Shown in pieces: positions 1-64,000 of a DNA stretch of 64,000 nucleotides (positions within the stretch are counted from its first letter, which is position 1; every line of letters starts with the position of its first letter). Origin of the DNA: an uncultured virus (IMG/VR IMGVR_UViG_3300043447_000658) (taxonomy: Duplodnaviria; Heunggongvirae; Uroviricota; Caudoviricetes); the IMG/VR virus record IMGVR_UViG_3300043447_000658, positions 1 through 64,000 of that record, one strand, 5' to 3'. The notes beneath the pieces were generated by a model. It worked only from the letters and a program-made list of their open reading frames with translations, made no database searches and was not told the DNA's origin. The translations under genes were made by a program, and so were the position numbers.

Positions 1-86
1 TTAAGTATATTTCGTATTTTATCAAATGTACCATTAAAATAGTACTCTTCACCAAAACAAAAAATTCCAAAACCTATGTTATTCAT
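1..86 (-). CDS. 5' part of a hypothetical protein running off the window (MNNIGFGIFCFGEEYYFNG...)
   Basis: Hand translation: ATG at 86, open to the window edge. Confidence 0.55.
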   Translation of the reverse strand, partial: MNNIGFGIFCFGEEYYFNGTFDKIRNIL

Positions 87-123
87 AGGTAAAATTTAAA
101 TAAAAATCTTAAGATTGTGGAGT

Positions 124-270
124 TTAAATCTTTTTTAAATTATTACTATAATTAATTGCGTGTTGTTCTTCCATAAATGGATTACTCACAATTGTTTCAC
201 CATCTTGTATGTATTTTACATACCAGCAAGTGTTTTCTAAGTAAATTTCTATATCACTAATTGTTGTCAT
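124..270 (-). CDS. Small hypothetical protein, 48 aa (MTTISDIEIYLENTCWYVKY...)
   Basis: Hand translation; below the ORF-track cutoff; fills the gap and its start overlaps the upstream stop. Confidence 0.55.
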   Translation of the reverse strand: MTTISDIEIYLENTCWYVKYIQDGETIVSNPFMEEQHAINYSNNLKKI

Positions 271-631
271 AACCTTCTATTTTTGGTAATTCTTCGATAT
301 TCCAATCTATTGATTCTTCGTTCCAAATTGCAACCATTCCTTCCTCGACTTCAGGTCGTTCAACAGGTGGGTCCCATTGTCCTAATGTCTCATTTAAAAC
401 CCAAGAATCGAATGGTTTCGGAGGTAAGAAAATATCTAATTCACTATTGTAGGAATACCCCAAACCTGCAAACATTTTTCTAATATTACCATTGTACGAT
501 GTTTGAATCCATTGACCCCCCAATCCTAAATCTATTGATAGGTAATCATTACCTCTGTGTTGTTGGTCATCGGGAACAACTAATATTTGTTGTACAATAT
601 TATTTTCGTCTATTTGTGCAAAATGCGCCAT
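257..631 (-). CDS. Phage protein of the MAHFAQID type, usually found next to glycine-rich tail proteins
   Basis: Start reassigned to the ATG at 631, directly after the upstream stop; QWIQTSYN...FAGLGYSY...PPKPFDSW motifs. Confidence 0.75.
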   Translation of the reverse strand: MAHFAQIDENNIVQQILVVPDDQQHRGNDYLSIDLGLGGQWIQTSYNGNIRKMFAGLGYSYNSELDIFLPPKPFDSWVLNETLGQWDPPVERPEVEEGMVAIWNEESIDWNIEELPKIEGYDNN

Positions 632-632
632 T

Positions 633-2294
633 TTATTTCTTTTTATATCTAATGATAACGATACCTGAACCACCGTTACCTCCCTTATTATTTGAATTAT
701 AGTGTGCTCCTCCTCCACCACCTCCACCTGTGTTTGTTCCTCCGTCTCCACCAGGTAGATTAGTCCAACATCCTGTACAACCATTTAAAGTATCTCTACC
801 CCATTCAATAGAATCTCTTCCTCCTGTTGCGTAGTTGTTCGCAAATTCATTTGGCGCACCTGCACCTCCACCACCTCTTCCTCCTGAACCACCAAATGTG
901 GAATAACCTGCACCACCTCCACCACCAGCCCAATAAAATGGTCTACCTAATATTGTTGATAGTGCTCCTGTTCCTCCATTTGCTCTCGCAGTTGAATCAG
1001 TTCCTTGTGCACCTGCACCTCCACCTCCACCTGAATAGTAAGCTGCCGTTGAATTACCTCCTCTATATCCTTGTCCTGATGTTCCTGAACCTCCGTTAAA
1101 TGTTCCCGCGTTATCGTTATAACCACTCGCCCCTCCACCTGAGCCTCCATTACCTCCTGCAATACCTGGTGTGTAACCCCTATAAGAACTACCACCAAAT
1201 CCACCACCAATTGCCGTTAAACCATTAAATGATGAGTTACCACCCGCAGTTGCCGGTATGGTGTATTGGTGACCTCCCGGTTGTCCGTTTGTTCCTGCCG
1301 CAGGTGCACCTGTTCCACCAGCACCGACTGTAATTGTATATGAACCAGGTGTTAATACGTGTTTTCCACTTAGGAAACCACCACCTCCACCACCGCCTCC
1401 CATATCCATTCCACCACCGCCACCACCACCTACAATCAAATATTCAACGTGTAGTGATGAACCAATTAATGATGACAATGTAAATGTACCTGAACTATTA
1501 AAACGATGAATTCTCCAATCTCCCAATTCTGTTATAACACCACCTGTTGCAATGATTTTTTGATTTCGAAATGACGCTCCTTCAATAGTTGCTGATGTTG
1601 AGTCTAATCTATTTCTTGTATTATTTAATAAGTCGGTAATTCTTGGTTCAGAACCATCACATAAGTCAACTCTCGGTTCAAAAAATTGTAATCTTGTTGT
1701 GTTGTCTCCACAGTAATAGTGATATGTTCTATGATTTAATGATGTTGTACTAGGTCCGAATTTCATATCGTTTCCAATATTACATCCATTGATTCCTCCA
1801 ACTTTGGTACCTGACGTGGTCCAAAGTCCCGTATCTGCGTGTTGATTTGAATTTGGATAAGTGTAAGGAAAAACGTGACCTACCACCAAATACCATTGAT
1901 TTTGTGTTAATGCACCTGTACCTCTACAATCCCAATATGGGTTACACTCTTCACCGTAACTACCATCTAATCTAAGAACACATTGACCTCCTCCATTTGT
2001 ACCAAGATAAAACGTTCCTCCTGCGGAACTAGATGTTCGTTTAACCCACACAGATAACCTATATAATTTTGTATTATCAACAGAAAAGGAACTATGATTC
2101 CAACCACCATCATCTGCAGCAGAACCATTTGCCCTTGTTTCCCATAAAACAGAACTATTACCAAAGGGGTCAGTACCAATCACTCTTTCATTTTCATCAG
2201 TACTACCATTTTGACTAAACGAACCAATACCACCTGAACCAGTGGTCCAAGAATATGGGTCTAAAATATTTGTTTTTCTAAATAATATCGGCAT
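633..2294 (-). CDS. Virion/tail protein with an N-terminal beta-sandwich-like domain and a C-terminal glycine-rich domain
   Basis: 553 aa ORF; HRFNSSGTF...VEYLIVGGGGGGG...GGSGIVIIRY glycine-rich domain signature. Confidence 0.75.
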   Translation of the reverse strand: MPILFRKTNILDPYSWTTGSGGIGSFSQNGSTDENERVIGTDPFGNSSVLWETRANGSAADDGGWNHSSFSVDNTKLYRLSVWVKRTSSSAGGTFYLGTNGGGQCVLRLDGSYGEECNPYWDCRGTGALTQNQWYLVVGHVFPYTYPNSNQHADTGLWTTSGTKVGGINGCNIGNDMKFGPSTTSLNHRTYHYYCGDNTTRLQFFEPRVDLCDGSEPRITDLLNNTRNRLDSTSATIEGASFRNQKIIATGGVITELGDWRIHRFNSSGTFTLSSLIGSSLHVEYLIVGGGGGGGMDMGGGGGGGGFLSGKHVLTPGSYTITVGAGGTGAPAAGTNGQPGGHQYTIPATAGGNSSFNGLTAIGGGFGGSSYRGYTPGIAGGNGGSGGGASGYNDNAGTFNGGSGTSGQGYRGGNSTAAYYSGGGGGAGAQGTDSTARANGGTGALSTILGRPFYWAGGGGGAGYSTFGGSGGRGGGGAGAPNEFANNYATGGRDSIEWGRDTLNGCTGCWTNLPGGDGGTNTGGGGGGGAHYNSNNKGGNGGSGIVIIRYKKK

Positions 2295-2470
2295 TACTCT
2301 TGAGTTAAATGTTTTGTTATGTATTCTTCACATTCTTCAATTGTTTGTGCACCAAACCATCTAGCACCATTCTCATCTTCCACCATAAATGGAAATGCGT
2401 TTAAAATACAAGTCGGGTCGTCCGCATTAATTTCATCTTCAGGAATTTCTACAATTGTTAAATTAATCAT
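2294..2470 (-). CDS. Small acidic hypothetical protein, 58 aa (MINLTIVEIPEDEINADDPTC...)
   Basis: Hand translation; overlaps both neighbours' start/stop codons (translational coupling). Confidence 0.7.
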   Translation of the reverse strand: MINLTIVEIPEDEINADDPTCILNAFPFMVEDENGARWFGAQTIEECEEYITKHLTQE

Positions 2471-3240
2471 ACTCCAAATCTTTGTCTACCTACATTAAAA
2501 TTATTAAGGATTTCAGCATCTGTTAATCCTCTATTATATATTTTAGCACTTGAAACTCGAACATTAGTATGTGAAGTTGCGCTTATGTAATAGCTCCCTG
2601 TTGGGTCGTAAAGGTTTAAACCTGTACCGAAATCTGTATTATACATTTCAACACCATCAATCCAAATAATATATCGATTATTTCTTCTCATCCCAACAAT
2701 GTGGTGCCAAGTATCGTAAGATATTGTATATGCCGGATGTTGGTAGGTGTAACTACCTCCACTTGCAAAACCAATCATAGTATATAAGTTTTGACCAATC
2801 ATAAAAAATCTAAACCAATATTGACCAAATATCGTTTCACAACATCCTCCATAAATTCCGCCGGATGGTGGATAAAACCAAGTATCAATTGTTCTTTCAG
2901 ATGTAGTTGCCCAATCAGTTGAGTATCCTCTTGATGATTGCTGACTATTAAATCTAAAATAATCACCTTCAAAAGTTCCTACCGCTGACCAATCATTACC
3001 ATATCCACTAATATCAAACCATTTTGTATTTGCAGCAGTACAACCAGGATTTGAAACATAATACTGATACCCATAACCACAATCATAATAATTAGCGGAT
3101 GTGTTTATATATGAATCTAAATTACCAGCATCTAACCACAAAACTAATCCGTCCGTTACCACGGTTGGTGTTGTTGGGATTTCGCCTAATGTAGTGAAAT
3201 TTGTTCCCGATAAATTATTTCCTCCCAATATTATTCCCAT
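2467..3240 (-). CDS. LamG/concanavalin A-like lectin-fold virion protein
   Basis: VTDGLVLWLDAGN...WHHIVG...IWIDG...IYNRGLT motifs. Confidence 0.75.
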   Translation of the reverse strand: MGIILGGNNLSGTNFTTLGEIPTTPTVVTDGLVLWLDAGNLDSYINTSANYYDCGYGYQYYVSNPGCTAANTKWFDISGYGNDWSAVGTFEGDYFRFNSQQSSRGYSTDWATTSERTIDTWFYPPSGGIYGGCCETIFGQYWFRFFMIGQNLYTMIGFASGGSYTYQHPAYTISYDTWHHIVGMRRNNRYIIWIDGVEMYNTDFGTGLNLYDPTGSYYISATSHTNVRVSSAKIYNRGLTDAEILNNFNVGRQRFGV

Positions 3241-3249
3241 AAAATTATT

Positions 3250-4023
3250 TTATCTACCAAATCTATTTCTTGTTGAATGATAATATTCAGAGATTTCAAA
3301 AGGATTTAAAACTCTATTATACAAACTTATTAGTCCGATATCTCCCCAAGGTTGGCTTGAAGCATTTGGATTATTTTGGTCTCCATTATTATAAGCACCA
3401 ATTGAACAAAATCCGTGTTTAAATCTTGAGTTGATACTCGCAATTGAACCTCTAATTACACCAGGTGTGTCGTTATAACCAAACAAATGATAAGGTGATG
3501 CAGTATCGTACCATCTCCATACTAACATATCCCAATTTGATGTTCCGTAAGAGGGTAAACTTTGTTGACTAAATCCACTACTATTAAATCCTGTACCATT
3601 TGTATTATCGTACATACCCATTCCCCAAGCACCTGATTGAATAATAACTTGATGGTCAGGACCTGAACTTAATCCTCTTAATAATGTTCTCCATTCCGCA
3701 GTACTATTCTTAACTCTTGTCCAACAAATACACGTGACATTACCCGATAATGGGACATCAGTACTCGTTTTCTTTGCACAACCATATGAACCATTAAAAT
3801 CCATATATTTTGGTCCTGACGAATTATATGCGGAAGCGTTTATAACAAAGTTATAACCATTACCGCTTAAATCATACCAATCAGAACCACTGCCCGGATA
3901 TGAATCAACATCACCAGCATCTAAATGTAGTATTAGACTATCACGATTTATTTTTGTTCTAAAAATTCCGGTACTCGTGATGTCATTTGAACTTATTATA
4001 TGATTTTTTACAATTACAGGCAT
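3250..4023 (-). CDS. LamG/concanavalin A-like lectin-fold virion protein, paralog of the neighbour
   Basis: LILHLDAGDVDSYPGSGSDWYDLSGNG...LYNRVL motifs. Confidence 0.75.
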   Translation of the reverse strand: MPVIVKNHIISSNDITSTGIFRTKINRDSLILHLDAGDVDSYPGSGSDWYDLSGNGYNFVINASAYNSSGPKYMDFNGSYGCAKKTSTDVPLSGNVTCICWTRVKNSTAEWRTLLRGLSSGPDHQVIIQSGAWGMGMYDNTNGTGFNSSGFSQQSLPSYGTSNWDMLVWRWYDTASPYHLFGYNDTPGVIRGSIASINSRFKHGFCSIGAYNNGDQNNPNASSQPWGDIGLISLYNRVLNPFEISEYYHSTRNRFGR

Positions 4024-4024
4024 C

Positions 4025-7000
4025 TTATATAATCTCTTCTAAACTAATCTTAAATTTCTTTCCGTTATTATTATTGATAATATACAAATTTTCTGCACCT
4101 TCCTGAATAGTCCAGTTGCCGGAAGTTCCATCAATGTCATTTCCTTCAGGTTTATTCATATTACTTAAGTGTAAGTCGTTCGTATAAACGTTAGCCCAAC
4201 CTAAAGTTGTTGAACCTAAATTAACCGAGTTGTTACTTAAAGGTAATATACTTCCTCCTGTTGTAAGAGTTCCCGCAAGTTGCATATTACCTGACGTTGC
4301 ATTTAATGATGCTATTGGAACCACACCAATTCTTCCCCAAGTAAATCCTCTTCCTGCATCCCCTGAATTCATTTGAGTTTTAATTGAGTAATCAGTAACA
4401 GTTCCATATTGATAAACACTACTAGAACCCATACTAATTTTATAATTGTCTTCAGACCAAAATCTCAATCCATTACCTTCACCAGGTGTTACGTTGTAAA
4501 CCGAATTTTGGTTAGTTCCGTTAGGTGCACTTCCTGCACTTGATGCATATGACACTGATTGTGAACCAATATTACCCGTGGTAATGGCATCCGTGATTCC
4601 ATATCCCGATATTGTTGTTGGTTTTGATGATACGTTTGCAAATGAAATACCTGTAATGTAACCCGGTCCGTTTGTTAATTGATTAAGGTTAGTTAAGTTA
4701 CCTGAATGATACATCGTCACCCAACTACCCCAAGAACCAGCATCTGCCGACCTCATATATAATCTGTTACCACCCGTATCAAAAAACAATTGTGTGTGAT
4801 AGTTTCCTGGATGTGTGTCTATTTGTAATAATGCACCACCATTATGAACAACTGTTGGTCTATTAGACCATCCTGATGTTGAACCTCTATATAATCCTGT
4901 GGTGTTAAATGCGTTAACATCGATTGTTGCTCTATCTTGATATAATGAATCAGTAATTCCGTATCCACTAAGTGTTGTTGGTTTTGATGAAACACTTGAG
5001 AATGCTATACCTGTTATATATCCACTATTATTAGTGAACTGAGATATATTCATACTGGTTAGTGAACCTGCGGTTGTTGCGTATGATACGGATTGTGAAC
5101 CAATATTACCTGTTGTGATTGCATCTGTTATACCATAACCACTAATTGTAGTAGGTTTTGATGATATTCCACTAAATGTAATTTGAGATGAACCAGATAC
5201 TAAACCTGAAGGAATTCCTGATATTGAACCAAATGATATTTGTGATGAACCAGAAACAATACCTGACGGAATTCCACTTAACGAACCATATGTTATTTGA
5301 GAGGAGCCCGATACTAATCCTGAAGGTACTCCACTAATACTACCGAAAGATATTTGTGATGAACCTGAAACTAAACCACTCGGTATACTACTAATACTTA
5401 AAAACGTGATTTGTGATGAACCTGATACTAAACCTGAAGGAACACCAGTAACGCTACCAAATGTGATTTGAGATGAACCAGACACTAATGCCGGTTTATC
5501 AGTGATTCCATTAAAAGATATTTGACCAGAACCTGATACTACAGAAATTCCATTGAAGAATGCTCCTGAATGTATTGTCGTACCTGCCAATACTTGTGAA
5601 CTACCCGAAACTGTACCTGAAGGTAAAAGTGATATTACTTGTGCAGAACCTGATACGATACCTGCGGGAATACTACTAATAGATGAATACGTAATTTGAC
5701 TTGAACCCGAAACAACACCTGCCGGTAATTGAGCCGAGCCCGACCATACTCCACTACCATTTAAAACTTGACTTGAACCGGACACAACACCTGACGGTAA
5801 TTGTGCACTACCACTCCAAACACCACTTCCATTTAAAACTTGTGATGAACCTGATACTGTTCCTGCAGGTAATTGTGCGGAACCTGACCATACTCCACTT
5901 CCGTTTAATACTTGTGAAGAACCTGAAACAAGCCCTGCTGGTATACTACTAATACTTAAAAAAGTAATTTGTGATGAACCTGAAACTAATGTTGGTTTAT
6001 CTGTTATACCATTGAATGATATTTGTGATGAACCTGAAACCAATGATGGTTTATTTGCAACATTAGAATATTCAACAAATGATGCCGTTGCTACCGTTCC
6101 CAATAAATTAGTTGACACCCCATTGCCGAGTGTTGATATATCAAGATACGCACCTCTAGCATTTCCACCTTGTTCAAAAATTCTTAGTCTATTTTGCCAA
6201 ACATCAATTGTGACACCTTCACCTGAAAGTGTTGTGTTGGTTACCGCTTTACCTAATAAAATTTCTCCTCCTTCATCCCCACCAGTAGCGTTTACTGTTA
6301 ATTTATTACCTCCTGCAACAATTAATGAACCTGTAATTTCTGTGTTTGAATTTATTGAAACTTTTGTTCCTGTGTCGGTAATATTACTATCCCCAATGTG
6401 TTCATCGTTAGTTGATTTAACTAATCTATTGTTTGTTAAATGAATTTCATTACCAATATCATTGTAGGTCTCCGGACCCATTATTAATAAAGCCGAAGTT
6501 ACTGCTGATTGATTTTGGTGGACAAATATCCATTCGTTTTCGGTGGCATCAAATAATAGTGAACCTGATACCTGTGGTGATGAACCACTATCAATAACAC
6601 CAAGACCACCAAATCTAAGACTTGGGTTCTGTGCATTAACTGTTATGATATTATCGGCAATATTTACTATCGATGAACTAATATGTTGAATTGATGATGA
6701 GCCGGCAACAATTAAATTTTCTGAAATATATAATGAGCCGGTAATTGTTTGACTACCTTGGAAAACATTACTACCTGTTGTTGCGTAACTACCTGTTTTA
6801 CCTTCAAGAGAACCTGTTTTAGTTTCTAATGAACCTAATCTATTATTTTGTGCTGTGTTTGTTGAATCATTTGAACCTGTATATGTGTTTAACGCTGCAA
6901 TTGAACCTGTAACACCTTCTATTGAATTTAATCTACTTGTTGCACTTGATGTAAATGAATTCAAACTTGCAGTTGCGGTGTGAATTGCGTTTATATTAGT

Positions 7001-8182
7001 CGTGTTAGATGCTGTATATGAATTTAAACTACTTGTTGAGGTATGAATAGCATTTATATTAGTTGTATTAGAACTTGTATAAGTGTTTAAGCTACCTGTA
7101 GCTGTTTCAATTGATGTTAATCTACTACCAGCACTCGCGGTAAATGTATTCAAACTCGCAGTTGATGTATGAATTGCATTTATATTAGTAGTATTAGACG
7201 CAGTATATGAATTTAAACTACTTGTTGCAGTGTGAATGGAATTTATATTGGTAGTGTTACTACTTGTATATGAATTCAAACTCGCAGTTGAAGTATTCAA
7301 TGCATTTACCGCAGTTGTGTTACTACTTGTGTACGAATTTAACGAACTTGTTGCGGTGTGGATAGCATTTATATTAGTCGCGTTAGAACTTGTATATGAA
7401 TTGATACTTCCTGTGGAAGTTTCTAACGATGTTAATCTACCTTCCGCACTTGAAGAGAATGAATTTAAACTACTTGTAGCAGTATGAATTGCATTTATAT
7501 TTGTGGTGTTAGATGCGGTATATGAATTCAAACTACCGGTTGATGTTTCGATAGAATTTAATCTACCGTCGGCACTTGATGTAAATGAATTCAAACTACC
7601 TGTTGAAGTTTGTAAAGTTCCAATAATTGTGTTGTTTGAACCTGTGTAAGTGTTCAAAGAAGATATGGAGCCTGTAACACCTTCTATTGAATTTAAACGT
7701 CCATTAGCACTTGATGTGAAGGTGTTTAAACTTGATGTGGATGTGTGAATTGCATCAATATTTGTGGTATTGGATGCTGTATATGTATTGATACTTCCTG
7801 TGGAAGTTTCTAACGATGTTAATCTTAAATTAGTACTTGACGTGAAACCATTAATACTACCCGTACTTGTCTCCAAATTAGAGATTCTTGGGTCGATACT
7901 AGCAGTATACGATTGGAAAGTTGTTTCATCCAATTTACCCGTACCGATAGGTTGACCGTTCAGGCTCATCGAACCTGTTATAGATAACGAACCCGTAACT
8001 TTGTGGGTATCTGTTATTGAGTTACCAAATTGGGTAGAACCTGACTCGAAAAGGACTGAAGAACTAACAATTGATATGTGTAATTCATCTGCGGTAAGTC
8101 TCCCTCGGACGGTTAGGTCTTGTTCAAAGTCGGCTGAGCCTGACACGACAAGACCATTCTTGATTTTAAATTCGTTTGCCAT
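4025..8182 (-). CDS. Long tail fibre protein with coiled-coil and SGSSQ repeats and a knob-like domain
   Basis: 1385 aa; Ser/Thr-rich repeats; knob-like segment (FNTTGLYR...QLFFD...LYMRS...WGSW); fibre-type C-terminus WANVYTNDLHLSN...WTIQEG. Confidence 0.8.
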   Translation of the reverse strand: MANEFKIKNGLVVSGSADFEQDLTVRGRLTADELHISIVSSSVLFESGSTQFGNSITDTHKVTGSLSITGSMSLNGQPIGTGKLDETTFQSYTASIDPRISNLETSTGSINGFTSSTNLRLTSLETSTGSINTYTASNTTNIDAIHTSTSSLNTFTSSANGRLNSIEGVTGSISSLNTYTGSNNTIIGTLQTSTGSLNSFTSSADGRLNSIETSTGSLNSYTASNTTNINAIHTATSSLNSFSSSAEGRLTSLETSTGSINSYTSSNATNINAIHTATSSLNSYTSSNTTAVNALNTSTASLNSYTSSNTTNINSIHTATSSLNSYTASNTTNINAIHTSTASLNTFTASAGSRLTSIETATGSLNTYTSSNTTNINAIHTSTSSLNSYTASNTTNINAIHTATASLNSFTSSATSRLNSIEGVTGSIAALNTYTGSNDSTNTAQNNRLGSLETKTGSLEGKTGSYATTGSNVFQGSQTITGSLYISENLIVAGSSSIQHISSSIVNIADNIITVNAQNPSLRFGGLGVIDSGSSPQVSGSLLFDATENEWIFVHQNQSAVTSALLIMGPETYNDIGNEIHLTNNRLVKSTNDEHIGDSNITDTGTKVSINSNTEITGSLIVAGGNKLTVNATGGDEGGEILLGKAVTNTTLSGEGVTIDVWQNRLRIFEQGGNARGAYLDISTLGNGVSTNLLGTVATASFVEYSNVANKPSLVSGSSQISFNGITDKPTLVSGSSQITFLSISSIPAGLVSGSSQVLNGSGVWSGSAQLPAGTVSGSSQVLNGSGVWSGSAQLPSGVVSGSSQVLNGSGVWSGSAQLPAGVVSGSSQITYSSISSIPAGIVSGSAQVISLLPSGTVSGSSQVLAGTTIHSGAFFNGISVVSGSGQISFNGITDKPALVSGSSQITFGSVTGVPSGLVSGSSQITFLSISSIPSGLVSGSSQISFGSISGVPSGLVSGSSQITYGSLSGIPSGIVSGSSQISFGSISGIPSGLVSGSSQITFSGISSKPTTISGYGITDAITTGNIGSQSVSYATTAGSLTSMNISQFTNNSGYITGIAFSSVSSKPTTLSGYGITDSLYQDRATIDVNAFNTTGLYRGSTSGWSNRPTVVHNGGALLQIDTHPGNYHTQLFFDTGGNRLYMRSADAGSWGSWVTMYHSGNLTNLNQLTNGPGYITGISFANVSSKPTTISGYGITDAITTGNIGSQSVSYASSAGSAPNGTNQNSVYNVTPGEGNGLRFWSEDNYKISMGSSSVYQYGTVTDYSIKTQMNSGDAGRGFTWGRIGVVPIASLNATSGNMQLAGTLTTGGSILPLSNNSVNLGSTTLGWANVYTNDLHLSNMNKPEGNDIDGTSGNWTIQEGAENLYIINNNNGKKFKISLEEII
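5160..6040 (-). repeat. Coding tandem repeats of 19 aa (LVSGSSQITFxSISGIPSG) and 23 aa (SGSSQVLNGSGVWSGSAQLPAGx)
   Basis: Visible in the translation; boundaries approximate. Confidence 0.85.
6800..7900 (-). repeat. Coding tandem repeats of about 21 aa (SSLNSYTSSNTTNINAIHTAT), three-heptad coiled coil
   Basis: Visible in the translation and as 63-nt DNA periodicity; boundaries approximate. Confidence 0.85.
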
Positions 8183-8183
8183 A

Positions 8184-8225
8184 ATTTATTAGTTTCACTG
8201 TCCACTAATGTGTTACTAATAAATA
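8184..8225 (-). promoter_or_regulatory. TATTTAT promoter-like motif inside a 10-bp inverted repeat abutting the fibre start codon
   Basis: atttattagt (8184-8193) and actaataaat (8215-8224) are perfect reverse complements; motif at 8219-8225. Confidence 0.6.
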
Positions 8226-8245
8226 CTATAAATTGTGATTATATT

Positions 8246-11200
8246 TTAACAAGCGTAACTATCAATTACATATCCATTACTATCAATTTGTAGAGTGGTT
8301 CCGAAGTACGCTGTTGAGTCTCCGAACCATAAACTTCCACCATTAAATGGTGTTGTCATTCCACTGTCGGTATAGAATCTTGTAACGGATGTCCAGGCCG
8401 AATCATTACCATAAACTGTTTGGTCTGAACCAAATAAACCATCACAATAATTAGGTGCTGTATATCCTGTACTTATTGAGTAATTCGTTGATGATGGGGA
8501 TGATGGTGGGTTAATTGTTGAACAACCAAGTGCTCTATATAAAACTTCCACTGCCCAAGTTCCTGAAGAGATATTAGCATTTAACACACCTAATCCTGAA
8601 ACTGTAAAAGTAACTCCTGTTGTTGAACCCATATCCATTGTTGAGGTTTCATTATAAACCGAGTTTGAACCGTCCCAAGCTGACATTATCATACCCGCTC
8701 TCATATTTGAGCCGTTTTTAACCACATAATCAAAATTGGCACCGTCAAAGTCGCCTAAATCAAATATTGCAGTGTTACTTGATATTGTCACACATTTTGA
8801 ACCTAATGTCGCAATGTTAATAGTTGTTGTTCCACTTATGGTTTGGTTACCGTAAAATGTATTTGAACCTGTGGTTGCAAAACCTAAATTACCAAGTTGT
8901 TGTGAACCTGAAATAATACCTGCTTTCCATATTGGTTCATCATTATAAACCGCTAAAACTCTTCCTTCATAACTTGCACTAATGTGTGGTAGTCCACCAC
9001 CAACAGTTGCACTAACTTTACCTGTTTGTGCAGATGAGAATGTTACAACTAATGTACTTGTTGATTGTGCTGATATGTTTGTTGGTATAATTACATTACC
9101 TGATGAGTCGAATACAACAATTGCAGGATATCTCTCACCTAAATTGTGTGTTACTGTCCAAGTTGTTGACGCTGATGATTGTGTGTGAACGTATGTTGTA
9201 CCTTGACCACCACCTCCACCTGCATTTAATGCAAATGCCGCGGTTACAGCATATGACGCACTTAATACTGACATCGAAGATGTTTGTGATGTTAATACAA
9301 CACTTGAGCTAAATGTATTTAATGAATCAATTGAACCCGTTAAACTATCTATTCTAACTTTTACTGATGAAGATAGACTTGTAATTGACCCTGTGATGGT
9401 ATCAAAACTATTCTTAACAGATGATGATAAACTAGTGATAGAACCTGTTACAGTATCTATACTATTCTTAACAGATGATGATAAACTAGTGATAGAACCT
9501 GTTACAGTATCTATACTATTTTTTACCGAGGAAGATAATGTCGTGATAGAACCAGTGACATCATCTATTCTAACCTTTACTGAAGAAGATAGTGCCGTTA
9601 TAGAACCCGTAACATCATCAATTCTAACTTTTACCGATGAAGATAGTGCGGTAATAGAACCTGTAACATCGTCTATTCTAACCTTCACAGATGAAGACAA
9701 TGCAGTAATTGAACCGGTCACATCATCAATTCTAACTTTTACTGAAGATGATAATGCTGTGATGGAACCTGTTACAGTATCTATACTATTTTTTACTGAT
9801 GAAGATAAATTAGTAATTGAGCCTGTTACATTATCAATACTATTTTTTATCGAGCTACTAAATGTTGAATATCCTGTGGTGTTGGTAATGTCTATTTGTG
9901 ATGAGCCCGACACTAATGATGTGTCACTAGAAACGATAGAACCTGTAATATATACTGAACCTGTAAATTGATGTGTGTCGTCACTTGTGTTACCAAATTT
10001 AGTACTACCACTTTGGAATAAAACTGAAGATGTTACATAATCTGTATGAATTTCTTTTGCAGTAATTGTACCATCAATATAAACATCTCTATTAACATAG
10101 AATCCATTATTATCGATAGACGCACTAGCATTACCACTAAGAATTTTATCTAATTGTAATCCTGTAACACCTGATGCTGGAATATTATACAACCCAACAC
10201 CATCACCAATAAATGAGCCAGTAAATGAACCTGTATTATATGATGACGTAAATAAATTTAAACTACTTGTTGCAGTATGAATTGCATTTATATTAGTGGT
10301 ATTAGAACTTGTATATGAATTTAACGAACTTGTAGTTAATTCAATTGAATTTACACTACTTTCAATGTTGTTTGTTGTAGTTGCAATCGATGAAGATAAA
10401 TTACCAATACTTGAACTTAATGACCCACTAAATGTAGAATATCCTGTTGTTCCTGTAATTTCAATTTGTGATGAACCTGACACTAAAGTAGGTCTGTTTA
10501 CCAAACCATAAAAATCAAAAGCTCCTGTTATTGAATTTGCAACCAAGTTACCACCAACCGTAATTGTTGTTCCCGTTTCAGATATAATTGACACGTCAAT
10601 GTGGTCTCCTCCAACTGATTTAACAATTCTACCACTAATTAAATTTGGCTCCTCACCCAATGAACCACTATTTCGTGGACCTGAAAGTAACATACCTCCC
10701 GAATAAGAACTACCACTTGCGTTTTGATATACCCAATGGTTATGTAAACTATCCCAAGCTAAAGACGCAGTGGCATTTGAACTACCACTATCATAAACCT
10801 TCAATCCACCAAATCTTTCAGCCGGTTCAAAAACATTTACACTAATAAATGATGCACTTACCGCTAAATTTGATGATGTTACATAAACCAGTGACGATGA
10901 ACCTAATACCGTTAAATTTTGTGTAATTGTTAAACTACCTGTAACGGCATAATCACCATTTAAACTTCTACTATTAACCCACACACTACCACTTTTAACT
11001 AATAAGTCACCATATGATGAATTGGTTGTGGTATCATATACATCGTGCGATTCACCTAATTCTGCACCATTGTCTATACGAACATAAATTGAACCTTGAT
11101 TTTGTTGAACTCTTAGTACTTCACCTAATCTAACTCCGTGGTTTGGGGGAACCGGATAACTAGTTGTGAATGTCCCGTTTGCACCTAAAAATAATAACTG

Positions 11201-11821
11201 ACCCGCGGTCATTCCGTTTGTGTTAACACCAGTTAAAACACCTTCAGTTATTACTAAACCAAAACTATCATTTGGTATATTTTCAGCCGCAATACCTAAT
11301 GTATTTGCGGATTGTCCTTCAGTTAAAAGTGATGCCACACCAATTAATGGGTTATCACCAACCGAACCTGTAATTCTAACAACAGTACCCTTATTTATTT
11401 GAGTACCTGACACGTTTTTACAATATACATCCGTCCGTTGTGTTCTAAATGCAAAAGATGCTGTTGGTACTTGTTGTGAACCACTATATGCTTCTAATAC
11501 ATCTAAACGATTATCTATTGAACCTGAGATTGTTATTAGATTTGTAACACCACTTAGTGAAATGTTATATAATTCACTACCATCACCTTTAAATGAACCG
11601 GTAAAATTTGAAGAGGTTATTGAACCAACTAAATGTATTGAACCTGTATTAACCGTGTTTGTTGAGATTAATTCCTCAACTGTTGGTCCGAGAGAACCTG
11701 AAACTGCCATAAACACTTTACCGTCGGTAGTGTTCAGTGCTAATTCGCCTAATTGTAAATTTGAGTTAGTGGGTTTTTGACCGGATACACTACTCCTACG
11801 CAGTTTTACTATTTGTGCCAT
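8246..11821 (-). CDS. Tail fibre-like protein with an 18-aa coiled-coil repeat
   Basis: 1191 aa; N-terminus IVKLRRS...LQLGELALNTTDGKVF typical of fibre anchors; YVHTQSSASTTWTVTHNLG module; Cys-bounded C-terminal module. Confidence 0.8.
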   Translation of the reverse strand: MAQIVKLRRSSVSGQKPTNSNLQLGELALNTTDGKVFMAVSGSLGPTVEELISTNTVNTGSIHLVGSITSSNFTGSFKGDGSELYNISLSGVTNLITISGSIDNRLDVLEAYSGSQQVPTASFAFRTQRTDVYCKNVSGTQINKGTVVRITGSVGDNPLIGVASLLTEGQSANTLGIAAENIPNDSFGLVITEGVLTGVNTNGMTAGQLLFLGANGTFTTSYPVPPNHGVRLGEVLRVQQNQGSIYVRIDNGAELGESHDVYDTTTNSSYGDLLVKSGSVWVNSRSLNGDYAVTGSLTITQNLTVLGSSSLVYVTSSNLAVSASFISVNVFEPAERFGGLKVYDSGSSNATASLAWDSLHNHWVYQNASGSSYSGGMLLSGPRNSGSLGEEPNLISGRIVKSVGGDHIDVSIISETGTTITVGGNLVANSITGAFDFYGLVNRPTLVSGSSQIEITGTTGYSTFSGSLSSSIGNLSSSIATTTNNIESSVNSIELTTSSLNSYTSSNTTNINAIHTATSSLNLFTSSYNTGSFTGSFIGDGVGLYNIPASGVTGLQLDKILSGNASASIDNNGFYVNRDVYIDGTITAKEIHTDYVTSSVLFQSGSTKFGNTSDDTHQFTGSVYITGSIVSSDTSLVSGSSQIDITNTTGYSTFSSSIKNSIDNVTGSITNLSSSVKNSIDTVTGSITALSSSVKVRIDDVTGSITALSSSVKVRIDDVTGSITALSSSVKVRIDDVTGSITALSSSVKVRIDDVTGSITTLSSSVKNSIDTVTGSITSLSSSVKNSIDTVTGSITSLSSSVKNSFDTITGSITSLSSSVKVRIDSLTGSIDSLNTFSSSVVLTSQTSSMSVLSASYAVTAAFALNAGGGGGQGTTYVHTQSSASTTWTVTHNLGERYPAIVVFDSSGNVIIPTNISAQSTSTLVVTFSSAQTGKVSATVGGGLPHISASYEGRVLAVYNDEPIWKAGIISGSQQLGNLGFATTGSNTFYGNQTISGTTTINIATLGSKCVTISSNTAIFDLGDFDGANFDYVVKNGSNMRAGMIMSAWDGSNSVYNETSTMDMGSTTGVTFTVSGLGVLNANISSGTWAVEVLYRALGCSTINPPSSPSSTNYSISTGYTAPNYCDGLFGSDQTVYGNDSAWTSVTRFYTDSGMTTPFNGGSLWFGDSTAYFGTTLQIDSNGYVIDSYAC
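9320..9860 (-). repeat. Ten tandem 54-nt/18-aa coding repeats (SSSVKVRIDDVTGSITAL)
   Basis: Counted in the translation. Confidence 0.9.
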
Positions 11822-11845
11822 ATATATGGTTCTCTCCTATGATTT

Positions 11846-11894
11846 GTGGTATGTACCACGGTTAATTAGACCTATGTAGGTCATAATATAAATA
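11846..11894 (-). promoter_or_regulatory. TATTTAT motif followed by two leader hairpins with identical ACAU loops
   Basis: GACCT-ACAT-AGGTC (11869-11882) and GTGGT-ACAT-ACCAC (11846-11859) on the minus strand; motif at 11888-11894. Confidence 0.6.
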
Positions 11895-11918
11895 CACAAA
11901 AATTTTATTTAAGTAAAT

Positions 11919-11947
11919 AAAAAAAGGGAACCTTGTGAGTTCCCTTT
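11919..11947 (-). terminator. Intrinsic terminator
   Basis: AAAGGGAAC-N7-GTTCCCTTT stem with a U-run on the minus strand, just past the stop at 11967. Confidence 0.8.
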
Positions 11948-11966
11948 AATATTATATTAAATTTGT

Positions 11967-13955
11967 TTAATACACCCCACCATCGATGACAGTAGAGAAT
12001 TTCAATGTACCATCAGAATTTTTATAACCTAATATACCGTCAAGAACATCAGTTGATTCAGTTGTTGAAACATAACCTAAAATATTTGAGTTATTTTTGA
12101 AAACAACGGCCGATGTTTTAGTTCCGTTATCTGTACCACCTGAGAAAGATAATGTTACATTACCCGCAATTGTGGTATTACCATTCGATGCTGTAACTTG
12201 GAATTTATTTGTGTTATATGATAAAGTTGTACCGTTATCAGTTAATAAACTATCCCCAATGTTATTTAACCCTGTCGCTTTTGGTATTGTGTTTGTAGTT
12301 AAACTAACTTCAGAACCGTATGTTCCAGGTGTTGTTCCTACAAATTTACTTGATTGTCCACTTGCCGAAACAAACATCCAATAATCATTTAATGAATCCC
12401 ATACCATAGATGCTGACACACCTGAAGAACCAGAATCCATAACTTCGAAACCTGCATATCTTTCAAATGGTGAATAAGCATTTAATCTGATAATATTATC
12501 ATCAATGTTTACTGTTGTTGATTGAATATTAACTTGAGTTGATGAACCAAGAACTTCTAACGTTCCTGATACATAAAGGTTAGATAATAAACTTGTATTT
12601 CCTGTGATTGTTAAATCACCTGTAACGTCTAATTTATCGTTTATAACTGTTGAACCTTGAATCAAAACAGAACCTGAAGCTCTGATATCACCATCATTAG
12701 TATCAACCTCAAACCTACCTTGCCCAATTTTTAATTCTGAACCATTATATTGAAAATTAATGTCATCAGTTAGTCTACCTCCTGATGCAACAAAGACAAT
12801 TCTATCTTGATTTAAATCTTCAACTATTGAAGATGAAACTGTTGCCGTTGAGTCTACTTCGATTGTTGAGTGAAATTTAGTAGAACCAGTTACATCGAGA
12901 GTACTGTAAAAACTAACTCCTCCCACGGTTTCTAATGAACCTGTAACCTTAGTATCTCCACCTATATATGTGTTACCATTAATATTTCCACCACCTTTAA
13001 CTGTTAAGGAACCCGAAGCTCTAACATTTCCATTATTACCAGTAACTTCGAAATTACCCGCACCAACTTGTAGTGAACCTGAAGTTCTAGTACCTCCATC
13101 GATGCCAACTTCGAAATTACCCGCACCAACTTTTAATCTTTGTGAGTCAAATGTTAATCCACTATAATCTGTTAATAATCCGTTAGCACCTGCAACTGTA
13201 ACTCTATTTTGTGTTAAGTTACCTATATATGTGTTACCTGTGATAAAAACTTCATCACCAGCACCATTACCTAAATAAGTGTCTCCTTGAACTACTAAAT
13301 CTTCAAATACTGTGATACCACTCAAACTAATTGTTCCCGCGTTTAATACACCAACATTCGCAGTTCCTGAAACATATAAATTTCTCCAAGATTGTGCTCC
13401 CGAACCTAAATCAAATGCATTATTAACTTCAGGTAGAATTGATGAACTAACTTCACCTTGGAAGACAACCAAATCACTTGTTTGATTACCAATGAATATG
13501 TTTCCACCTAATGTTACATTACCTGTTAAGTCAATAGAACCTGTTTGACTTGTGTTACCTGTAATTGAAAGGTCACCATTAAGTCCTAAATTACCATTTA
13601 ATCTGTTAATGGTTAATCCACTGATTGTGTTTCCTTCAATATTACCTGTTAAATCAAGTCTATTATTACCATCTTTACTTAAAACGTAAAGAGATTTATT
13701 ACCTGAAGCGTAGAACGGTGTACCATCGATTACCGAGCCGTAAGAACCAACTGATATTGTTGGAGCAACAGAACCTTGGAATATCTTAGATACGGGTCTA
13801 TAAGCTCCTGCAACACCTTCAGTTTCACCAATGAATACCATCGGTCCGTTTAGGTCACTAATCGAACCTGTGGTCATCACTAATTCACCGACTCTAGCGG
13901 TTACGTCTTTTAGTGTCCCGATACCACCTCTTCTGTGTTTAATTATTTGTGCCAT
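11967..13955 (-). CDS. Tail fibre-like beta-rich virion protein
   Basis: 662 aa; MAQIIKHRRG start, IDGGVY end; shares the DNIIRLN...DSGSS...WD module with its neighbours. Confidence 0.75.
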   Translation of the reverse strand: MAQIIKHRRGGIGTLKDVTARVGELVMTTGSISDLNGPMVFIGETEGVAGAYRPVSKIFQGSVAPTISVGSYGSVIDGTPFYASGNKSLYVLSKDGNNRLDLTGNIEGNTISGLTINRLNGNLGLNGDLSITGNTSQTGSIDLTGNVTLGGNIFIGNQTSDLVVFQGEVSSSILPEVNNAFDLGSGAQSWRNLYVSGTANVGVLNAGTISLSGITVFEDLVVQGDTYLGNGAGDEVFITGNTYIGNLTQNRVTVAGANGLLTDYSGLTFDSQRLKVGAGNFEVGIDGGTRTSGSLQVGAGNFEVTGNNGNVRASGSLTVKGGGNINGNTYIGGDTKVTGSLETVGGVSFYSTLDVTGSTKFHSTIEVDSTATVSSSIVEDLNQDRIVFVASGGRLTDDINFQYNGSELKIGQGRFEVDTNDGDIRASGSVLIQGSTVINDKLDVTGDLTITGNTSLLSNLYVSGTLEVLGSSTQVNIQSTTVNIDDNIIRLNAYSPFERYAGFEVMDSGSSGVSASMVWDSLNDYWMFVSASGQSSKFVGTTPGTYGSEVSLTTNTIPKATGLNNIGDSLLTDNGTTLSYNTNKFQVTASNGNTTIAGNVTLSFSGGTDNGTKTSAVVFKNNSNILGYVSTTESTDVLDGILGYKNSDGTLKFSTVIDGGVY

Positions 13956-13996
13956 ATTGTAATTTTAATTCTTTTATATAAATACTTTATTTTTAA

Positions 13997-14767
13997 TTAG
14001 AAAAATCCACCACAGTCAATAACAGCAAATTTGCTTACGTCCGCCATTTCACCCAATCCCTGTATTTTAAGAGAGGCAGCAATAACCTGTGCATTTATTT
14101 GATTTTGAACGACATTCATAGCTCCAGAAACCACAAGTGACTCAACATTCGGGTCTAATCGTTGAACTAAAGTTGTCTGTCCCTCAACTAATAAATCGCC
14201 TTTGATTCTCATTGAACCTGTAACCTGTAAATCGTTTGTTGTTGCATAATATGAACCTGTTGGTCTCCATATACCACTCTCTTCGATGGCAATCGCAACT
14301 GAACTTGAAAAATTTGTGAATTGTGTGTCTTGTATAAATCCTTCCTCACCACCCAAAGGACCTCCAATCCACTTATCGTTGAGGGTATCCCAAAGTAATG
14401 AACCTGAAATCGTGTTAGGTGCTGTGGGGTCTTTAACTAATAAACCACCGAACGCCGCCGCAGTTCCGTTCAGTTCAACAATATTGTCACCAATAGTAAC
14501 AACATTCGATTCTACCGCTGTTGTTGTACCTTTAACAATTAAATTACCCTTTACGGTTAGATTTGAACCTGTGGTCTCAATTGCTTCTTTAATTGACGCT
14601 GACCAATAATTTAACTCATCACTATTTGATAATAATTGTCCAGAAATGTATATATGGTCGGCATAAATTGAGTGTAGAGAACCTGAAACGGCACCTAAGT
14701 TCACTTCAGAACCTGAAGGAACATACTCTGTGTCAATTTGTAACCAATTAATCCGTTGTAACGCCAT
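13997..14767 (-). CDS. Short tail fibre-like paralog
   Basis: 256 aa; IGDNIVELN...FGGL...SLLWD module; IDCGGFF end. Confidence 0.7.
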   Translation of the reverse strand: MALQRINWLQIDTEYVPSGSEVNLGAVSGSLHSIYADHIYISGQLLSNSDELNYWSASIKEAIETTGSNLTVKGNLIVKGTTTAVESNVVTIGDNIVELNGTAAAFGGLLVKDPTAPNTISGSLLWDTLNDKWIGGPLGGEEGFIQDTQFTNFSSSVAIAIEESGIWRPTGSYYATTNDLQVTGSMRIKGDLLVEGQTTLVQRLDPNVESLVVSGAMNVVQNQINAQVIAASLKIQGLGEMADVSKFAVIDCGGFF

Positions 14768-14817
14768 TGAAATGTAAAGTCTTTTACATAAATACTTTTT
14801 ATTTCAGATGTCAGCAT

Positions 14818-14846
14818 AAAAAAAGGGATTTTTTTAATCCCTTTTT
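14818..14846. terminator. Intrinsic terminator, potentially bidirectional
   Basis: AAAAAGGGATT-N5-AATCCCTTTTT immediately after the glutaredoxin stop. Confidence 0.8.
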
Positions 14847-14849
14847 ATT

Positions 14850-15122
14850 TTAAACGTAATTTTTGATTATTTCAACCGCTTCATCTTGATTTTGGAAGTC
14901 ACGACCAGGTATAAAAATAGGTCCTGTGTCATCGTTTTCCTTCTTTATGAATATTGTAGGTAATAAATTATGACCTGTTTGACTAACCACTTGGTCCCAT
15001 ATAGGTCGATTCTGATTTATTTCCAATTCTTCATACGGAATTGATAATTCTGTTAATTTTTCTTTTAAACTAGCACAATGTCCACAAGTTTTTAAAGTAA
15101 AAATAATAATCGTGTTACTCAT
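14850..15122 (-). CDS. Glutaredoxin/NrdH-like redoxin
   Basis: CGHC active site, LPTIFI cis-Pro motif, 90 aa. Confidence 0.85.
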   Translation of the reverse strand: MSNTIIIFTLKTCGHCASLKEKLTELSIPYEELEINQNRPIWDQVVSQTGHNLLPTIFIKKENDDTGPIFIPGRDFQNQDEAVEIIKNYV

Positions 15123-15123
15123 A

Positions 15124-15438
15124 CTACAAATTAAATGATTCAGTTATCACTTTATCATAGAAATTTTTAGTGTTTGCTCCTGTTGCTCTGAATACCTCTT
15201 TCTTACCCTCAAATAAAATAACCGTAGGAACACTTCTAACTCCCATCTGCATCGCTAAGTCAGTATTTTGGTCAACATCTAACTTTACAAATTCAACTCC
15301 CTCATAATTGTTTTGAATTGATTCTAAAGTTGGTACTAAAGCCTTACAAGGTCCACACCAAGTGGCAAAAAAGTCTACCAATACTTTCTCGTTATTATTT
15401 AATTTTTCTGTTAATTGTTCTGTTGTTAATTGTTTCAT
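15124..15438 (-). CDS. trxA: Thioredoxin
   Basis: DFFATWCGPCK and VRSVPT motifs, 104 aa. Confidence 0.95.
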   Translation of the reverse strand: MKQLTTEQLTEKLNNNEKVLVDFFATWCGPCKALVPTLESIQNNYEGVEFVKLDVDQNTDLAMQMGVRSVPTVILFEGKKEVFRATGANTKNFYDKVITESFNL

Positions 15439-16505
15439 TGGAATCCTATTGATTTTTTTTCTTTTGTTATTCTGACTTCATCGGAGTCTACATTATATAT
15501 ATCAGCCAAACTCATTGGTTCGGTTGATTTATGATTTTTACCTAAATGGTCCAACAACTTGTTAGTTTCGTCCACTGCTAATTTTTCAAACTTATGTTCG
15601 GCAATTAATCTACCTTTTCGAAGTAATGCTTGGTCAATCCTCTCTCTTTTCATATTAAAGGTTGCAATTACTTGAATGTTTAAACAATCACCTAATATAC
15701 CATCAGTTAGGTTTAAGATATTTGATACACCAGCGGGTGAACCATTACCTTCTCTATCTGATATAACACGTTCAGCGTCTTCAATAATTAAAATACTATT
15801 TTTCTTTTCCATCAAGAATGGTATAATCGATGGTTCAGATAACATCTCAGCCATTGATGGTGGGATGAATAAAATATCTTTGTCTTGAACGTATTTGGTC
15901 AAATATTTTAAGTAGGAGGTCTTACCTGTACCAGGGTCTCCGTGTAATAAAATAATTCCCTTATCGTTAGTTTTATTTAATCTTTTAATAATAATATCGT
16001 GAATCTTTTTAAATTCAGAACCGTAATTTAATTCTAAATCCATATCAGGAACCGGTAAATCATATTCTTCGGTATCCAAATGACCCATTTCACTTTTAAC
16101 CAATTGAATGTTTGCTCTCTTCTTTTCTTTGACGAATTTATTTATTTCATCAAAATCAATTTGAGCATTTATTTCACCATTCTTTAAGTTGTAAAGAATA
16201 TCAAGAGTTATGATTTCAGTTTTTTTCTCGGTTGAAAGGTCTGCTCGAACCATAATTTGTTTTTCATTATGGATTAATAGACTTTCAATTGCAATATCAT
16301 AATTCTTTTTTGTGTTCTCAATCTTATGAGTTACAACATAACCTTCTCGTTTAAAGTATTCAAGAACTTTAGGGTCGTAATATGTTCTATTACTATATTT
16401 CGACGGCATATCACCAAACAATACAATGAAGTATTGACTATCGGGGAAGTCGTTCGAATACACTGAGTCATATAACTTCAGTTCTGAAGGTAGGATTCTT
16501 TTCAT
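15435..16505 (-). CDS. AAA+ family ATPase
   Basis: Walker A GDPGTGKT, Walker B ILIIED, second region of homology IDQALLRKGR. Confidence 0.9.
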   Translation of the reverse strand: MKRILPSELKLYDSVYSNDFPDSQYFIVLFGDMPSKYSNRTYYDPKVLEYFKREGYVVTHKIENTKKNYDIAIESLLIHNEKQIMVRADLSTEKKTEIITLDILYNLKNGEINAQIDFDEINKFVKEKKRANIQLVKSEMGHLDTEEYDLPVPDMDLELNYGSEFKKIHDIIIKRLNKTNDKGIILLHGDPGTGKTSYLKYLTKYVQDKDILFIPPSMAEMLSEPSIIPFLMEKKNSILIIEDAERVISDREGNGSPAGVSNILNLTDGILGDCLNIQVIATFNMKRERIDQALLRKGRLIAEHKFEKLAVDETNKLLDHLGKNHKSTEPMSLADIYNVDSDEVRITKEKKSIGFQ

Positions 16506-16541
16506 AATAGAAAGATAATTAAAAATTGTTTAATAGAAAAG

Positions 16542-16823
16542 TTAATTCAAAGAGTATGTACCAAATTTTGTGGTTACGATTGGGTTGAATACTTTTCTTT
16601 CTGTTTGTTTCGTGATGATAGTTTTTTTTAGTTCTTCAAACTGTTCTTGTGTTAAGTTTGGTTCACCGAGGGAATCGAAATTTTTTTCGGATATTTTACA
16701 CAGCTCATCATAAAAAATGTCAGGATTTATACTTGACATAAAGTAAGAACTGGCCTCTTCATTTTTTGATAAAAACGATTTGATTTGATTTAAATAAATT
16801 AAAACTTCAGGTTTATAATTCAT
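16542..16823 (-). CDS. Hypothetical protein
   Basis: 93 aa ORF coupled to the nusG stop. Confidence 0.7.
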   Translation of the reverse strand: MNYKPEVLIYLNQIKSFLSKNEEASSYFMSSINPDIFYDELCKISEKNFDSLGEPNLTQEQFEELKKTIITKQTERKVFNPIVTTKFGTYSLN

Positions 16824-17347
16824 TATACTTTTTCTACGTGCTCAATACCAACGGTAACAATCGTTCCTCTACCAAATATCTTAACCTCAACATCCACTTT
16901 GTCTCCTTTAACTGACGATATCACACCATTAAATCCATTAAATGCTCCGTCAGATATTGAAACAATGTCACCACTGTTTAATGTAATTTTTTTAGATTGT
17001 ATATGCTCATCAAGAACTTCATCTTTTAAAATTCTTGCAACATCACTTTCTCTTAAAAGTACAGGTGTTTTGTCCCCAAGTAACCCCATAATTGATTGTT
17101 GATGAGCAATCACTTTAAGGTCATCATCATTCAATTTTTGTTTGGTTTCGAAATAAAGATATCCACTATAAAGAACCTTTTCTCTAATCACTTTTTTGTT
17201 TTTTACAACAACCAAGTTTTTTTCAAGAGGACACACAAATCTAAGGATGTTTTTAATACTACCCAAAGAAATTTCCTTATTATATTGTTCGGTTAATTGT
17301 CTTTCCTTACCCGGTAAAACTTTTACCACATACCAACTTGTACTCAT
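16823..17347 (-). CDS. nusG: Transcription elongation/antitermination factor, NusG family
   Basis: NGN domain (WYVVKVLPGKE...YSGYLYFE) and KOW domain (GDIVSISDGAFNGFNG...VKIFGR). Confidence 0.9.
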   Translation of the reverse strand: MSTSWYVVKVLPGKERQLTEQYNKEISLGSIKNILRFVCPLEKNLVVVKNKKVIREKVLYSGYLYFETKQKLNDDDLKVIAHQQSIMGLLGDKTPVLLRESDVARILKDEVLDEHIQSKKITLNSGDIVSISDGAFNGFNGVISSVKGDKVDVEVKIFGRGTIVTVGIEHVEKV

Positions 17348-17373
17348 AATTAAATTATTTTTATAAATATGAA

Positions 17374-18210
17374 CTAATAGTTCATTATTAGGAGTTCAGT
17401 TCCCACGTTCTTTTCTTTCTTGGTAGACGCCGCTTTGCTGAAATCTTTCTGTTCCCAACGATAATCTTCTTTTGGGAACCACTCTGATAATTGCGGAAAA
17501 TCGTAATATGATAGACTAAATTTACCTTGTATACCTTTAATACAATCCGCCAATCTCAAGTGGTCATTCACATCAAAATCGTGATTTGAATAATAATTTT
17601 CGGTTTTCCAATATGGTGGGTCCATATAGAAATATGTTGTTGGTGAATCGTATTTTTCAACTACTTTTTGAAAATCGGTATTCTCAACGAACGTAATTTT
17701 ATCAAAATGTTCTCTATATTTTGGATTCTTTAACTTATCCATAAAGACCAACACCTTACAACGATATTTTCCTTTGTAATCCATATAAGATGCGGTTTCA
17801 GGTTTTGAACCTGAGAATACTTGTCCCAATACATAAACGTATTTACACGCAATCTCTAAACTATTCTCATCGGTGATGACTAAATTCTCATCGAATATCT
17901 CTTGTTGATATTGAGCGAACATTTGTCCGTATTCAACAGGAGTATCAACAACACCTAATTGCTGACAAGGGTATTGTGACAATGCACCCCATAGAACATC
18001 ATAGTTCTTAGCCCATTTCATCAAGTTATAATTTAACCTGTTATAGTCATTATAAACGACAGTCTTAAGGTTAGGATACTTTTTTAAGTCCATATTAAAA
18101 AACACCCAAAACATACCTGAAAACCCCTCTACGTAGGTTTCAATGTCGTTTGGGATATATTCCTTTATCCACTTACCAATTCTTGCTTTTCCTCCAATGT
18201 ACGATATCAT
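17374..18210 (-). CDS. Dam-like (D12 class) N6-adenine DNA methyltransferase
   Basis: YIGGK, YVEGFSG, VYND and DPPY motifs; ELLIMNY C-terminus. Confidence 0.9.
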   Translation of the reverse strand: MISYIGGKARIGKWIKEYIPNDIETYVEGFSGMFWVFFNMDLKKYPNLKTVVYNDYNRLNYNLMKWAKNYDVLWGALSQYPCQQLGVVDTPVEYGQMFAQYQQEIFDENLVITDENSLEIACKYVYVLGQVFSGSKPETASYMDYKGKYRCKVLVFMDKLKNPKYREHFDKITFVENTDFQKVVEKYDSPTTYFYMDPPYWKTENYYSNHDFDVNDHLRLADCIKGIQGKFSLSYYDFPQLSEWFPKEDYRWEQKDFSKAASTKKEKNVGTELLIMNY

Positions 18211-18265
18211 AAAAATTTAGGTTATAAAAAAAATATAAATAAAAAAAATGAGAAAAAGAAATGGG

Positions 18266-18297
18266 TTTGATTTTTATCTTGGAAATAGTTATATTTT
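18266..18297 (+). promoter_or_regulatory. Bacteroidota-type -33/-7 promoter
   Basis: TTTG-N20-TATATTTT, ending 3 nt before the ATG at 18301. Confidence 0.55.
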
Positions 18298-18300
18298 AAT

Positions 18301-18453
18301 ATGGCTTGTTCAGAATGTAAAAAAATACGCGAGGAGGATAAAAAGTACTATGATGAAACTGATAAAATCGCTAAGACGGTTTTCATTGGTTTAATTATAG
18401 TTGGGGGTCTTGCCGTTTACGGGTTGGTGTCCTTAATCAGATACGTGTTATGA
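18301..18453 (+). CDS. Small membrane protein with an N-terminal CxxC, 50 aa (MACSECKK...)
   Basis: Hand translation; C-terminal hydrophobic helix; stop overlaps the next ATG (ATGA). Confidence 0.7.
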   Translation: MACSECKKIREEDKKYYDETDKIAKTVFIGLIIVGGLAVYGLVSLIRYVL

Positions 18454-19088
18454 TTAATTACAAATACTTTATTGTACTTTTTTGTAATAGAAAGAGAAAA
18501 AAACTAATACACAAATCTGCAAAGAGAAGTACAATCACCGAAATTTGGCAGGAGTTAAAAACTCAGAAAAAACCACCGTACATAAAGACTAACTCGGGGA
18601 AAAAAAGAACCAATACCAAATATGAATTGGCGTTAATTTATCCTAAGACTAGATGGTCAACAAAGACCTATGTTAAAGATGAATTAGGTAGAAACGAGGA
18701 AGTTATTTTAAGTAACGACAAAGAGAGAGTTAAAGAGATAATCCCATATTGGATTGAGGAGTTGATATACGACTTTGACAACAAAAAAAGAATTCGTTAT
18801 CACGAGATGATTGAGTACATTTTAAAAGTAACTGATGTTGCTCAGGTATTCACTCTCAATAATAAAATATTTGTTCAGGTTGATAATGACGTGAGAATGT
18901 TTGGGAATAAAAATATAGACGATTCGATTCGTTTATTTAATATTATTCGTGAAGATTTGTTGAAAAGAAAGAAAAATAATTTTATTTTCGTTAAGGACGT
19001 TACAACACACCAAAGAAGGATGTTATATGATTTGTTAGTGGCTAAAGGTTATAAAAGAACCGAGCTGTTTAGACATTACTCTTACTAA
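18450..19088 (+). CDS. Basic hypothetical protein
   Basis: 212 aa ORF in the only plus-strand unit of the window. Confidence 0.75.
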   Translation: MINYKYFIVLFCNRKRKKLIHKSAKRSTITEIWQELKTQKKPPYIKTNSGKKRTNTKYELALIYPKTRWSTKTYVKDELGRNEEVILSNDKERVKEIIPYWIEELIYDFDNKKRIRYHEMIEYILKVTDVAQVFTLNNKIFVQVDNDVRMFGNKNIDDSIRLFNIIREDLLKRKKNNFIFVKDVTTHQRRMLYDLLVAKGYKRTELFRHYSY

Positions 19089-19302
19089 ACACAACATCTA
19101 CATCACCGATTTTAATTGAGAATTTATTAGTGACGGGACTAATTTTTTGTTTTGTTTTCTCTACGTTTAAGTTAAATATTCTATTGAACTCATCTTCTTT
19201 TAATTCAAAGATTACTGTTCTTGATTCCGATTCTAAATTTATTTTTTCTAATAAGTCTGATATTATCGCAATTTGATTAAAAAAATTACCTTTTTTTTCC
19301 AT
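19069..19302 (-). CDS. Hypothetical protein
   Basis: 77 aa ORF within a tight operon. Confidence 0.65.
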   Translation of the reverse strand: MEKKGNFFNQIAIISDLLEKINLESESRTVIFELKEDEFNRIFNLNVEKTKQKISPVTNKFSIKIGDVDVVFSKSNV

Positions 19303-19489
19303 AACCTAATACCGTTAGTATTTTTTTAAAGAACGATGTTTTATTTTTTGGTTTCGGTTCGAACATTTTGGACTTATCGAAAGATGTTATTTCCTTAATC
19401 ATCTTCTTCTTGTGCTCCTGTATCTCCTTCAAGTCCTTCGTCTGCTCTTTCTCCAACCACTCTAATCCCTGTTGAATCTTCTTGTCCAT
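19286..19489 (-). CDS. Hypothetical protein (probable start MDKKIQQG)
   Basis: ORF track; start uncertain; overlaps the upstream gene. Confidence 0.6.
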   Translation of the reverse strand: MDKKIQQGLEWLEKEQTKDLKEIQEHKKKMIKEITSFDKSKMFEPKPKNKTSFFKKILTVLGYGKKR

Positions 19490-19850
19490 AAGTATCAATA
19501 AAGCTTATTTCTTTTAATTTATCTAATGATTGATTTTGGAATAACGCCTGTAATTCTTTTACTTTTGAATGGAATAGTCTTTGTTTTTCCTCTTCCTCTT
19601 TGTTAATTACAACAACTTCATTTGCACAAGCAAAAACCACATCATACCCTTCTTGCGTTGCCGTGGAAATCAAAGATACCAAATGAAACTTATCATTTTT
19701 ATCTTGTACCTTCGCCTTTACCAACTTATATTGTGATATAATTTGTTCATACTTCCAACTTAGTGGAAATTTAATATCTAAACTAACGTTATTATCAATT
19801 TCACGTAGTGAAAAGAAATACGGTCTTAATCCTTTTATATTTTCGTACAC
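19395..19850 (-). CDS. Hypothetical protein
   Basis: 151 aa ORF with a GTG start. Confidence 0.7.
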   Translation of the reverse strand: MYENIKGLRPYFFSLREIDNNVSLDIKFPLSWKYEQIISQYKLVKAKVQDKNDKFHLVSLISTATQEGYDVVFACANEVVVINKEEEEKQRLFHSKVKELQALFQNQSLDKLKEISFIDTYGQEDSTGIRVVGERADEGLEGDTGAQEEDD

Positions 19851-19856
19851 TAAATT

Positions 19857-20048
19857 TTAATTTATGAAAATGTTTATTATCGATGTTAGTATATATGACA
19901 CAGCAAAATATAAAAACACTTGATTTGTTTTAGAAATATTCATCGGTTCAGGGTCGTCCTCTTTAAGTGTTAAGATAAACTCAAACACAAATTTTAAAGT
20001 GAACACCAAACTTAACACGAGGAGAAATAACTCAATTTTTATCATCAT
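19857..20048 (-). CDS. Small two-TM membrane protein
   Basis: Two hydrophobic segments in 63 aa. Confidence 0.65.
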   Translation of the reverse strand: MMIKIELFLLVLSLVFTLKFVFEFILTLKEDDPEPMNISKTNQVFLYFAVSYILTSIINIFIN

Positions 20049-20220
20049 ACTTTTTAATTTCTTCTAAAACTTCTCTTCTATACACACCAATCAATTGTTT
20101 GATTTCTTGTGCATATTTCCTTGCTCGAATAGACGCACTTCGATTACCCTTTTCGTAAACTTTTTGGGTATCAACAGACATTTTTTCAACCAAGTCTTTG
20201 ATTTTTTTTAAAGTCTCCAT
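20032..20220 (-). CDS. Hc1-family histone H1-like protein
   Basis: KVYEKGNRSASIRARK matches the KGNKAAGxRARK signature of short Hc1-like proteins. Confidence 0.75.
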   Translation of the reverse strand: METLKKIKDLVEKMSVDTQKVYEKGNRSASIRARKYAQEIKQLIGVYRREVLEEIKKYDDKN

Positions 20221-20241
20221 ATTATTATTCGGTTTTTAATA

Positions 20242-20273
20242 CTAATATAGAGGAAAAAATTCACTTTTTCAAG
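20242..20273 (-). promoter_or_regulatory. Bacteroidota-type -33/-7 promoter
   Basis: CTTG-N20-TATATTAG upstream of the Hc1-like gene. Confidence 0.45.
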
Positions 20274-20716
20274 TTTTGGTCTAACATTTTATAAAACTCG
20301 GTCAACATATCTAATTCCGACCTTGTTTTTCTGTAGTTAAAATTGAATAACTTATAAAAGTATTCACGTATTCTTATTATACCACCTTCAGAATCAGTGA
20401 TATAGAACGCCTCATAAAAGAATAACCATAGGTATTCATAGTGAGGACCTCTTTCTTTAAAAATAATATTTTCTTTTTGGAAATTTGTTATGAGTTTATC
20501 GAAACACCAAGTGAAGTGATTCTGTATGTCTTGTTGTGATAATAAGACATCATTACCCAAATAAGTTTCTTCAATTATATCTAATAACGATATTAAAAAA
20601 TCATAATATAACTCTGTTTTTTCCAGAGTTATATTATAAGCTTTATACCAAATATCTAATTGATTCTTGTTACTTTCAGATGTGACAAACTCAATATACC
20701 CTTCTGTATTCTCCAT
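20261..20716 (-). CDS. Hypothetical protein
   Basis: 151 aa ORF. Confidence 0.7.
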   Translation of the reverse strand: MENTEGYIEFVTSESNKNQLDIWYKAYNITLEKTELYYDFLISLLDIIEETYLGNDVLLSQQDIQNHFTWCFDKLITNFQKENIIFKERGPHYEYLWLFFYEAFYITDSEGGIIRIREYFYKLFNFNYRKTRSELDMLTEFYKMLDQNLKK

Positions 20717-20766
20717 ATCTTTACTACATTAAAATATAAAGATAAAAGAATAGAAAAAAAAGTAAA

Positions 20767-22185
20767 TTACTGAGTTTTCTTGTTATAGTTTGTCATATTT
20801 TTCATTCTCTGAATTTCTTCAGATACTAAACTTTTTGACATTTTTTTAGATTCGTTTACTTCAGTAGTCGGTGCAGGGTCCTTTTTATACATAGGTTCTG
20901 CCTTTCTTGTTTTCTTTTCTTTATCTATTGATTTAAAAATTTTCTCACCAACTTTACTTGGTGTAGTGTTTGCTGTGTCCTTTTGACCATTACCCATTTT
21001 AGAATCACCTTCTAATGCCATTCTCAATCTATCGATAAACTCTTTAGAAGGTTTATTATCATAATCTAAATCTTGTAGACCCTTACCTCTGTAAGTGTCA
21101 ACAAATTCTTCTTCATCACTAGTGTTTCTGTACGCTTCTTTATCTTCTTCAGCACCATTTTGATTTGGAAATTCAGAGTCTGTATTACCTGAAAAATTTA
21201 AATAATCATCAATCTTTTTTGTGCTATCTTTTAAATCTTGACCAGATGATTGTCCGTGTGATTTTTTAACCGCCTCTAAACCTGGTATTGATTCTAAAAC
21301 TAATTTACCAATTAAGTCGGTTAATTCTTTTTCAGTTAATCTTACTTTTTTCTTTTTTGATTCATTCATTTGCTTTGAACATTCATTACAACTACCATCT
21401 TCCATTAATGTATTTCCACATTGTTCACACATTTCTGAACCTTCATTCATTTCGCCCGAACATCCACTTCCTTCACACATACCTTCTTCTTCCTCTAATT
21501 GACTATACACTTCTTTAACGTCGTGAGTTTCACCATCAAAATCAAATGTATCTTCGCCTTTTTCTTTTGCGTCTAACATTGCTTTGATGTATCCATTACC
21601 TTCCATTGGTTGTTGATTTTCCATATTTTCTGTTTCTTTTTTCTTTTTTAATAAATGTGGTGCACATTCTCTTGCTAATGATTTAAGTATGTGTTTTGTT
21701 TCATTTTCACCCACACCTGTTGGCCAATCTAAGTCTTCACTATCGATTTTTGACATCATTTCATAATGTTCTTGTTCATCAATTTTTCCCATTTCTAACC
21801 ACTCATCTACTTTATTTTTTACTTCATCCATTGTGTCGTCGTAATTATCGTACATTCTCGGTTGACGAAACATTTCATTCAAATCAGTACTTTCTTTTTC
21901 TTCTAAAGATTGTGCAATCTCATCAAGATGGTCTATCATCTCTTGATATGAACCGTAAGTTTTTTTATCAATAAGTAATTTCTTTTTACCTTTTAACTCA
22001 CCATCTTTATTCTTTTCACAATAGTTCTTAGCCTCATCGAGGGTATCGAATGTTGCTAATGGTTCACCTTCACAAGTAACGTGGTATTTCACTCTTTTAG
22101 TTGTTCCTCCTTCGTTTGTGATAGCGTTTTTAACTTCTTCGTTTAAAACCTCATCAATGATATTTCTAATTTCTGTTGTTTTCAT
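20767..22185 (-). CDS. Acidic low-complexity protein, putative head-internal/scaffold-type
   Basis: 472 aa; many (L/M/V)xE motifs, two CxxC, KVRLTEKEL motif; upstream TATTTAT. Confidence 0.6.
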   Translation of the reverse strand: MKTTEIRNIIDEVLNEEVKNAITNEGGTTKRVKYHVTCEGEPLATFDTLDEAKNYCEKNKDGELKGKKKLLIDKKTYGSYQEMIDHLDEIAQSLEEKESTDLNEMFRQPRMYDNYDDTMDEVKNKVDEWLEMGKIDEQEHYEMMSKIDSEDLDWPTGVGENETKHILKSLARECAPHLLKKKKETENMENQQPMEGNGYIKAMLDAKEKGEDTFDFDGETHDVKEVYSQLEEEEGMCEGSGCSGEMNEGSEMCEQCGNTLMEDGSCNECSKQMNESKKKKVRLTEKELTDLIGKLVLESIPGLEAVKKSHGQSSGQDLKDSTKKIDDYLNFSGNTDSEFPNQNGAEEDKEAYRNTSDEEEFVDTYRGKGLQDLDYDNKPSKEFIDRLRMALEGDSKMGNGQKDTANTTPSKVGEKIFKSIDKEKKTRKAEPMYKKDPAPTTEVNESKKMSKSLVSEEIQRMKNMTNYNKKTQ

Positions 22186-22186
22186 A

Positions 22187-23635
22187 CTAAATAAATATAT
22201 CTTTAATTCCTTTTAATACAATTTTTTCAACCTCACCGATAGGTAATCCGTGTTTTTTTGCGGTATCTTCTATGGTTTCTCTCAGTATTTCAATTGCATT
22301 TATGTCTCCTTGGTTACAATATGGAAACTTTTTACACTTATCCTTAATTTTTATAAAAATTCCACCAGGTCCTCCGAACTTCGGGAATGATTTATCCTTA
22401 ACCGCTCTACTCTTACCAATACTTTCAGGACCATCAATCTTAAGTGGGTCCTTTCTACCACCTTTGGTTGTTGCACCAAACAATGGTACATCAAAAGCCG
22501 CCGCCGCAGAAATACCGGCGTCCATAGCTTCCTTTAAATCTTTCTTAGTAAATGACATTGGTGCTGAAAATGCTCCTGCCGATGCTGCTCCCGTCATTTC
22601 ATCAAAGTGAGTCATTGTAGGTTTGTTACCCTTTCCAACTTTAGGTTCTTCTTTCTCAGCTCTTCTTTTTTGTTGGGTCATTGCTTTCTTTTCATCTTTA
22701 TCATATGAAGACGCAACTTTAGGGGTGTCTTTAGAAACCTTTTTCGATGGTCTACATTTTGGATATGATTTACCGTCAGCGTCTTTTCTACCACAAGGTG
22801 GGTGTTTACCGTCTACCTTTTTACTAACATCTACCCATTTCTCTTTAAACCATCTTCTCAAATCTTCACTTAACTCTTCCGTAGATTCGTTCTTGGTTTT
22901 CTTTTTCTTCTTCCATCCTCCGCCTTTTGATTTGTACCATTTGGCCGCCCATCCATTAGCATAAGCACTTGGATACACATCAAATTTTGATTTGGCTAAA
23001 GATTTTGCTCTCGACCATAATGATGGGTTTGTTGGTTGGTTTTCACCTTCATTTATTTCTTCTGTGGATTCATTCTTAGGTTCAATTCCTTTCTCTTTCA
23101 TATTAATAGCAATCGCCGCCTGTTGTGCAGGACTACTTGCCTCATTAGTTGGGACACAATTAGGAACCATTTTACCGTTCTTCATTTTACCACCAACTTG
23201 TTTATAACCTTTCCAACAATCCTCTTCAATCGAAATTTCTTCACCAAGAGATTCTTCAGAATCATTATAATCCCAACCGGGTGCTTGAACTACCCAAATC
23301 TTAGGGTCGTGACCTATTCTAACTAATCCCGCTAATCTGGTGTTACCACCCAATAAATCATATTCGAAATCATTAAATTTAACGGCAATAGGTACTTCAA
23401 TTACACCTGTTTTATAATCCTCAATAAATCTCTGTTTTTTATCTTTTTCTAATGAATCAAAATCTAAATTAACATTCCCAAGAACATCCTTAATGTTTGA
23501 ATATCTCACAACACTTCCATTTGGTGCAAGTTCTAACCATCCTGATTTCCCTATATCCTGAAATTCAGGATATCTGTTAGCTTCTAACCATTCTCGGTTG
23601 AAGTTGGGTTTTCTATATTTTAATTTATCTAACAT
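22187..23635 (-). CDS. Modular protein: ParB/Srx-like N-terminus plus several small basic modules separated by acidic spacers
   Basis: LLGGNTRL; CWKGYKQVG...VPNCVP; PSAYANGW...YKSKGGGW; LRRWFKEKWVD...YPKCRP. Confidence 0.65.
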   Translation of the reverse strand: MLDKLKYRKPNFNREWLEANRYPEFQDIGKSGWLELAPNGSVVRYSNIKDVLGNVNLDFDSLEKDKKQRFIEDYKTGVIEVPIAVKFNDFEYDLLGGNTRLAGLVRIGHDPKIWVVQAPGWDYNDSEESLGEEISIEEDCWKGYKQVGGKMKNGKMVPNCVPTNEASSPAQQAAIAINMKEKGIEPKNESTEEINEGENQPTNPSLWSRAKSLAKSKFDVYPSAYANGWAAKWYKSKGGGWKKKKKTKNESTEELSEDLRRWFKEKWVDVSKKVDGKHPPCGRKDADGKSYPKCRPSKKVSKDTPKVASSYDKDEKKAMTQQKRRAEKEEPKVGKGNKPTMTHFDEMTGAASAGAFSAPMSFTKKDLKEAMDAGISAAAAFDVPLFGATTKGGRKDPLKIDGPESIGKSRAVKDKSFPKFGGPGGIFIKIKDKCKKFPYCNQGDINAIEILRETIEDTAKKHGLPIGEVEKIVLKGIKDIFI

Positions 23636-23864
23636 TTTTTAATGATGATTCCCAAAAAGACTTTCTTTGCCATAGAGTCTTGAATAATTCAACTACAACC
23701 TTAGTTGATAGGTCGACGATTTTATCGTCAATTTTTTTGGTACCCAATTCTTTTTGGATGACTTTGATAACTATATTATGAGCCTGAGTCGTATCAAGAA
23801 AGTCTTTCATCTCTTTTCTCGCAATTCTTTCTACTTCGGCTTTATCTGCTGCTGTAAGTGGCAT
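23625..23864 (-). CDS. Hypothetical protein
   Basis: 79 aa ORF in operon. Confidence 0.7.
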   Translation of the reverse strand: MPLTAADKAEVERIARKEMKDFLDTTQAHNIVIKVIQKELGTKKIDDKIVDLSTKVVVELFKTLWQRKSFWESSLKNVR

Positions 23865-23865
23865 A

Positions 23866-24405
23866 TTAGTTTTGTCTTCTTGTTAAAATTAAGTTATTCA
23901 TTTCATCAGTGAATTTCATTTCAAACCTCTTGAGTTTATTTAAAATCTCCATAACCTCATCACTTAATTTCAATAATGAAGCGTTTGAAACGTATACACC
24001 ATTATCGTCACCAGCCGACAATGTGAAATTTATATTGAAATTACCAATAACACCTTCTAATTTTACACTATCAGGATAAACCATCATTTGGCCAAGTTCA
24101 GCAATTTCTGAAACCTCATTACGAAACGCATCAATAAGAGCGGAAAGTTTTGTCTTCTCGTCATCTTTTAGTTGTAAATCTTGGGTATCGGTAGAATTGA
24201 AACGTACTTCGACACCATTCACAATTGTGAAGTCCTTCTTCTCATCACCCCCACCTTGTTGTGGTTGTGGATTGGTTGGAGTAGGGTTAGTACCTAATTC
24301 AGCTTGTTCTCTAAGGTTTCTATTTGAGGTAGGTTTGTTGAATTTTCTCATAGTATTCAACATACCTTTTATCTCGTCGTAACTATTTGTTGTATTCTTT
24401 TGCAT
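23866..24405 (-). CDS. Hypothetical protein, possibly head-associated
   Basis: 179 aa ORF; LRE motif followed by a P/Q linker. Confidence 0.7.
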   Translation of the reverse strand: MQKNTTNSYDEIKGMLNTMRKFNKPTSNRNLREQAELGTNPTPTNPQPQQGGGDEKKDFTIVNGVEVRFNSTDTQDLQLKDDEKTKLSALIDAFRNEVSEIAELGQMMVYPDSVKLEGVIGNFNINFTLSAGDDNGVYVSNASLLKLSDEVMEILNKLKRFEMKFTDEMNNLILTRRQN

Positions 24406-25000
24406 CGCTATAAAATATTCTAAAATCGAATGATGGGTTTATATCTGTATAAATATTCAGAAAGTTGGATTTACATACAATTCCCTTGAATTTTGTTAAG
24501 TTTTCGATATAACCCTGCGATGGTACCGTATGGTAGGGGATGTTATGTTCGTCACATAGTACTGAACATAGGTTAACAAGTGCGGATTTTTGTTCTTCGG
24601 TGTACTTATCCCAAAAATAATGGTTTCTCCAATTTCTTATATGTGGGTCGGTTCTGTAGGGGTCACCAATCCAATTATTAAGAAATCCCGTGATGGTGTT
24701 TTTGTTCAACCATCCGAGATTCTCCATAGCTATCTTAATCTGTTTCTTATCGACATTAGAGTCGTTAAAAGTGTTTGAGCTATACTTTGTATCAAACAAC
24801 TGATAAACCACCCCCATTTTGGTTATAATGAAGTGTGGGATGTCTTCATACTTACCATTTTTCCTGTGTTTTAATTTCAAAATGAAATTGTCCACTCTTC
24901 TTTTGGTGTCGTATAATAGAATTTGTGTTTTTTTACTACGTTTTCTTACAATATTTAACTTACTCTTATCGAGAATTTCTACGTCTTGAATTTCCGACAT
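24383..25000 (-). CDS. N-acetylmuramoyl-L-alanine amidase-fold (Amidase_2/PGRP-like) protein, apparently lacking Zn ligands
   Basis: HFIITKMGVVYQL, IAMENLG, YTEEQKSAL..L, DINP motifs; LLYDT and IVCKSN where His is expected. Confidence 0.65.
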   Translation of the reverse strand: MSEIQDVEILDKSKLNIVRKRSKKTQILLYDTKRRVDNFILKLKHRKNGKYEDIPHFIITKMGVVYQLFDTKYSSNTFNDSNVDKKQIKIAMENLGWLNKNTITGFLNNWIGDPYRTDPHIRNWRNHYFWDKYTEEQKSALVNLCSVLCDEHNIPYHTVPSQGYIENLTKFKGIVCKSNFLNIYTDINPSFDFRIFYSDAKEYNK

Positions 25001-25232
25001 TTCTTCTGAATGTTTTTCTAGCAGGATTTAGGGTCTGTTCTTCAATAATTGAATCGTCGTCTGATGTTGGGACAATTACTCTATCATTATCTAAATCATA
25101 TATTATTTGGAGAGGGTTGGTCTCATCCGACTCTAAATAGAGCTCATCAAATTCCTCCGAGGTCGTAGGGGATGGTGTCGATAAAAATGTGGTTTCCGAC
25201 TCTTCTTCTAACTCTCCTGAACTTTTTTTTTT
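24966..25232 (-). other. Start-less -1 frame ORF (85 aa) reachable by frameshift at an A10 run
   Basis: Frame open from 25223 to TAA at 24966, bounded upstream by TGA at 25242-25244, no ATG/GTG/TTG. Confidence 0.6.
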
Positions 25233-26632
25233 AACTCCTCTTCATCTTGAGAAGGGATTTCGGGAGTTGGTTCAATCCAATCGTTGGAAACTTGTACCTC
25301 TTCAATTAAAGGAGGGACATTAATTAAAGACATTGCGTCTTCCATTATCTTATTTATGTCGTCAATTTCTTTATTATCAGATTGATAAACAGGTTCATCA
25401 CTTACCACATTTACCGAAATGTCAAATGATTCCTCAACCTCATCTTCAATTGATTGTTGATTGAACTCATTTATTGCGTCTGTTAAAAACTCATCACTAT
25501 CTAAAAGTCTCTCGTACTCATTTTGATTCATTTCCATAATTTCTTCATCAGATAATGATGGAATATATTCATCTTGTTGGAAAATATTCTCCGTTTCAGG
25601 GGTTATAGTGGAAAAATTTTCTTGAATTTCTTCTTCTGTTGGTTCTTCTTGGAAAATTTCTTCGTCTTCCAACCCATCCATTAAGGTTATATCCCAATCT
25701 GAAATATTATCATCAGGTAATTCTTCAGTCATTTCAAATGCCTCGTCAGGTCCAATTGTAAAATCATCACTAACAACAGGTTCTTTAATCATTGGGTTAT
25801 CGAATGGTTCGTCATATAAACCTAACTCTTGGTCATTCTTCATCATCTCCTCCAAAATTTCCTTTTGTTGTTCTTTAAATTCATTAGTGTAAACGGGACG
25901 AGTATATTCCTCATCGTATTCAACCTCTTTAGGAAATATTGACGGCTTTTCTACTTTGACCTCAACATCGAAATCTTGGATGTGTGTGTGGTTTTCTTTA
26001 ACTTTTTCACTATATCTCTTAGCAGCCTCTTTTAATTTTTCATTTGGTTCTTGTGGATTTAATAAAGCATCCTCCAAAATCTTTAAATCTGCTTCCGATA
26101 AGTGTACTCTTGCAATTTCACTTGGGTCGATGGTATCTTTAACATCTTCTTTAACTTCTTTAAGTCTATCTTCTTCGGTGAATTTAACCAACATATGTAG
26201 GAATGATAAAGATATGATTGGTAACATACCACCAGCAAAAAATGCTAAGAATCTTTTGTGTCCAACAAAATCAGTTGGTTCCACACCCATAAATTCCACA
26301 AGTGGTGAAACTAAACCAACCCAATCTTTAAATGACTGACTGTTAATGTCTATGTATGAGTACGCAAAAAATATGTTACCGATAAATTGGATTATGGTAA
26401 CGATTAAGAAGGGGAAATAAACCTTCTTACCCATATTTGCGGAAATTGCTGCTAATGCGGATAATGCGGCGATTTCAATTCCAATTGATAAGTAAACCGA
26501 CCAAGTTACAGGATTTGAAATTCCGTACCATTTAGTTACGTGGGAAATTGAGACAATTGCCACGGTAATGATAGGTATTAAAAACGCGGTAATAATTAAT
26601 GTCTTATAATTTTTATTAATCCAATGTTTCAT
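25208..26632 (-). CDS. Multi-pass membrane protein with a long acidic C-terminal tail
   Basis: About four hydrophobic helices in the first 150 aa, then D/E-rich. Confidence 0.75.
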   Translation of the reverse strand: MKHWINKNYKTLIITAFLIPIITVAIVSISHVTKWYGISNPVTWSVYLSIGIEIAALSALAAISANMGKKVYFPFLIVTIIQFIGNIFFAYSYIDINSQSFKDWVGLVSPLVEFMGVEPTDFVGHKRFLAFFAGGMLPIISLSFLHMLVKFTEEDRLKEVKEDVKDTIDPSEIARVHLSEADLKILEDALLNPQEPNEKLKEAAKRYSEKVKENHTHIQDFDVEVKVEKPSIFPKEVEYDEEYTRPVYTNEFKEQQKEILEEMMKNDQELGLYDEPFDNPMIKEPVVSDDFTIGPDEAFEMTEELPDDNISDWDITLMDGLEDEEIFQEEPTEEEIQENFSTITPETENIFQQDEYIPSLSDEEIMEMNQNEYERLLDSDEFLTDAINEFNQQSIEDEVEESFDISVNVVSDEPVYQSDNKEIDDINKIMEDAMSLINVPPLIEEVQVSNDWIEPTPEIPSQDEEELKKKVQES

Positions 26633-26914
26633 TTATCGTTGTCTAAGTTTTTTTATTTCTTCCTCAATTTGAGTTTGTCTTTGTACATCTAAAATTTTTC
26701 TATCTGTGGCTTGAATCATTCTTTTTTCAGCCTCTAAACCCATAATTTTTAATTCTACATTCAATTCCTGTTTTGTGTATGTTGAATCTTTAATTGCTTG
26801 GATGTCTTTTCTTGTTTTGGACAATTCACGACTATCACTACAACCTTTAAAAAATGTTAATACTGCAATTACTAACACAATAACAGTGAAATTATTTTCT
26901 ACGAACTTTTTCAT
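26633..26914 (-). CDS. Membrane-anchored coiled-coil protein, possible lipoprotein
   Basis: Hydrophobic N-terminus ending in FKG-C. Confidence 0.6.
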   Translation of the reverse strand: MKKFVENNFTVIVLVIAVLTFFKGCSDSRELSKTRKDIQAIKDSTYTKQELNVELKIMGLEAEKRMIQATDRKILDVQRQTQIEEEIKKLRQR

Positions 26915-26924
26915 TTTTTATAAT

Positions 26925-27734
26925 TTATAAATAGTTTATTAACGAATAACTCTCGTTTCTGAGTTTCTTTATAGCCTTATCTTTAAGCTGTCTGATTCTT
27001 TCTTTGGTACAATTGAATTCTTCTCCGAGGTCTTCTAAGTTGGATTCAACACCATTTAAACCAAAATACTTTTCAATGATTACTTTCTCTCTGTCATCTA
27101 AAACACTCAACACTCTTTCAACTCTTTTTCTAATTTCTTCTTTAGTGTTAAGAATGTCTTCGGGGTTATCTTGGTTCGGATTCTTAATTACATCAATTAA
27201 TTGGTCACCCTCATCATTAATTTCGTCATATAACCCAACACAATATGGTAAACTACTACTTGTTGGTTCGTCTGTGTATTTGATATAATAACTTTCTTCA
27301 TCATTATATTCTTTTTTGGCCTTTTGTGCTTCCTGAACAAGATTAGAAGGTATTCTAATTGTTCTAGCGTTTTCATTTAGAGACGCCATAATGGATTGTT
27401 TTACCCACCATACAGCATACGAAATAAACTTAACTCCTGATGTAGGGTCAAATCTTTCAATTGCTTTCAATAGTCCAATATTTCCTTCAGATATAATGTC
27501 TAATAAATCTAATCCTTGGTTTTGATACGATTTAGAAACTGAGACGACGAATCGTAAATTACCCACAACTAACTCTTCTTTCATAGCCTCAAGTTCTTCT
27601 TTTGGAAGTTCTTTCTTTATTAGTTGTTCAAAAATTTCGTCTTGTCTTTGGTGTGTAATTACTGGTATCTTTTTTAAATCTTTAAGATACTGTTGGATTT
27701 CCTCCGTGTTGATGATGATGTGTTTTTTGGCCAT
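26925..27734 (-). CDS. Sigma-70 family sigma factor resembling Bacteroidota RpoD (no region 1.1)
   Basis: NLRFVVSVSKSYQNQGL, SEGNIGLLKAIERFD, KFISYAVWW, ERIRQLKDKA. Confidence 0.92.
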   Translation of the reverse strand: MAKKHIIINTEEIQQYLKDLKKIPVITHQRQDEIFEQLIKKELPKEELEAMKEELVVGNLRFVVSVSKSYQNQGLDLLDIISEGNIGLLKAIERFDPTSGVKFISYAVWWVKQSIMASLNENARTIRIPSNLVQEAQKAKKEYNDEESYYIKYTDEPTSSSLPYCVGLYDEINDEGDQLIDVIKNPNQDNPEDILNTKEEIRKRVERVLSVLDDREKVIIEKYFGLNGVESNLEDLGEEFNCTKERIRQLKDKAIKKLRNESYSLINYL

Positions 27735-27754
27735 TAGAGTAAGTTTAGATACTC

Positions 27755-27785
27755 TAAAGATAACTAAAATATTTTAATTTTCAAA
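27755..27785 (-). promoter_or_regulatory. Bacteroidota-type -33/-7 promoter of the sigma gene
   Basis: TTTG-N19-TATCTTTA. Confidence 0.6.
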
Positions 27786-28238
27786 ATTATCAAGAAAGTT
27801 TTTTTCCTCAGGTGTTAATGACGATACACCCATTTTTTCAATTTTGTCCAATATATCGTCCAATGTAAAAGAAGGGGTTTCGTCTTTTTTGGGTCTGTAG
27901 AAATCCACCTTCATAATGTTAATTTCCTCGTTTTCCACGGGTTTAAAGATAAAATCCTTCATACTCTCAGGTATGTGTGCGGTTACCAATTTTTCTCTCT
28001 CAAAAAGAAAATAAAACTTAACAAATTCCGGAGTTAAAAAGGAATATAATTCTTTAGCTAATTCTAATTTTTCTTTATATGAATCAAAAATAATAATAAT
28101 ATTTTGATTATTTTCTATAATATATTTTACTGAAAGGATTGATTCACTTGGGAATACGTCGGAACAGAAGAACTCAATATCTTCGCGGTCCTCAAAATTA
28201 CCATATACAAATAAAATATAGGTATTCATTATAAACAA
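27774..28238 (-). CDS. Hypothetical protein with a C-terminal DUF6576-like helical motif
   Basis: LDDILDKIEKMGVSSLTPEEKNFL. Confidence 0.6.
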   Translation of the reverse strand: MFIMNTYILFVYGNFEDREDIEFFCSDVFPSESILSVKYIIENNQNIIIIFDSYKEKLELAKELYSFLTPEFVKFYFLFEREKLVTAHIPESMKDFIFKPVENEEINIMKVDFYRPKKDETPSFTLDDILDKIEKMGVSSLTPEEKNFLDNFEN

Positions 28239-28247
28239 ATAAAAGTT

Positions 28248-28889
28248 TTACTTTTTTAATTTAATTTTCCAATAAACTCCACCGTCTACGTAAGGTGTGA
28301 ATTGACCACTTGTACCATCTAAAAGTCGATTAGCAACTCCTAACCCAACGTGGAATATCTTATCTTCTTTTGTTTTGTACATTAACCCTGTCCCAATGTG
28401 TGATACCACATTACTCTTATTTAAACCACCATTAAATCCAAAAAACATTTGACCTTTCTTAGGTTCCTTAGTATAAATGGTATCCTTAACAATCATTTGT
28501 TTTATATCACTAATGAATTTTCGGTTTACAATACTATTTTTTGAGATGGTATCGGTTATGGTTACTGTACCTACGTTATTTGGTAATGTTAAAACTTCTT
28601 TGTGTTCTATTTTTGCAAAATATACTTTCAATATTTCATTTGTGTCTACCGGTGTTAAAACAGGTACTTCAATTCTTTTCTCGACTTCAATCTCAACAGG
28701 AACTTCTATCTCTACCTCAACTTCAACTAAACTATCAATGGTAACTGTATCAGAAACCGCATAGGGTATTGAGTCTAATTTTAAAACTGTTCTGTTGGGT
28801 AGATGTCCGCCGGGATTAAAAAATGCCAAGAATAATAAAATTATTAGAATAACAATTATAAAATTCTTGGCGTTAAGATGTTTCTTCAT
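28248..28889 (-). CDS. Membrane-anchored envelope protein with a beta-rich C-terminus, possibly a lysis accessory
   Basis: N-terminal TM, DTV/DTI repeats, GGVYWKI terminus. Confidence 0.6.
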   Translation of the reverse strand: MKKHLNAKNFIIVILIILLFLAFFNPGGHLPNRTVLKLDSIPYAVSDTVTIDSLVEVEVEIEVPVEIEVEKRIEVPVLTPVDTNEILKVYFAKIEHKEVLTLPNNVGTVTITDTISKNSIVNRKFISDIKQMIVKDTIYTKEPKKGQMFFGFNGGLNKSNVVSHIGTGLMYKTKEDKIFHVGLGVANRLLDGTSGQFTPYVDGGVYWKIKLKK

Positions 28890-28890
28890 T

Positions 28891-29307
28891 TTACTTTAAT
28901 AAAAGCATCGATGTTGCTATTACACCAACAAATGAACCGACTTTAAAAAGAAATGTCTTTCTTCTTTGACCTTTAAGTTCTTTTAATAGACTTTCAGATT
29001 TCGCACGTTCCAAATCGAATTGTTGGTCTTTTTTGGTTATTATTAATTCAAGATTAGAAATTTTTTGGTCTTTAAGTGTATCTTTTTGTTTAAACAAATT
29101 GATTTGTTCATCCTTAAGTCCAATAACCTTGTTAAGTTCATTTATTTCAATAACTGCACCATCACCTTTGATTAGGTCTTTAATTACCAATTTTGCAACA
29201 GGTACCTTTAAAGGAACTAAAGTATCAATATTGGTCTTTGTAACGGTCTGTGAAAAACTTTTCAAGGTCACTAAAGTTATAATTGTTAACAGAATCAATT
29301 TTTTCAT
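28891..29307 (-). CDS. Signal-peptide coiled-coil protein with a C-terminal hydrophobic helix (spanin-like candidate)
   Basis: MKKLILL...SFS-Q signal; overlaps the upstream gene by 83 nt. Confidence 0.6.
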   Translation of the reverse strand: MKKLILLTIITLVTLKSFSQTVTKTNIDTLVPLKVPVAKLVIKDLIKGDGAVIEINELNKVIGLKDEQINLFKQKDTLKDQKISNLELIITKKDQQFDLERAKSESLLKELKGQRRKTFLFKVGSFVGVIATSMLLLK

Positions 29308-29569
29308 CGGTTTGTTTTTTAATAATTGTTATGTTTTTTGTAACATTGTTTATGTTATTGTCAACCACGTCGATTTCCTTATCGATGGTAACAATTTGTT
29401 CAGATATTTTTACATTTTCTAACTGAACGGAATCAATCTCATTTTGGATTGAATCGATTTTAGCGTTATAACCTGCAACGTCAGTTTTAATCCCTTTCAT
29501 TTGAAAGATACTATAACCCGCCAGAATTACGATTAAAATCAATAGAATGTCGGTCTTATTAATCTTCAT
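29225..29569 (-). CDS. N-terminal TM plus coiled-coil protein (inner spanin-like candidate)
   Basis: 114 aa; one TM and a heptad pattern. Confidence 0.6.
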   Translation of the reverse strand: MKINKTDILLILIVILAGYSIFQMKGIKTDVAGYNAKIDSIQNEIDSVQLENVKISEQIVTIDKEIDVVDNNINNVTKNITIIKKQTDEKIDSVNNYNFSDLEKFFTDRYKDQY

Positions 29570-29595
29570 ATTATTCTTTTAGTATAAATATGAAG

Positions 29596-29616
29596 AAGGG
29601 GACTATTAGTCCCCTT
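29596..29616. terminator. Hairpin, probable terminator after clpP
   Basis: AAGGGGACTA-T-TAGTCCCCTT. Confidence 0.6.
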
Positions 29617-29621
29617 TTATC

Positions 29622-30299
29622 TTACTTTTGTTTCTTTTTGACTACCTCATCGATTAGTCCGTAATCTAATGCTTCTTGAGCCGATAACCATAAATCCCTT
29701 GTGGCATCGGTTTTGACCTGTTCTGTGGTTTTACCACAATACTGACCCAAGAGTTCAAATAATCTATCATTTTTTCTTTTCCACCAAACCATAGTAATTT
29801 CAGCGTCTTGGATGTTCCCAACAGCACCTCCCGATGATTGGTGTAACATAATCTCAGAATCTTCCAATGAACTACGTTTACCCTTAGTACCTGCCCCCAA
29901 TAGAACTGAACCCATAGACGCCGCCATACCTGTACAAATAGTTCTAATATCTGACTTGATATAATCCATAACGTTTACCATTGATAAACCTGACTTTACA
30001 GACCCGCCAGGACTGTCAATGTGCATTGTAATATCATTATGGTCAATACTGTCCAAGAACATTAATTGAGCTTGTACAACGGTTGACATATGGTCATTTA
30101 CCTCTCCCGCCACCCAAATGATACGTTCCATCATTAAACGAGAGAACACATCCATCGCGGTTACGTTCATTTGTCTCTCCTCCAAAATATAAGGAGTTAA
30201 ACTGTTTTCAATTCCTTTATTGAAATTGTGTAATGTTAGTGAGCTAATCCCACGGTCTTTTGCGTATAGACCAAAGCTGTTGTATTCCTTCGGAGTCAT
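29622..30299 (-). CDS. clpP: ATP-dependent Clp protease proteolytic subunit
   Basis: LTPYILEE...DVFSRLMMERII, DSPGG, GMAASMGS (Ser), IMLHQ (His), RDLW (Asp). Confidence 0.95.
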   Translation of the reverse strand: MTPKEYNSFGLYAKDRGISSLTLHNFNKGIENSLTPYILEERQMNVTAMDVFSRLMMERIIWVAGEVNDHMSTVVQAQLMFLDSIDHNDITMHIDSPGGSVKSGLSMVNVMDYIKSDIRTICTGMAASMGSVLLGAGTKGKRSSLEDSEIMLHQSSGGAVGNIQDAEITMVWWKRKNDRLFELLGQYCGKTTEQVKTDATRDLWLSAQEALDYGLIDEVVKKKQK

Positions 30300-30337
30300 A
30301 ATAAGTTTTTTTATAAAATTAAGAAATTTAAACGAAA

Positions 30338-32674
30338 TTAAGAAATTTTAGTGGTGATAAATTCAACAGAGGATATATTGTCATCTTTTTTAACCATAAT
30401 GATATTGTCGGACCAGTTCCTTATCAGTGGGTTATGAGAAATAACTAATATATGTTCAAAATAATTTTTGATTTTCTTGAAGAATTCCCCTACCATCTCG
30501 AGGTTGTCATCCGCTATCTTACCAAACACCTCGTCCATTACTACAATGTTCGGTTTAGGTAATGATGATATTTTGGTCAATACACTTCTAATCGCTAAAG
30601 ACGATATTGTTCTTTCGTATCCTGAACCGCTTGATAATGGTTTAACCACCCTTGTTTCATTATCAATCATTAAGAACTCCAATTCGTTCTTATCGTTGAT
30701 GTTTAACTCTAAAGTGAAGTAACAACTATCAGATAACAATCTATAAAGTTCCTGATTCAATAATGGAATCATATTTTTAATAATCACTTTTGAGATTCCA
30801 TTCTTACCAAATATAGTTAAGTAAGTTTTGAACACATAGACTAATTCCTCTTCACTTTTAATCTTTTTGATTAGTTCGTTGTTAACTCCAATCTTCTCGT
30901 TAGACGATGTGATGTTTCCGTTATGTCTTTCAATTGATTGATTGGTGACTCTAATGTCGGCATTAGCAGTTTCAATTTTAGTTCTTAATCCCGTAACTTC
31001 AATATCAATCTTTTGATTCTCGTCTAACTTCTTTTTATTGTTATCGTAGTTATTCAACTTCGCTTGTTTTGTATCGATTTCAAGTTGTCTTTGTTCAACT
31101 TCCAATTCAAATCTCGCCTTACGAAGTTTATTTCTTTCGTAATTGTCGAATTCATTTTTAAGAGATTCTAAACCGTCTGATTGTTCTTTCAGTATATTAA
31201 ACTCAGTTTGATTAGATTCAATGTCTCTATCTATTTGTTCAATTTCTTTTTTGATTTGTTCAATCTCATCAGTGTGGTCAACCTCATCTAATGCTCTTTT
31301 ACAAGTTGGACAAATAGTTCCTTCGGTTAATTGTTTAATTAACTTTTCTTTTTCTGATTTCTCATACTTGAGAGCGAACTCAACTCCTTGAAGTTTGGAC
31401 ATTTCACTTTTAAGTTCCTTATGTTGGTCTTCGTGATAATATGATGATGGTTCTTTTACATCCACACCATCTGCACCTGCTTGACTTTGATTTCTTTTAA
31501 GAACTAACGCATCAATTTCACCTTTTAGTAAAGTAGGATTCGTTCTTATTAGTTCTTGGTCAACGTCGTTATTCTTAGAACTTAATTTTTCGTCACGTTT
31601 CTCTTCTAATTTTTTCAGTGACTTTTCGGTTTCTTCTAAAAAAGTTGTTAGTCTTATAATTTCATTCTCCGAGTTAGATATACCTTCCTGTAATGTAACA
31701 TTAGTATCTTCCAAATCTTTTACATTGTACGTGTTTGATACTAATTTCTTAGACCAATCGTTATACATTTCTTTGCAAATATCTTCTTTCTGTTTTAGAC
31801 TTTCTAATCCTAAAAACTTTGTAAGGATTTGACCTCTAGCCGTTGGTTTAGATTCAATTAACTCTTCTAAGTTATACCCTGTTGTTAATATTGTTGATAG
31901 GAAATCTTCTTGACTTCCGATGGCTGACGATATAAATGTTTCAGTTTCTCTTCTTTGTTCACCAGATAAGTTTGAAACTGTTCCATCTTCACTTACTTTA
32001 AAGAATTCTAAATCACTTTTAACATTGTATTCACCCGCTTTAGTTTTCTTTCTCGTAACACTTCTAGAAATAATATAATTTTCTCCATCGATAGTTACAT
32101 AACCTTTTACTTTTACTTCATCCTTATCACTAAATTTATTGAATACTTCAATATTAGTTTTGGTTTTGGTTGTTGCGTTAAAAAATAAAAACATTAATAA
32201 ATCGACAGTTGCTGTTGATTTACCACCAAAGTTTCTTGGTGTTGATTCAACAACAGTGATTCCGTCTAGATTATCAAATTCAATCACATTATCTTCACCA
32301 AAAGATAAAAAGTTAGAGAATTCTACTTTTTTAATAAACCACTTATTGTAACGTACCTTATTTTGATTTGACTTATCTACTTCAGCATTTACCTTATCAT
32401 CTAACCTATTAAGTAAATCCCACTTAACGTTAAGGTCATTCTCAGTAACGAACTCTTTAACAATATTCTTTTGATATTGATGGTCCAAAATACTATCTGT
32501 TGCTTCGAGTGTCCTCAATTGTGTATGGAGAACGTTCGAAACAATCTTTGTTACAATCTTAACATTAGTGGAGTTGTATTTCTTTTCGAAATAACTTTTA
32601 ACTCTCTTGATTCTTTCTTGGGTGAGATTTTCCGGTGTATCTTCCCACTCTACTTTAATAAAAGGATTTGCCAT
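30338..32674 (-). CDS. SbcC/Rad50/gp46-like SMC ATPase with a ~110 aa N-terminal extension
   Basis: NFLSFG, Walker A NFGGKST, zinc hook CPTC, signature SGSGYE, Walker B VVMDE, ISH. Confidence 0.92.
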   Translation of the reverse strand: MANPFIKVEWEDTPENLTQERIKRVKSYFEKKYNSTNVKIVTKIVSNVLHTQLRTLEATDSILDHQYQKNIVKEFVTENDLNVKWDLLNRLDDKVNAEVDKSNQNKVRYNKWFIKKVEFSNFLSFGEDNVIEFDNLDGITVVESTPRNFGGKSTATVDLLMFLFFNATTKTKTNIEVFNKFSDKDEVKVKGYVTIDGENYIISRSVTRKKTKAGEYNVKSDLEFFKVSEDGTVSNLSGEQRRETETFISSAIGSQEDFLSTILTTGYNLEELIESKPTARGQILTKFLGLESLKQKEDICKEMYNDWSKKLVSNTYNVKDLEDTNVTLQEGISNSENEIIRLTTFLEETEKSLKKLEEKRDEKLSSKNNDVDQELIRTNPTLLKGEIDALVLKRNQSQAGADGVDVKEPSSYYHEDQHKELKSEMSKLQGVEFALKYEKSEKEKLIKQLTEGTICPTCKRALDEVDHTDEIEQIKKEIEQIDRDIESNQTEFNILKEQSDGLESLKNEFDNYERNKLRKARFELEVEQRQLEIDTKQAKLNNYDNNKKKLDENQKIDIEVTGLRTKIETANADIRVTNQSIERHNGNITSSNEKIGVNNELIKKIKSEEELVYVFKTYLTIFGKNGISKVIIKNMIPLLNQELYRLLSDSCYFTLELNINDKNELEFLMIDNETRVVKPLSSGSGYERTISSLAIRSVLTKISSLPKPNIVVMDEVFGKIADDNLEMVGEFFKKIKNYFEHILVISHNPLIRNWSDNIIMVKKDDNISSVEFITTKIS

Positions 32675-32675
32675 A

Positions 32676-33635
32676 TTAATTATTTTTTACACAACTGAAT
32701 TTCCAAACCATACAATCAAAAAGGTAACAACCTGAACAACCTAACTCATCATTATAAACTGCATCACCTTCTAATTGTGAGAACGGATAACCTAAGAATT
32801 GTGCATCATACCTAAGTCCTGTCTCTTTGCACTTTTTACAAGCACTTCTTTTTAATTTATTACAATTACCACATAATGGTTGGAAGTCGGATAGGTTTTG
32901 TGTGTCGGAACTCAAAACATTCTCGTCATTATACCTACCATTTTTGTGGTCTATCTCCATTTTCTTTCCCTTCACACCACAATGAGAACATCTACCGTGT
33001 TCTAATGCCTTTCTTATATCTTTACGAATATATCGATTTTTATGTGAATAATCGAAATTATACCCATCAAATTTAAATGCAACCGTTTTCCCCTTATCTC
33101 TAACTAAAGTAAATTTAAAATACTTCTCAACTGTTCTGTTCCAACCTGTTCCGTTGTTTGGGATACAACTATCATCTTTATTGGTTTTACCAAAATCAGG
33201 ATGTTTTTTAATCTCATCAAAAGTTATTAATTCACTAACACCTTCTTCGTTGATTGGATTAAAATGTAGAAGTCTACCTAAGATAGAATTTGATTTGGCG
33301 TTTTTTTCTAAGCTCTTAAAAAACTTTACTCTTTTGTCTTCATCATCAACCTTGTCTTCTTTTGGTGGTTTTATATGTGATTCGTACTTTTCATTTAAGT
33401 ACTCGACAACATTGTCCCACTCTTGTTTTCTGGTTGGTGTTAAATCAAAGAAACTATCTTTATCACCTTTAATAACTTCAACATAAGTGGCGTTCTTTTT
33501 ATCGTTACCACTTTTGATTTTTAAAGATTCAAATAGTTTTGGTTCTCGTAAATAATATTCTTTAGTTACGTAGTAATATAATTCCTTGGGTACTGAATAA
33601 TCAAAAACCCTATAACCAACTTTTTTTAAATTCAT
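32676..33635 (-). CDS. HNH endonuclease resembling the IceA1/NlaIII (CATG) restriction endonuclease family
   Basis: CSHCG...EIDHKNGR...TQNLSDFQPLCGNCNKLKRSACKKCKETGLRYDA...GCSGCYLFD follows the IceA1/NlaIII motif order as I recall it. Confidence 0.75.
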   Translation of the reverse strand: MNLKKVGYRVFDYSVPKELYYYVTKEYYLREPKLFESLKIKSGNDKKNATYVEVIKGDKDSFFDLTPTRKQEWDNVVEYLNEKYESHIKPPKEDKVDDEDKRVKFFKSLEKNAKSNSILGRLLHFNPINEEGVSELITFDEIKKHPDFGKTNKDDSCIPNNGTGWNRTVEKYFKFTLVRDKGKTVAFKFDGYNFDYSHKNRYIRKDIRKALEHGRCSHCGVKGKKMEIDHKNGRYNDENVLSSDTQNLSDFQPLCGNCNKLKRSACKKCKETGLRYDAQFLGYPFSQLEGDAVYNDELGCSGCYLFDCMVWKFSCVKNN

Positions 33636-33638
33636 AGA

Positions 33639-33950
33639 TTACTTTAATCTACTCTCTTCGAAGAATTCGATAATTGAATTAATTGCCCATACAATACCTG
33701 CGGTGAACATACCATCAAAAAAAATCCCAACAAACCAATGTATTCCGAAAATAGGTCCGATTAATCCACCTAACACAATTGACATAAAGAAACCTACCCA
33801 AGTACTTGTACATAATGTACAACCGATTAGGTCTCCAAAAAATTTAGATTTTCTTTTAATGAATTCTCTTGTTGATTCAAATATTGAACCCCAAACTAAA
33901 ATTGAGGTCATTCCATATGCGGCGAATGCCCATAAAATAAGTTTATCCAT
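33639..33950 (-). CDS. Membrane protein, DUF1360-like
   Basis: Three hydrophobic segments with GDLIGCTLCTSTWVG. Confidence 0.6.
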   Translation of the reverse strand: MDKLILWAFAAYGMTSILVWGSIFESTREFIKRKSKFFGDLIGCTLCTSTWVGFFMSIVLGGLIGPIFGIHWFVGIFFDGMFTAGIVWAINSIIEFFEESRLK

Positions 33951-33969
33951 AATGATTTTCTTTGTTATA

Positions 33970-34000
33970 AAAATATAACTAAAAAAATGGATAAATCAAA
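33970..34000 (-). promoter_or_regulatory. Bacteroidota-type -33/-7 promoter upstream of the membrane protein/endonuclease/Rad50 unit
   Basis: TTTG-N19-TATATTTT. Confidence 0.55.
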
Positions 34001-34001
34001 A

Positions 34002-35243
34002 TTAATTACCTACTTTAATGTGTGTGACTTTGGGGTTATTAATTTCCATTACTCTCCACACATCAATAACGATTGACCCATCGGGAAAACCAAAGGTTCT
34101 GAATTGTTCGTGAGGAACTGTAACAATGTAAGTTCCCTTTTCAAAATATGGTTCTATCTCGTCAACGAATGGGTCATAGTGATTAAACTTAATTCCTTGT
34201 TCTGTTAACATATTAGCCAACAACATTGAGGGTGAACCTAATGTTAGGTTTGTATTTTCTTTAAATGTTTTACCCAAGATAGTATAAGGTCCTGGTTGTT
34301 GTGTTAATAATTCAATTAAGAATTCTGTTTGTTCTTCTCTTGCTTCCATAATGTCTTCAAAAAAATTGTGGGATAGATTTAATTTATTAGCCAACCAACT
34401 CATAGCGATATTATCTCTTGGGTGACATCCTCCTCCATCTCCCATCCCTCCATTTAAATATTTGGTAGAAATTAATCTGTTATTTGCCAACTTCAATCCA
34501 CCCATCACCTCGTCCACATTTGCACCTGTTTTGTGACATATTTCCATAATAGTATTGGTGAAGACTATCTTCATACCAATAAAAGTATTATATGAAACTT
34601 TAATTAATTCCGCATTTTTAATAGATGTCTGATAAAAAGGTTTATCGTGTATAGTTCCATAAAAATTCTTAAGTAATTTCGATGCTCTTTTATCTTCGGA
34701 ACCAAACAAAATAAATTCAGGATTTAGGAAGTCTTGGATGGTGGTACCCATTGCAATAAAATATGGGTTATAACATAATATAAAGTTAAAATTATCTTTA
34801 ATAATTGGATAGATTTCTCTTTCAATTGTACCAGGTAAAACCGTTGATATTATTACTACTATCTTTTCATTAGATTGTTTTAATATTTCAGTTGATAGTG
34901 ATTCAATACCTCTTTTTAAAGGTTCGTAATCAAAATCGGCTCTTTCTTCAGGTATTCTTGTACATCCCTCAAATTTATAATCGTGTGGGGTTTGAATTGG
35001 TACAAATATGATGTCACTATTTTTAACGACTTCACTAATGTCACCAAAGTTAATGTTATGTGTTTTTAATAATTCATCGGCACCTTCCTCAAGGTATGTT
35101 AATTTCTTTTTTTCGAGTATTTCTGCAACGTTTTTATCAATATCATATCCCCACACTTGGTGACCTTTGTTGTCAATCGCCAATGCACAAGGTAAACCTA
35201 ATTTACCTAAACCAATAAATCCAATGTTAAACTTATTCGCCAT
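34002..35243 (-). CDS. ugd: UDP-glucose/GDP-mannose dehydrogenase family nucleotide-sugar dehydrogenase
   Basis: GLGKLG Rossmann motif, STVLPGT, AELIK, GGGCHPRD catalytic Cys, FKENT. Confidence 0.88.
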   Translation of the reverse strand: MANKFNIGFIGLGKLGLPCALAIDNKGHQVWGYDIDKNVAEILEKKKLTYLEEGADELLKTHNINFGDISEVVKNSDIIFVPIQTPHDYKFEGCTRIPEERADFDYEPLKRGIESLSTEILKQSNEKIVVIISTVLPGTIEREIYPIIKDNFNFILCYNPYFIAMGTTIQDFLNPEFILFGSEDKRASKLLKNFYGTIHDKPFYQTSIKNAELIKVSYNTFIGMKIVFTNTIMEICHKTGANVDEVMGGLKLANNRLISTKYLNGGMGDGGGCHPRDNIAMSWLANKLNLSHNFFEDIMEAREEQTEFLIELLTQQPGPYTILGKTFKENTNLTLGSPSMLLANMLTEQGIKFNHYDPFVDEIEPYFEKGTYIVTVPHEQFRTFGFPDGSIVIDVWRVMEINNPKVTHIKVGN

Positions 35244-35703
35244 AAAGTGTATTCAAATCGCTATTTTTCATAAACGTTGCCTTGTTAAATTTATTTAACG
35301 CTTCGTTCATTTTATTATTCTCTTCTTTTAGTTTACTAATCTCCTCTCTCAATCTTTCAATTTCAACATTATCTGTTACAGTAACCTCTTTAATAACTTC
35401 TTTAGTTATAATTTGAGTTTCTCCTTTTATTTCAACAGGAACTTCTTTTATAACCTCAACTATTTTCTCGATGGGTATTTCTTTTTCTACAACTCTTTCA
35501 ACAATGACCTCTTTAATTACTTCTTTCTCAACTATCTTTTCACTTCCTTTAATACCATATGGGGTCTCACCATATTTCAATATAGTGAAACCCCTTTGAA
35601 ATGTTTCTTTTGCCAATTTCTCAACATCTTTGATGTCATTCAATCGACAATATTCAAGAAACTCATCACCCAAGGTTAATAAGTTCCTCTTGTTCATTTT
35701 CAA
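35233..35703 (-). CDS. Hypothetical protein with (V/I)xKE(V/I) repeats and a coiled coil
   Basis: 156 aa ORF; start may be the second Met. Confidence 0.7.
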   Translation of the reverse strand: MKMNKRNLLTLGDEFLEYCRLNDIKDVEKLAKETFQRGFTILKYGETPYGIKGSEKIVEKEVIKEVIVERVVEKEIPIEKIVEVIKEVPVEIKGETQIITKEVIKEVTVTDNVEIERLREEISKLKEENNKMNEALNKFNKATFMKNSDLNTLYGE

Positions 35704-36484
35704 TATTGTTTATATCTGTTATCTTAAAATGCATATATGGTTGGTCGTTAGGTAAGTCGTGAAATGTATATTCATTCTTTTCCATATCATAAATTCCATA
35801 ACCGTGATGTTTAATAGTTTCACCAAAGTTTTGTTGAATCAAACTACCAATCATCACCGCTTTACCACCTTCGGGTAATGTAAATGTTTGTCTCTTATGA
35901 ATGTCACCACATAATAATAAATCCAATCCAACAAAGTTTAATTGGTCATATGCATCTTCAAATTCAAACCCCATATCAGTTGATAATCCTTGAATCGGTC
36001 CGTGAAATAACCCAATATGGAATTTACCTTCCATTTTTTCAAATTCAGGTCTTGCATTGTGTTGATATAAAGAATAAACAACCCAATTAACATTCTCGTC
36101 ATTATACACACCACTATCTTTATAATAAGCAATGGTGGGGTCATCCAATAGTTGTACTACCGGTGTAATACTATCCATACGTTGGGTATTGTTCTCTAAG
36201 AAATCGTGATTGCCAGGTATAATCACGACCTTACCATATTTTGATAATTCTTTTAAAAACCAACTTGTTAATAATAGTTGTTCATTAGATATGTTTATCT
36301 TTTGATGTGCAATATCTCCTGCCACAACAATTCTAACTTCTTCATATTGAATACCCTCTTGATTCCATACTATATTATGTTCACGAATTTCGTCAATTAA
36401 TGTTTCAAATTGTTCTTTATACAAATCGTGCAATTGAATTGTGCGAATATGAATGTCAGCAATGTGAATTATTTTCTTAATCAT
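35666..36484 (-). CDS. SbcD/Mre11/gp47-like metallophosphoesterase nuclease (short form)
   Basis: ADIH, AGD, GNHD, FHG, GDIH motifs, GSLIQQNFGE. Confidence 0.92.
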   Translation of the reverse strand: MIKKIIHIADIHIRTIQLHDLYKEQFETLIDEIREHNIVWNQEGIQYEEVRIVVAGDIAHQKINISNEQLLLTSWFLKELSKYGKVVIIPGNHDFLENNTQRMDSITPVVQLLDDPTIAYYKDSGVYNDENVNWVVYSLYQHNARPEFEKMEGKFHIGLFHGPIQGLSTDMGFEFEDAYDQLNFVGLDLLLCGDIHKRQTFTLPEGGKAVMIGSLIQQNFGETIKHHGYGIYDMEKNEYTFHDLPNDQPYMHFKITDINNIENEQEELINLG

Positions 36485-37338
36485 TTTTTAGTGTATTTTG
36501 TTAAATCCATTTGAAGGAGTGTGTTATTAATTTGTGGTGGAACTTTGTATTCAACGAATGTACCGTCTTCTTTTAATAAAACAATCACACATCCCAATAA
36601 TTTGATGTTATCATACTTTGTTCCTTTTAACATTTTAATCAATAACCTTGCATAAAGTGGAAGTTGAATGTAATAGTGACCTAATGCGGTATCGTGATAT
36701 TCTTGGAATGGTGGGTACATTCTACCTGTATAATGTTGTACTTCAAAGTTCTTAGGTTGATTTGTTTTCCAATCGGTAACAACAATTCCAAAGTCCGTAC
36801 CTTCTTTGTTACTCATTAACCATATCTTATCAGGTTGTCCTGTATATCCTAATTCATTATCACCTAAAACAATTTCAGTATCGATAAGAACTGCACCTCT
36901 CTCTAACATTAGGTCGAGAAATTGTTTACCTGCAACAATCATATTGTCACTCTTAGTAAGTTGAGCTTCGTCACATTCAAATATTGGTTTACGAACTTCT
37001 TTGTAGTTTTCAAGTCTCTCAACTAAATCACTCTCCAATTCGAAGTGAACACGACTACCCATATTTGTTGCATATAAACCAGTTGCTTTCCATTGTTCTT
37101 GTAATTCTTTAGCTGCTATGGGGTCCCCATTACACATTCTTAATGAGGTCCCCTCAGCGTCAAATGACTTATGAAATTTCTTAACAACTTTAGATACAGA
37201 TGGGAATGTTTTTCTTAACACACCATTAGTATCCTTCATATAGTAGATGTGCTCTTCTTCTATGAATGACAGTTCTAAATCTTTTCTTCTTTCTTCTAAT
37301 AAATTGTTTATCTCTTTTGAGATTTCTAATAAATTCAT
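36481..37338 (-). CDS. PD-(D/E)XK exonuclease
   Basis: PSVS, GSRVH, GQPD, DWKT, QLPLY motifs. Confidence 0.85.
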   Translation of the reverse strand: MNLLEISKEINNLLEERRKDLELSFIEEEHIYYMKDTNGVLRKTFPSVSKVVKKFHKSFDAEGTSLRMCNGDPIAAKELQEQWKATGLYATNMGSRVHFELESDLVERLENYKEVRKPIFECDEAQLTKSDNMIVAGKQFLDLMLERGAVLIDTEIVLGDNELGYTGQPDKIWLMSNKEGTDFGIVVTDWKTNQPKNFEVQHYTGRMYPPFQEYHDTALGHYYIQLPLYARLLIKMLKGTKYDNIKLLGCVIVLLKEDGTFVEYKVPPQINNTLLQMDLTKYTKK

Positions 37339-37339
37339 A

Positions 37340-38281
37340 TTAATCTAACTGTATTTTTTCGTAATTATCCAATTTACCTTGGAGGTCAGCAATATCCTTA
37401 TCCAATGGTAATTTTATTGTCCACACTTTTCCAAACAATCTACCGCCATTTAGTTTGTGATAAATCTTTTGAGAGTTTTCCCAAGCATCCCCATCTAATA
37501 CTACAACAACACCTAACGCCTTTTCATATAACAGACTAAATAATTTTTCTCCCATAACTTTACCTAACATTGGAATTGAGTTGGGTAAGAAAATACTATC
37601 GAAAGCTCCCTCAACAATATAAATCGGCATAAACCAATCAATTAGATATTCGTTGAATATTATAATTTCTTTTTGTGCTTCGGGGTTTTTGTATTTGAAT
37701 TTAGTCTTTGCTTCATACGACCTTGCAATGAAATAATTTAATCTATTTTCGGCATCATATGAAGGGATTATAATTCTATTCGCATATGGACCCTTATAAC
37801 AAAATCCGATGTTATATTTTGTTAACATATCATCGGTTATATTTCTTTTACGAACATAGTTTAGTGCCGTCTTGTAATAGTGTGTTAGTTTTAAACCAGC
37901 ACTAACTTTAGAAAATGGAATAAATTCATCAGGTAATTTAACTGCTTTAAAATTTGGTTTACCGTTTTCAAAACTTTCTTCGGGTACTAATAACTCGTAT
38001 CTTTTTAAATGTTTGGTTGTTCCATATTTTTTAATTAATTTATGTAATGAACCGTGAGTGTAGTTCACTTCACTACAAGCCCAACATTTATAAACGTTGT
38101 GTCTATAATTAACCTCTAAATTACCTTTACCATCTCCGTGGTCCAAACCTTTTAACTCATATGAACAAACAGGACAATCGAATGACATCTGACCTTTATA
38201 GTCATTATGCATACGATGGTCACCTAGAATATCTTCTAGTATTTCGATAATTGGTTCATAATCATCATTAGATACACCCAT
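37340..38281 (-). CDS. DnaG-like DNA primase
   Basis: Zn finger CPVC...CWAC, RIIIP, YKNP, Toprim VEGAFD and LDGDA; start reassigned to MGVS at 38281. Confidence 0.88.
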   Translation of the reverse strand: MGVSNDDYEPIIEILEDILGDHRMHNDYKGQMSFDCPVCSYELKGLDHGDGKGNLEVNYRHNVYKCWACSEVNYTHGSLHKLIKKYGTTKHLKRYELLVPEESFENGKPNFKAVKLPDEFIPFSKVSAGLKLTHYYKTALNYVRKRNITDDMLTKYNIGFCYKGPYANRIIIPSYDAENRLNYFIARSYEAKTKFKYKNPEAQKEIIIFNEYLIDWFMPIYIVEGAFDSIFLPNSIPMLGKVMGEKLFSLLYEKALGVVVVLDGDAWENSQKIYHKLNGGRLFGKVWTIKLPLDKDIADLQGKLDNYEKIQLD

Positions 38282-38308
38282 AAGAAAAATATAAGGAAAA
38301 AAAAGGAG

Positions 38309-38341
38309 AAAAAAAAATCCCTCGGACACCACTCCGAGGGA
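38309..38341 (-). terminator. Strong intrinsic terminator
   Basis: TCCCTCGGA-N6-TCCGAGGGA followed by a U-run on the minus strand. Confidence 0.85.
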
Positions 38342-38381
38342 ACACCAACCAAACGTGGATTTTAACCCACGTCCCGTCCTA
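38309..38381 (-). ncRNA. Candidate small RNA of about 70 nt
   Basis: GC-rich two-hairpin element between a TATTTAT motif (38385-38391) and a terminator, with no ORF inside. Confidence 0.4.
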
Positions 38382-38419
38382 TTAATAAATATAGAATAAT
38401 AAAATTCTAAAGTGAAATA

Positions 38420-39031
38420 TTAGTTGCCGGATTTTTCAGTCTTAATCATATTGACATATCCAATGACTGCTGTTGCCGCGTCACTCATATCATAATTTTC
38501 TTTTTTTAGATTACCTGTTTTACCATATAACCACTTAACATCAGGACACACACTATTAACGTGTTCCCATATTACGTGTTTTTTATCGATGTCTTTTGGG
38601 TATCCACCAAATAAAACGTTACGACCTTTATCGTTAGCACCAACTAAATCGGGGAATGCAAATTTTCTTGCATTATATGTTGAAATGAATGTAGGAATGA
38701 TTCCCAATACGTCGTAACAGTTCTTTAAAATTAGTGTGTTGTAACGTAATAGTGTTCCTACGGTATAAATGTTATTTGATTGTAATAGTGGTTCTTCAAT
38801 CACTACTCGAGTGATTCCCATATTCTTATACTCTAATAAATGTTTTTTAAACGCCTCCGCCTTTAATAACAATTCTTCAATTTTATCTTCAGGTTGTGGT
38901 TTAATTTTAGGGGAAAAGTGTGTTAGTTCCAATAATTTAGAACTATTGATATCAAATAATGCCCAACCAATTGTTTTGGTTGAAATATCCAATCCCAAAA
39001 TCTTTGCTTTGTTTTTTAAATTGTTCTCCAT
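38420..39031 (-). CDS. RuvC-like Holliday junction resolvase
   Basis: ILGLDIS..TIGWA, VIEEP, DMSDA acidic RNase H-fold motifs. Confidence 0.85.
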   Translation of the reverse strand: MENNLKNKAKILGLDISTKTIGWALFDINSSKLLELTHFSPKIKPQPEDKIEELLLKAEAFKKHLLEYKNMGITRVVIEEPLLQSNNIYTVGTLLRYNTLILKNCYDVLGIIPTFISTYNARKFAFPDLVGANDKGRNVLFGGYPKDIDKKHVIWEHVNSVCPDVKWLYGKTGNLKKENYDMSDAATAVIGYVNMIKTEKSGN

Positions 39032-39070
39032 AAAATAATATATAAATAATATTATTTGTTTTGTAAATGG

Positions 39071-41227
39071 TTAGAGGTCAATTTTTACAGCAAAAACTTG
39101 AGTACCTACTCTATGGATTGGTTTTGGCATTTTACCAATAACTAAAAGTTCTTTATTACTATTGAATAAACCGACTTCAGTTATTCGTTTGGTTTTACCT
39201 GTTGTGTAACTTGGATTTTGTGTTGTGGTAAATTCACCATTAGGTAGGTTTACTAAGAATCTCATAACCGTTAAGTCGGAAGCTCTTACCAATTTAATAC
39301 TACCAGGGAATGGTTGTTCGTCTCCAAATTGAGGTGTGGTTTGATAAAAACTACCGTTAGCATAAGGTGCTGGTTGATTCGGTAATTCACCTAAATGGTC
39401 TTCAATATCGTACGTGGTTCCTGAATCATAATCATCGTTTGTTATTACAAAACGAGCACCTTTTAAATTGTTTGGATTTATTAAACCTGTTGTGTGATTC
39501 GGAATATCAGATGTAATGTTAATTTTTCTCCACAAATCTGTTTGTGGTTGGTCTCCTGTATCTACCAATTGAACTAACGCGTACAATTTGTCGGCTATAA
39601 ATCCATTTTTAAATCCACACTTGGTTGATTTCATATGAACCCAATCATTGTCTGAGAATCTAAATGATATATCCGCATTTAACGATGTACCTGTAATTTT
39701 TGAATAGTGATTACAATGTAATGAAGTTGACCCACTAAATTCTAATAGATATGTTACAAAAACAGTTTGACCTGTTGTTCCACTCATTAAAGGTTCTAAC
39801 GGGTTTCCTGTTGTGCTACATTTAGTATCAACAGGAACTTGTGCTACTCTTGGAATTGGTAAGGTGTATTTTCTATTAGATTTGTAATCTAAGACTGCAA
39901 CAATTTCTTGGTCGTCAAATACTATTACTTTATGATTTACATAAACTCTACCTACTCTATATCCTCTTTCATCTAAAAGATATCTATATTTTAATTTATT
40001 TAATTTAGTATCAATAGCTGTAGAGTTAACAAAATAATCTGTAGTGTCCATTGTGAATCTTGCACCTACTGTTGTCCCTGTATTTCTATGATAATAAATA
40101 AATGGAATATAAACTTCAAAATAATCTAAGTCTGTTACCGGTTCGTCATCTGAATCGTATAATAAAGCATCTACTACACTATTATTAGTACTAATATAAT
40201 CTTCATACTTAAAGAATTTTTCAGGTTCTCTTTCTGTATTAAGTTCTGAATAATGAATAATAGCAATACTATGTTGTTCCTCAGGTAAAACAATTACAGA
40301 ATCACCAAAACTATTTGTGATGGTTGTACCTGTATTAATTGTCTGTCCTGATGAAGAACCATATCCTAAAAATTCTTTAGTTGAAACAAATACGTTACTT
40401 GTGTATCCACTAACGTATTCTTGTATCTCAGCTCCTTGATTTTTAACACCCGCTGGTCTTTCACTCCACGCAATGTTTAATGTCCAAGGGTCTTGTTGGT
40501 CTTCAGGGTTTTGTGTATTTGGTAAACAAGTTAAATCAGTTTCGTATGGACCAGGAAAAAATGGATTACATTTATTACACATAACAGTTGCAAAACCACC
40601 TGAACATATATTTGACATACTCGGTGTTGCTCTATCTAATGTTAATGTGTTCACTGATGAACCTGAAACAAAATTTGTTACTCTATATATTAAACTTGTT
40701 GATGTTCCTGAAATAACTGCATCCTGACCAATCAAATCGGTAAATGCTATTGTAATGAATTCACAATTTGAAAATGTATTTCCTGTTAAAAATAATGTTG
40801 TGGTTCCTGATAATGCGGAAACTGCTATTCTTTCATTTGAACATTCTACAGTCGTACCTGTACAAGGATTCGTACTGTCGTCAAATTCTAAATAAGCGGA
40901 AACAAATCCAGCGGGACCCATTTCATTTCTAATTGTTTCGATTTGAGAGACTTGAACAGGGTTACCAAATGTTGTACCTGTAACTGTGGATTGTGATAAT
41001 TTATATGGATATTTTACAATAGAATCTTTATCCAAAGGTGTGAATACCTTTTGAGATGGATTGGTGGTACCGGTAGTACCATCATACTCCTCAAAATTAT
41101 AGTCATATTCAGAATCGCCCACTTGGAAGTAGGTAATATTGAAATTACCTTCAGCAATTTTTTGTCTACCTTCGTTGGTAATTCTTGCTGCTATATGTTC
41201 TGATTCATTCTCGTGTAAAAAACTCAT
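39071..41227 (-). CDS. Baseplate/tail-fibre attachment protein (tail-collar type domain with a large insertion)
   Basis: N-terminal ITNEGRQKIA...YFQVGDSE and C-terminal ITEVGLFN...LLVIGK..KPI. Confidence 0.7.
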   Translation of the reverse strand: MSFLHENESEHIAARITNEGRQKIAEGNFNITYFQVGDSEYDYNFEEYDGTTGTTNPSQKVFTPLDKDSIVKYPYKLSQSTVTGTTFGNPVQVSQIETIRNEMGPAGFVSAYLEFDDSTNPCTGTTVECSNERIAVSALSGTTTLFLTGNTFSNCEFITIAFTDLIGQDAVISGTSTSLIYRVTNFVSGSSVNTLTLDRATPSMSNICSGGFATVMCNKCNPFFPGPYETDLTCLPNTQNPEDQQDPWTLNIAWSERPAGVKNQGAEIQEYVSGYTSNVFVSTKEFLGYGSSSGQTINTGTTITNSFGDSVIVLPEEQHSIAIIHYSELNTEREPEKFFKYEDYISTNNSVVDALLYDSDDEPVTDLDYFEVYIPFIYYHRNTGTTVGARFTMDTTDYFVNSTAIDTKLNKLKYRYLLDERGYRVGRVYVNHKVIVFDDQEIVAVLDYKSNRKYTLPIPRVAQVPVDTKCSTTGNPLEPLMSGTTGQTVFVTYLLEFSGSTSLHCNHYSKITGTSLNADISFRFSDNDWVHMKSTKCGFKNGFIADKLYALVQLVDTGDQPQTDLWRKINITSDIPNHTTGLINPNNLKGARFVITNDDYDSGTTYDIEDHLGELPNQPAPYANGSFYQTTPQFGDEQPFPGSIKLVRASDLTVMRFLVNLPNGEFTTTQNPSYTTGKTKRITEVGLFNSNKELLVIGKMPKPIHRVGTQVFAVKIDL

Positions 41228-41255
41228 ATGTTATAAATATTCTTTTTATGTTTTA

Positions 41256-42371
41256 TTATAGTGGTATATCACCTCCACCTCCAGAAGTACCACAATTTGG
41301 TGCTAGTACATTATATACATACCCATATTGGTCGATTTGAATTAAATAATAGTTAGATGTTCCATCATTATATGTGTTTATTCCCGCAGTTAAAGAGATT
41401 CCATACTTATAACCTTCTACTCCAATGAACACATCATCACCATATTGGTCAATATATACTTGTTGACCCATTAAACCACTTATTGTTGTTGAATTCGCCC
41501 ACAGTGCACCTGTTAAAACATAACCAGGAGAAACACAATATGTTGTATCAATATCTACAACCGGTGAGGCAACATAAAATCTATTTAAAGATGTTAACGT
41601 TGGTGTAGGGGTTGGTGTCGGAGTTGCCGAAACTTGACAATTACCAACAGTTAATTTAATAAGACCTGAACCACCTGTTCCACCATTTTGACCACAATTG
41701 ACCTGTTGACCATATAATTGATATGTTCCCGGTGTTGTAATTGTGTATGTTGAAGGTGAGAAAGTTGGATTATTACTATTAGTTTGTGTTAATATAAACT
41801 CTTGAATATTTGTACCTGTGTTTGTTCTTAAATAAGCATATGCATATCTTGTTCCTGTTCCACTAAAGAAATATCCCGATGGTGTAATTGTTGCTTGATA
41901 TCCACTCGATAATGTAAATGTTGATGACTCAAATCCTGAACAATTACCTGTAGCTTCTAACGTACCACTTAAACAAGAACCAACAGTTGTTGTTGGAGTT
42001 GGTGTAGGGGTCGGAGTTGCGGTTGGTGCCGATACCGTTGCTGTCGGTGTAGGGGTTGGTGTAGGTGTACCTGTTGCGGTAGGTGTTGGGGTAATTGTTG
42101 GTGTAGGTGTAGGTTGTAATGGTGGATTCGTGTTACAAGTAACTGAACTATTATTTAACCATCTACTTCTTAAATTACCACCAGCATCAGGACAAATAGT
42201 CCTAACACTATAATTGTATGTTTGAGCATCAATTAATCCATTAATAGTCACAATAGTATTACTAGTTGAACCAGTTACATATGTCGATGCACTTGATAAC
42301 TTGTACCTATATTCGTAAGTACATCCGTTACAATCTGCCGGTGGTGACCAAGTTATTATTAATTGTGCCAT
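41256..42371 (-). CDS. FN3-like plus Thr-Pro linker modular virion protein
   Basis: LIITW...YEYRYK...TINGL...YNYSVRTIC; two TP linkers; Cys-bounded C-terminal module. Confidence 0.75.
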   Translation of the reverse strand: MAQLIITWSPPADCNGCTYEYRYKLSSASTYVTGSTSNTIVTINGLIDAQTYNYSVRTICPDAGGNLRSRWLNNSSVTCNTNPPLQPTPTPTITPTPTATGTPTPTPTPTATVSAPTATPTPTPTPTTTVGSCLSGTLEATGNCSGFESSTFTLSSGYQATITPSGYFFSGTGTRYAYAYLRTNTGTNIQEFILTQTNSNNPTFSPSTYTITTPGTYQLYGQQVNCGQNGGTGGSGLIKLTVGNCQVSATPTPTPTPTLTSLNRFYVASPVVDIDTTYCVSPGYVLTGALWANSTTISGLMGQQVYIDQYGDDVFIGVEGYKYGISLTAGINTYNDGTSNYYLIQIDQYGYVYNVLAPNCGTSGGGGDIPL

Positions 42372-42395
42372 TTAGTATAAATACGTTTTTTTATT

Positions 42396-43040
42396 TTATC
42401 TATTTGTGTTAGAATGGAAATAACTTTCATTTTCTTTTAAAAAATCCATAACACTAAATGTTGTTATTGTTTCCAGTTTCGGGTTATTTTGAACTTTATT
42501 TATCATTTTATCGGTATGTCTACCATTTACTCCATAATTTCCTTGAACCAAATAGTCAGTCAATAAAATAAAGTTTGAGTCATTTCTTAAATCTTTTTCT
42601 TCAAATTCATTATTAATTTGTTTTTTGGTGTATCCTATTTTTTTGTGAATAATATTGTCTGGTTTAAACTCGTTTTCAACCATTTGGTTATATCTTAAAT
42701 TGGATGGTCTTTGTTCATACCAAGTAACATCTAATAATAGATTAAATTGATTTAATCCCATATCCATCATAAAATTTAAATCTTTTTCTATTTTTTCATC
42801 GGTGTGGTTACCACCAACAAGACATATATCTAAATCCCAAGTGTTATTAAAATCAAATAAAACTCCTCCCATTAAATAAACATCATAATCTTTAATGATT
42901 GTTGATTTAAGATATAAATTAAATAAAAAATCATAAACTTTTTGATACGATGGTCTTGTCCAATGATTTGTTGATTTAACAACTCCTCTTTGAAAAAAAA
43001 TACTATCGTTTAAATTAGCTTCTCTATTAAATGTTCCCAT
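42396..43040 (-). CDS. Pol-beta superfamily nucleotidyltransferase
   Basis: VYLMGG-x8-WDLDI (hGG...DhD) plus a third Asp in LLDV. Confidence 0.7.
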   Translation of the reverse strand: MGTFNREANLNDSIFFQRGVVKSTNHWTRPSYQKVYDFLFNLYLKSTIIKDYDVYLMGGVLFDFNNTWDLDICLVGGNHTDEKIEKDLNFMMDMGLNQFNLLLDVTWYEQRPSNLRYNQMVENEFKPDNIIHKKIGYTKKQINNEFEEKDLRNDSNFILLTDYLVQGNYGVNGRHTDKMINKVQNNPKLETITTFSVMDFLKENESYFHSNTNR

Positions 43041-43054
43041 ATATTTAATTTTTT

Positions 43055-44476
43055 TTAACCGCTGTATCCTCCAGAGCTCCCTCCACTACCTCCACTTCCT
43101 CCACTATCGGTTGGAGTAGGTGCTGGTGTTGTTGGTGGTGTTCCATCACAAGGTGAACATCCTGTATCCAAAATGTTATATTCAGGATATCCATAAACTA
43201 CTGATTTATAATTATCTTTAGCCGTTACCTTCCAACAGAATGTGTTTAAGAATGAATCATTAACTCTAAACGTATCGTTAATTCCAATTGTTGGTAATGT
43301 ATCTGACCATACTGTTACACTATATTGAGAGTTGTCACACCTTACTCCATCTATTTTATATTTTTTAGGTACAGCATTACAGGTTCCACAATCAGTATAT
43401 CCTTGGAACATTGGTTGTCCTAATGCAAATGGTCCCGTATCAGTGATTTGATAACCTGAAAGTGGGTCATTTACAGGGTCAGTAAGAGTAAGTTGAGGGC
43501 CGAGATTAGCATTGATGGTCATACATCTAGCATCACCCATAGGGGTTCCTCCACTATACAATTGTATTCCATATTCATTACCCACTACTAAACTACCAAA
43601 TAATGTTAATGCTATAATATTTTCACCCGTATCGCAAGTTACACCACTATATCCTGTAAGTGTATATCCTGTAAATGGTGGGTCACAAGCCCCACAAGGA
43701 TTATTACCACCTATTGGTGAAATTCCATCTAAATTCACGCTCCAATTTTGGACGTATTGTGTTTCAACCGCAACAATTGATAAACAATTGTTGCCGACAA
43801 GATAAACTGTTCCTTCTGTTAATTGTGTGGTACTTCTACCGATAGCAACTCCTGAATAGTTTTCACCAAAACCACAAGGGTCGTCGTAATCAATACTTAA
43901 CGTTTGTTGTGCCCAATTCGCGGTAGAATACCATTGATTAATTTGTGCCGCATTCATACAAACAGGTATTACTAACGGAGCTCCGAAACCAAAAACAGTT
44001 CTTTCCGTACCTGAATATCTCATATCGTTACAATTACCTAAAGCGTAGTAATAATATGTTGTTGGGTCTTCAGGGTCAACAATATTCAATGTTGGTGTTG
44101 GGGTAGGTGTAGGTGTTGGTACTGCGATAGTTGCTGTAGGTGTTGGGGTAGGTGTAGGTGTTGCGGTAGGTCCCGCCACGGTTGCCGTTGGTGTAGGAGT
44201 AGGAGTTGATGTAGGTGTAGCTGTAGGTGTTATTACTCCTTCACAGGTTACGGTTTGTACACTTGTCCAATCGCTTGAAATTAATTGACATACATTTCTC
44301 ATTTGAAAAACGTATGAATTACCTGTTGTTAAACCTGTAATGACTATAGGTGACGAACCTGAATATGGTATAACCGTAGCGGTATTGATGTTACCACTAC
44401 TAAGAGCGTACCTATATTCTTGAGTACATCCTGTACAACCTGCTGTGTAATTAACTGTTACGCTTGCTACTGCCAT
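43055..44476 (-). CDS. FN3-like plus Thr-Pro linker Cys-rich modular virion protein
   Basis: VTVNY...QEYRY...ITGLTTGNSYVFQMRNVC; TP linker; three Cys-rich modules; Gly/Ser tail. Confidence 0.75.
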   Translation of the reverse strand: MAVASVTVNYTAGCTGCTQEYRYALSSGNINTATVIPYSGSSPIVITGLTTGNSYVFQMRNVCQLISSDWTSVQTVTCEGVITPTATPTSTPTPTPTATVAGPTATPTPTPTPTATIAVPTPTPTPTPTLNIVDPEDPTTYYYYALGNCNDMRYSGTERTVFGFGAPLVIPVCMNAAQINQWYSTANWAQQTLSIDYDDPCGFGENYSGVAIGRSTTQLTEGTVYLVGNNCLSIVAVETQYVQNWSVNLDGISPIGGNNPCGACDPPFTGYTLTGYSGVTCDTGENIIALTLFGSLVVGNEYGIQLYSGGTPMGDARCMTINANLGPQLTLTDPVNDPLSGYQITDTGPFALGQPMFQGYTDCGTCNAVPKKYKIDGVRCDNSQYSVTVWSDTLPTIGINDTFRVNDSFLNTFCWKVTAKDNYKSVVYGYPEYNILDTGCSPCDGTPPTTPAPTPTDSGGSGGSGGSSGGYSG

Positions 44477-44504
44477 TTTTTATTTATAACTTTTTTTGTT
44501 TTTA

Positions 44505-46394
44505 TTATGTGATACTTTCAGGTTCGGTAGGACCACCTCCACTTCCACCACCGCCGAGGTCACCACCTCCGCCGCCACCTCCACCGCTACCTCCTCCTCC
44601 ACCATCAGTTGGTGTTGGTTCAGGCGTTGGGTCTGTATTTGGTACCTCAGTAGTTCCTGGTGTTGGGTTATTTGTTGGTGTAGGTACTGGTGTTTGTGAA
44701 CAACTATTCCAATCGCTCATTACACCATCACTATTTATATAAACAACGTATGTAATTACACTTCCTCCGCCAAATATGATAATAGAATAATATTTGTTTC
44801 CACCATTCACAACACTACCACCACCGCTCACATTGGAATCATATAAAGTGTAAGTAGTTCCCGGTGTAATTGATGATTCGTTTACGTAGAATGATGATGA
44901 ACCATTTTGTGATAAAGGAGAATAACCAAGTTGTGATAGTTGATATGGATATAATCCACACGTTTCTGATTTATGTTGGGTTAATCCTACCGAACTATTG
45001 CTTGACCACGCAGTGGTTATATAAGCGGTTCTATATGTGACACTTGGAGGTGTTGATGTCTCAGGACATCCACCCACATTTGGAACAAGTGTAACACTTA
45101 TTTTATTGCCACCTGGGTCTGTTGTAGTTGAACCTGCAATTACATAATACGTATCGGTTGCACCCTCAACTCTATTTCCTGAACTAAATGTTCCTTGTTG
45201 ATAGCCTGTTGAATATAAATTAGCACCACCGGCACAAGGTGTCAATGTATAATAATATACATCTAATGAACCATCAGTAATTGTTATCTCACTTGAGGTC
45301 GCCAATATAGTACCTGTAGCACTTCCACTTCTAAGTTGTAATTTAAATTTCTCAGTTCCTTCTGTTGATTGGTCTTCCGCCAATGAGAAAGAAAATTCAT
45401 CTCCTGATGCCTCCAATGTAATTGACGATGGGAAATTATTTTGAAAGTCGGATAAATTAACAGTACCAACAGTACTTAATAATGTAATATAAAGTGTTTG
45501 AGGGAATGATATATTCGCGGCAGTTACTGTTGCGGTATATGAACCTCCTCCGTCATCTGCAGTAGTTGGACTGACACTAATTCCGTATGATGGTGTTAAT
45601 ACACAACCTGTTTGGTTAAATGTTGGAACTTCTCCTATTGTTGAAACTGTGAAGTTACCTCCTTGATTCGGTTGTGATACGGTTTTATACCATAGTCCTC
45701 CACCATTGAATAATGTACTTTCATTAATTGTCGAACCTGTATGTAATGATTTACCATTTGTTACAACAGCATCATATAAACTACTATATCCACCACCATC
45801 AACATAAACTGTTCTATTCGTACCTGTACCCGCACACGCTAATTCACCTGTAGACCAACCTAAACCATTATTCGATGTGTCTACATAAATTGTAAACGAT
45901 GAAAATAATGGAGTTGCCGTTGGTGTTGGAGTTGCAGTAGGAGTTGCAGTAGGTCCCGCCACGGTTGCCGTTGGTGTAGGAGTAGGAGTCGCTGTTGGTG
46001 GTATAGCGGTTGCAGTTGGTGTAGGAGTTGGAGTTGCTGTTGGTGCTACCAATCCGACACAAGTAATGCTATTAATTGTTGGTGGATAACAACTATGATA
46101 ACAAACCGCACCTAAACCAACTGGTTGAGGACAACAGTCCATATAAGCAATTGGGTCATTCGTCTCAATATTCTCAATAATATATCTACCTGTTGTTTGG
46201 TCTTCAATTTTAAACCAATAGTTTGAATTAAAATTGATAGTAACCCCACTAATATTTACTGTAGAAGTTCCAGCAGCAAAAGTACCATACAAACTATATC
46301 CACTATTCATTGGATATGGTGATGTTGCCTGTTTGTAATAAACCTTAAATTGGTTCGGCGATACAATGTCGTGCAGTCTAATTACTAATCCCAT
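44505..46394 (-). CDS. Modular Thr-Pro linker virion protein with a Calx-beta-like domain
   Basis: EDQSTEGTEKFKLQL...ITITD Calx-beta-like motif; two Cys-bounded modules; Gly-rich tail. Confidence 0.72.
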   Translation of the reverse strand: MGLVIRLHDIVSPNQFKVYYKQATSPYPMNSGYSLYGTFAAGTSTVNISGVTINFNSNYWFKIEDQTTGRYIIENIETNDPIAYMDCCPQPVGLGAVCYHSCYPPTINSITCVGLVAPTATPTPTPTATAIPPTATPTPTPTATVAGPTATPTATPTPTATPLFSSFTIYVDTSNNGLGWSTGELACAGTGTNRTVYVDGGGYSSLYDAVVTNGKSLHTGSTINESTLFNGGGLWYKTVSQPNQGGNFTVSTIGEVPTFNQTGCVLTPSYGISVSPTTADDGGGSYTATVTAANISFPQTLYITLLSTVGTVNLSDFQNNFPSSITLEASGDEFSFSLAEDQSTEGTEKFKLQLRSGSATGTILATSSEITITDGSLDVYYYTLTPCAGGANLYSTGYQQGTFSSGNRVEGATDTYYVIAGSTTTDPGGNKISVTLVPNVGGCPETSTPPSVTYRTAYITTAWSSNSSVGLTQHKSETCGLYPYQLSQLGYSPLSQNGSSSFYVNESSITPGTTYTLYDSNVSGGGSVVNGGNKYYSIIIFGGGSVITYVVYINSDGVMSDWNSCSQTPVPTPTNNPTPGTTEVPNTDPTPEPTPTDGGGGGSGGGGGGGGDLGGGGSGGGPTEPESIT

Positions 46395-46438
46395 AATACA
46401 TAAATAGTATATCCTTTTTTTTATTAAAAATAAACCAT

Positions 46439-46466
46439 AAAAAAACCCCTTAAAATAAAGGGGTTT
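46439..46466 (-). terminator. Intrinsic terminator
   Basis: AAACCCCTT-N6-AAGGGGTTT with a U-run on the minus strand. Confidence 0.8.
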
Positions 46467-46489
46467 AATTTTATAAATTTAAATTTATT

Positions 46490-47071
46490 TTATACTTGTG
46501 CTCCGCCACCACCGGAACCTCCACAAGAGGAAATAACTTGTAAATCAATTACCGTTCCCATATTATCAACTTTAATAACATAATATGGTTGGTCATTGGT
46601 ATTAGCAGTGTTATCTGAAGAAACCGCATAATAAAAATCTCCACCTATCCAAGGTTCTTGAGTACCATCATATACCATTGTACCTAACATACCAACGATT
46701 GTTGATGAAGAACTGTAGAATAATGCGCTTATTAATTGGTTTTGGTCACAATGTCCGTTATAAGTTGATGATGGGTTACTACGGAAGAATCCATATAATG
46801 GTGGTACTGTTGCTGTAGGTGTTGGGGTAGGTGTTGGAGTTCCTTGAATCACCGCCCAATTTACTGATGTTCCGTTACAAGTACCACCAACTGCGGTAAC
46901 TGTACCTCCTGTCACTGAATCGAGAAATACAATCTCTTTATATGAAGGATATTGCATTTCTGTTTTTGTTACACCCGTGGTTATGTAATTACCAGGGTTA
47001 CCTACTATTGTAAAATTATCAGACAATGTTGATGCTGAAAATGGTCCTGATAAATAAAATCTTGCTAACAT
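46490..47071 (-). CDS. Two-domain Thr-Pro linker virion protein
   Basis: Small beta domain, TP linker, Cys-bounded module, Gly tail. Confidence 0.72.
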   Translation of the reverse strand: MLARFYLSGPFSASTLSDNFTIVGNPGNYITTGVTKTEMQYPSYKEIVFLDSVTGGTVTAVGGTCNGTSVNWAVIQGTPTPTPTPTATVPPLYGFFRSNPSSTYNGHCDQNQLISALFYSSSSTIVGMLGTMVYDGTQEPWIGGDFYYAVSSDNTANTNDQPYYVIKVDNMGTVIDLQVISSCGGSGGGGAQV

Positions 47072-47089
47072 ATTTTAAATTTGTTTAAA

Positions 47090-47593
47090 TTACTCTCCTG
47101 CCGGAGTTTCTTCTTCCGTTACCTCAGGTAAAATCTCGTTATAGGTTATAACACCATTTGCAATAAATGTGTTATGGTTTTCCACTACTAAGTTATGAAC
47201 TGTTTTAGTTCCTGTAACCTCTTCTTTATCCGTTACTTCAATTTCAATACCATCCGCACCCATCATTTTATCATCAGCAACAACAAAAGTAGTGTCACAT
47301 ACAATCCATCTTTCAGTGTACGCATCACCTTCTGGCGTTTTTTGTCTAACAATATGTTTATGGTCTTCAGATGCGACGATTAAACCATTGTTTATTGAGT
47401 ATACTAATTCAGTTTCAGCTTGTTGTAATTCAACAACAGTACCTACAACTTCTTCAAATACTCCAGCTTCTTGATTTAATTTAATTGATTTAACTTCATC
47501 ACCAACAACAACTTCTTCAATTAATTTTGAAGTTCCGTCAGCCATTGAGATTAATGTTCCTTGGACTAAACATCCTTTTTGATTATTTTTCAT
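47090..47593 (-). CDS. Free-standing Hint (intein-like/BIL-type) domain protein
   Basis: G-CLVQGTLISMADG (block A), ASEDH (block B), VHNLVVENHNTFIANGVITYN (blocks F/G). Confidence 0.85.
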   Translation of the reverse strand: MKNNQKGCLVQGTLISMADGTSKLIEEVVVGDEVKSIKLNQEAGVFEEVVGTVVELQQAETELVYSINNGLIVASEDHKHIVRQKTPEGDAYTERWIVCDTTFVVADDKMMGADGIEIEVTDKEEVTGTKTVHNLVVENHNTFIANGVITYNEILPEVTEEETPAGE

Positions 47594-47650
47594 TTTAGTG
47601 CTTGTTTTGTTTTATATAAATATCTTATTTTTTATTATAATTCTAAAGGC

Positions 47651-50600
47651 TTAAACTTGTTCAAATTGTGTACAAACTATTTGGCTTCCGGTACAAGGAC
47701 TTACTTGTTCAAGACAAGGACTCATTTCATTTTCTTTACAGAAATATGTTGTTGGTGGTGGAGTCACGCAAGTAGTGTCGTCATATGGTAATACCACAAC
47801 TTCACTAAAGTCTTCACATCCGTTCGCATCTACAATTCTTAAGTAATATCCACCAGGTACTAATCCTGTTACATTGTAACCACCTGTTTGGTTAGTTACA
47901 GGGAATCCAGGATAAACACTACCTCCCGATGTTTCATAAGGGAATGTTGTGTCCTCATATAAATAATACGTGTACGGACCAACTCCACCTGAACCATTTA
48001 ATGTTAATGAACCGTCAGCGTTAAATCCACAACTTGTTGGGTTACTTGTGTTGGTAATTGTTGCAACACAAGGTAGTGGAGTTGCTGTTGGTGTTGGTGT
48101 AGGTGTTGAAGTTGACGTCGGAGTAGGTGTAGGAGTTTCGGTTGGTATCGGTGTATTAGTTGGTGTAGGTGTTGGAGTTGATGTCGGCGTAGGTGTTGGT
48201 GTACTAGTTGGTGTACTAGTAGGTGTAGGTGTTGGAGTTGATGCAATAACTATCACCCCAATTCCAAATTCACAAACCGGAGTTGCAGTTGGTGTTGGAG
48301 TTGCAGTGGCCGTTGGTGTAGGTGTACTCGTTGGTGTGTTAGTTGGTGTAGGTGTAGGTGTACCTGTGGCAGTTGGTGTAGGTGTACTTGTAGGTGTTGG
48401 CGTTGGTGTATTAGTCGGTGTGCTAGTAGGTGTAGGAGTCGGTGTTGACGCGATAATAATTGTTCCAATTCCAAATTCACATATTGGAGTTGCCGTTGGT
48501 GTCGGTGTGCTAGTTGGTGTACTAGTTGGTGTTGATGTCGGAGTTGCAGTTGCAGTTGGTGTTGGTGTAGCAGTCGCTGTTGGTGTTGGTGTGTTAGTAG
48601 GTGTAGGTGTTGGAGTTGATGTGATAATAATTGTTCCAATTCCAAATTCACAAACCGGTGTAGGTGTTGGAGTTACAGTTGGTGTATTGGTAGGAGTACT
48701 AGTTGGTGTACTAGTTGGAGTGGGTGTTGATGTCGGTGTCGGAGTTGGTGTTGGTGTAGATGCAATAATCGTTACTCCAATTCCAAATTCACAAACCGGA
48801 GTTGGTGTAGGTGTCGGAGTTGGTGTAGGAGTACTAGTAGGTGTATTAGTTGGTGTTGGTGTAGGTGTCGGAGTTGGTGTAGATGCAATAACCACCACTC
48901 CAATACCGAAATCACAAACAGGTGTAGGAGTTGGAGTTGGGGTCGGAGTTGGTGTACTCGTAGGTGTTGGTGTAGGGGTCGGAGTTGATGCAATAATGTT
49001 AACACCTATGTTAAAATCACAAACAGGTGTAGGAGTTGGAGTTGGTGTAGATGTAGGTGTTGGAGTCGGTGTTGAAGCTATAATAGTAACCCCTACATTA
49101 AAGTCACAAACAGGCGTCGGTGTTGGCGTTGGTGTGCTAGTAGGTGTAGGAGTTGGGGTTGATGATACTAAAATTACACCGATATTAAAGTTACAAACAG
49201 GAGTTGGGGTAATTGTTGGTGTCGGTGTAGGTGTACCTGTTGCGGTAGGTGTTGGGGTAATTGTTGGAGTTGCAGTTGGTGGTATAGGTGTTGCAGTTGG
49301 TGTTGGAGTTGCAGTTGGTGTTGGAGTTGATGTTGGTGTTGGTGTTGGCGTACCTGTGGCAGTTGGTGTTGGAGTTGATGTTGGTGTTGGTGTACTAGTT
49401 GGGGTAGGAGTACTGGTAGGTGTTGGTGTCGGCGTACCTGTTGGAGTTGGGCTCGGTGTAGGTGTTGGGCTCGGTGTAGGGGTTGGGGTTGGTGTGGTAT
49501 CTTCTGCAATATATGACCTTTGTGTATTTGGTCCTGCTTGTACTTGCGTACAATTACCATCAGTACAACCTGTTAATCTTAATAAACTTTCAACACTCGG
49601 TACGTTATCACATTCATAACCTAAATAATATTGTTGAGTATCAATATCTAAACACTCAAATTTATTTCCTGTAAATGGACTAATGAATGCTGAATCATTT
49701 TTAGTTGACACAACAATTCTATTAATACCACTTGAAGGTCCATTAAATAAGATTGTATCTGAATTGATTGAAGTTCCTGATGTTACTAATGTGTAGTAAA
49801 TTCCTCTATTACAATAATTTAAATCAACACTTGTTACCTCAATAGGAAAACCGTATTGACTTATCATAAAGTCTCCACTCTGAAAATGTCCTTCAGGATA
49901 TTCACAACAAGGTACTTCAGGTTGTTCAGGTCTTACAAATAAATCTTCAGGATATTTGTATGTAAAATGATATGGAACAGTTTCTAAGTATTCATTAATG
50001 TTAGTGTATACCAAAACTTTACTTGTTGGTAACACTTCAAACTCACCATTAATAACATCTTTCTTAATTGAACTTAAACATTCTTTTCTTACTACTTTTA
50101 TTAATGAATAATCAAAGGTAAATTGATAACCGTTACTCTCAACGAACTTAAACATTTCCGTTGGAAGTAAATTACAATCTTTTTGACTTATACTTAAAAT
50201 CGTGTCACCTATTTCAATATCTTCGATTGATGTCTCAACAACTCCACCAGATGATAGAGTACTTTGTAGTCCTTGCCAAGTTGTTGGAACTGACCCTGAA
50301 ATATATTTGTAAATTTCGGTCCCTTTCTTTATACCATAATCGAAAGATGTTTTGTATTGAACTTTTGGATTTATAGTATAACCACTTACTTCATCAGAAA
50401 TTTTAACTATCTTTTGTTGTAATCCTTCAATTCTAAATTTTTGTTCACAGTTTGCGGCGTCGGAAACAATAATATCATATACGTCTGTTTCTTTAACATT
50501 AGGGATGATATATGTACAAGTAACTAACTGTAAATCGTCAGCATATATTGCTCTCTTAATTGGTTTAGGGTCATTGATTTCAATAAAATCACAATCAGTA

Positions 50601-53600
50601 CATACACCTGAGTTACAAGTTGTTCCACTTGTGACGTATATGTTTAAATCCCAAATTCCATTATTTTCAACACCTGTAGTTACTCCTGTAACAGTTATAT
50701 ATACGTCTTCAACTAACTGACAATTTGTTGTAACTCCTTGATATGGTATTGCGGGTCCTGATAATTCAACTCTTAAATTACATTCGTCCTTATCTAAACC
50801 ATAGTTTGGTTCAAAATAAAAATCAATATCTTCTCCGTTTCTACAATCGGTGGTATCTAATGTAAATCTTACCTTTTCAACACCATCAATGTCTAGAAAA
50901 TATTCTAATGAAAGTGTCTTTTTATAAATTTGAGAGCAATTCGAGGTTTGTGTCTTTGCTGTGTATGGTGCATAATCATCAATACATCCGTAGTTGTCTT
51001 GAGTTATTTGTGTATTAATTGTTTGGACTAAATCGGTTAATGTTTCTTTCCATTCATTTTTAATTAATGGTAAATTTAGATTAATCCAATTTTTATAATC
51101 ACAAATTAATGGAATTGATAAGGATGTTTGGGTTAATGATGTACAATCAACTGTTGGTGTGTATCCTGAGAAAAGCTCTGAACGTAAGTTTGAACTTGTT
51201 CCTGAATAGATATTACCATTTATGTTTAAATAAATTGTATATGTTAAACCGCTAAATGAAAATAATCCTCTTAGACTATCTTCATTGGATGCGTTTTCAT
51301 ATGATGTAGTCCCTCCACCTAAAATTGTTTCTAAGTCTTCCTCAATTACAGTTTCGAAATCAGGATATAATACCTCAACAAATTCTTTTGGTGTACAAGG
51401 TTGTTTGTATTGAAATTTAGACCTACCGAATATTCCGTTTTCAATTAAGTTACCCCCCAACCATTGAGTTGTTGCGGGAACGAATTGGTCGATTACATTC
51501 ACCCAATATGGACTCATTCTTTGAATGAATTCATTTATTTTAATGTAGTTGTACGGTGTAAATGAAACGCTATTTACATATGATTCATAAACTTGTTTTA
51601 ATAGTCGGTATTCTTTCTTGTACTTAATTGTACTTGAATTTCTAATTACTTGACTAACAGCTTCTTTTAAAAACTCAGCGAAGGATGGTCTTTCCTGTGG
51701 TGGTAAAGTACCGAAAGTCAACGTTAAGTTTCTACTTTTTCTATAGATGTCGTAATCGATTGCTCTTGACCCATCTAAGAAAATATTAATATTTTTTCTG
51801 TTTAATTTATATGTGAAATTACCATCGTCATCTAATACTTCAGTTTTTCTATTATCAATTTCGATATTCAAATCGTAACCATAATCTAAACCAGGTAATT
51901 TTCTGTAGTTATTAAAATAATCTTCACCATATGTAAATGGTTTTGATTTTGTTTTAAGAACTTTAGTATCTCCTGTAAGAACTGAATTTTCAATGTCTAA
52001 TATGTCACCAGACCTATGGTCTAATGTTTTTCTATACCAACCGGCACCCATTGCAAAATACAATGAACCATCGGAACTTTCTAATCCTCTCGGTAATCCA
52101 TCAGTTGTTACGGGATATTGACTTCTTGATAGTACGGTTGAACCAGATGTGGTCACCAATCTATAAGTGTACGCATTGTAATCAACTCCATCAATTGTTT
52201 GTGCAAATGGTACAAACTCAACGTGTTGGAATTCTTTTACTCCATTGATAACATCTCTAATGTCATTCTCGTATGTTGCCTTTGGTAATAAACTATCAAC
52301 TCGATAGATGTATTCATCCAACCTTATCATAGGTTCAGGAGCACCGATGAATTTTAAAAAGAATTCAATGGCTAATCTTGTACCTTTTGATTTATATAAT
52401 TGTGCAAGGTTTACAATTAATCTTCTGTAAAACTCGTACTCACCCTCTAATAGATTAGCACCTATATTAAGTCCTTCGTATTGTGAAGTGTGTCTTGTAT
52501 AAAGAGTTTCTTCTAATGACTTTTCATCATAAAGATTGACTGTTGATAATCCTAATGTTTCTGCTAAATTTTTTAATAATGCGTCGGGTACATTGTTAGC
52601 TTTATCATAGCTAACATTTCTCATAAACGCAATATTATCAATAAACTTCTTTACCTTATCGAAACTCTGTCCGTAAAGTTGGAAAATTGCTTCCGCCTTC
52701 TTTCCTTCGGTATCGAATTCGTAGAGTTGCGGTGACGTCATAAATCTAATGATTAAATTTGATTTATAATCGTCAACAATATTACCTATATTACTTAATG
52801 CAGAAACGTATGATTCGTAATCAAGACCAACTATTTGTATGTTCCACCCATCTCGACTTAATGGCCAAGTTGCAAATTCACTTTGTAATTCTGTGACCGC
52901 TCCATCATATAAATCTGTTGGTATTCTAAACGCAGCGGTATATTTGGGGGTCGATTCTCTATCTAATAATACGGTCTCTAATTCATCAAGACTATTGAAA
53001 AATTCTTCAGTTACACCGTTATTTGGTCTAATTAAATAATTGTCAGTGTAGATTGAATATCCACCGAAACAATATCCTTTTACTTTTAATGTGATAAAAC
53101 CATCATTATCCGGTTCTTCGTATGAAACAATTTCATATGTTGAACCGCTAAGGTTATCTACTACATATTTTGTATATGATGAATAAAAATCTCTATACGA
53201 ATTTGTTGATTGTAAAACTTCAACCCCTTGAGGTCTTTGAATAACAATATCAAATGGGTTATAAATTAAAGATTTTTTAAATTGGAATTGTGTGGTGTTT
53301 GAAATTGGGTCGTAACCAAGAGTTGCTCCCGTTAATACCGCACTAACATTCGTAGATGAAACCGGTGAATCAACATCAACTAATAATGCTGCAGGGAAAC
53401 TTTCAATAATATTCCCAACCGCACCATTTAATCTTGTTGATAAGGAACCAAATAAAGATTTTGACGCATCGTTTTTAGAATTATGAAATTTAATCTTTTT
53501 ACTTCTATCAGGTAAATTAATACCTGTAGAGTTATTATCATAAATTGAATTCGTTTCTTCTTTTAATGTATCTAAAGTAAGGAAATCAGAAAATGGTTGT

Positions 53601-53767
53601 GTGTGAAAAGTCTTACTGTCTTTTTCAGGAATTACTCTATCAATAAGGAATTGGGTATTAGCCAATTGACTAGAACCATCGGTTATTTGTAAACCGATGA
53701 GCTTGTCATTGAACGTTTCACCACCACTAGCCGCCTGATATGGGACCTTTCTTGTTATTTTAGCCAT
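47651..53767 (-). CDS. Very large baseplate wedge-type protein with a degenerate Hint domain, a TP/Cys-strand array and an SprB-like repeat
   Basis: 2038 aa; LKNLAETLG and LYKSKGT motifs of gpI/gp7-type wedge proteins; see findings for the C-terminal modules. Confidence 0.75.
48075..49500 (-). repeat. Thr-Pro array punctuated by eight copies of P(V/I)C(N/D/E)F(N/G)(I/V)Gxxxxx S
   Basis: Counted in the translation. Confidence 0.9.
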
Positions 53768-54675
53768 TATTGAGTTATAACATCAAAATTTAATGTTTCG
53801 TCGATATTATCATTCTTCTCTCTTATTTCGTATAGTGTCTCGTTAATATCGTCTTTAATTTCGTATAAGTTAAACTGCTTATAGATATTATTATTTTGGT
53901 CATAAATCGTGTAAATTCCATCAACAACTGACTTACTTTGATTACCGTAAAGTGCGTGTGCCAATGTTGTTGCATCGTGTTCTACCATTTCAACTTCTAA
54001 CATAACAGGATTAAAATGTGTATTTGTTAGAATGATATTTTGATTTGGTTGACCAATGAATGGTATGGTATTAGGTCTACTAGACGGTGAAGAGCTTGGT
54101 GTTAATGTCAAAAACATTAAGTTTGTTGTTATATCAGAATATCTGTATCTAATTGCTTTTTGTGATGAATTTGTTAAATTCGATAACACAGGTTCACAGT
54201 AAAAAGATGAGGTAACAATTCTAAAAAAATTAGGAATCTTAGCACCTGAATCATCCAAGTACTCAATTCGGTAACCCACTAATCCTTGAGGAGTGAATTT
54301 GTTAGTATCTGCAGCGTCGATTTGAGAGATGTCAATAATCAATCCTCTTACGGACGGTAATGATGACAAAACACCACAATCAGAAACAACTGTTCTGATT
54401 TGTTTTGGTCTTAAGTACAACGTATATATTCCTAACTCAGAGAATCTTGATGATTCTAATTTTAGATTATACATACCACCTAATAGTTCAGTACCTGAAT
54501 TACCTCCTGTTGAATCATTGTGGAATACGGGTGTTAATATATCTTGTGAGTTATCTATCTTCTCAAATTGAACTTCCGTACTAGCGGTTCTACCCGAAAC
54601 GAAGTGATAATATATATCAACATCGGCCGGTGAAACGTCCGCAGGTCTTATAGTTCCGTAACTTCCTACTGCCAT
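53767..54675 (-). CDS. Putative baseplate/tail structural protein
   Basis: 302 aa ORF coupled to the 2038 aa gene; upstream TATTTAT. Confidence 0.65.
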
Positions 54676-54704
54676 CTTTTATTATTTATCTATAAATATA
54701 ATTT

Positions 54705-55643
54705 TTATTGTTTTCGTACTTTAAAATATCCATTTCCATAAACATCTAATTCTCCTGTGTTGTCCATTTCGGTCAATCTGAAGTTTCTTTCCATAACTCC
54801 CATCTGTCCTCTTTCAACAAAAACATCTGAAAAAATTTGTGGGTCGTCCACAAATCCTAAAAAATGTTCATTTCTCGTAATCATTCCGTTGTAGATTTCG
54901 TCTTGAAAAAATGTTTGTGTGGTTCCTGAAGTCACTCCTGATATATGTGTATATCCATCTGGGTAATCTCTATAAACCAAACCATCAATTGTATATCCTG
55001 AATATTCTAAAGTAACTGTTACTCCTGAGTAACCCGCATTTGTTCCATATAATTTTTTCTCATCAATTCTACTTTTGCCAATACCCAAAAAGGTTACTGT
55101 GGTACTATTAGTGGCACCTGTTAAAGTTCTATAGTCTTGTAAATAAGTTTGTGAGTAGGTATCCCCCTCACTATATGGAATGTCAAAAGTTAATTCTCCT
55201 AAGTCAGTTGGATAACCAAAAGATTGAACAAAAGGTATTTCTATTGTCTTTTGTACCTTTCTAACATCCCAAGGTGAATTTACCGTAACCTCAATTGTGT
55301 ATGTTCCGTTACTTGAATATGTGTGTCCTGTGCTTGGTAAACTCACATTATCAATGTTCATAACCGGCATTGTGAGTGTACTTGTTGCACCATCTCCCCA
55401 ATTAACTGTGAAGATTGCATCGATTAATGCTCCGTATCTTGTTGTGTTGACAGTATTATAAACTGTAACTGAATTACCATTACCTTTATATGTAAAATTA
55501 CATATCTGTTGTGTTTGACTAATATCACCGTCAAAACCAATCATAATACCTAAATCCTTAATACTTTGTTCTAAAAATATTGGTAGGTTATATGTTTGAC
55601 CTGTGTCAGTTTTTAATATTGTGTGTCTAATAGTTGTGTCCAT
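54705..55643 (-). CDS. Structural protein with a PKD-like domain
   Basis: FTVNWGDG...HTYSSNGTYTIEVTV. Confidence 0.7.
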   Translation of the reverse strand: MDTTIRHTILKTDTGQTYNLPIFLEQSIKDLGIMIGFDGDISQTQQICNFTYKGNGNSVTVYNTVNTTRYGALIDAIFTVNWGDGATSTLTMPVMNIDNVSLPSTGHTYSSNGTYTIEVTVNSPWDVRKVQKTIEIPFVQSFGYPTDLGELTFDIPYSEGDTYSQTYLQDYRTLTGATNSTTVTFLGIGKSRIDEKKLYGTNAGYSGVTVTLEYSGYTIDGLVYRDYPDGYTHISGVTSGTTQTFFQDEIYNGMITRNEHFLGFVDDPQIFSDVFVERGQMGVMERNFRLTEMDNTGELDVYGNGYFKVRKQ

Positions 55644-56449
55644 TATCCTCCAGATAGTATTTCATAAAATTTTATGGGGTCTCCCGATTCACCAATTCTG
55701 GTTCCTGTGGTTCCTGAATATCTAAACACTTGATAAGAATAATCTGTCCTGTCTATGGTTACCTTATAATATAAATCTCTATACTCTAAAACTGAAGCGT
55801 TAGTTGCCAATGATGTGTTTGAAAAGTTTAAAACTGTTCCATCTTCACCATTAAAAAATCTAGCCGTCATATAAAATGTTGTTCCTGTTAGCATAGTTCC
55901 TCTGAACGCATCGTCATCTTGGAACCAAAACAGATACATATTTTCTTTATTTCTGTAATTTGAGCCGTTGAATATTGGTACTTTTATATAATCGTTAAAT
56001 CCTGTATAAAAAACTTTCTCACCTAATGGTAATGAAAGATTTTTTGCAAAAACTAATTTTCTATTCGTTCTGTCGGGATTTTCACCATCAGGAACAATAA
56101 AAAATTCCAATCTAAAAAATGTTTTAGTTGTTTGAATTAATTGTTTAGCATTTTCTTGATGGTCAATACCAATTAAGGAATAGTCCAATCCACCACTATG
56201 TGTTCCACTCTGATTGTAGAAATAAAAATAAAACCAAATGTCTGATTGAGTATCGGTAGAATGTGATGTGATGCCAGAATAAGGTTTATGTATAAACCTC
56301 ATAGTTTCGTAATTATCAACCGGATTAATGATTGTCCTTACTGTTTCATTTTCAAATTGTTCTAAAGCATCTTCTCTCCCTAAATCAGGTTTAAAGTTGG
56401 TTTCCAAATTAAAAAATATATTATCTCTAATGTTTTTTAAAACTTTCAT
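55643..56449 (-). CDS. Putative structural protein
   Basis: 268 aa ORF with TAATG coupling in the baseplate operon. Confidence 0.65.
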   Translation of the reverse strand: MKVLKNIRDNIFFNLETNFKPDLGREDALEQFENETVRTIINPVDNYETMRFIHKPYSGITSHSTDTQSDIWFYFYFYNQSGTHSGGLDYSLIGIDHQENAKQLIQTTKTFFRLEFFIVPDGENPDRTNRKLVFAKNLSLPLGEKVFYTGFNDYIKVPIFNGSNYRNKENMYLFWFQDDDAFRGTMLTGTTFYMTARFFNGEDGTVLNFSNTSLATNASVLEYRDLYYKVTIDRTDYSYQVFRYSGTTGTRIGESGDPIKFYEILSGG

Positions 56450-58248
56450 TAACAGTTTTTACTTGTGTTTGAATTATTTCTATCTAATCTGTTATTTTTA
56501 TTATTATATCTATTAATAAATGCATTAAAATCAAAAATACCATCAGCTTTGTGTTGATAATTTTTTTCATTTCTTATATAGAAATTAATATCGTTCCTAA
56601 CATAGTGTGTGTTGTTAAGAAACGGATAGTCTACACCGAATCCTAAGTCATCTGAATATCCGTAATCATACACATCTCTCCATTTCCATACATTCTCAAA
56701 CGGGAAGTATCTTGCGTTTTGTGGTAGATTTTCGATGTCGGGTGTTGATGATGTTTCGATGTAAGGTGAAAGTTCTCTAATTTTAACTCGGTAATGTGGT
56801 TGATATAATACTCCGTACATATTTGTCGAAGTTGCTCCTGAAAACCCTTCAACTGTAACCGATTGGTTAAAATTGAAAATACTTGTTGGGTTTGTTAATC
56901 TATACATCGATTCTGAAATAACCCTTTCTTTTATTGTCGATGGATTATATTCAATAAACGCACCTGTCAATACCGTACCGACAGATATTGTATTTCCACT
57001 GGTGAATGTGATTCCGCTTTTTGTAAATGATGTACCTAATCCTAAACCAGACTCGTACGGTGGTTGAGTTTTAATTGAACCATCAAAGTGGTTATCAATC
57101 CAAGTATTATGTAGATTAAATTTCCAACCTACTTTTGGTGGATAGTCAAAATAACCATTACCATTTCTAAATAATATTGTTACATATAAATCCGTAGGTT
57201 CATAATTTAAATTGTTGGTTAATCCTGTTAAAACAAATGGTTCTTTAAAATCATAAAGAACTGATTCCATTCTATTTCTTTCAACCAATACATCATTAGC
57301 TCCTGATATATTCTCAAAAACTAATTTTCTTTCGTCTTCAAATATTGGACTTTCAAATCCTGCCTTATCTAAAATATAATCTGCCGAATTAGTTGCCGTT
57401 TTATGTTTGTGTACATAGTAAGTTGATGTTGTTCCTGAAATGTTTTTGGTGTCGATACATCTTTTACCTGTAATTAAAGTGTTATTAAATGTTGTAGTAC
57501 CTGATGGTATTTGGGATTTTAAAATATCTAAAACATATAATTCAGAATTATAATATTCATTACCAATTGAATTTATATAATATGGATATCCATTTAATAT
57601 AATAAACTCACCTTCACTCATTCCGTGGTCAACAGGACTTGTCAGTCTATAACTCGCATTATTATCGGTAATTCTAAATGGTATGCCATTACCACTAACA
57701 AAACTTAATGTTGTATTTCCCGATAAAGTATATTTCATCGGATAGTTTTCATCGTGGTCGTACACATATGATACGTGAATGTTCCAATTGTGATACGGAG
57801 CATTCATTGGTGTAATCAATTGGTGAGTTATGTCTCCTGTTTTTGTTACGGTGATTCCTGTAAATGTACTTAAGTCTGAAACATCTATATCATTAGGTTT
57901 TTCTCTGTACACATCATTTCTTAAAAACGCGAATTCGTTATATGGTAAGTAACCATCAAATTCTCCGTCATCACCATCACCAACTAGTGCTAACTCTTCA
58001 GACAATGGAAGATAACTTGATAATCCACTGTACATATTTCTGAACACCATCTTTATTTTACCATACAACTTATATCTTTTACTGTCATTTCTTTCTTGAC
58101 CAAATAATTCATTAATATCTAAAATAATATCTCTATCATCATTAGTTAATAAACTCTTACCTTCCTCAAAATTAACTTGGAGGATTTGGTCTTCGGAAGA
58201 TGCTTTGTGAAACCTTTTTTCAGGTAATATAATTTTTCTCTTTTCCAT
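56449..58248 (-). CDS. Putative structural protein
   Basis: 599 aa ORF with TAATG coupling. Confidence 0.65.
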   Translation of the reverse strand: MEKRKIILPEKRFHKASSEDQILQVNFEEGKSLLTNDDRDIILDINELFGQERNDSKRYKLYGKIKMVFRNMYSGLSSYLPLSEELALVGDGDDGEFDGYLPYNEFAFLRNDVYREKPNDIDVSDLSTFTGITVTKTGDITHQLITPMNAPYHNWNIHVSYVYDHDENYPMKYTLSGNTTLSFVSGNGIPFRITDNNASYRLTSPVDHGMSEGEFIILNGYPYYINSIGNEYYNSELYVLDILKSQIPSGTTTFNNTLITGKRCIDTKNISGTTSTYYVHKHKTATNSADYILDKAGFESPIFEDERKLVFENISGANDVLVERNRMESVLYDFKEPFVLTGLTNNLNYEPTDLYVTILFRNGNGYFDYPPKVGWKFNLHNTWIDNHFDGSIKTQPPYESGLGLGTSFTKSGITFTSGNTISVGTVLTGAFIEYNPSTIKERVISESMYRLTNPTSIFNFNQSVTVEGFSGATSTNMYGVLYQPHYRVKIRELSPYIETSSTPDIENLPQNARYFPFENVWKWRDVYDYGYSDDLGFGVDYPFLNNTHYVRNDINFYIRNEKNYQHKADGIFDFNAFINRYNNKNNRLDRNNSNTSKNC

Positions 58249-61200
58249 TACGTTAAGTCTGTTGATTTAAATGCACCCTTAGGTCCAAACCTATCAATAA
58301 ATTTATCGAGACCAGTTTTACCAGGTTTTAATCCAAAGTGAAACATAAATGGAGTTGATAGGATTTGTTTAGTTCCACTATAATAATCTTGTGTTCTTCT
58401 AATGAAGAAATCTGTAGATGTTGTCCAAGGAATTCCATCCCAAGTACCTGCATTACCATAACGAGTATATAAAGTTCCTGAAGATGGATTGGCCAATGTT
58501 CCTGAAGTTACTTGTAAAACAGTATACCCAGGATATTGTGAATCGTATTGATGATATTCGTTTCCTGTGATTCCTGAAATAACAGCATCATAAGCAAACC
58601 CTTCATCATCAACGACGTTTAATGTCGATACCGAGGTTCCTGTAAAATTATAAGTTATTGGTAATAACAAATATTTGTCTGAAGAATCGTCAGTGGTTCC
58701 TGTCACATTATATGCGTATGTCATACCTTGTAATGGTTGTACTTGAACGGTTGAGATATCCCAAGATTGGTCGTCGAGAGTTTCAGTATTATACGCGCCA
58801 AATCCTGTACCTTTTTTATCCCATAAGAAGAATGGTACCGGTTGTGATGATTCAGTTAATCGACCTTGTATTTGTGTTACTCCATCATTTGCAATGTGAG
58901 TCGGTTCATTTAAACAAGCCCTTACTCTTTCACCATCTTCAGAAAATTCCATAGTGATTGGTAATGGTCCCCAAACTCCGTTTCTTTTAAAAACGTCAGG
59001 ATATAATTCAGGGTCTAATATTTGATAGCTATATCCAATATATTTTGGATTTTGTAAATCAAATTGTTCAATACCCACCTCATTATTGATTGATATTAAT
59101 TGTAGTAAATCTCCATCGAAAGCACTTCGAATTCCATTATTATAAAATCCATTATTATCAAAGAAACTTCTTAAGTCGAAATTAGCATTACTAACATCCA
59201 TTCTGTAGTTAATTGCCATACCAAGAATCTCACCAAAATCTTTATAAGAAGTTGGTCCTATTTCTCTTGACACAGAGCAGTTAGGGTCAAGATTTGGGTC
59301 TACACATATTTCTCTTATAAATTCATCTCTCGGACCTAAATCAACAATAGTTGTTGGTCTATTGATTCTTTTTCTCGAACCGTTAAATGTTCTTCCCCAT
59401 ACACCTGTACTATTATTATATGATGTTGCTCGATAATAATAATGTGATTCACTTTGGTTTGTTTCTAAATTAGTTTGTACTGTTCTTCTAATTAGTTCTT
59501 CACAACAAGCCGATTTGGACCAAAATAAAAATCTTTTTTGTGTTTCGAAAGTAAAGAAATATAAAGACCCTGATAACCAATTATCCACAAATGAATAGTT
59601 AACGACTCCCGAACAAAATAATTTAGACATACGTCTACGTCTTCTATATTCTTTCATTATATTAATCACTCTACGATTTGACATAGTGCCGGGAATCATA
59701 TAAAAAATACCATTGGTAAATTCAGATTGACCCGATGGGGTTCTTGGTGTATAGGTTTCTCCATCGTATATTGTTGGTAGTGGTTTATTACTACCATCAA
59801 CGTCCGAAATTAAAGTTGCTTCTACGTCCATACCGGCAGTATATTGTAACGGTGTTTTTTCGGTTCTATTTGGTGCAACATAATATTTCTGAACTAAAGA
59901 TTCGTCATATGGTGTGTCATAGATTGCACAACCCTCCTCCAATATTGCTGTTGTGGTTGTTTCAACTGATGAGGCATTTTTATCTCTAATTACTGCAGTG
60001 TATGTTATTGTTTCATTAAACAATCCTGCCGTGTCATTAAAAGTTATTGTGGCTCCTGATGTGAAAATAGTTGTACCAGACAAAAGAACCCCGTTACTAC
60101 TTGTTGTTAAAATATAATTTGTTTGATTATTTAAAAAATTTGTTAAGTCACTTGGAACTGTTGCTCCTGAACATATTCCTGTTGGGTCAGGGTTTGAGAA
60201 TACAAAATTACTTGCAGTTACAGTTCTTGGTGATTCGGTAGACGAACCTTGAATGGTTACCGTACCAACCTGACAAAAGTCAATAGCGTTACCCAATCCA
60301 CCCACAGTACCATATTCATTATCTTTATTACATTCAAGGCAAGAAGGATAATCAATTAAAAATAATTCTCTTTGTCCACTATCTTGAATTCCATATGCGT
60401 ATCTTCTTAACGCCCTACTAACAGACTTAATCGGCCAGAAATTAGTTGCATCTGAAAATCTATGAAATATTTTAGCAACTGTATTGTTAAAAACAAAACC
60501 AGATACTGTTGATAATTGTTCAAAGAATAACAATATATCAGCAATTAATAATTTAATTGTGTAGTTTCTAAAACCAAAATTAACCGGTGGTGTAACGATT
60601 GAATTTTCACAATCAGACTCTCTTGGTGGTGCAATTTCTTTCAATCCCAATAATTGACCTGAAAGAGTTGATAATGAATTTTTAAAGTATGAATTATGAA
60701 ATGATGATACCGTAAAAACTTTATTATATGTAAATCTATAAAAATAATCTTGTGGTACGTAGAATCCATCAACAGTATTTAATATTAAACTTAACGCTTC
60801 CGGTGGGTAATCTTTATAGTTATTGGACCAAGCGTACGACATATCAATTCTTGTGGTGTATTCTCTAATATTCGGTACTAATATTTGAGCAGTACCTTGT
60901 TGTTGTGTTGTAAATCTAAAACGATAACATCCTGATGTTGGTATACCTTTGTTTGGGTCATTGGAATATTCGTTTTCACCAAATTCATTTGTGTAAACAA
61001 AATCCATATTCATTGGTAATGACACAATAAATGAACCGTCATCGGTAATATCTTCTTTTACATCATACACTTCTAAAATCGGTCTGTTGTTGGAGTCGTA
61101 TTCCGCAGTAAAACGAATCATTTCTATTTTACCCGCCTTTGTCGTTAAATCACATTTTTTGTTACTATCTCTTTTAATACTACAATTTGCTTTGACTCCT

Positions 61201-61994
61201 GCCCTACCGTCAGTATATGTTCCCCCAATAAGATAAGCCTTTGGTTCAATTTTAACTCCTTGGTCTGATAAATCAAAATCGGTTCTTGTTAAACCAATTT
61301 CACATAAATCTTCAGAACCCCAAAAAGGATAAACCTCAATGGTTTTTCTAAATGTTTTGATTTGTGGAAGTGAGTCAATATCAACACTAGCCTTAAATTC
61401 ATAAGCTGATTTAAATTCCTCTAAACCAAAACCTTTTCTTAAGTAATCATCAGGTCTTAATGAGAAACAACTAATATCTGACAAATCCACGTCACACACT
61501 ATGATTTGTTCACCTAATGGTACACCCCAAATCATAAAGTCACCAGCACTATTTGTTTTTACGGTGTATTTGTAATATTTTTCATACACCTCTAAAACTT
61601 CTTCTCTGTCTAAAATATCTGTTTGGTCAGGGAATGTTCCTGTTGCCGCGTGTCCGCTATGTTGTCTTCTTGCAGGTAATAAATTATATCGATAATGATT
61701 ATCGTCTTTAACTGAAACTTCAGTATATGGGTATAACGCCGATATTACAGGGTCGTTTACATCATCATCGTCTAATGGTACGAAAATTGAAACTCGAGCG
61801 TTTGGTACTCCAAAACCATTATTTACGGTAAGTCTACCACAAACAACACCATAGTCAGCACATAACGATGTGTATACATCCCTTTGGGATAATTTTAAAG
61901 ACAACAATTCCAATAAATCGAAATCTTGTTTGACTTCAAATTTAATGTATTGGTCTTCTCCAATGTTGGTATGAATTCTATGTTTTTGTATCAT
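58248..61994 (-). CDS. Large Cys-containing baseplate/tail protein
   Basis: 1248 aa; N-terminal transthyretin-like motifs (GVVCGRL...GVPNARVSIF, KTNSAGDFMIWGVPLG). Confidence 0.65.
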   Translation of the reverse strand: MIQKHRIHTNIGEDQYIKFEVKQDFDLLELLSLKLSQRDVYTSLCADYGVVCGRLTVNNGFGVPNARVSIFVPLDDDDVNDPVISALYPYTEVSVKDDNHYRYNLLPARRQHSGHAATGTFPDQTDILDREEVLEVYEKYYKYTVKTNSAGDFMIWGVPLGEQIIVCDVDLSDISCFSLRPDDYLRKGFGLEEFKSAYEFKASVDIDSLPQIKTFRKTIEVYPFWGSEDLCEIGLTRTDFDLSDQGVKIEPKAYLIGGTYTDGRAGVKANCSIKRDSNKKCDLTTKAGKIEMIRFTAEYDSNNRPILEVYDVKEDITDDGSFIVSLPMNMDFVYTNEFGENEYSNDPNKGIPTSGCYRFRFTTQQQGTAQILVPNIREYTTRIDMSYAWSNNYKDYPPEALSLILNTVDGFYVPQDYFYRFTYNKVFTVSSFHNSYFKNSLSTLSGQLLGLKEIAPPRESDCENSIVTPPVNFGFRNYTIKLLIADILLFFEQLSTVSGFVFNNTVAKIFHRFSDATNFWPIKSVSRALRRYAYGIQDSGQRELFLIDYPSCLECNKDNEYGTVGGLGNAIDFCQVGTVTIQGSSTESPRTVTASNFVFSNPDPTGICSGATVPSDLTNFLNNQTNYILTTSSNGVLLSGTTIFTSGATITFNDTAGLFNETITYTAVIRDKNASSVETTTTAILEEGCAIYDTPYDESLVQKYYVAPNRTEKTPLQYTAGMDVEATLISDVDGSNKPLPTIYDGETYTPRTPSGQSEFTNGIFYMIPGTMSNRRVINIMKEYRRRRRMSKLFCSGVVNYSFVDNWLSGSLYFFTFETQKRFLFWSKSACCEELIRRTVQTNLETNQSESHYYYRATSYNNSTGVWGRTFNGSRKRINRPTTIVDLGPRDEFIREICVDPNLDPNCSVSREIGPTSYKDFGEILGMAINYRMDVSNANFDLRSFFDNNGFYNNGIRSAFDGDLLQLISINNEVGIEQFDLQNPKYIGYSYQILDPELYPDVFKRNGVWGPLPITMEFSEDGERVRACLNEPTHIANDGVTQIQGRLTESSQPVPFFLWDKKGTGFGAYNTETLDDQSWDISTVQVQPLQGMTYAYNVTGTTDDSSDKYLLLPITYNFTGTSVSTLNVVDDEGFAYDAVISGITGNEYHQYDSQYPGYTVLQVTSGTLANPSSGTLYTRYGNAGTWDGIPWTTSTDFFIRRTQDYYSGTKQILSTPFMFHFGLKPGKTGLDKFIDRFGPKGAFKSTDLT

Positions 61995-62047
61995 CTTATA
62001 ATAAATAGAAACTCAATGGTTTTCTTATAAGATAACTAAAAAACAAA

Positions 62048-63877
62048 TTAATATGTAGCCGAAGTTAAAGTTTTTACTCTTACTTTAATATCACTTTGTG
62101 GGAATCGGATTTGACAAATTTGATTTGATTTCATATATATGGTTGAATCAAATTGTAATATTTCTTTTGTAATATTATCCTTGTAAGCTTGGGATATTTC
62201 GGCTGATGAATATTTTCCACCGATTTTGTTGAATACTCTAACATCCACGACGTTCACAACCCCAGTTACGTTACCAATTTCTCTCATTAAGTCACCAACA
62301 AACAACGGGTCACCCATTTTTCTTTTGTCGATAGCGAAGAAGTTTGTTACAGTATTAACAGTTTCTTTTAATACATCACTTTGACTTTCGTTTTTATTTA
62401 CCACTAAATCAACCTCTAAACCTAAATCGATAACCTCACCACTCATAATGTCTAAGAAGTCATTTAACATTCTAAATTTAGACAAATAGTTCAATACGTT
62501 ATTCTTAAGTGTGTTAGATACAATATCGGTTAAATTACCTTCACTATCGTATGATAATAATTTAATTCTCACTTTGTTGTCTTCTTCCATCACACTAACT
62601 TTAGCCGGTGCTCCGTAAGTTGATGGCATCGTTTCAATTAAAGATTTGTAGTCATTTAATGTTACCGCTCTATTTTGTGCTGCAAAGTTATATGCAACCA
62701 TATTTCTAATTTCCTCAATAGTCGGTGAATCGGCTCCACCCACTGCAGGTGTTATATTTGTAACTCTTAATGATTGATATACTTGGTCATTTATTGTTGA
62801 ATTTGGACCATTCAATGCAAAATCAATTGTATCTATCGATGTTATCACATTAACCCCGAGATTTGATTCTTTACCACCACCTATACGATATTTGATGAAT
62901 AATGTGGTATTTGCTCTCGGTATGTTACCCAATGAGTTGTTATTAAGGAAAGTTGCAATATTAACTTTCATTGTTCCGTTCATATAGTTATCCAAATTAT
63001 CCATTGGGTCTACATTTCCTGAACCGAAAGTAACACTGAAATAACCTTCAGGTGTATACTCAGTAATGAATTTATTATCAACTCTAAGGTAATCACCCGA
63101 TTTAAAATTATCAGTATCTGAAATTGTTGTTGAGTCTTCAATAAAAACTCTATCTTCCATTAATGACTTAACCTCATACCATTTATTCCCGTTTGTGAAT
63201 TCATCATATGTAGGATTACTTGCATAGTTTGTTCCTGATTTATGAATCACACTAACAACACCCAATACGTTTTTCTCAGGTAAGTATAATTTTAAGAATG
63301 GTTTTTGGTCAACCTCGTTAATAACTCTTCTATAAATCTTAGTTGTTCCATTTACAACCGCCTCTCTTTTGGTGATTGTATATGATATCAATTTACTATT
63401 GTTATCAAAATTTGGAATCTTTAATCTATTAGGTTCACCTTTACTATTGAAAGGATTTGAAAAATCGATGTCCTCAAGAGTTTCAAATATCTGTCCTCCA
63501 CCCGAAACTTGTGCACCTGCTTTTAAAATACCCTCATATCTTTCATCGTCTTTATCACCCCTAACAGGAACGTTAATTGAGAAGTCACATAATGCGACTG
63601 ATGGTCTTAAACCGGGTAGTCTAATACCATAAGTTTTTGCAATATGAAATAATGATTGTCTTTGTTGTGCAAAGTCCAACATCGTTTCCTGCCAAACTCT
63701 ATCTATATGGAAATGTAAGTTATCAGCAACCGCAGCATTTAAATCAAGTAATACTGAATAAATTGATGCATCGTTAAAGTTACTTATTAATTCTGGATAA
63801 TACTTTTTAGTTAATGAAACTAATTCGTCTCTTAAACCTGCAAAATCTCTTGTTGCGTATGATATTTCTTTTGCCAT
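62048..63877 (-). CDS. Baseplate wedge subunit, T4 gp6/baseplate J-like
   Basis: RDFAGLRDEL, FGSG, YRIGGG..SN, GGAD, AQNRAVTLNDY motifs. Confidence 0.88.
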   Translation of the reverse strand: MAKEISYATRDFAGLRDELVSLTKKYYPELISNFNDASIYSVLLDLNAAVADNLHFHIDRVWQETMLDFAQQRQSLFHIAKTYGIRLPGLRPSVALCDFSINVPVRGDKDDERYEGILKAGAQVSGGGQIFETLEDIDFSNPFNSKGEPNRLKIPNFDNNSKLISYTITKREAVVNGTTKIYRRVINEVDQKPFLKLYLPEKNVLGVVSVIHKSGTNYASNPTYDEFTNGNKWYEVKSLMEDRVFIEDSTTISDTDNFKSGDYLRVDNKFITEYTPEGYFSVTFGSGNVDPMDNLDNYMNGTMKVNIATFLNNNSLGNIPRANTTLFIKYRIGGGKESNLGVNVITSIDTIDFALNGPNSTINDQVYQSLRVTNITPAVGGADSPTIEEIRNMVAYNFAAQNRAVTLNDYKSLIETMPSTYGAPAKVSVMEEDNKVRIKLLSYDSEGNLTDIVSNTLKNNVLNYLSKFRMLNDFLDIMSGEVIDLGLEVDLVVNKNESQSDVLKETVNTVTNFFAIDKRKMGDPLFVGDLMREIGNVTGVVNVVDVRVFNKIGGKYSSAEISQAYKDNITKEILQFDSTIYMKSNQICQIRFPQSDIKVRVKTLTSATY

Positions 63878-63878
63878 T

Positions 63879-64000
63879 TTATATGTTAATAATTATAAAG
63901 TCTGATACTGAAAATGCTCCGTTATTTACTGTATAATCAAGTTTAACTTTAGCCGTATAAGGTTTACTCGAATAATCAGAAACCCTAAACAATCTTTCGT
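63879..64000 (-). CDS. 3' end of a probable gp25-like baseplate wedge protein
   Basis: Hand translation ...PYTAKVKLDYTVNNGAFSVSDFIIINI*; lies directly upstream of the gp6-like gene. Confidence 0.5.
   Translation of the reverse strand, partial: ERLFRVSDYSSKPYTAKVKLDYTVNNGAFSVSDFIIINI

Follow-up and report, generated by a model that had tools for sequence, protein, structure and literature searches.

A solitary NlaIII/IceA1-family nuclease gene in a hypervariable slot beside Rad50 of a CATG-free T4-like jumbo phage

The window analyzed here, the whole stretch of 64,000 nucleotides at positions 1-64,000 of the uncultured virus record IMGVR_UViG_3300043447_000658, carries a lone endonuclease gene of the NlaIII/IceA1 family (Pfam ICEA), which is located between a gene for a small DUF1360-like membrane protein and a Rad50/SbcC-like gene (Table 1). 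The spacing at this locus is tight. A gap of 3 nt separates the DUF1360-like gene from the ICEA start, and Rad50 begins 1 nt past the ICEA stop codon, the junction reading TAA-T-ATG. The Mre11/SbcD-like gene lies about 2 kb upstream of the ICEA gene and belongs to the same gene string as an exonuclease gene. No terminator-like sites were found between 30 and 37.5 kb, and promoter-like sites in this region were no commoner than expected by chance. A sequence-only reading of this DNA had placed the nuclease directly upstream of Rad50 and near Mre11, which these distances confirm.

Table 1 Positions of the ICEA gene, its predicted parts, its neighbors and related features in the window
Feature	Position	Strand	Basis
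Lone His-Me/HNH endonuclease gene of the NlaIII/IceA1 family (Pfam ICEA)	32676..33635	-	319-aa ORF, PF05315
N-terminal module, ~aa 1-90	33366..33635	-	Common to a different slot nuclease
Middle region, ~aa 97-195, tentatively winged-helix-like	33051..33347	-	VIA-align fold matches
Beta-beta-alpha-metal (HNH) catalytic core, ~aa 200-275	32811..33038	-	Invariant residues, weak HNH Pfam match
Rad50/SbcC-like ATPase (T4 gp46-like)	30338..32674	-	phrog_77 E 1.7e-49; PF13558 weak
Small DUF1360-like membrane protein, upstream slot boundary	33639..33950	-	Pfam and PHROG profile searches
Mre11/SbcD-like nuclease (T4 gp47-like)	35666..36484	-	Metallophos E 5e-12; phrog_100 E 3.6e-23
Exonuclease, same gene string as Mre11	36481..37338	-	phrog_298
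D12-class (Dam-family) N6-adenine DNA methyltransferase, clade core gene	17374..18210	-	PF02086 E 1.9e-20
Genome-wide absence of CATG and, independently, GATC	1..64000	.	Counts, codon context, turnover

The source contig (G000, or G0; 72,794 bp in full) represents part of the genome of a T4-like jumbo myovirus. Two further records belong with it, namely G001 (159,820 bp, about 95% nucleotide identity to the source contig, rated 48% complete) and G002 (81,704 bp, about 83% identity). Together, G001 and G002 contain gp23-, gp32-, sheath- and T4-baseplate-like genes, an RNA ligase, a thymidylate synthase and a large set of sugar-modification genes. Because the 159,820 bp of G001 are rated 48% complete, the genome size is estimated at roughly 330 kb, of which about 186 kb are visible and about 44% are not covered. 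Searches of 50,697 phage records, with the 30-38 kb region by megablast and with the ICEA protein by tblastn, gave no match, and the closest tblastn matches of Rad50 showed just 26-29% identity (uncultured huge phages, a Microcystis phage and Tenacibaculum phages); for these reasons, the phage has neither a cultured relative nor a host assignment.

The profile search returned PF05315 for the ICEA protein with an E-value of 3.3e-30 (105.7 bits against a gathering cut-off of 24), with aa 160-316 covering profile positions 36-202 of 218, which upholds the earlier description of the protein as NlaIII/IceA1-like. In the available parts of the literature, PF05315 is given as the family of NlaIII/IceA1 type II restriction enzymes within the His-Me finger superfamily (PMC5714182), and NlaIII is included in the HNH superfamily (PMC2441816). 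Across 18 full-length homologues (down to 37% identity), C216, H218, C219, D229-H230-K231-N232-G233-R234-Y235 and N259 are invariant, and so are C255, C266, C269, C300 and C303 of the Cys pairs. We take the His in its D-H-x-N context and the downstream Asn to be catalytic and the Cys pairs to bind zinc; in this 18-sequence alignment, the 319-aa protein displays an intact His-Me finger. The omega value of the ICEA gene is 0.065 against its G002 orthologue and 0.029 against that of G001, comparable to the 0.04 of Rad50, and the gene is kept by strong purifying selection and appears to be functional. The protein is a candidate CATG cutter, CATG being its most likely specificity.

Outside the nuclease core, the N-terminal module shows 27% identity (E 1e-6) over aa 1-87 to a 309-aa protein found at the same genomic position in the relative L076, where the C-terminal part differs from ICEA and a methyltransferase of its own lies alongside. 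Matches to aa 1-150 were found in just nine cluster representatives among 1.84 billion proteins. The AlphaFold model of the 319-aa protein is of moderate quality (mean pLDDT 70.3; 63-93 in the N-terminal module). In VIA-align comparisons, aa 97-195 matched the winged helices of TFIIE, ORC, Fur and MarR with Z scores of 3.4-4.0, and the top matches of aa ~200-275 were HNH domains (Z 4.7-5.6, 64-84 residues aligned), both ranges lying under the tool's noise guide. Foldseek returned nothing for the model at E <= 0.001, the PDB sequence search yielded a chance match only (E 0.32), and the NCBIfam profile search gave nothing for the nuclease. The model-based fold matches only agree with the sequence evidence and add nothing to it.

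The surroundings of the gene were compared by using Rad50 as the anchor, and the best 80 of 434 relatives in one viral contig collection were taken as syntenic loci. The DUF1360-like protein is conserved (41-98% identity) in all of these best 80 loci. The position between it and Rad50 is hypervariable: it is empty in 15 of the 80 loci (a gap of 3-52 bp), is filled in most by an uncharacterised protein of 162-241 aa, and holds restriction-modification cassettes in the remainder. One such cassette, a 198-aa ORF with an N6_N4 methylase, occurs at five loci of one lineage, in which TCGA is found 0-1 times against 12-26 expected. Another, a 156-aa PADLOC Type II REase (E 2.7e-11) with an N6_N4 methylase, occurs at L101 and L103, again one lineage, with GTAC at 3/40 and 3/29 (observed/expected). 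A 264-aa PADLOC Type II REase (E 4.5e-9) with a D12 methylase occupies the slot of L071 and L116, where GATC stands at 4/31 and 9/71. The slot of L089 carries an EcoRI-like gene with a D12 methylase and a second pair, and no avoided word was detected there. At L122, ICEA is directly followed by an N6_N4 methylase, and CATG is at 2/56. The source phage has ICEA alone in its slot. Judged by its predicted gene content, this slot is a hypervariable site for restriction-modification cassettes.

The DNA around this gene contains no CATG at all. The window has a count of zero, whereas 100 dinucleotide-preserving shuffles gave 245 ± 13, and the count is likewise zero in the whole 72,794 bp contig (200-228 expected), in G001 (512 expected) and in G002 (213 expected). 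The sequence-only reading, based on a partial scan by eye, had described the DNA as apparently free of CATG and other 4-bp palindromes as occurring readily; the full count bears out both statements, with 220 GTAC, 176 TGCA, 143 TCGA, 117 ACGT, 56 CCGG and 55 AGCT sites in the window. The absence is also visible in codon choice. The 352 codons that precede an internal Met never have C as their last base, which 12% of codons elsewhere do. For His, a following G-starting codon goes with CAC in all 61 cases, although CAT outnumbers CAC (155 to 94) in other contexts. No NCA codon precedes TGN in 82 cases, against an overall NCA usage of 53%, and C never stands directly before a start codon (0/64). 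CATG avoidance works at the DNA level, via synonymous codon choice. An assembly or library artefact was ruled out as the cause, since separately assembled records repeat the absence and codon choice shows it.

The comparison of the source contig with G002 (G0 and G2) shows how sites come and go over time. Synonymous divergence between the two is near saturation (dS about 1-1.7). Over 54.7 kb, two words that match CATG in base composition show heavy turnover: 83 GTAC sites are shared and 88 and 86 are lineage-specific, and for TCGA the numbers are 36 shared and 92 in each lineage. Over the same 54.7 kb, CATG has no shared site and none specific to either lineage, and GATC was gained by neither lineage. 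The absence of CATG is maintained by selection that still acts.

Among the best 80 of the 434 Rad50 relatives, all four ICEA-carrying loci are nearly or fully devoid of CATG (0/61, 0/60, 0/60 and 2/56, observed/expected), while 73 of the 76 ICEA-less loci show CATG ratios (O/E) of 0.44-0.85. The three exceptions are L087 (0/50), L068 (7/42) and L069 (6/37), the latter two both at an O/E of 0.16. Two of the four carriers are G001 and G002; in the other two, the core proteins are 65-87% identical and ICEA only about 42%. CATG is the only word whose loss accompanies the presence of ICEA, which is indirect evidence for cleavage at CATG. In the Rad50 tree (77 rows, 54 of them distinct), ICEA phages appear at three places, namely the G0 lineage, L060 as the sister of L087, and L122 alone. 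The ICEA-less L053, L054 and L073, with a CATG O/E of 0.47-0.66, form the sister group of the G0 lineage (99% support). On the refuting condition named by the sequence-only reading, equal depletion in relatives lacking the gene, the outcome mostly favors that reading: 4 of 4 carriers have 0-2 sites and 73 of 76 gene-less relatives are just mildly CATG-poor, but the record G003 is free of CATG without ICEA.

G003 belongs to the L087 lineage, sister to the ICEA-positive L060, and has CATG at 0/141 over 55 kb. Neither ICEA nor an obvious replacement was found in these 55 kb, which include the slot and are syntenic to most of G0; the record is rated 17% complete. A homing-endonuclease-like ORF is present elsewhere in G003. 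Two other records, G011 and G012, have CATG at 0/95 and 1/116 and are GATC-free and TCGA-poor, and neither spans the slot. The L133 contig, from a CATG-free lineage taken for a prospective test, stops short of the slot.

A second word, GATC, is missing as well, which the sequence-only reading had overlooked. GATC is found nowhere in the window or the contig (about 183-215 expected), in G001 (473 expected) or in G002 (244 expected), and like CATG it is avoided by codon choice, Asp before a C-starting codon being encoded by GAC 123 times and by GAT never. Since many ICEA-less relatives with normal CATG are likewise without any GATC, including those with the default or an empty slot, the two absences have separate causes. 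A DpnII-family nuclease, the family searched for, was not found in five records free of GATC, of which two are 93% or more complete, so total avoidance may arise without a phage nuclease.

Equally overlooked was the D12 methyltransferase gene, which lies 15 kb from ICEA and has 458 relatives in viral contigs. It is distributed over genomes with normal CATG and normal GATC (35), with normal CATG and zero GATC (20), with zero for both (8), and others. This enzyme was ruled out as the partner of ICEA, because it occurs in every CATG/GATC class and the partner type is N6_N4. It sits in a GATC-free genome. ICEA is usually partnered by an N6_N4-family methylase of about 240 aa, which L122, L021 and the majority of the other viral ICEA loci possess. 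Among phages related to the source, these partners are 62-67% identical to one another and have an SPPY motif, which presumably points to N4-cytosine enzymes. A genome search of G000, G001 and G002 (about 186 kb of about 330 kb) found no methylase of the partner type or of the N6_N4 family. Two further candidates in G001 are a C5 methylase and an ORF with weak N6_N4 similarity (L011:444-1142); the latter, considered as an unlinked partner, was rejected as an orthologue of the ICEA partners, with an E-value of about 1e-4 over about 70 aa and DPPF at position 83 instead of about 30. The source ICEA has no cognate methyltransferase adjoining it, as a paired restriction-modification system would. 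The sequence-only reading had proposed immunity by site avoidance rather than methylation, with which a slot that holds ICEA alone agrees.

The relation between ICEA, methylases and CATG was also examined beyond the Rad50 loci. A further 125 ICEA loci were gathered from viral (33), metagenomic (80) and bacterial (12) sequences, and 75 loci were kept, the thresholds being 19 or more expected CATG sites and 1.2 kb or more of sequence on either side; a locus was called paired when a methyltransferase, as detected with 21 query enzymes, lay within 1.5 kb of ICEA. The solo loci divide into 14 with zero CATG and nine with some, and the paired loci into one with zero, whose neighbor is a C5 methylase, and 51 with some. 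None of the N6_N4- or D12-paired loci is at zero, the lowest being 1/27, 2/59 and 3/59. Exactly zero CATG is almost confined to ICEA loci without an adjacent methyltransferase. Phages with both ICEA and a methylase that retain 2-6 residual CATG sites are represented by L018, L229 and L241, the L018/L122 phage keeping two. Several of the zero-CATG loci have normal GATC, for example L259 (30/31) and L265 (23/25). On the ICEA tree, the zero-CATG state requires at least three to four origins. There are, however, just seven independent contrasts between solo and paired loci on this tree, of which two to three run as predicted and none in the opposite direction (sign test p 0.25-0.5), so the phylogenetically corrected evidence is thin despite the striking raw table.

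Overall, the interpretation put forward by the sequence-only reading is partly supported, and we consider it probable that the product of the gene is an active, lone endonuclease for CATG to which the phage is immune by site absence and which cuts host or rival DNA. The NlaIII/IceA1-type enzyme would recognize CATG, and new sites arising in the site-free phage genome are purged by selection. Because the phage genome is without CATG, such an enzyme would have nothing to cut in its own DNA. During infection, its substrates would be unmethylated CATG-bearing DNA of any kind, be it the chromosome of the host or the genomes of relatives that share the cell and have roughly one CATG per 500 bp. The neighboring Mre11/Rad50 nuclease could then process the cut ends. 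As to its history, a nuclease and methylase pair may have entered the slot, after which the phage's own sites were purged and the methylase was lost; this path fits because the series runs from ICEA with a methylase and 2-6 sites to lone ICEA with none. Nuclease activity, CATG specificity, the targets, the cooperation with Mre11/Rad50 and the direction of cause are what we infer in this proposal. Among the results that count against it are the ordinary levels of CATG at nine solo ICEA loci, and the fact that each link between a non-ICEA cassette and a word represents a single lineage with identical Rad50. The visible 186 kb of an estimated 330 kb also leave room for an unlinked methylase or for CATG sites elsewhere.

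A wider form of this proposal, which we offer tentatively and toward which we lean less than against, concerns the whole large, uncultured clade of ~300 kb T4-like jumbo phages. These phages might use a swappable cassette beside Rad50/Mre11 to demolish host or rival genomes, with self defined by the absence of a 4-bp word, cassettes arriving as pairs of nuclease and methylase, and the methylase dispensable after the purge and then lost, which would leave lone nucleases such as the present one; the clade-specific N-terminal module, common to two unrelated nuclease domains, might couple whichever nuclease is installed to Rad50/Mre11 or to packaging.

Several known systems resemble parts of this arrangement. 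NlaIII and HpyI (iceA1-hpyIM), both type IIP restriction-modification systems, share with the source protein the PF05315 family, the His-Me/HNH core and the presumed target CATG. The bacterial enzymes are about 230 aa long and adjoin their cognate methyltransferase, whereas the source gene is phage-borne, has a product of 319 aa that includes an additional N-terminal module, and stands without an adjacent methylase in a site-free genome. In T4, EndoII and EndoIV cut host DNA, the gp46/47 exonuclease then degrades it, and hydroxymethylcytosine separates self from host; here, an endonuclease gene is placed with gp46/47 homologues, and the self mark would instead be a missing 4-bp word. The GATC-free Staphylococcus phage K is an example of restriction-site avoidance, classically explained by a host enzyme. 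The source phage has likewise lost a 4-bp palindrome entirely by way of synonymous changes, but the matching enzyme gene is here phage-borne and tracks the avoidance across relatives.

Restriction enzymes of other viruses offer a further comparison, and CviAII of the chlorovirus PBCV-1 has the specificity CATG. According to the available part of one account, chloroviruses package a restriction endonuclease, degrade host DNA within 5 min post-infection and salvage the nucleotides, with R and M genes "always located adjacent" and self-protection by methylation (PMC7019647). Set beside that account, the source phage is alike in its virus-encoded restriction enzyme, the role of which is offensive there and is proposed to be so here; it differs in having no partner methylase, in a protection that would consist of site absence, and in its bacterial host. 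A GATC restriction-modification system of marseillevirus has been proposed as a weapon against competitors in the same cell; there, R and M are paired and the viral genome is methylated, and the available part of the report describes no site avoidance (PMC7253447). A 2014 survey, as far as its available part goes, found restriction-modification systems to be rare in phages, with nine in 831 genomes (PMC4176335). In the literature searched, which lay outside subscription journals, no account turned up of a phage restriction enzyme that stands alone in a genome wholly lacking its site, nor of a cassette slot beside Rad50.

A lone restriction enzyme would be expected to be suicidal; this jumbo-phage clade nonetheless reserves a slot of rapidly changing content for genes of this kind, and the word usage of the phages mirrors the content of the slot. 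If the enzyme is active, it would provide a clean natural case of self/non-self discrimination via sequence absence rather than chemical marking. It would also follow that palindrome avoidance in phage genomes is not always a host imprint, and that the specificity of a nuclease may be predicted from the genomes that carry it, as for the slot proteins linked to TCGA, at L084:8535-9128, and to GTAC, at L101:8712-9179, which would make such slots a source of new compact 4-bp cutters.

The CATG-free state might instead have been imposed by the host: restriction of CATG (and GATC) by host enzymes would have purged the sites, and ICEA would be a later capture with a secondary role or none. We regard this as an unlikely account. 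It nevertheless stays a serious rival because of G003, which is CATG-free with no ICEA in 55 kb, the GATC pattern, the nine solo loci with ordinary CATG, and the problem of entry, in that a lone nuclease presumably could not safely enter a site-rich genome unless accompanied by a methylase. The GATC pattern is of particular relevance here, as GATC is zero in many relatives with the default or an empty slot and five such records hold no DpnII-family nuclease; the CATG-free, GATC-free and TCGA-poor state of G011 and G012 points the same way. Host pressure alone, however, would leave unexplained why cassette and word match three times (ICEA with CATG, the 198-aa ORF and methylase with TCGA, and the PADLOC REase_II and methylase with GTAC), and why a CATG count of exactly zero is nearly restricted to loci lacking the methylase, paired phages retaining a few sites. 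A phage with the matching methylase would need no avoidance against a host enzyme, and the nearest cultured phages are only 26-29% identical. The two explanations can be combined, with the host having begun the purge and the phage enzyme now maintaining it, and they may both be true in sequence.

It is improbable that the gene is a free-standing HNH homing endonuclease, that is, a selfish element with a long specific target in ICEA-less relatives and no connection to the absence of CATG. T4-like phages are known for such genes, the HNH core is present, G003 has a homing-endonuclease-like ORF elsewhere in its sequence, and the gene does show presence/absence polymorphism at a single site between conserved genes, as the 15 empty slots among the 80 loci demonstrate. 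Yet the family is the NlaIII/IceA1 restriction family, relatives carry ICEA beside a methyltransferase, the link between ICEA and CATG loss is tight, and the omega values of 0.03-0.065 speak of long-term retention. Finally, it is highly improbable that the protein is no longer a nuclease and has been domesticated as a DNA-binding or regulatory protein working with Rad50/Mre11, as the extra N-terminal module, the possible winged helix, the translational coupling to Rad50 and the frequent degeneration of iceA1 in H. pylori might suggest, for the putative catalytic and zinc-binding residues are all invariant in the 18 homologues and such a role would offer no reason for a CATG-free genome.

GATC was absent from the 72.8 kb contig that includes the window (positions 1-64000), against about 211 expected occurrences, and also from G001 and G002, two related CATG-free records carrying the NlaIII/IceA1-family nuclease (ICEA), where the observed/expected counts were 0/473 and 0/244, respectively. 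Many relatives with a normal CATG content and no ICEA likewise contained no GATC; therefore, the loss of GATC has its own cause, distinct from that of the CATG loss. No DpnII-family nuclease was found in five GATC-free records. The predicted D12 methyltransferase of the window was retained in 458 related viral contigs, with identities of 69-98% among the best 80 of these 458, and was more conserved than Rad50; it was present even where the genome has zero GATC. Word counts over the window revealed further strongly under-represented words besides CATG and GATC, namely CCTAG (2, versus 77 expected from base composition and 17 from a Markov expectation), CTAG (48 versus 121), GCGC (5 versus 23), and CCAG/CTGG (114 versus 303).

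In the relatives, the hypervariable slot between the DUF1360-like gene and Rad50, where ICEA resides in the window, holds other restriction-modification cassettes, and words other than CATG are missing from the genomes of their carriers. TCGA occurred 0-1 times versus 12-26 expected in such carriers, GTAC was reduced to 3/40 (observed/expected) in the carrier of another cassette, and AGCT fell to 0/28 in L053 only. Because different slot cassettes go with different missing words, these sequence comparisons suggest that the specificity of uncharacterised nucleases could be read from the genome of the carrier.

Features located in the window and in related loci
Feature	Location	Strand	Remarks
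NusG-like protein	window 16823-17347	-	PF02357, E 5e-10
Dam-family D12 N6-adenine methyltransferase (predicted)	window 17374-18210	-	conserved in related viral contigs
Sigma-70-type factor, phage-encoded	window 26925-27734	-	phrog_351, E 6e-57
UDP-glucose dehydrogenase	window 34002-35243	-	two genes from ICEA nuclease
Slot contents other than ICEA, R-M type	L084:8535-10005; L101:8712-10005; L071:8406-10005; L076:8162-10005; L089:6183-10005; L053:9052-9996		
Sugar-gene cluster, large	G001 80-120 kb (L009, L010)		glycosyltransferases, epimerases, carbamoyltransferase
219-aa ORF, homing-endonuclease-like	L219:1926-2582 (G003)		PADLOC homing-endonuclease models, E 3e-10

Among the CATG-free relatives, G003, which lacks ICEA, encodes a 219-aa ORF with no counterpart in the record of the window. 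Two further CATG-free records, G011 (31,407 bp) and G012 (36,396 bp), are also GATC-free and TCGA-poor; apart from the D12 methylase (72-73% identity), they have hardly anything in common with that record. Since CheckV rated them 91-100% complete despite a size of just 31-36 kb, they may represent a different, smaller phage type, or their completeness may have been misjudged.

The ICEA protein of the window showed about 42% identity to those of the related loci L018 and L019, versus 65-87% for the flanking core proteins of the same lineages, which would fit either a much faster evolution than that of its neighbours or a replacement by exchange. The UDP-glucose dehydrogenase insertion near ICEA was present in the lineage of the window only, and was missing from L018 and L019. 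The sugar-gene cluster of G001 additionally encodes a tryptophan halogenase and several 2OG-Fe(II) oxygenases. ICEA homologues were also carried by giant-virus contigs: in L033 the homologue adjoins an NCLDV major capsid gene, while in L035, which bears a GVMAG label, it lies adjacent to a D12 methylase, with CATG at 6/67 (observed/expected).

Follow-up and report, generated by a model that had tools for sequence, protein, structure and literature searches.

Two neighbouring genes of a large, T4-like, uncultured phage encode proteins that open with an FN3 domain lacking its first strand, strand A, and the protein encoded next to them carries two short peptides that look like that strand. From where do the two truncated domains obtain a first strand, if they obtain one at all, and are the three proteins parts of a single structure? 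Our analysis of the window, by which we mean the whole stretch of 64,000 nucleotides, suggests that split FN3 domains may join the 371, 473 and 629 aa proteins into a single assembly of a T4-like phage, either a fibre or a decoration, a reading to which we give a probability of roughly 55%. Two proteins without a first strand, together with an upstream neighbour that has two loose copies of it, point to what is probably one branched fibre. The initial annotation gave the coordinates and sequences of the three proteins correctly, and Table 1 collects them with the features discussed here.

Table 1. Genes, domains and peptides of the proposed joint (window coordinates)
Feature	Coordinates	Strand	Remarks
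Gene for the 371 aa protein	41256-42371	minus	A-less FN3, Pro/Thr linkers and C-terminal domains; ORF, Pfam fn3 only
A-less FN3 of the 371 aa protein, residues 1-80	42132-42371	minus	strands B to G; Cys 14 and 17 (CxxC), 60, 79
Intervening gene for the 214 aa protein	42396-43040	minus	
Gene for the 473 aa protein	43055-44476	minus	A-less FN3, Pro/Thr linkers and C-terminal domain
A-less FN3 of the 473 aa protein, residues 1-79	44240-44476	minus	Cys 14 and 17 (CxxC), 63, 78
Gene for the 629 aa carrier	44505-46394	minus	ORF
Carrier N-terminal beta-sandwich, residues 1-79	46158-46394	minus	weakly FN3-like
Orphan A-strand-like peptide 1, residues 88-98	46101-46133	minus	CPQPVGLGAVC
Orphan A-strand-like peptide 2, residues 102-112	46059-46091	minus	CYPPTINSITC
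Pro/Thr-rich linker after the peptides, residues 116-162	45909-46049	minus	

The 371, 473 and 629 aa genes share one strand, and a baseplate wedge gene (phrog_219, E 9e-20) lies upstream of them. The nearest match in an isolated phage is to the baseplate wedge protein of a Flavobacterium phage (28.9% identity), and a host in the phylum Bacteroidota is plausible. Beyond fn3, its sole Pfam match, the 371 aa protein has C-terminal domains that matched no family, while the C-terminal domain of the 473 aa protein is, in relatives, common to other anchors and stands behind a 629-type anchor in four cases (P0161, P0162, P0165 and L050). The 214 aa protein had no match in Pfam or PHROG and only a nucleotidyltransferase-like lead; in relatives, a gene of its type is often the next one upstream of an A-less FN3, and this gene is probably outside the joint. 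Flanking the cluster, directly downstream of the A-less FN3 gene, is the gene for a conserved 718 aa protein, which gave no match against phage records.

The initial annotation held that the 371 and 473 aa proteins begin at FN3 strand B, and this is borne out by upstream stops, by the Pfam register, by an AF2 model and by structure alignment. The 371 aa gene has an in-frame TAA at codon -1 and the 473 aa gene has one at codon -2, so that an N-terminal extension is impossible; these stops, together with a conserved start (among the 150 homologues listed, 10 begin likewise at residue 1-4 of their own sequence, and the start is conserved also in all loci), rule out a mis-called start. Pfam fn3 covers residues 4-61 of the 371 aa protein as profile positions 16-71 of 84. 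Searched as a protein, the match scored 22.5 bits (E 1.3e-4), below the 25-bit cut-off, and in a six-frame search it scored 25.6 bits, above the cut-off, which places the protein in PF00041. Homologues scored 35.2 bits (L029), 25.6 bits (L012) and 18.9 bits (L011), and across four lineages the A-less bodies enter the profile at position 14-16, that of L029 at 14. The 473 aa N-terminus had no match in the Pfam fn3 search. It aligns with the 371 aa N-terminus from residue 1 (36% identity, E 0.004; own HMM, E 2e-30), and only via this alignment can it be called a probable FN3 domain.

The structural models agree with this register. Residues 1-85 of the 371 aa protein are predicted by AF2 as six strands with a mean pLDDT of 82.5, the alignments behind the two models, this one and that of the carrier, being shallow (12 and 16 rows). 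Compared with solved FN3 domains by VIA-align (Z 9.4-10.2, rmsd 1.7-4.7 Å over 72-84 residues), the model has the FN3 fold, and its residue 1 falls on residue 15-19 of solved single-domain FN3 chains; the seven strands of the sandwich (A, B, C, C', E, F and G) are not all present in the one chain. Against complete Cys-type FN3 repeats, represented by a template of just 11 repeats from 9 proteins, hhalign matched template columns 15-90 of 92 and left the segment CxxPxGLxASxxxx unmatched. The A-less domains end in C-x-x-(A/P)-P-T, which resembles the start of a further strand A running into the linker. We also considered that the segment after strand G might furnish strand A in cis, as in a circular permutation; this is unlikely, since residues 79-85 of the 371 aa protein are low-confidence coil in the model and the segment would start at the wrong pole.

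The carrier belongs to a family of 17 proteins with a conserved N-terminus and variable C-termini. Its N-terminal domain is presumed to be the anchor: AF2 models residues 1-80 with block-mean pLDDT of 72-94, and a Foldseek search gave a best E of 0.014, every match being an FN3 or monobody chain. Positions 46059-46136 encode carrier residues 87-112, CCPQPVGLGAVCYHSCYPPTINSITC, which contain both peptides. Folding of the peptides into the carrier's own domain had been named beforehand as an outcome that would speak against trans-complementation, and AF2 predicts no such fold (pLDDT below 50 for residues 80-121). At low confidence, AF2 draws residues 95-100 and 103-109 as a hairpin.

How good is the resemblance of the peptides to strand A? 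An earlier, general A-strand matrix was swamped by Pro/Thr linkers; we therefore used a Cys-registered matrix, for which 48 unrelated proteins supplied 180 Cys-led FN3 repeats with their A strands, and scanned 56 of the phage's proteins, 22,154 positions in all. Peptide 1 ranked first (16.4 bits) and peptide 2 ninth (9.1 bits), so that the presence of two orphan A-strand-like peptides in the carrier, as originally claimed, is above chance. The scores drop to 14.0 and 4.7 bits when the background is pooled, and the low second value makes peptide 2 the weaker case. All 5 of the 5 conserved residues of CxxPxGLxAS are matched by peptide 1, and peptide 2 resembles the cis A strands CSAPTLNSVT (P0165) and CGAPTISSVT (P0099). 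An attempt to assign peptide 2 to the 473 aa protein by the similarity of the corresponding cis FN3 bodies gave differences that are too weak (44 vs 29 for P0099; 33 vs 31 for P0165, where the alignment of the 473 aa N-terminus leaves the homologous register). A fused "Rosetta stone", in which a 629-type N-domain would run straight into an FN3 body, was found neither among the 167 stored proteins nor in the loci. The FN3 bodies and the peptides are homologous to the two parts of one FN3 domain.

The cysteines add a further constraint. Among 1,508 complete FN3 repeats, 372 have a Cys both before strand A and after strand F, 9 have the pre-A Cys alone, 102 the post-F Cys alone and 1,025 neither. 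Since the two go together in complete repeats, the post-F Cys of the A-less domains is without its usual partner in cis; the A-less bodies retain this Cys, and the peptides bear the pre-A Cys. Of the Cys layout first described, the positions in the 371 and 473 aa domains were right, and the carrier segment proved to have five Cys, not four. The pattern expected for two disulfides per strand is not conserved: P0161-P0163 have V or Y in place of the Cys that precedes peptide 2, the peptide of L029 lacks the closing Cys, and P0088 lacks the post-F Cys. The FN3 domain of L012, which retains just the post-F and post-G Cys, speaks in favour of a disulfide lock. Searches of viral contigs did not find the own locus of P0161 (an unrelated locus, L067, was returned), nor any for P0088.

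If the peptides serve the A-less domains, the two should occur together in relatives. A tree of the flanking 718 aa protein comprised 20 non-identical rows, 13 with an A-less FN3 gene and 7 without. The locus reached the carrier gene in 9 of the 13, and in 8 of these 9 the carrier has a Cys-led peptide scoring 8.8-17.2, the exception being L007, where an A-less FN3 is present and the carrier peptides are poorly A-like. The matrix gives -0.5 and -10.8 for the carrier peptides of L007, L008 and L009, all with an A-less FN3. Carrier peptides score -10 to -15 in the 7 rows without the FN3 gene, and one of the whole records without this gene is 92% complete. L029 differs: its 629-type protein is free of A-like peptides, and CNPPINLTAV followed by a linker (16.3 bits) occurs instead in a 423 aa protein encoded next upstream of the A-less FN3. 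Single 11-residue, Cys-flanked peptides stand isolated between Pro/Thr linkers in L048, L049 and L051, and in L048 an identical copy of the peptide occurs twice. In the loci examined, A-less FN3 genes lie downstream of the peptide carrier and immediately upstream of the 718-type gene. The relatives thus support a functional link between A-less FN3 genes and A-like peptides, a co-occurrence that reflects few independent events because the A-less FN3 label needs only 2 changes on the 718 aa tree.

The numbers are less orderly. The initial annotation expected the number of orphan strands to track the number of A-less FN3 genes, and it does not: peptides and FN3 genes stand at 2:2 in the window, L004, L005 and L041, at 2:1 in L011, L051, L056 and L057, and at 3:1 in L049. 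Moreover, phages without the FN3 gene have a Cys-bracketed segment, unlike an A strand, at the position of peptide 1; some of the motif could thus be a feature of the carrier's own domain.

Could the A-less domain do without a donor? AF2 folds it alone with confidence, and a donor may therefore be unnecessary. The A-less FN3 could then be self-sufficient with its six strands and serve as an anchor that docks at another site, for example on the 718 aa protein or a baseplate protein, while the carrier peptides would be unrelated, disulfide-closed loops that stiffen or space the linker. The invariable position of the A-less FN3 gene next upstream of the 718-type gene is what one would expect from such docking, the Cys-x9-Cys spacing could close a loop within each peptide, and neither the unequal counts nor the peptides of L007 would be troubling. 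However, the match between the peptides and precisely the strand that the neighbour lacks would go unexplained, as would the restriction of A-like peptides to A-less FN3 loci, including the change of carrier in L029, and the retention of the post-F Cys, which in complete repeats is partnered by the pre-A Cys. We consider this account rather doubtful.

Alternatively, the open B-strand edge could be satisfied in some other manner, either by FN3 bodies pairing edge to edge as homo- or heterodimers, or by both adjacent peptides lying as a hairpin on one body, with one FN3 protein per carrier. The low-confidence hairpin in the AF2 model would suit the latter variant, as would the two adjacent peptides with a single FN3 gene in L011, L056 and L057, but a hairpin is impossible for peptides split by long Pro/Thr linkers (L048, L049 and L051). 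For the former, swapping of N-terminal strands between FN3 molecules is known (PDB 4m6a), but dimerisation leaves the co-occurrence with A-like peptides unexplained. We judge both variants to be improbable.

The peptide segment is conserved at least as strongly as the folded N-domain, down to 40-50% identity: relative to the window, P0160 has 34/38 identities in the peptide segment and 50/80 in the N-domain, and P0165 has 24/38 and 42/105. Synonymous changes prevail in the segment, with synonymous to nonsynonymous counts over 33 codons of 9:2 (L004), 4:0 (L005), 3:1 (L041) and 5:3 (L063). It is thus very unlikely that the peptides are functionless remnants of FN3 domains that decayed or were recombined away in a shuffling-prone, linker-rich cluster, even though C-terminal modules are indeed shuffled between anchors in relatives and the end of the A-less FN3 looks like a next strand A merging into the linker, since such remnants would be neither conserved in this way nor duplicated as an exact unit, as in L048.

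Trans-complementation, as first proposed for this locus, therefore stands in part: the homology of the halves to the two parts of one FN3, their conservation and their co-occurrence argue for it, while the tracking of counts and the two-disulfide pattern do not. How would a split FN3 joint work? The 629 aa protein would be the carrier, with an FN3-like anchor, two detached FN3 first strands, a Pro/Thr linker and its own distal domains. The FN3 bodies of the 371 and 473 aa proteins, with strands B to G, would have the B-strand edge and part of the core open, and each would accept one carrier peptide as strand A, that is, by donor-strand complementation in trans. The product would be a few FN3-like beads in a short row, with three linker arms extending from it, each bearing different distal domains. 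The Cys before the donor strand would pair between chains with the post-F Cys, a bond that is made within the chain in normal members of the subfamily. A phage particle would be put together in the cytoplasm. The interchain disulfide would form after the particle leaves the cell. We infer binding, peptide-protein pairing, stoichiometry, disulfides, virion location and a distal adhesive role as elements of this model.

More speculatively, the joint could be one element of a larger design. The stalk of a 2038 aa protein has eight tandem PVC[DE]F[GN]IG..I.S strands, and the gene cassette for the 2038 aa, Hint-like 167 aa, 193 aa, 629 aa, 473 aa and 371 aa proteins might conceivably encode a modular plug-and-socket fibre, in which Pro/Thr stalks with detached strands act as sockets for small N-terminal beta-sandwiches. 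In such a fibre the split FN3s would possibly be orthogonal, disulfide-locking tag/catcher pairs, one peptide per paralogue, the strands in the 2038 aa stalk would form another type of socket, for other anchors, and the whole would be a branched "bottle-brush" of exchangeable host-binding or enzymatic tips. We regard this extension as tentative and rather unlikely.

If the joint is real, two gene products together restore one small domain, and phages use this to make their fibres branch; distal binding or enzyme modules can then be swapped between anchors with the attachment chemistry unchanged. It would also account for the conserved, N-terminally truncated FN3 domains that open many phage proteins, and the natural peptide/domain pairs (~11 and ~80 residues) would be candidates for protein-ligation tools. 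For annotation, the lesson would be one of caution: short conserved peptides within "disordered" Pro/Thr linkers can be functional. Going by titles and abstracts, the literature searched for donor strands or split FN3 in phage particles offered nothing relevant.

A close analogy is with the chaperone-usher pili (Fim, Pap, Caf1), where another polypeptide lends the strand that an incomplete Ig-like sandwich lacks, giving very stable non-covalent fibres; a phage joint of the kind proposed would carry donor-strand complementation beyond bacterial pili, into virus particles and into the FN3 fold. The A-less FN3 is likewise an Ig-like fold minus one strand, but the strand missing is A and not G. 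In the pili the C-terminal G strand is missing, the next subunit donates its N-terminal extension, and a dedicated chaperone and usher take part. In the phage, by contrast, the N-terminal A strand is missing, the donors are internal, two or three per carrier and set within Pro/Thr linkers, and a disulfide lock may be added; the Pfam and PHROG matches of the 30 window proteins scanned include no chaperone or usher family. SpyTag/SpyCatcher, in which SpyCatcher was engineered from CnaB2 and the lock is an isopeptide bond, offers a second parallel, since there too a truncated Ig-like domain is made whole by a short strand peptide, which becomes locked to it covalently, and the proposed joint would act as a tag/catcher pair of natural origin. 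The phage split, however, would be a natural one in the FN3 fold, with a disulfide as its lock, if any. A third parallel comes from the plausible host's own phylum: protease-mediated strand exchange is reported to join the subunits of the type V pili of Bacteroidota (FimA, Mfa1; PMC13655056, PMC9046445). Type V pilins have a different fold, a protease removes the N-terminal strand, and the product is a head-to-tail polymer, whereas the phage joint would have an FN3 fold, shows no sign of proteolysis and would be a short branched unit; no pilin family occurs among the Pfam matches of the window proteins. Finally, an N-terminal beta-strand swap in an engineered consensus FN3 (PDB 4m6a; related paper PMC4330816) indicates that strand A of an FN3 domain can quit its own domain and complete another FN3 molecule. 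That case is a symmetric crystal swap of complete engineered domains, whereas in the phage donor and acceptor would be encoded by separate genes.

Our analysis confirms the split FN3 anatomy of the window: the 371 aa and 473 aa proteins both open with an FN3 body that runs from strand B to strand G and lacks strand A, as the initial annotation had described. An in-frame stop precedes the ATG at codon -1 in the 371 aa gene and at codon -2 in the 473 aa gene. In the 371 aa protein, residues 4-61 match positions 16-71 of 84 of the Pfam fn3 profile, and a six-frame search scored 25.6 bits; the 473 aa N-terminus received no Pfam fn3 score and aligns with that of the 371 aa protein from residue 1 onwards, at 36% identity. 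The AF2 model of the A-less body (16-row alignment) folds on its own, without a partner, into six strands with a mean pLDDT of 82.5, and VIA-align matched it to solved FN3 domains at Z 9.4-10.2, residue 1 of the model falling on residue 15-19 of single-domain chains. Against complete Cys-type FN3 repeats, represented by a template of just 11 repeats from 9 proteins, the profile covered template columns 15-90 of 92 (probability 99.3%) and left CxxPxGLxASxxxx unmatched. Most of the 1,109 matches among 1.84 billion representatives are internal repeats in giant multi-FN3 proteins; 10 among the 150 matches listed open at residue 1-4 of the protein with the same B strand, behind which come a Pro/Thr linker and unrelated C-terminal domains. 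Judged from these sequences, N-terminal truncation of the FN3 domain is a family trait.

The candidate missing strands lie in the neighbouring 629 aa protein (the carrier) as peptide 1, CPQPVGLGAVC (residues 88-98), and peptide 2, CYPPTINSITC (residues 102-112). In an AF2 prediction from a 12-row alignment, carrier residues 1-79 form a beta-sandwich (block-mean pLDDT 72-94 over residues 1-80), whose best structural neighbours are, weakly, FN3 domains and monobodies (E 0.014). Residues 80-121, which contain CCPQPVGLGAVCYHSCYPPTINSITC, stay below a pLDDT of 50, so that the prediction lends no support to the possibility that the peptides are part of the carrier's own domain.

We scored resemblance to strand A with a position matrix derived from 48 unrelated giant proteins, whose 180 Cys-led repeats supplied the A strands, and ran it over all 22,154 positions in 56 proteins of the window phage. 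Peptide 1 ranked first of all positions (16.4 bits) and peptide 2 ninth (9.1 bits; third among the 227 windows with an initial Cys), the scores being 14.0 and 4.7 when the background was pooled over all loci. Because of its lower rank and scores peptide 2 is the weaker match to the general A-strand pattern. It is close to cis A strands in the same phage group, CSAPTLNSVT and CGAPTISSVT (homologous proteins P0165 and P0099). The next-best scores belong to a motif of the 1385 aa protein that has no leading Cys and is probably a fibre repeat.

In relatives (L numbers denote loci, P numbers stored homologous proteins) the carrier N-domain defines the protein family and the C-termini are variable. 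Class 1, with two adjacent A-like peptides, comprises the window, L004, L005, L041, L011, L056, L057 and P0160-P0166. In class 2 the A-like peptides are spaced by Pro/Thr linkers: L051 has CEVPTGISAVC and CEVPTDITAYC, L048 has CPQPEDINAVC and two identical CNPPTGVSAIC units, and L049 has three peptides. L012 (class 3) combines CTAPLILSVEC with a second strand that is not A-like, and L007, L008 and L009 (class 4) carry a Cys-rich segment with poor matrix scores (-10.8, -0.5). Class 5 has either one non-A-like peptide such as CYDTIDFDLSAQC (L013-L022, L027, L028, L030, L031, L034-L036) or peptides of the CDFSGG type (L023, L024, L026), scoring -10 to -15. At the position of peptide 1, FN3-free phages have a counterpart segment that is not A-like. 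Since 11-residue peptides isolated among long flexible linkers cannot join a globular domain, their sequence context argues that they would be autonomous units.

Whole records of relatives were searched for A-less FN3 genes. G004 and G005 each have two and G001, G002 and G003 a single one; none was found in G006 (76% complete), G007 (92% complete) or G008, whose carriers are of class 5. In a tree of 20 non-identical proteins homologous to the window's 718 aa protein (718-type), an A-less FN3 gene accompanies 13 and is absent from 7, a distribution that requires 2 changes. The carrier gene was reached in 9 of the 13 FN3-bearing loci, and 8 of these 9 carriers, L007 being the exception, have a Cys-led peptide scoring 8.8-17.2. 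L029 is the most informative case: the peptide of its own 629-type protein is non-A-like, and CNPPINLTAV (16.3 bits) together with a linker behind it is found in a 423 aa protein whose N-terminus differs, the gene of this protein lying directly upstream of one for a divergent 500 aa A-less FN3 protein (Pfam fn3 35.2 bits, starting at profile position 14). Here the donor-like strand has shifted to another carrier yet remained beside the acceptor. Loci without an FN3 gene give background matches of 10-12.6 bits, so that only the highest matrix scores are distinctive; judged by flanking sequence, these matches appear to sit within folded regions of other proteins.

The expectation that the number of orphan strands follows the number of A-less FN3 genes fails, since the peptide to gene ratios are 2:2, 2:1 and 3:1. 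These ratios contradict a rule of one each; a carrier that binds the same FN3 protein in several copies would agree with them. By manual count, the peptides of single-FN3 lineages agree with each other at 6 of 9 inner positions (L051) and 4 of 9 (L011), and those of the window, which has two FN3 paralogues, at 1 of 9, an anecdotal hint of pair specificity.

The peptide segment is also well kept: 34 of its 38 residues are shared with P0160 and 24 of 38 with P0165, for N-domain values of 50 of 80 and 42 of 105. Over the segment's 33 codons most changes relative to the window are synonymous, the synonymous to nonsynonymous counts being 9:2 (L004), 4:0 (L005), 3:1 (L041) and 5:3 (L063), four comparisons that are mutually non-independent, in a codon table whose N-domain columns are unreliable at indels.

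It had further been proposed that each strand is locked by two disulfides. Among 1,508 complete repeats of giant proteins, 372 have both a pre-A and a post-F Cys, 9 the pre-A Cys alone, 102 the post-F Cys alone and 1,025 neither, which would fit a within-domain disulfide. In most lineages the A-less bodies retain the post-F Cys; the pre-A Cys is found on the peptides. The layout of L012 fits the double lock, since the Cys of its FN3 are limited to those after strands F and G and its peptide has a Cys at both sides, but the arrangement is not general: P0161-P0163 have no Cys ahead of peptide 2, the L029 peptide has no closing Cys, the Cys after strand F is missing in P0088, and there are five Cys in the window segment. 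Given these exceptions, one inter-chain disulfide joining pre-A and post-F Cys is plausible and the double lock is unproven.

The window covers the first 64 kb of a source record of 72.8 kb (CheckV completeness estimate 22%), and the long genes of the window all lie on the minus strand. From a baseplate wedge gene, and from replication genes on both sides (SbcC-like nuclease, RuvC-like resolvase, primase), the region can be assigned to the tail module of a large myovirus; a ribonucleotide reductase, a helicase and a recombinase were recognised by eye outside the window. Among isolated phages, those of Flavobacterium have the closest wedge protein (28.9% identity), which makes a host from Bacteroidota plausible. 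Five successive proteins (2038, 193, 629, 473 and 371 aa) have Pro/Thr-rich linkers, and relatives keep the order 2038-type, Hint-like, 193-type, 629-type, one or two A-less FN3 genes and 718-type, with a 214 aa gene sometimes accompanying the FN3 genes. In L004, L005, L041, L048-L051 and L064 the Hint-like gene is conserved, with the 2038-type gene on one side and the 193-type gene on the other. An A-less FN3 gene immediately follows the 214 aa gene in L005, L011, L037-L039, L044, L050, L052, L059 and L060, and L004 and L041 lack the 214 aa gene. The antisense ORF of 549 aa at 47970-49619, rich in Gly and Val, and several ORFs rich in Gln, His and Leu are frame artefacts of the Pro/Thr-coding repeats; this stretch has a GC skew of +0.425 and abundant short tandem DNA repeats.

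Positions of the features discussed, in the window unless a locus is named
Feature	Position	Strand	Basis or content
1385 aa protein	4025-8182	-	at least 10 copies of an 11-residue motif, e.g. SG[VI]PSGLVSGS, ~19-24 residues apart
371 aa protein	41256-42371	-	
371 aa protein, C-terminal domain	41256-41620	-	
214 aa protein	42396-43040	-	no match in Pfam or PHROG; nucleotidyltransferase-like, as a lead only, in protein atlas (feature score 0.93-0.94)
473 aa protein	43055-44476	-	
629 aa carrier	44505-46394	-	
193 aa protein	46490-47071	-	
167 aa free-standing Hint/intein-like protein	47090-47593	-	Pfam Hint-family matches all under cut-off, best E 2.9e-4
549 aa antisense ORF	47970-49619	+	
2038 aa protein, residues 1524-1842	48242-49198	-	8 tandem 12-mers
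Baseplate wedge gene	62048-63877		phrog_219, E 9e-20
423 aa protein and 500 aa A-less FN3 protein (334 kb record)	L029:12216-15013	+	
Fib_succ_major domain behind A-less FN3	L012:12283-13215		E 1e-22

The comparative evidence (co-occurrence, conservation and peptide match) partly supports the earlier reading of strand donation in trans within a branched assembly, though not with one strand per FN3 gene; the physical joint, its stoichiometry and its disulfides are proposed from sequence. In such an assembly the anchor domain, a first FN3 body on peptide 1 and a second on peptide 2 would form a row like that of tandem FN3 domains, the 3-residue spacer between the peptides resembling the short links of such arrays, and the rod would give off three linker arms, each with a different distal domain. 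The 473-type C-terminus is found behind 629-type anchors in P0161, P0162, P0165 and L050, and a Fib_succ_major domain stands behind an A-less FN3 in L012. Such shuffling of distal domains among anchor types fits an exchangeable-tip design for putative host binding.

Some family members, the carrier relatives P0164 and P0167 among them, have enzyme-like or carbohydrate-related modules on the same anchors (PF02449 in P0164, by precomputed annotation). The 193 aa and 371 aa proteins may share a related domain at the C-terminus (29% over 104 residues, E 0.071), and a similar C-terminus ends the L005 carrier and P0099, which suggests one distal module borne by three different anchors. In the 2038 aa protein, Pro/Thr linkers of variable length lie between the hydrophobic 12-mers, PVC[DE]F[GN]IG[VT]..I[AT]S, and similar strands occur in a 559 aa protein of L011 (LDCSFDV...) and after the N-domain in L023-type carriers. 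Since the A-strand matrix gives the 12-mers -3.6 to -4.2, they are of a strand type other than FN3 strand A; they may serve as clasps between chains, or other anchor domains may dock on them.

The principle of donor-strand complementation, known from chaperone-usher pili and type V pili, would be shared by the joint proposed for the window. Swapping of FN3 strand A is described for an engineered domain (PDB 4m6a). In a literature search of titles and abstracts, neither donor strands nor split FN3 domains turned up for phage particles. What would distinguish the present arrangement is that its donors are internal, tandem and embedded in linkers, and that they imply branching.
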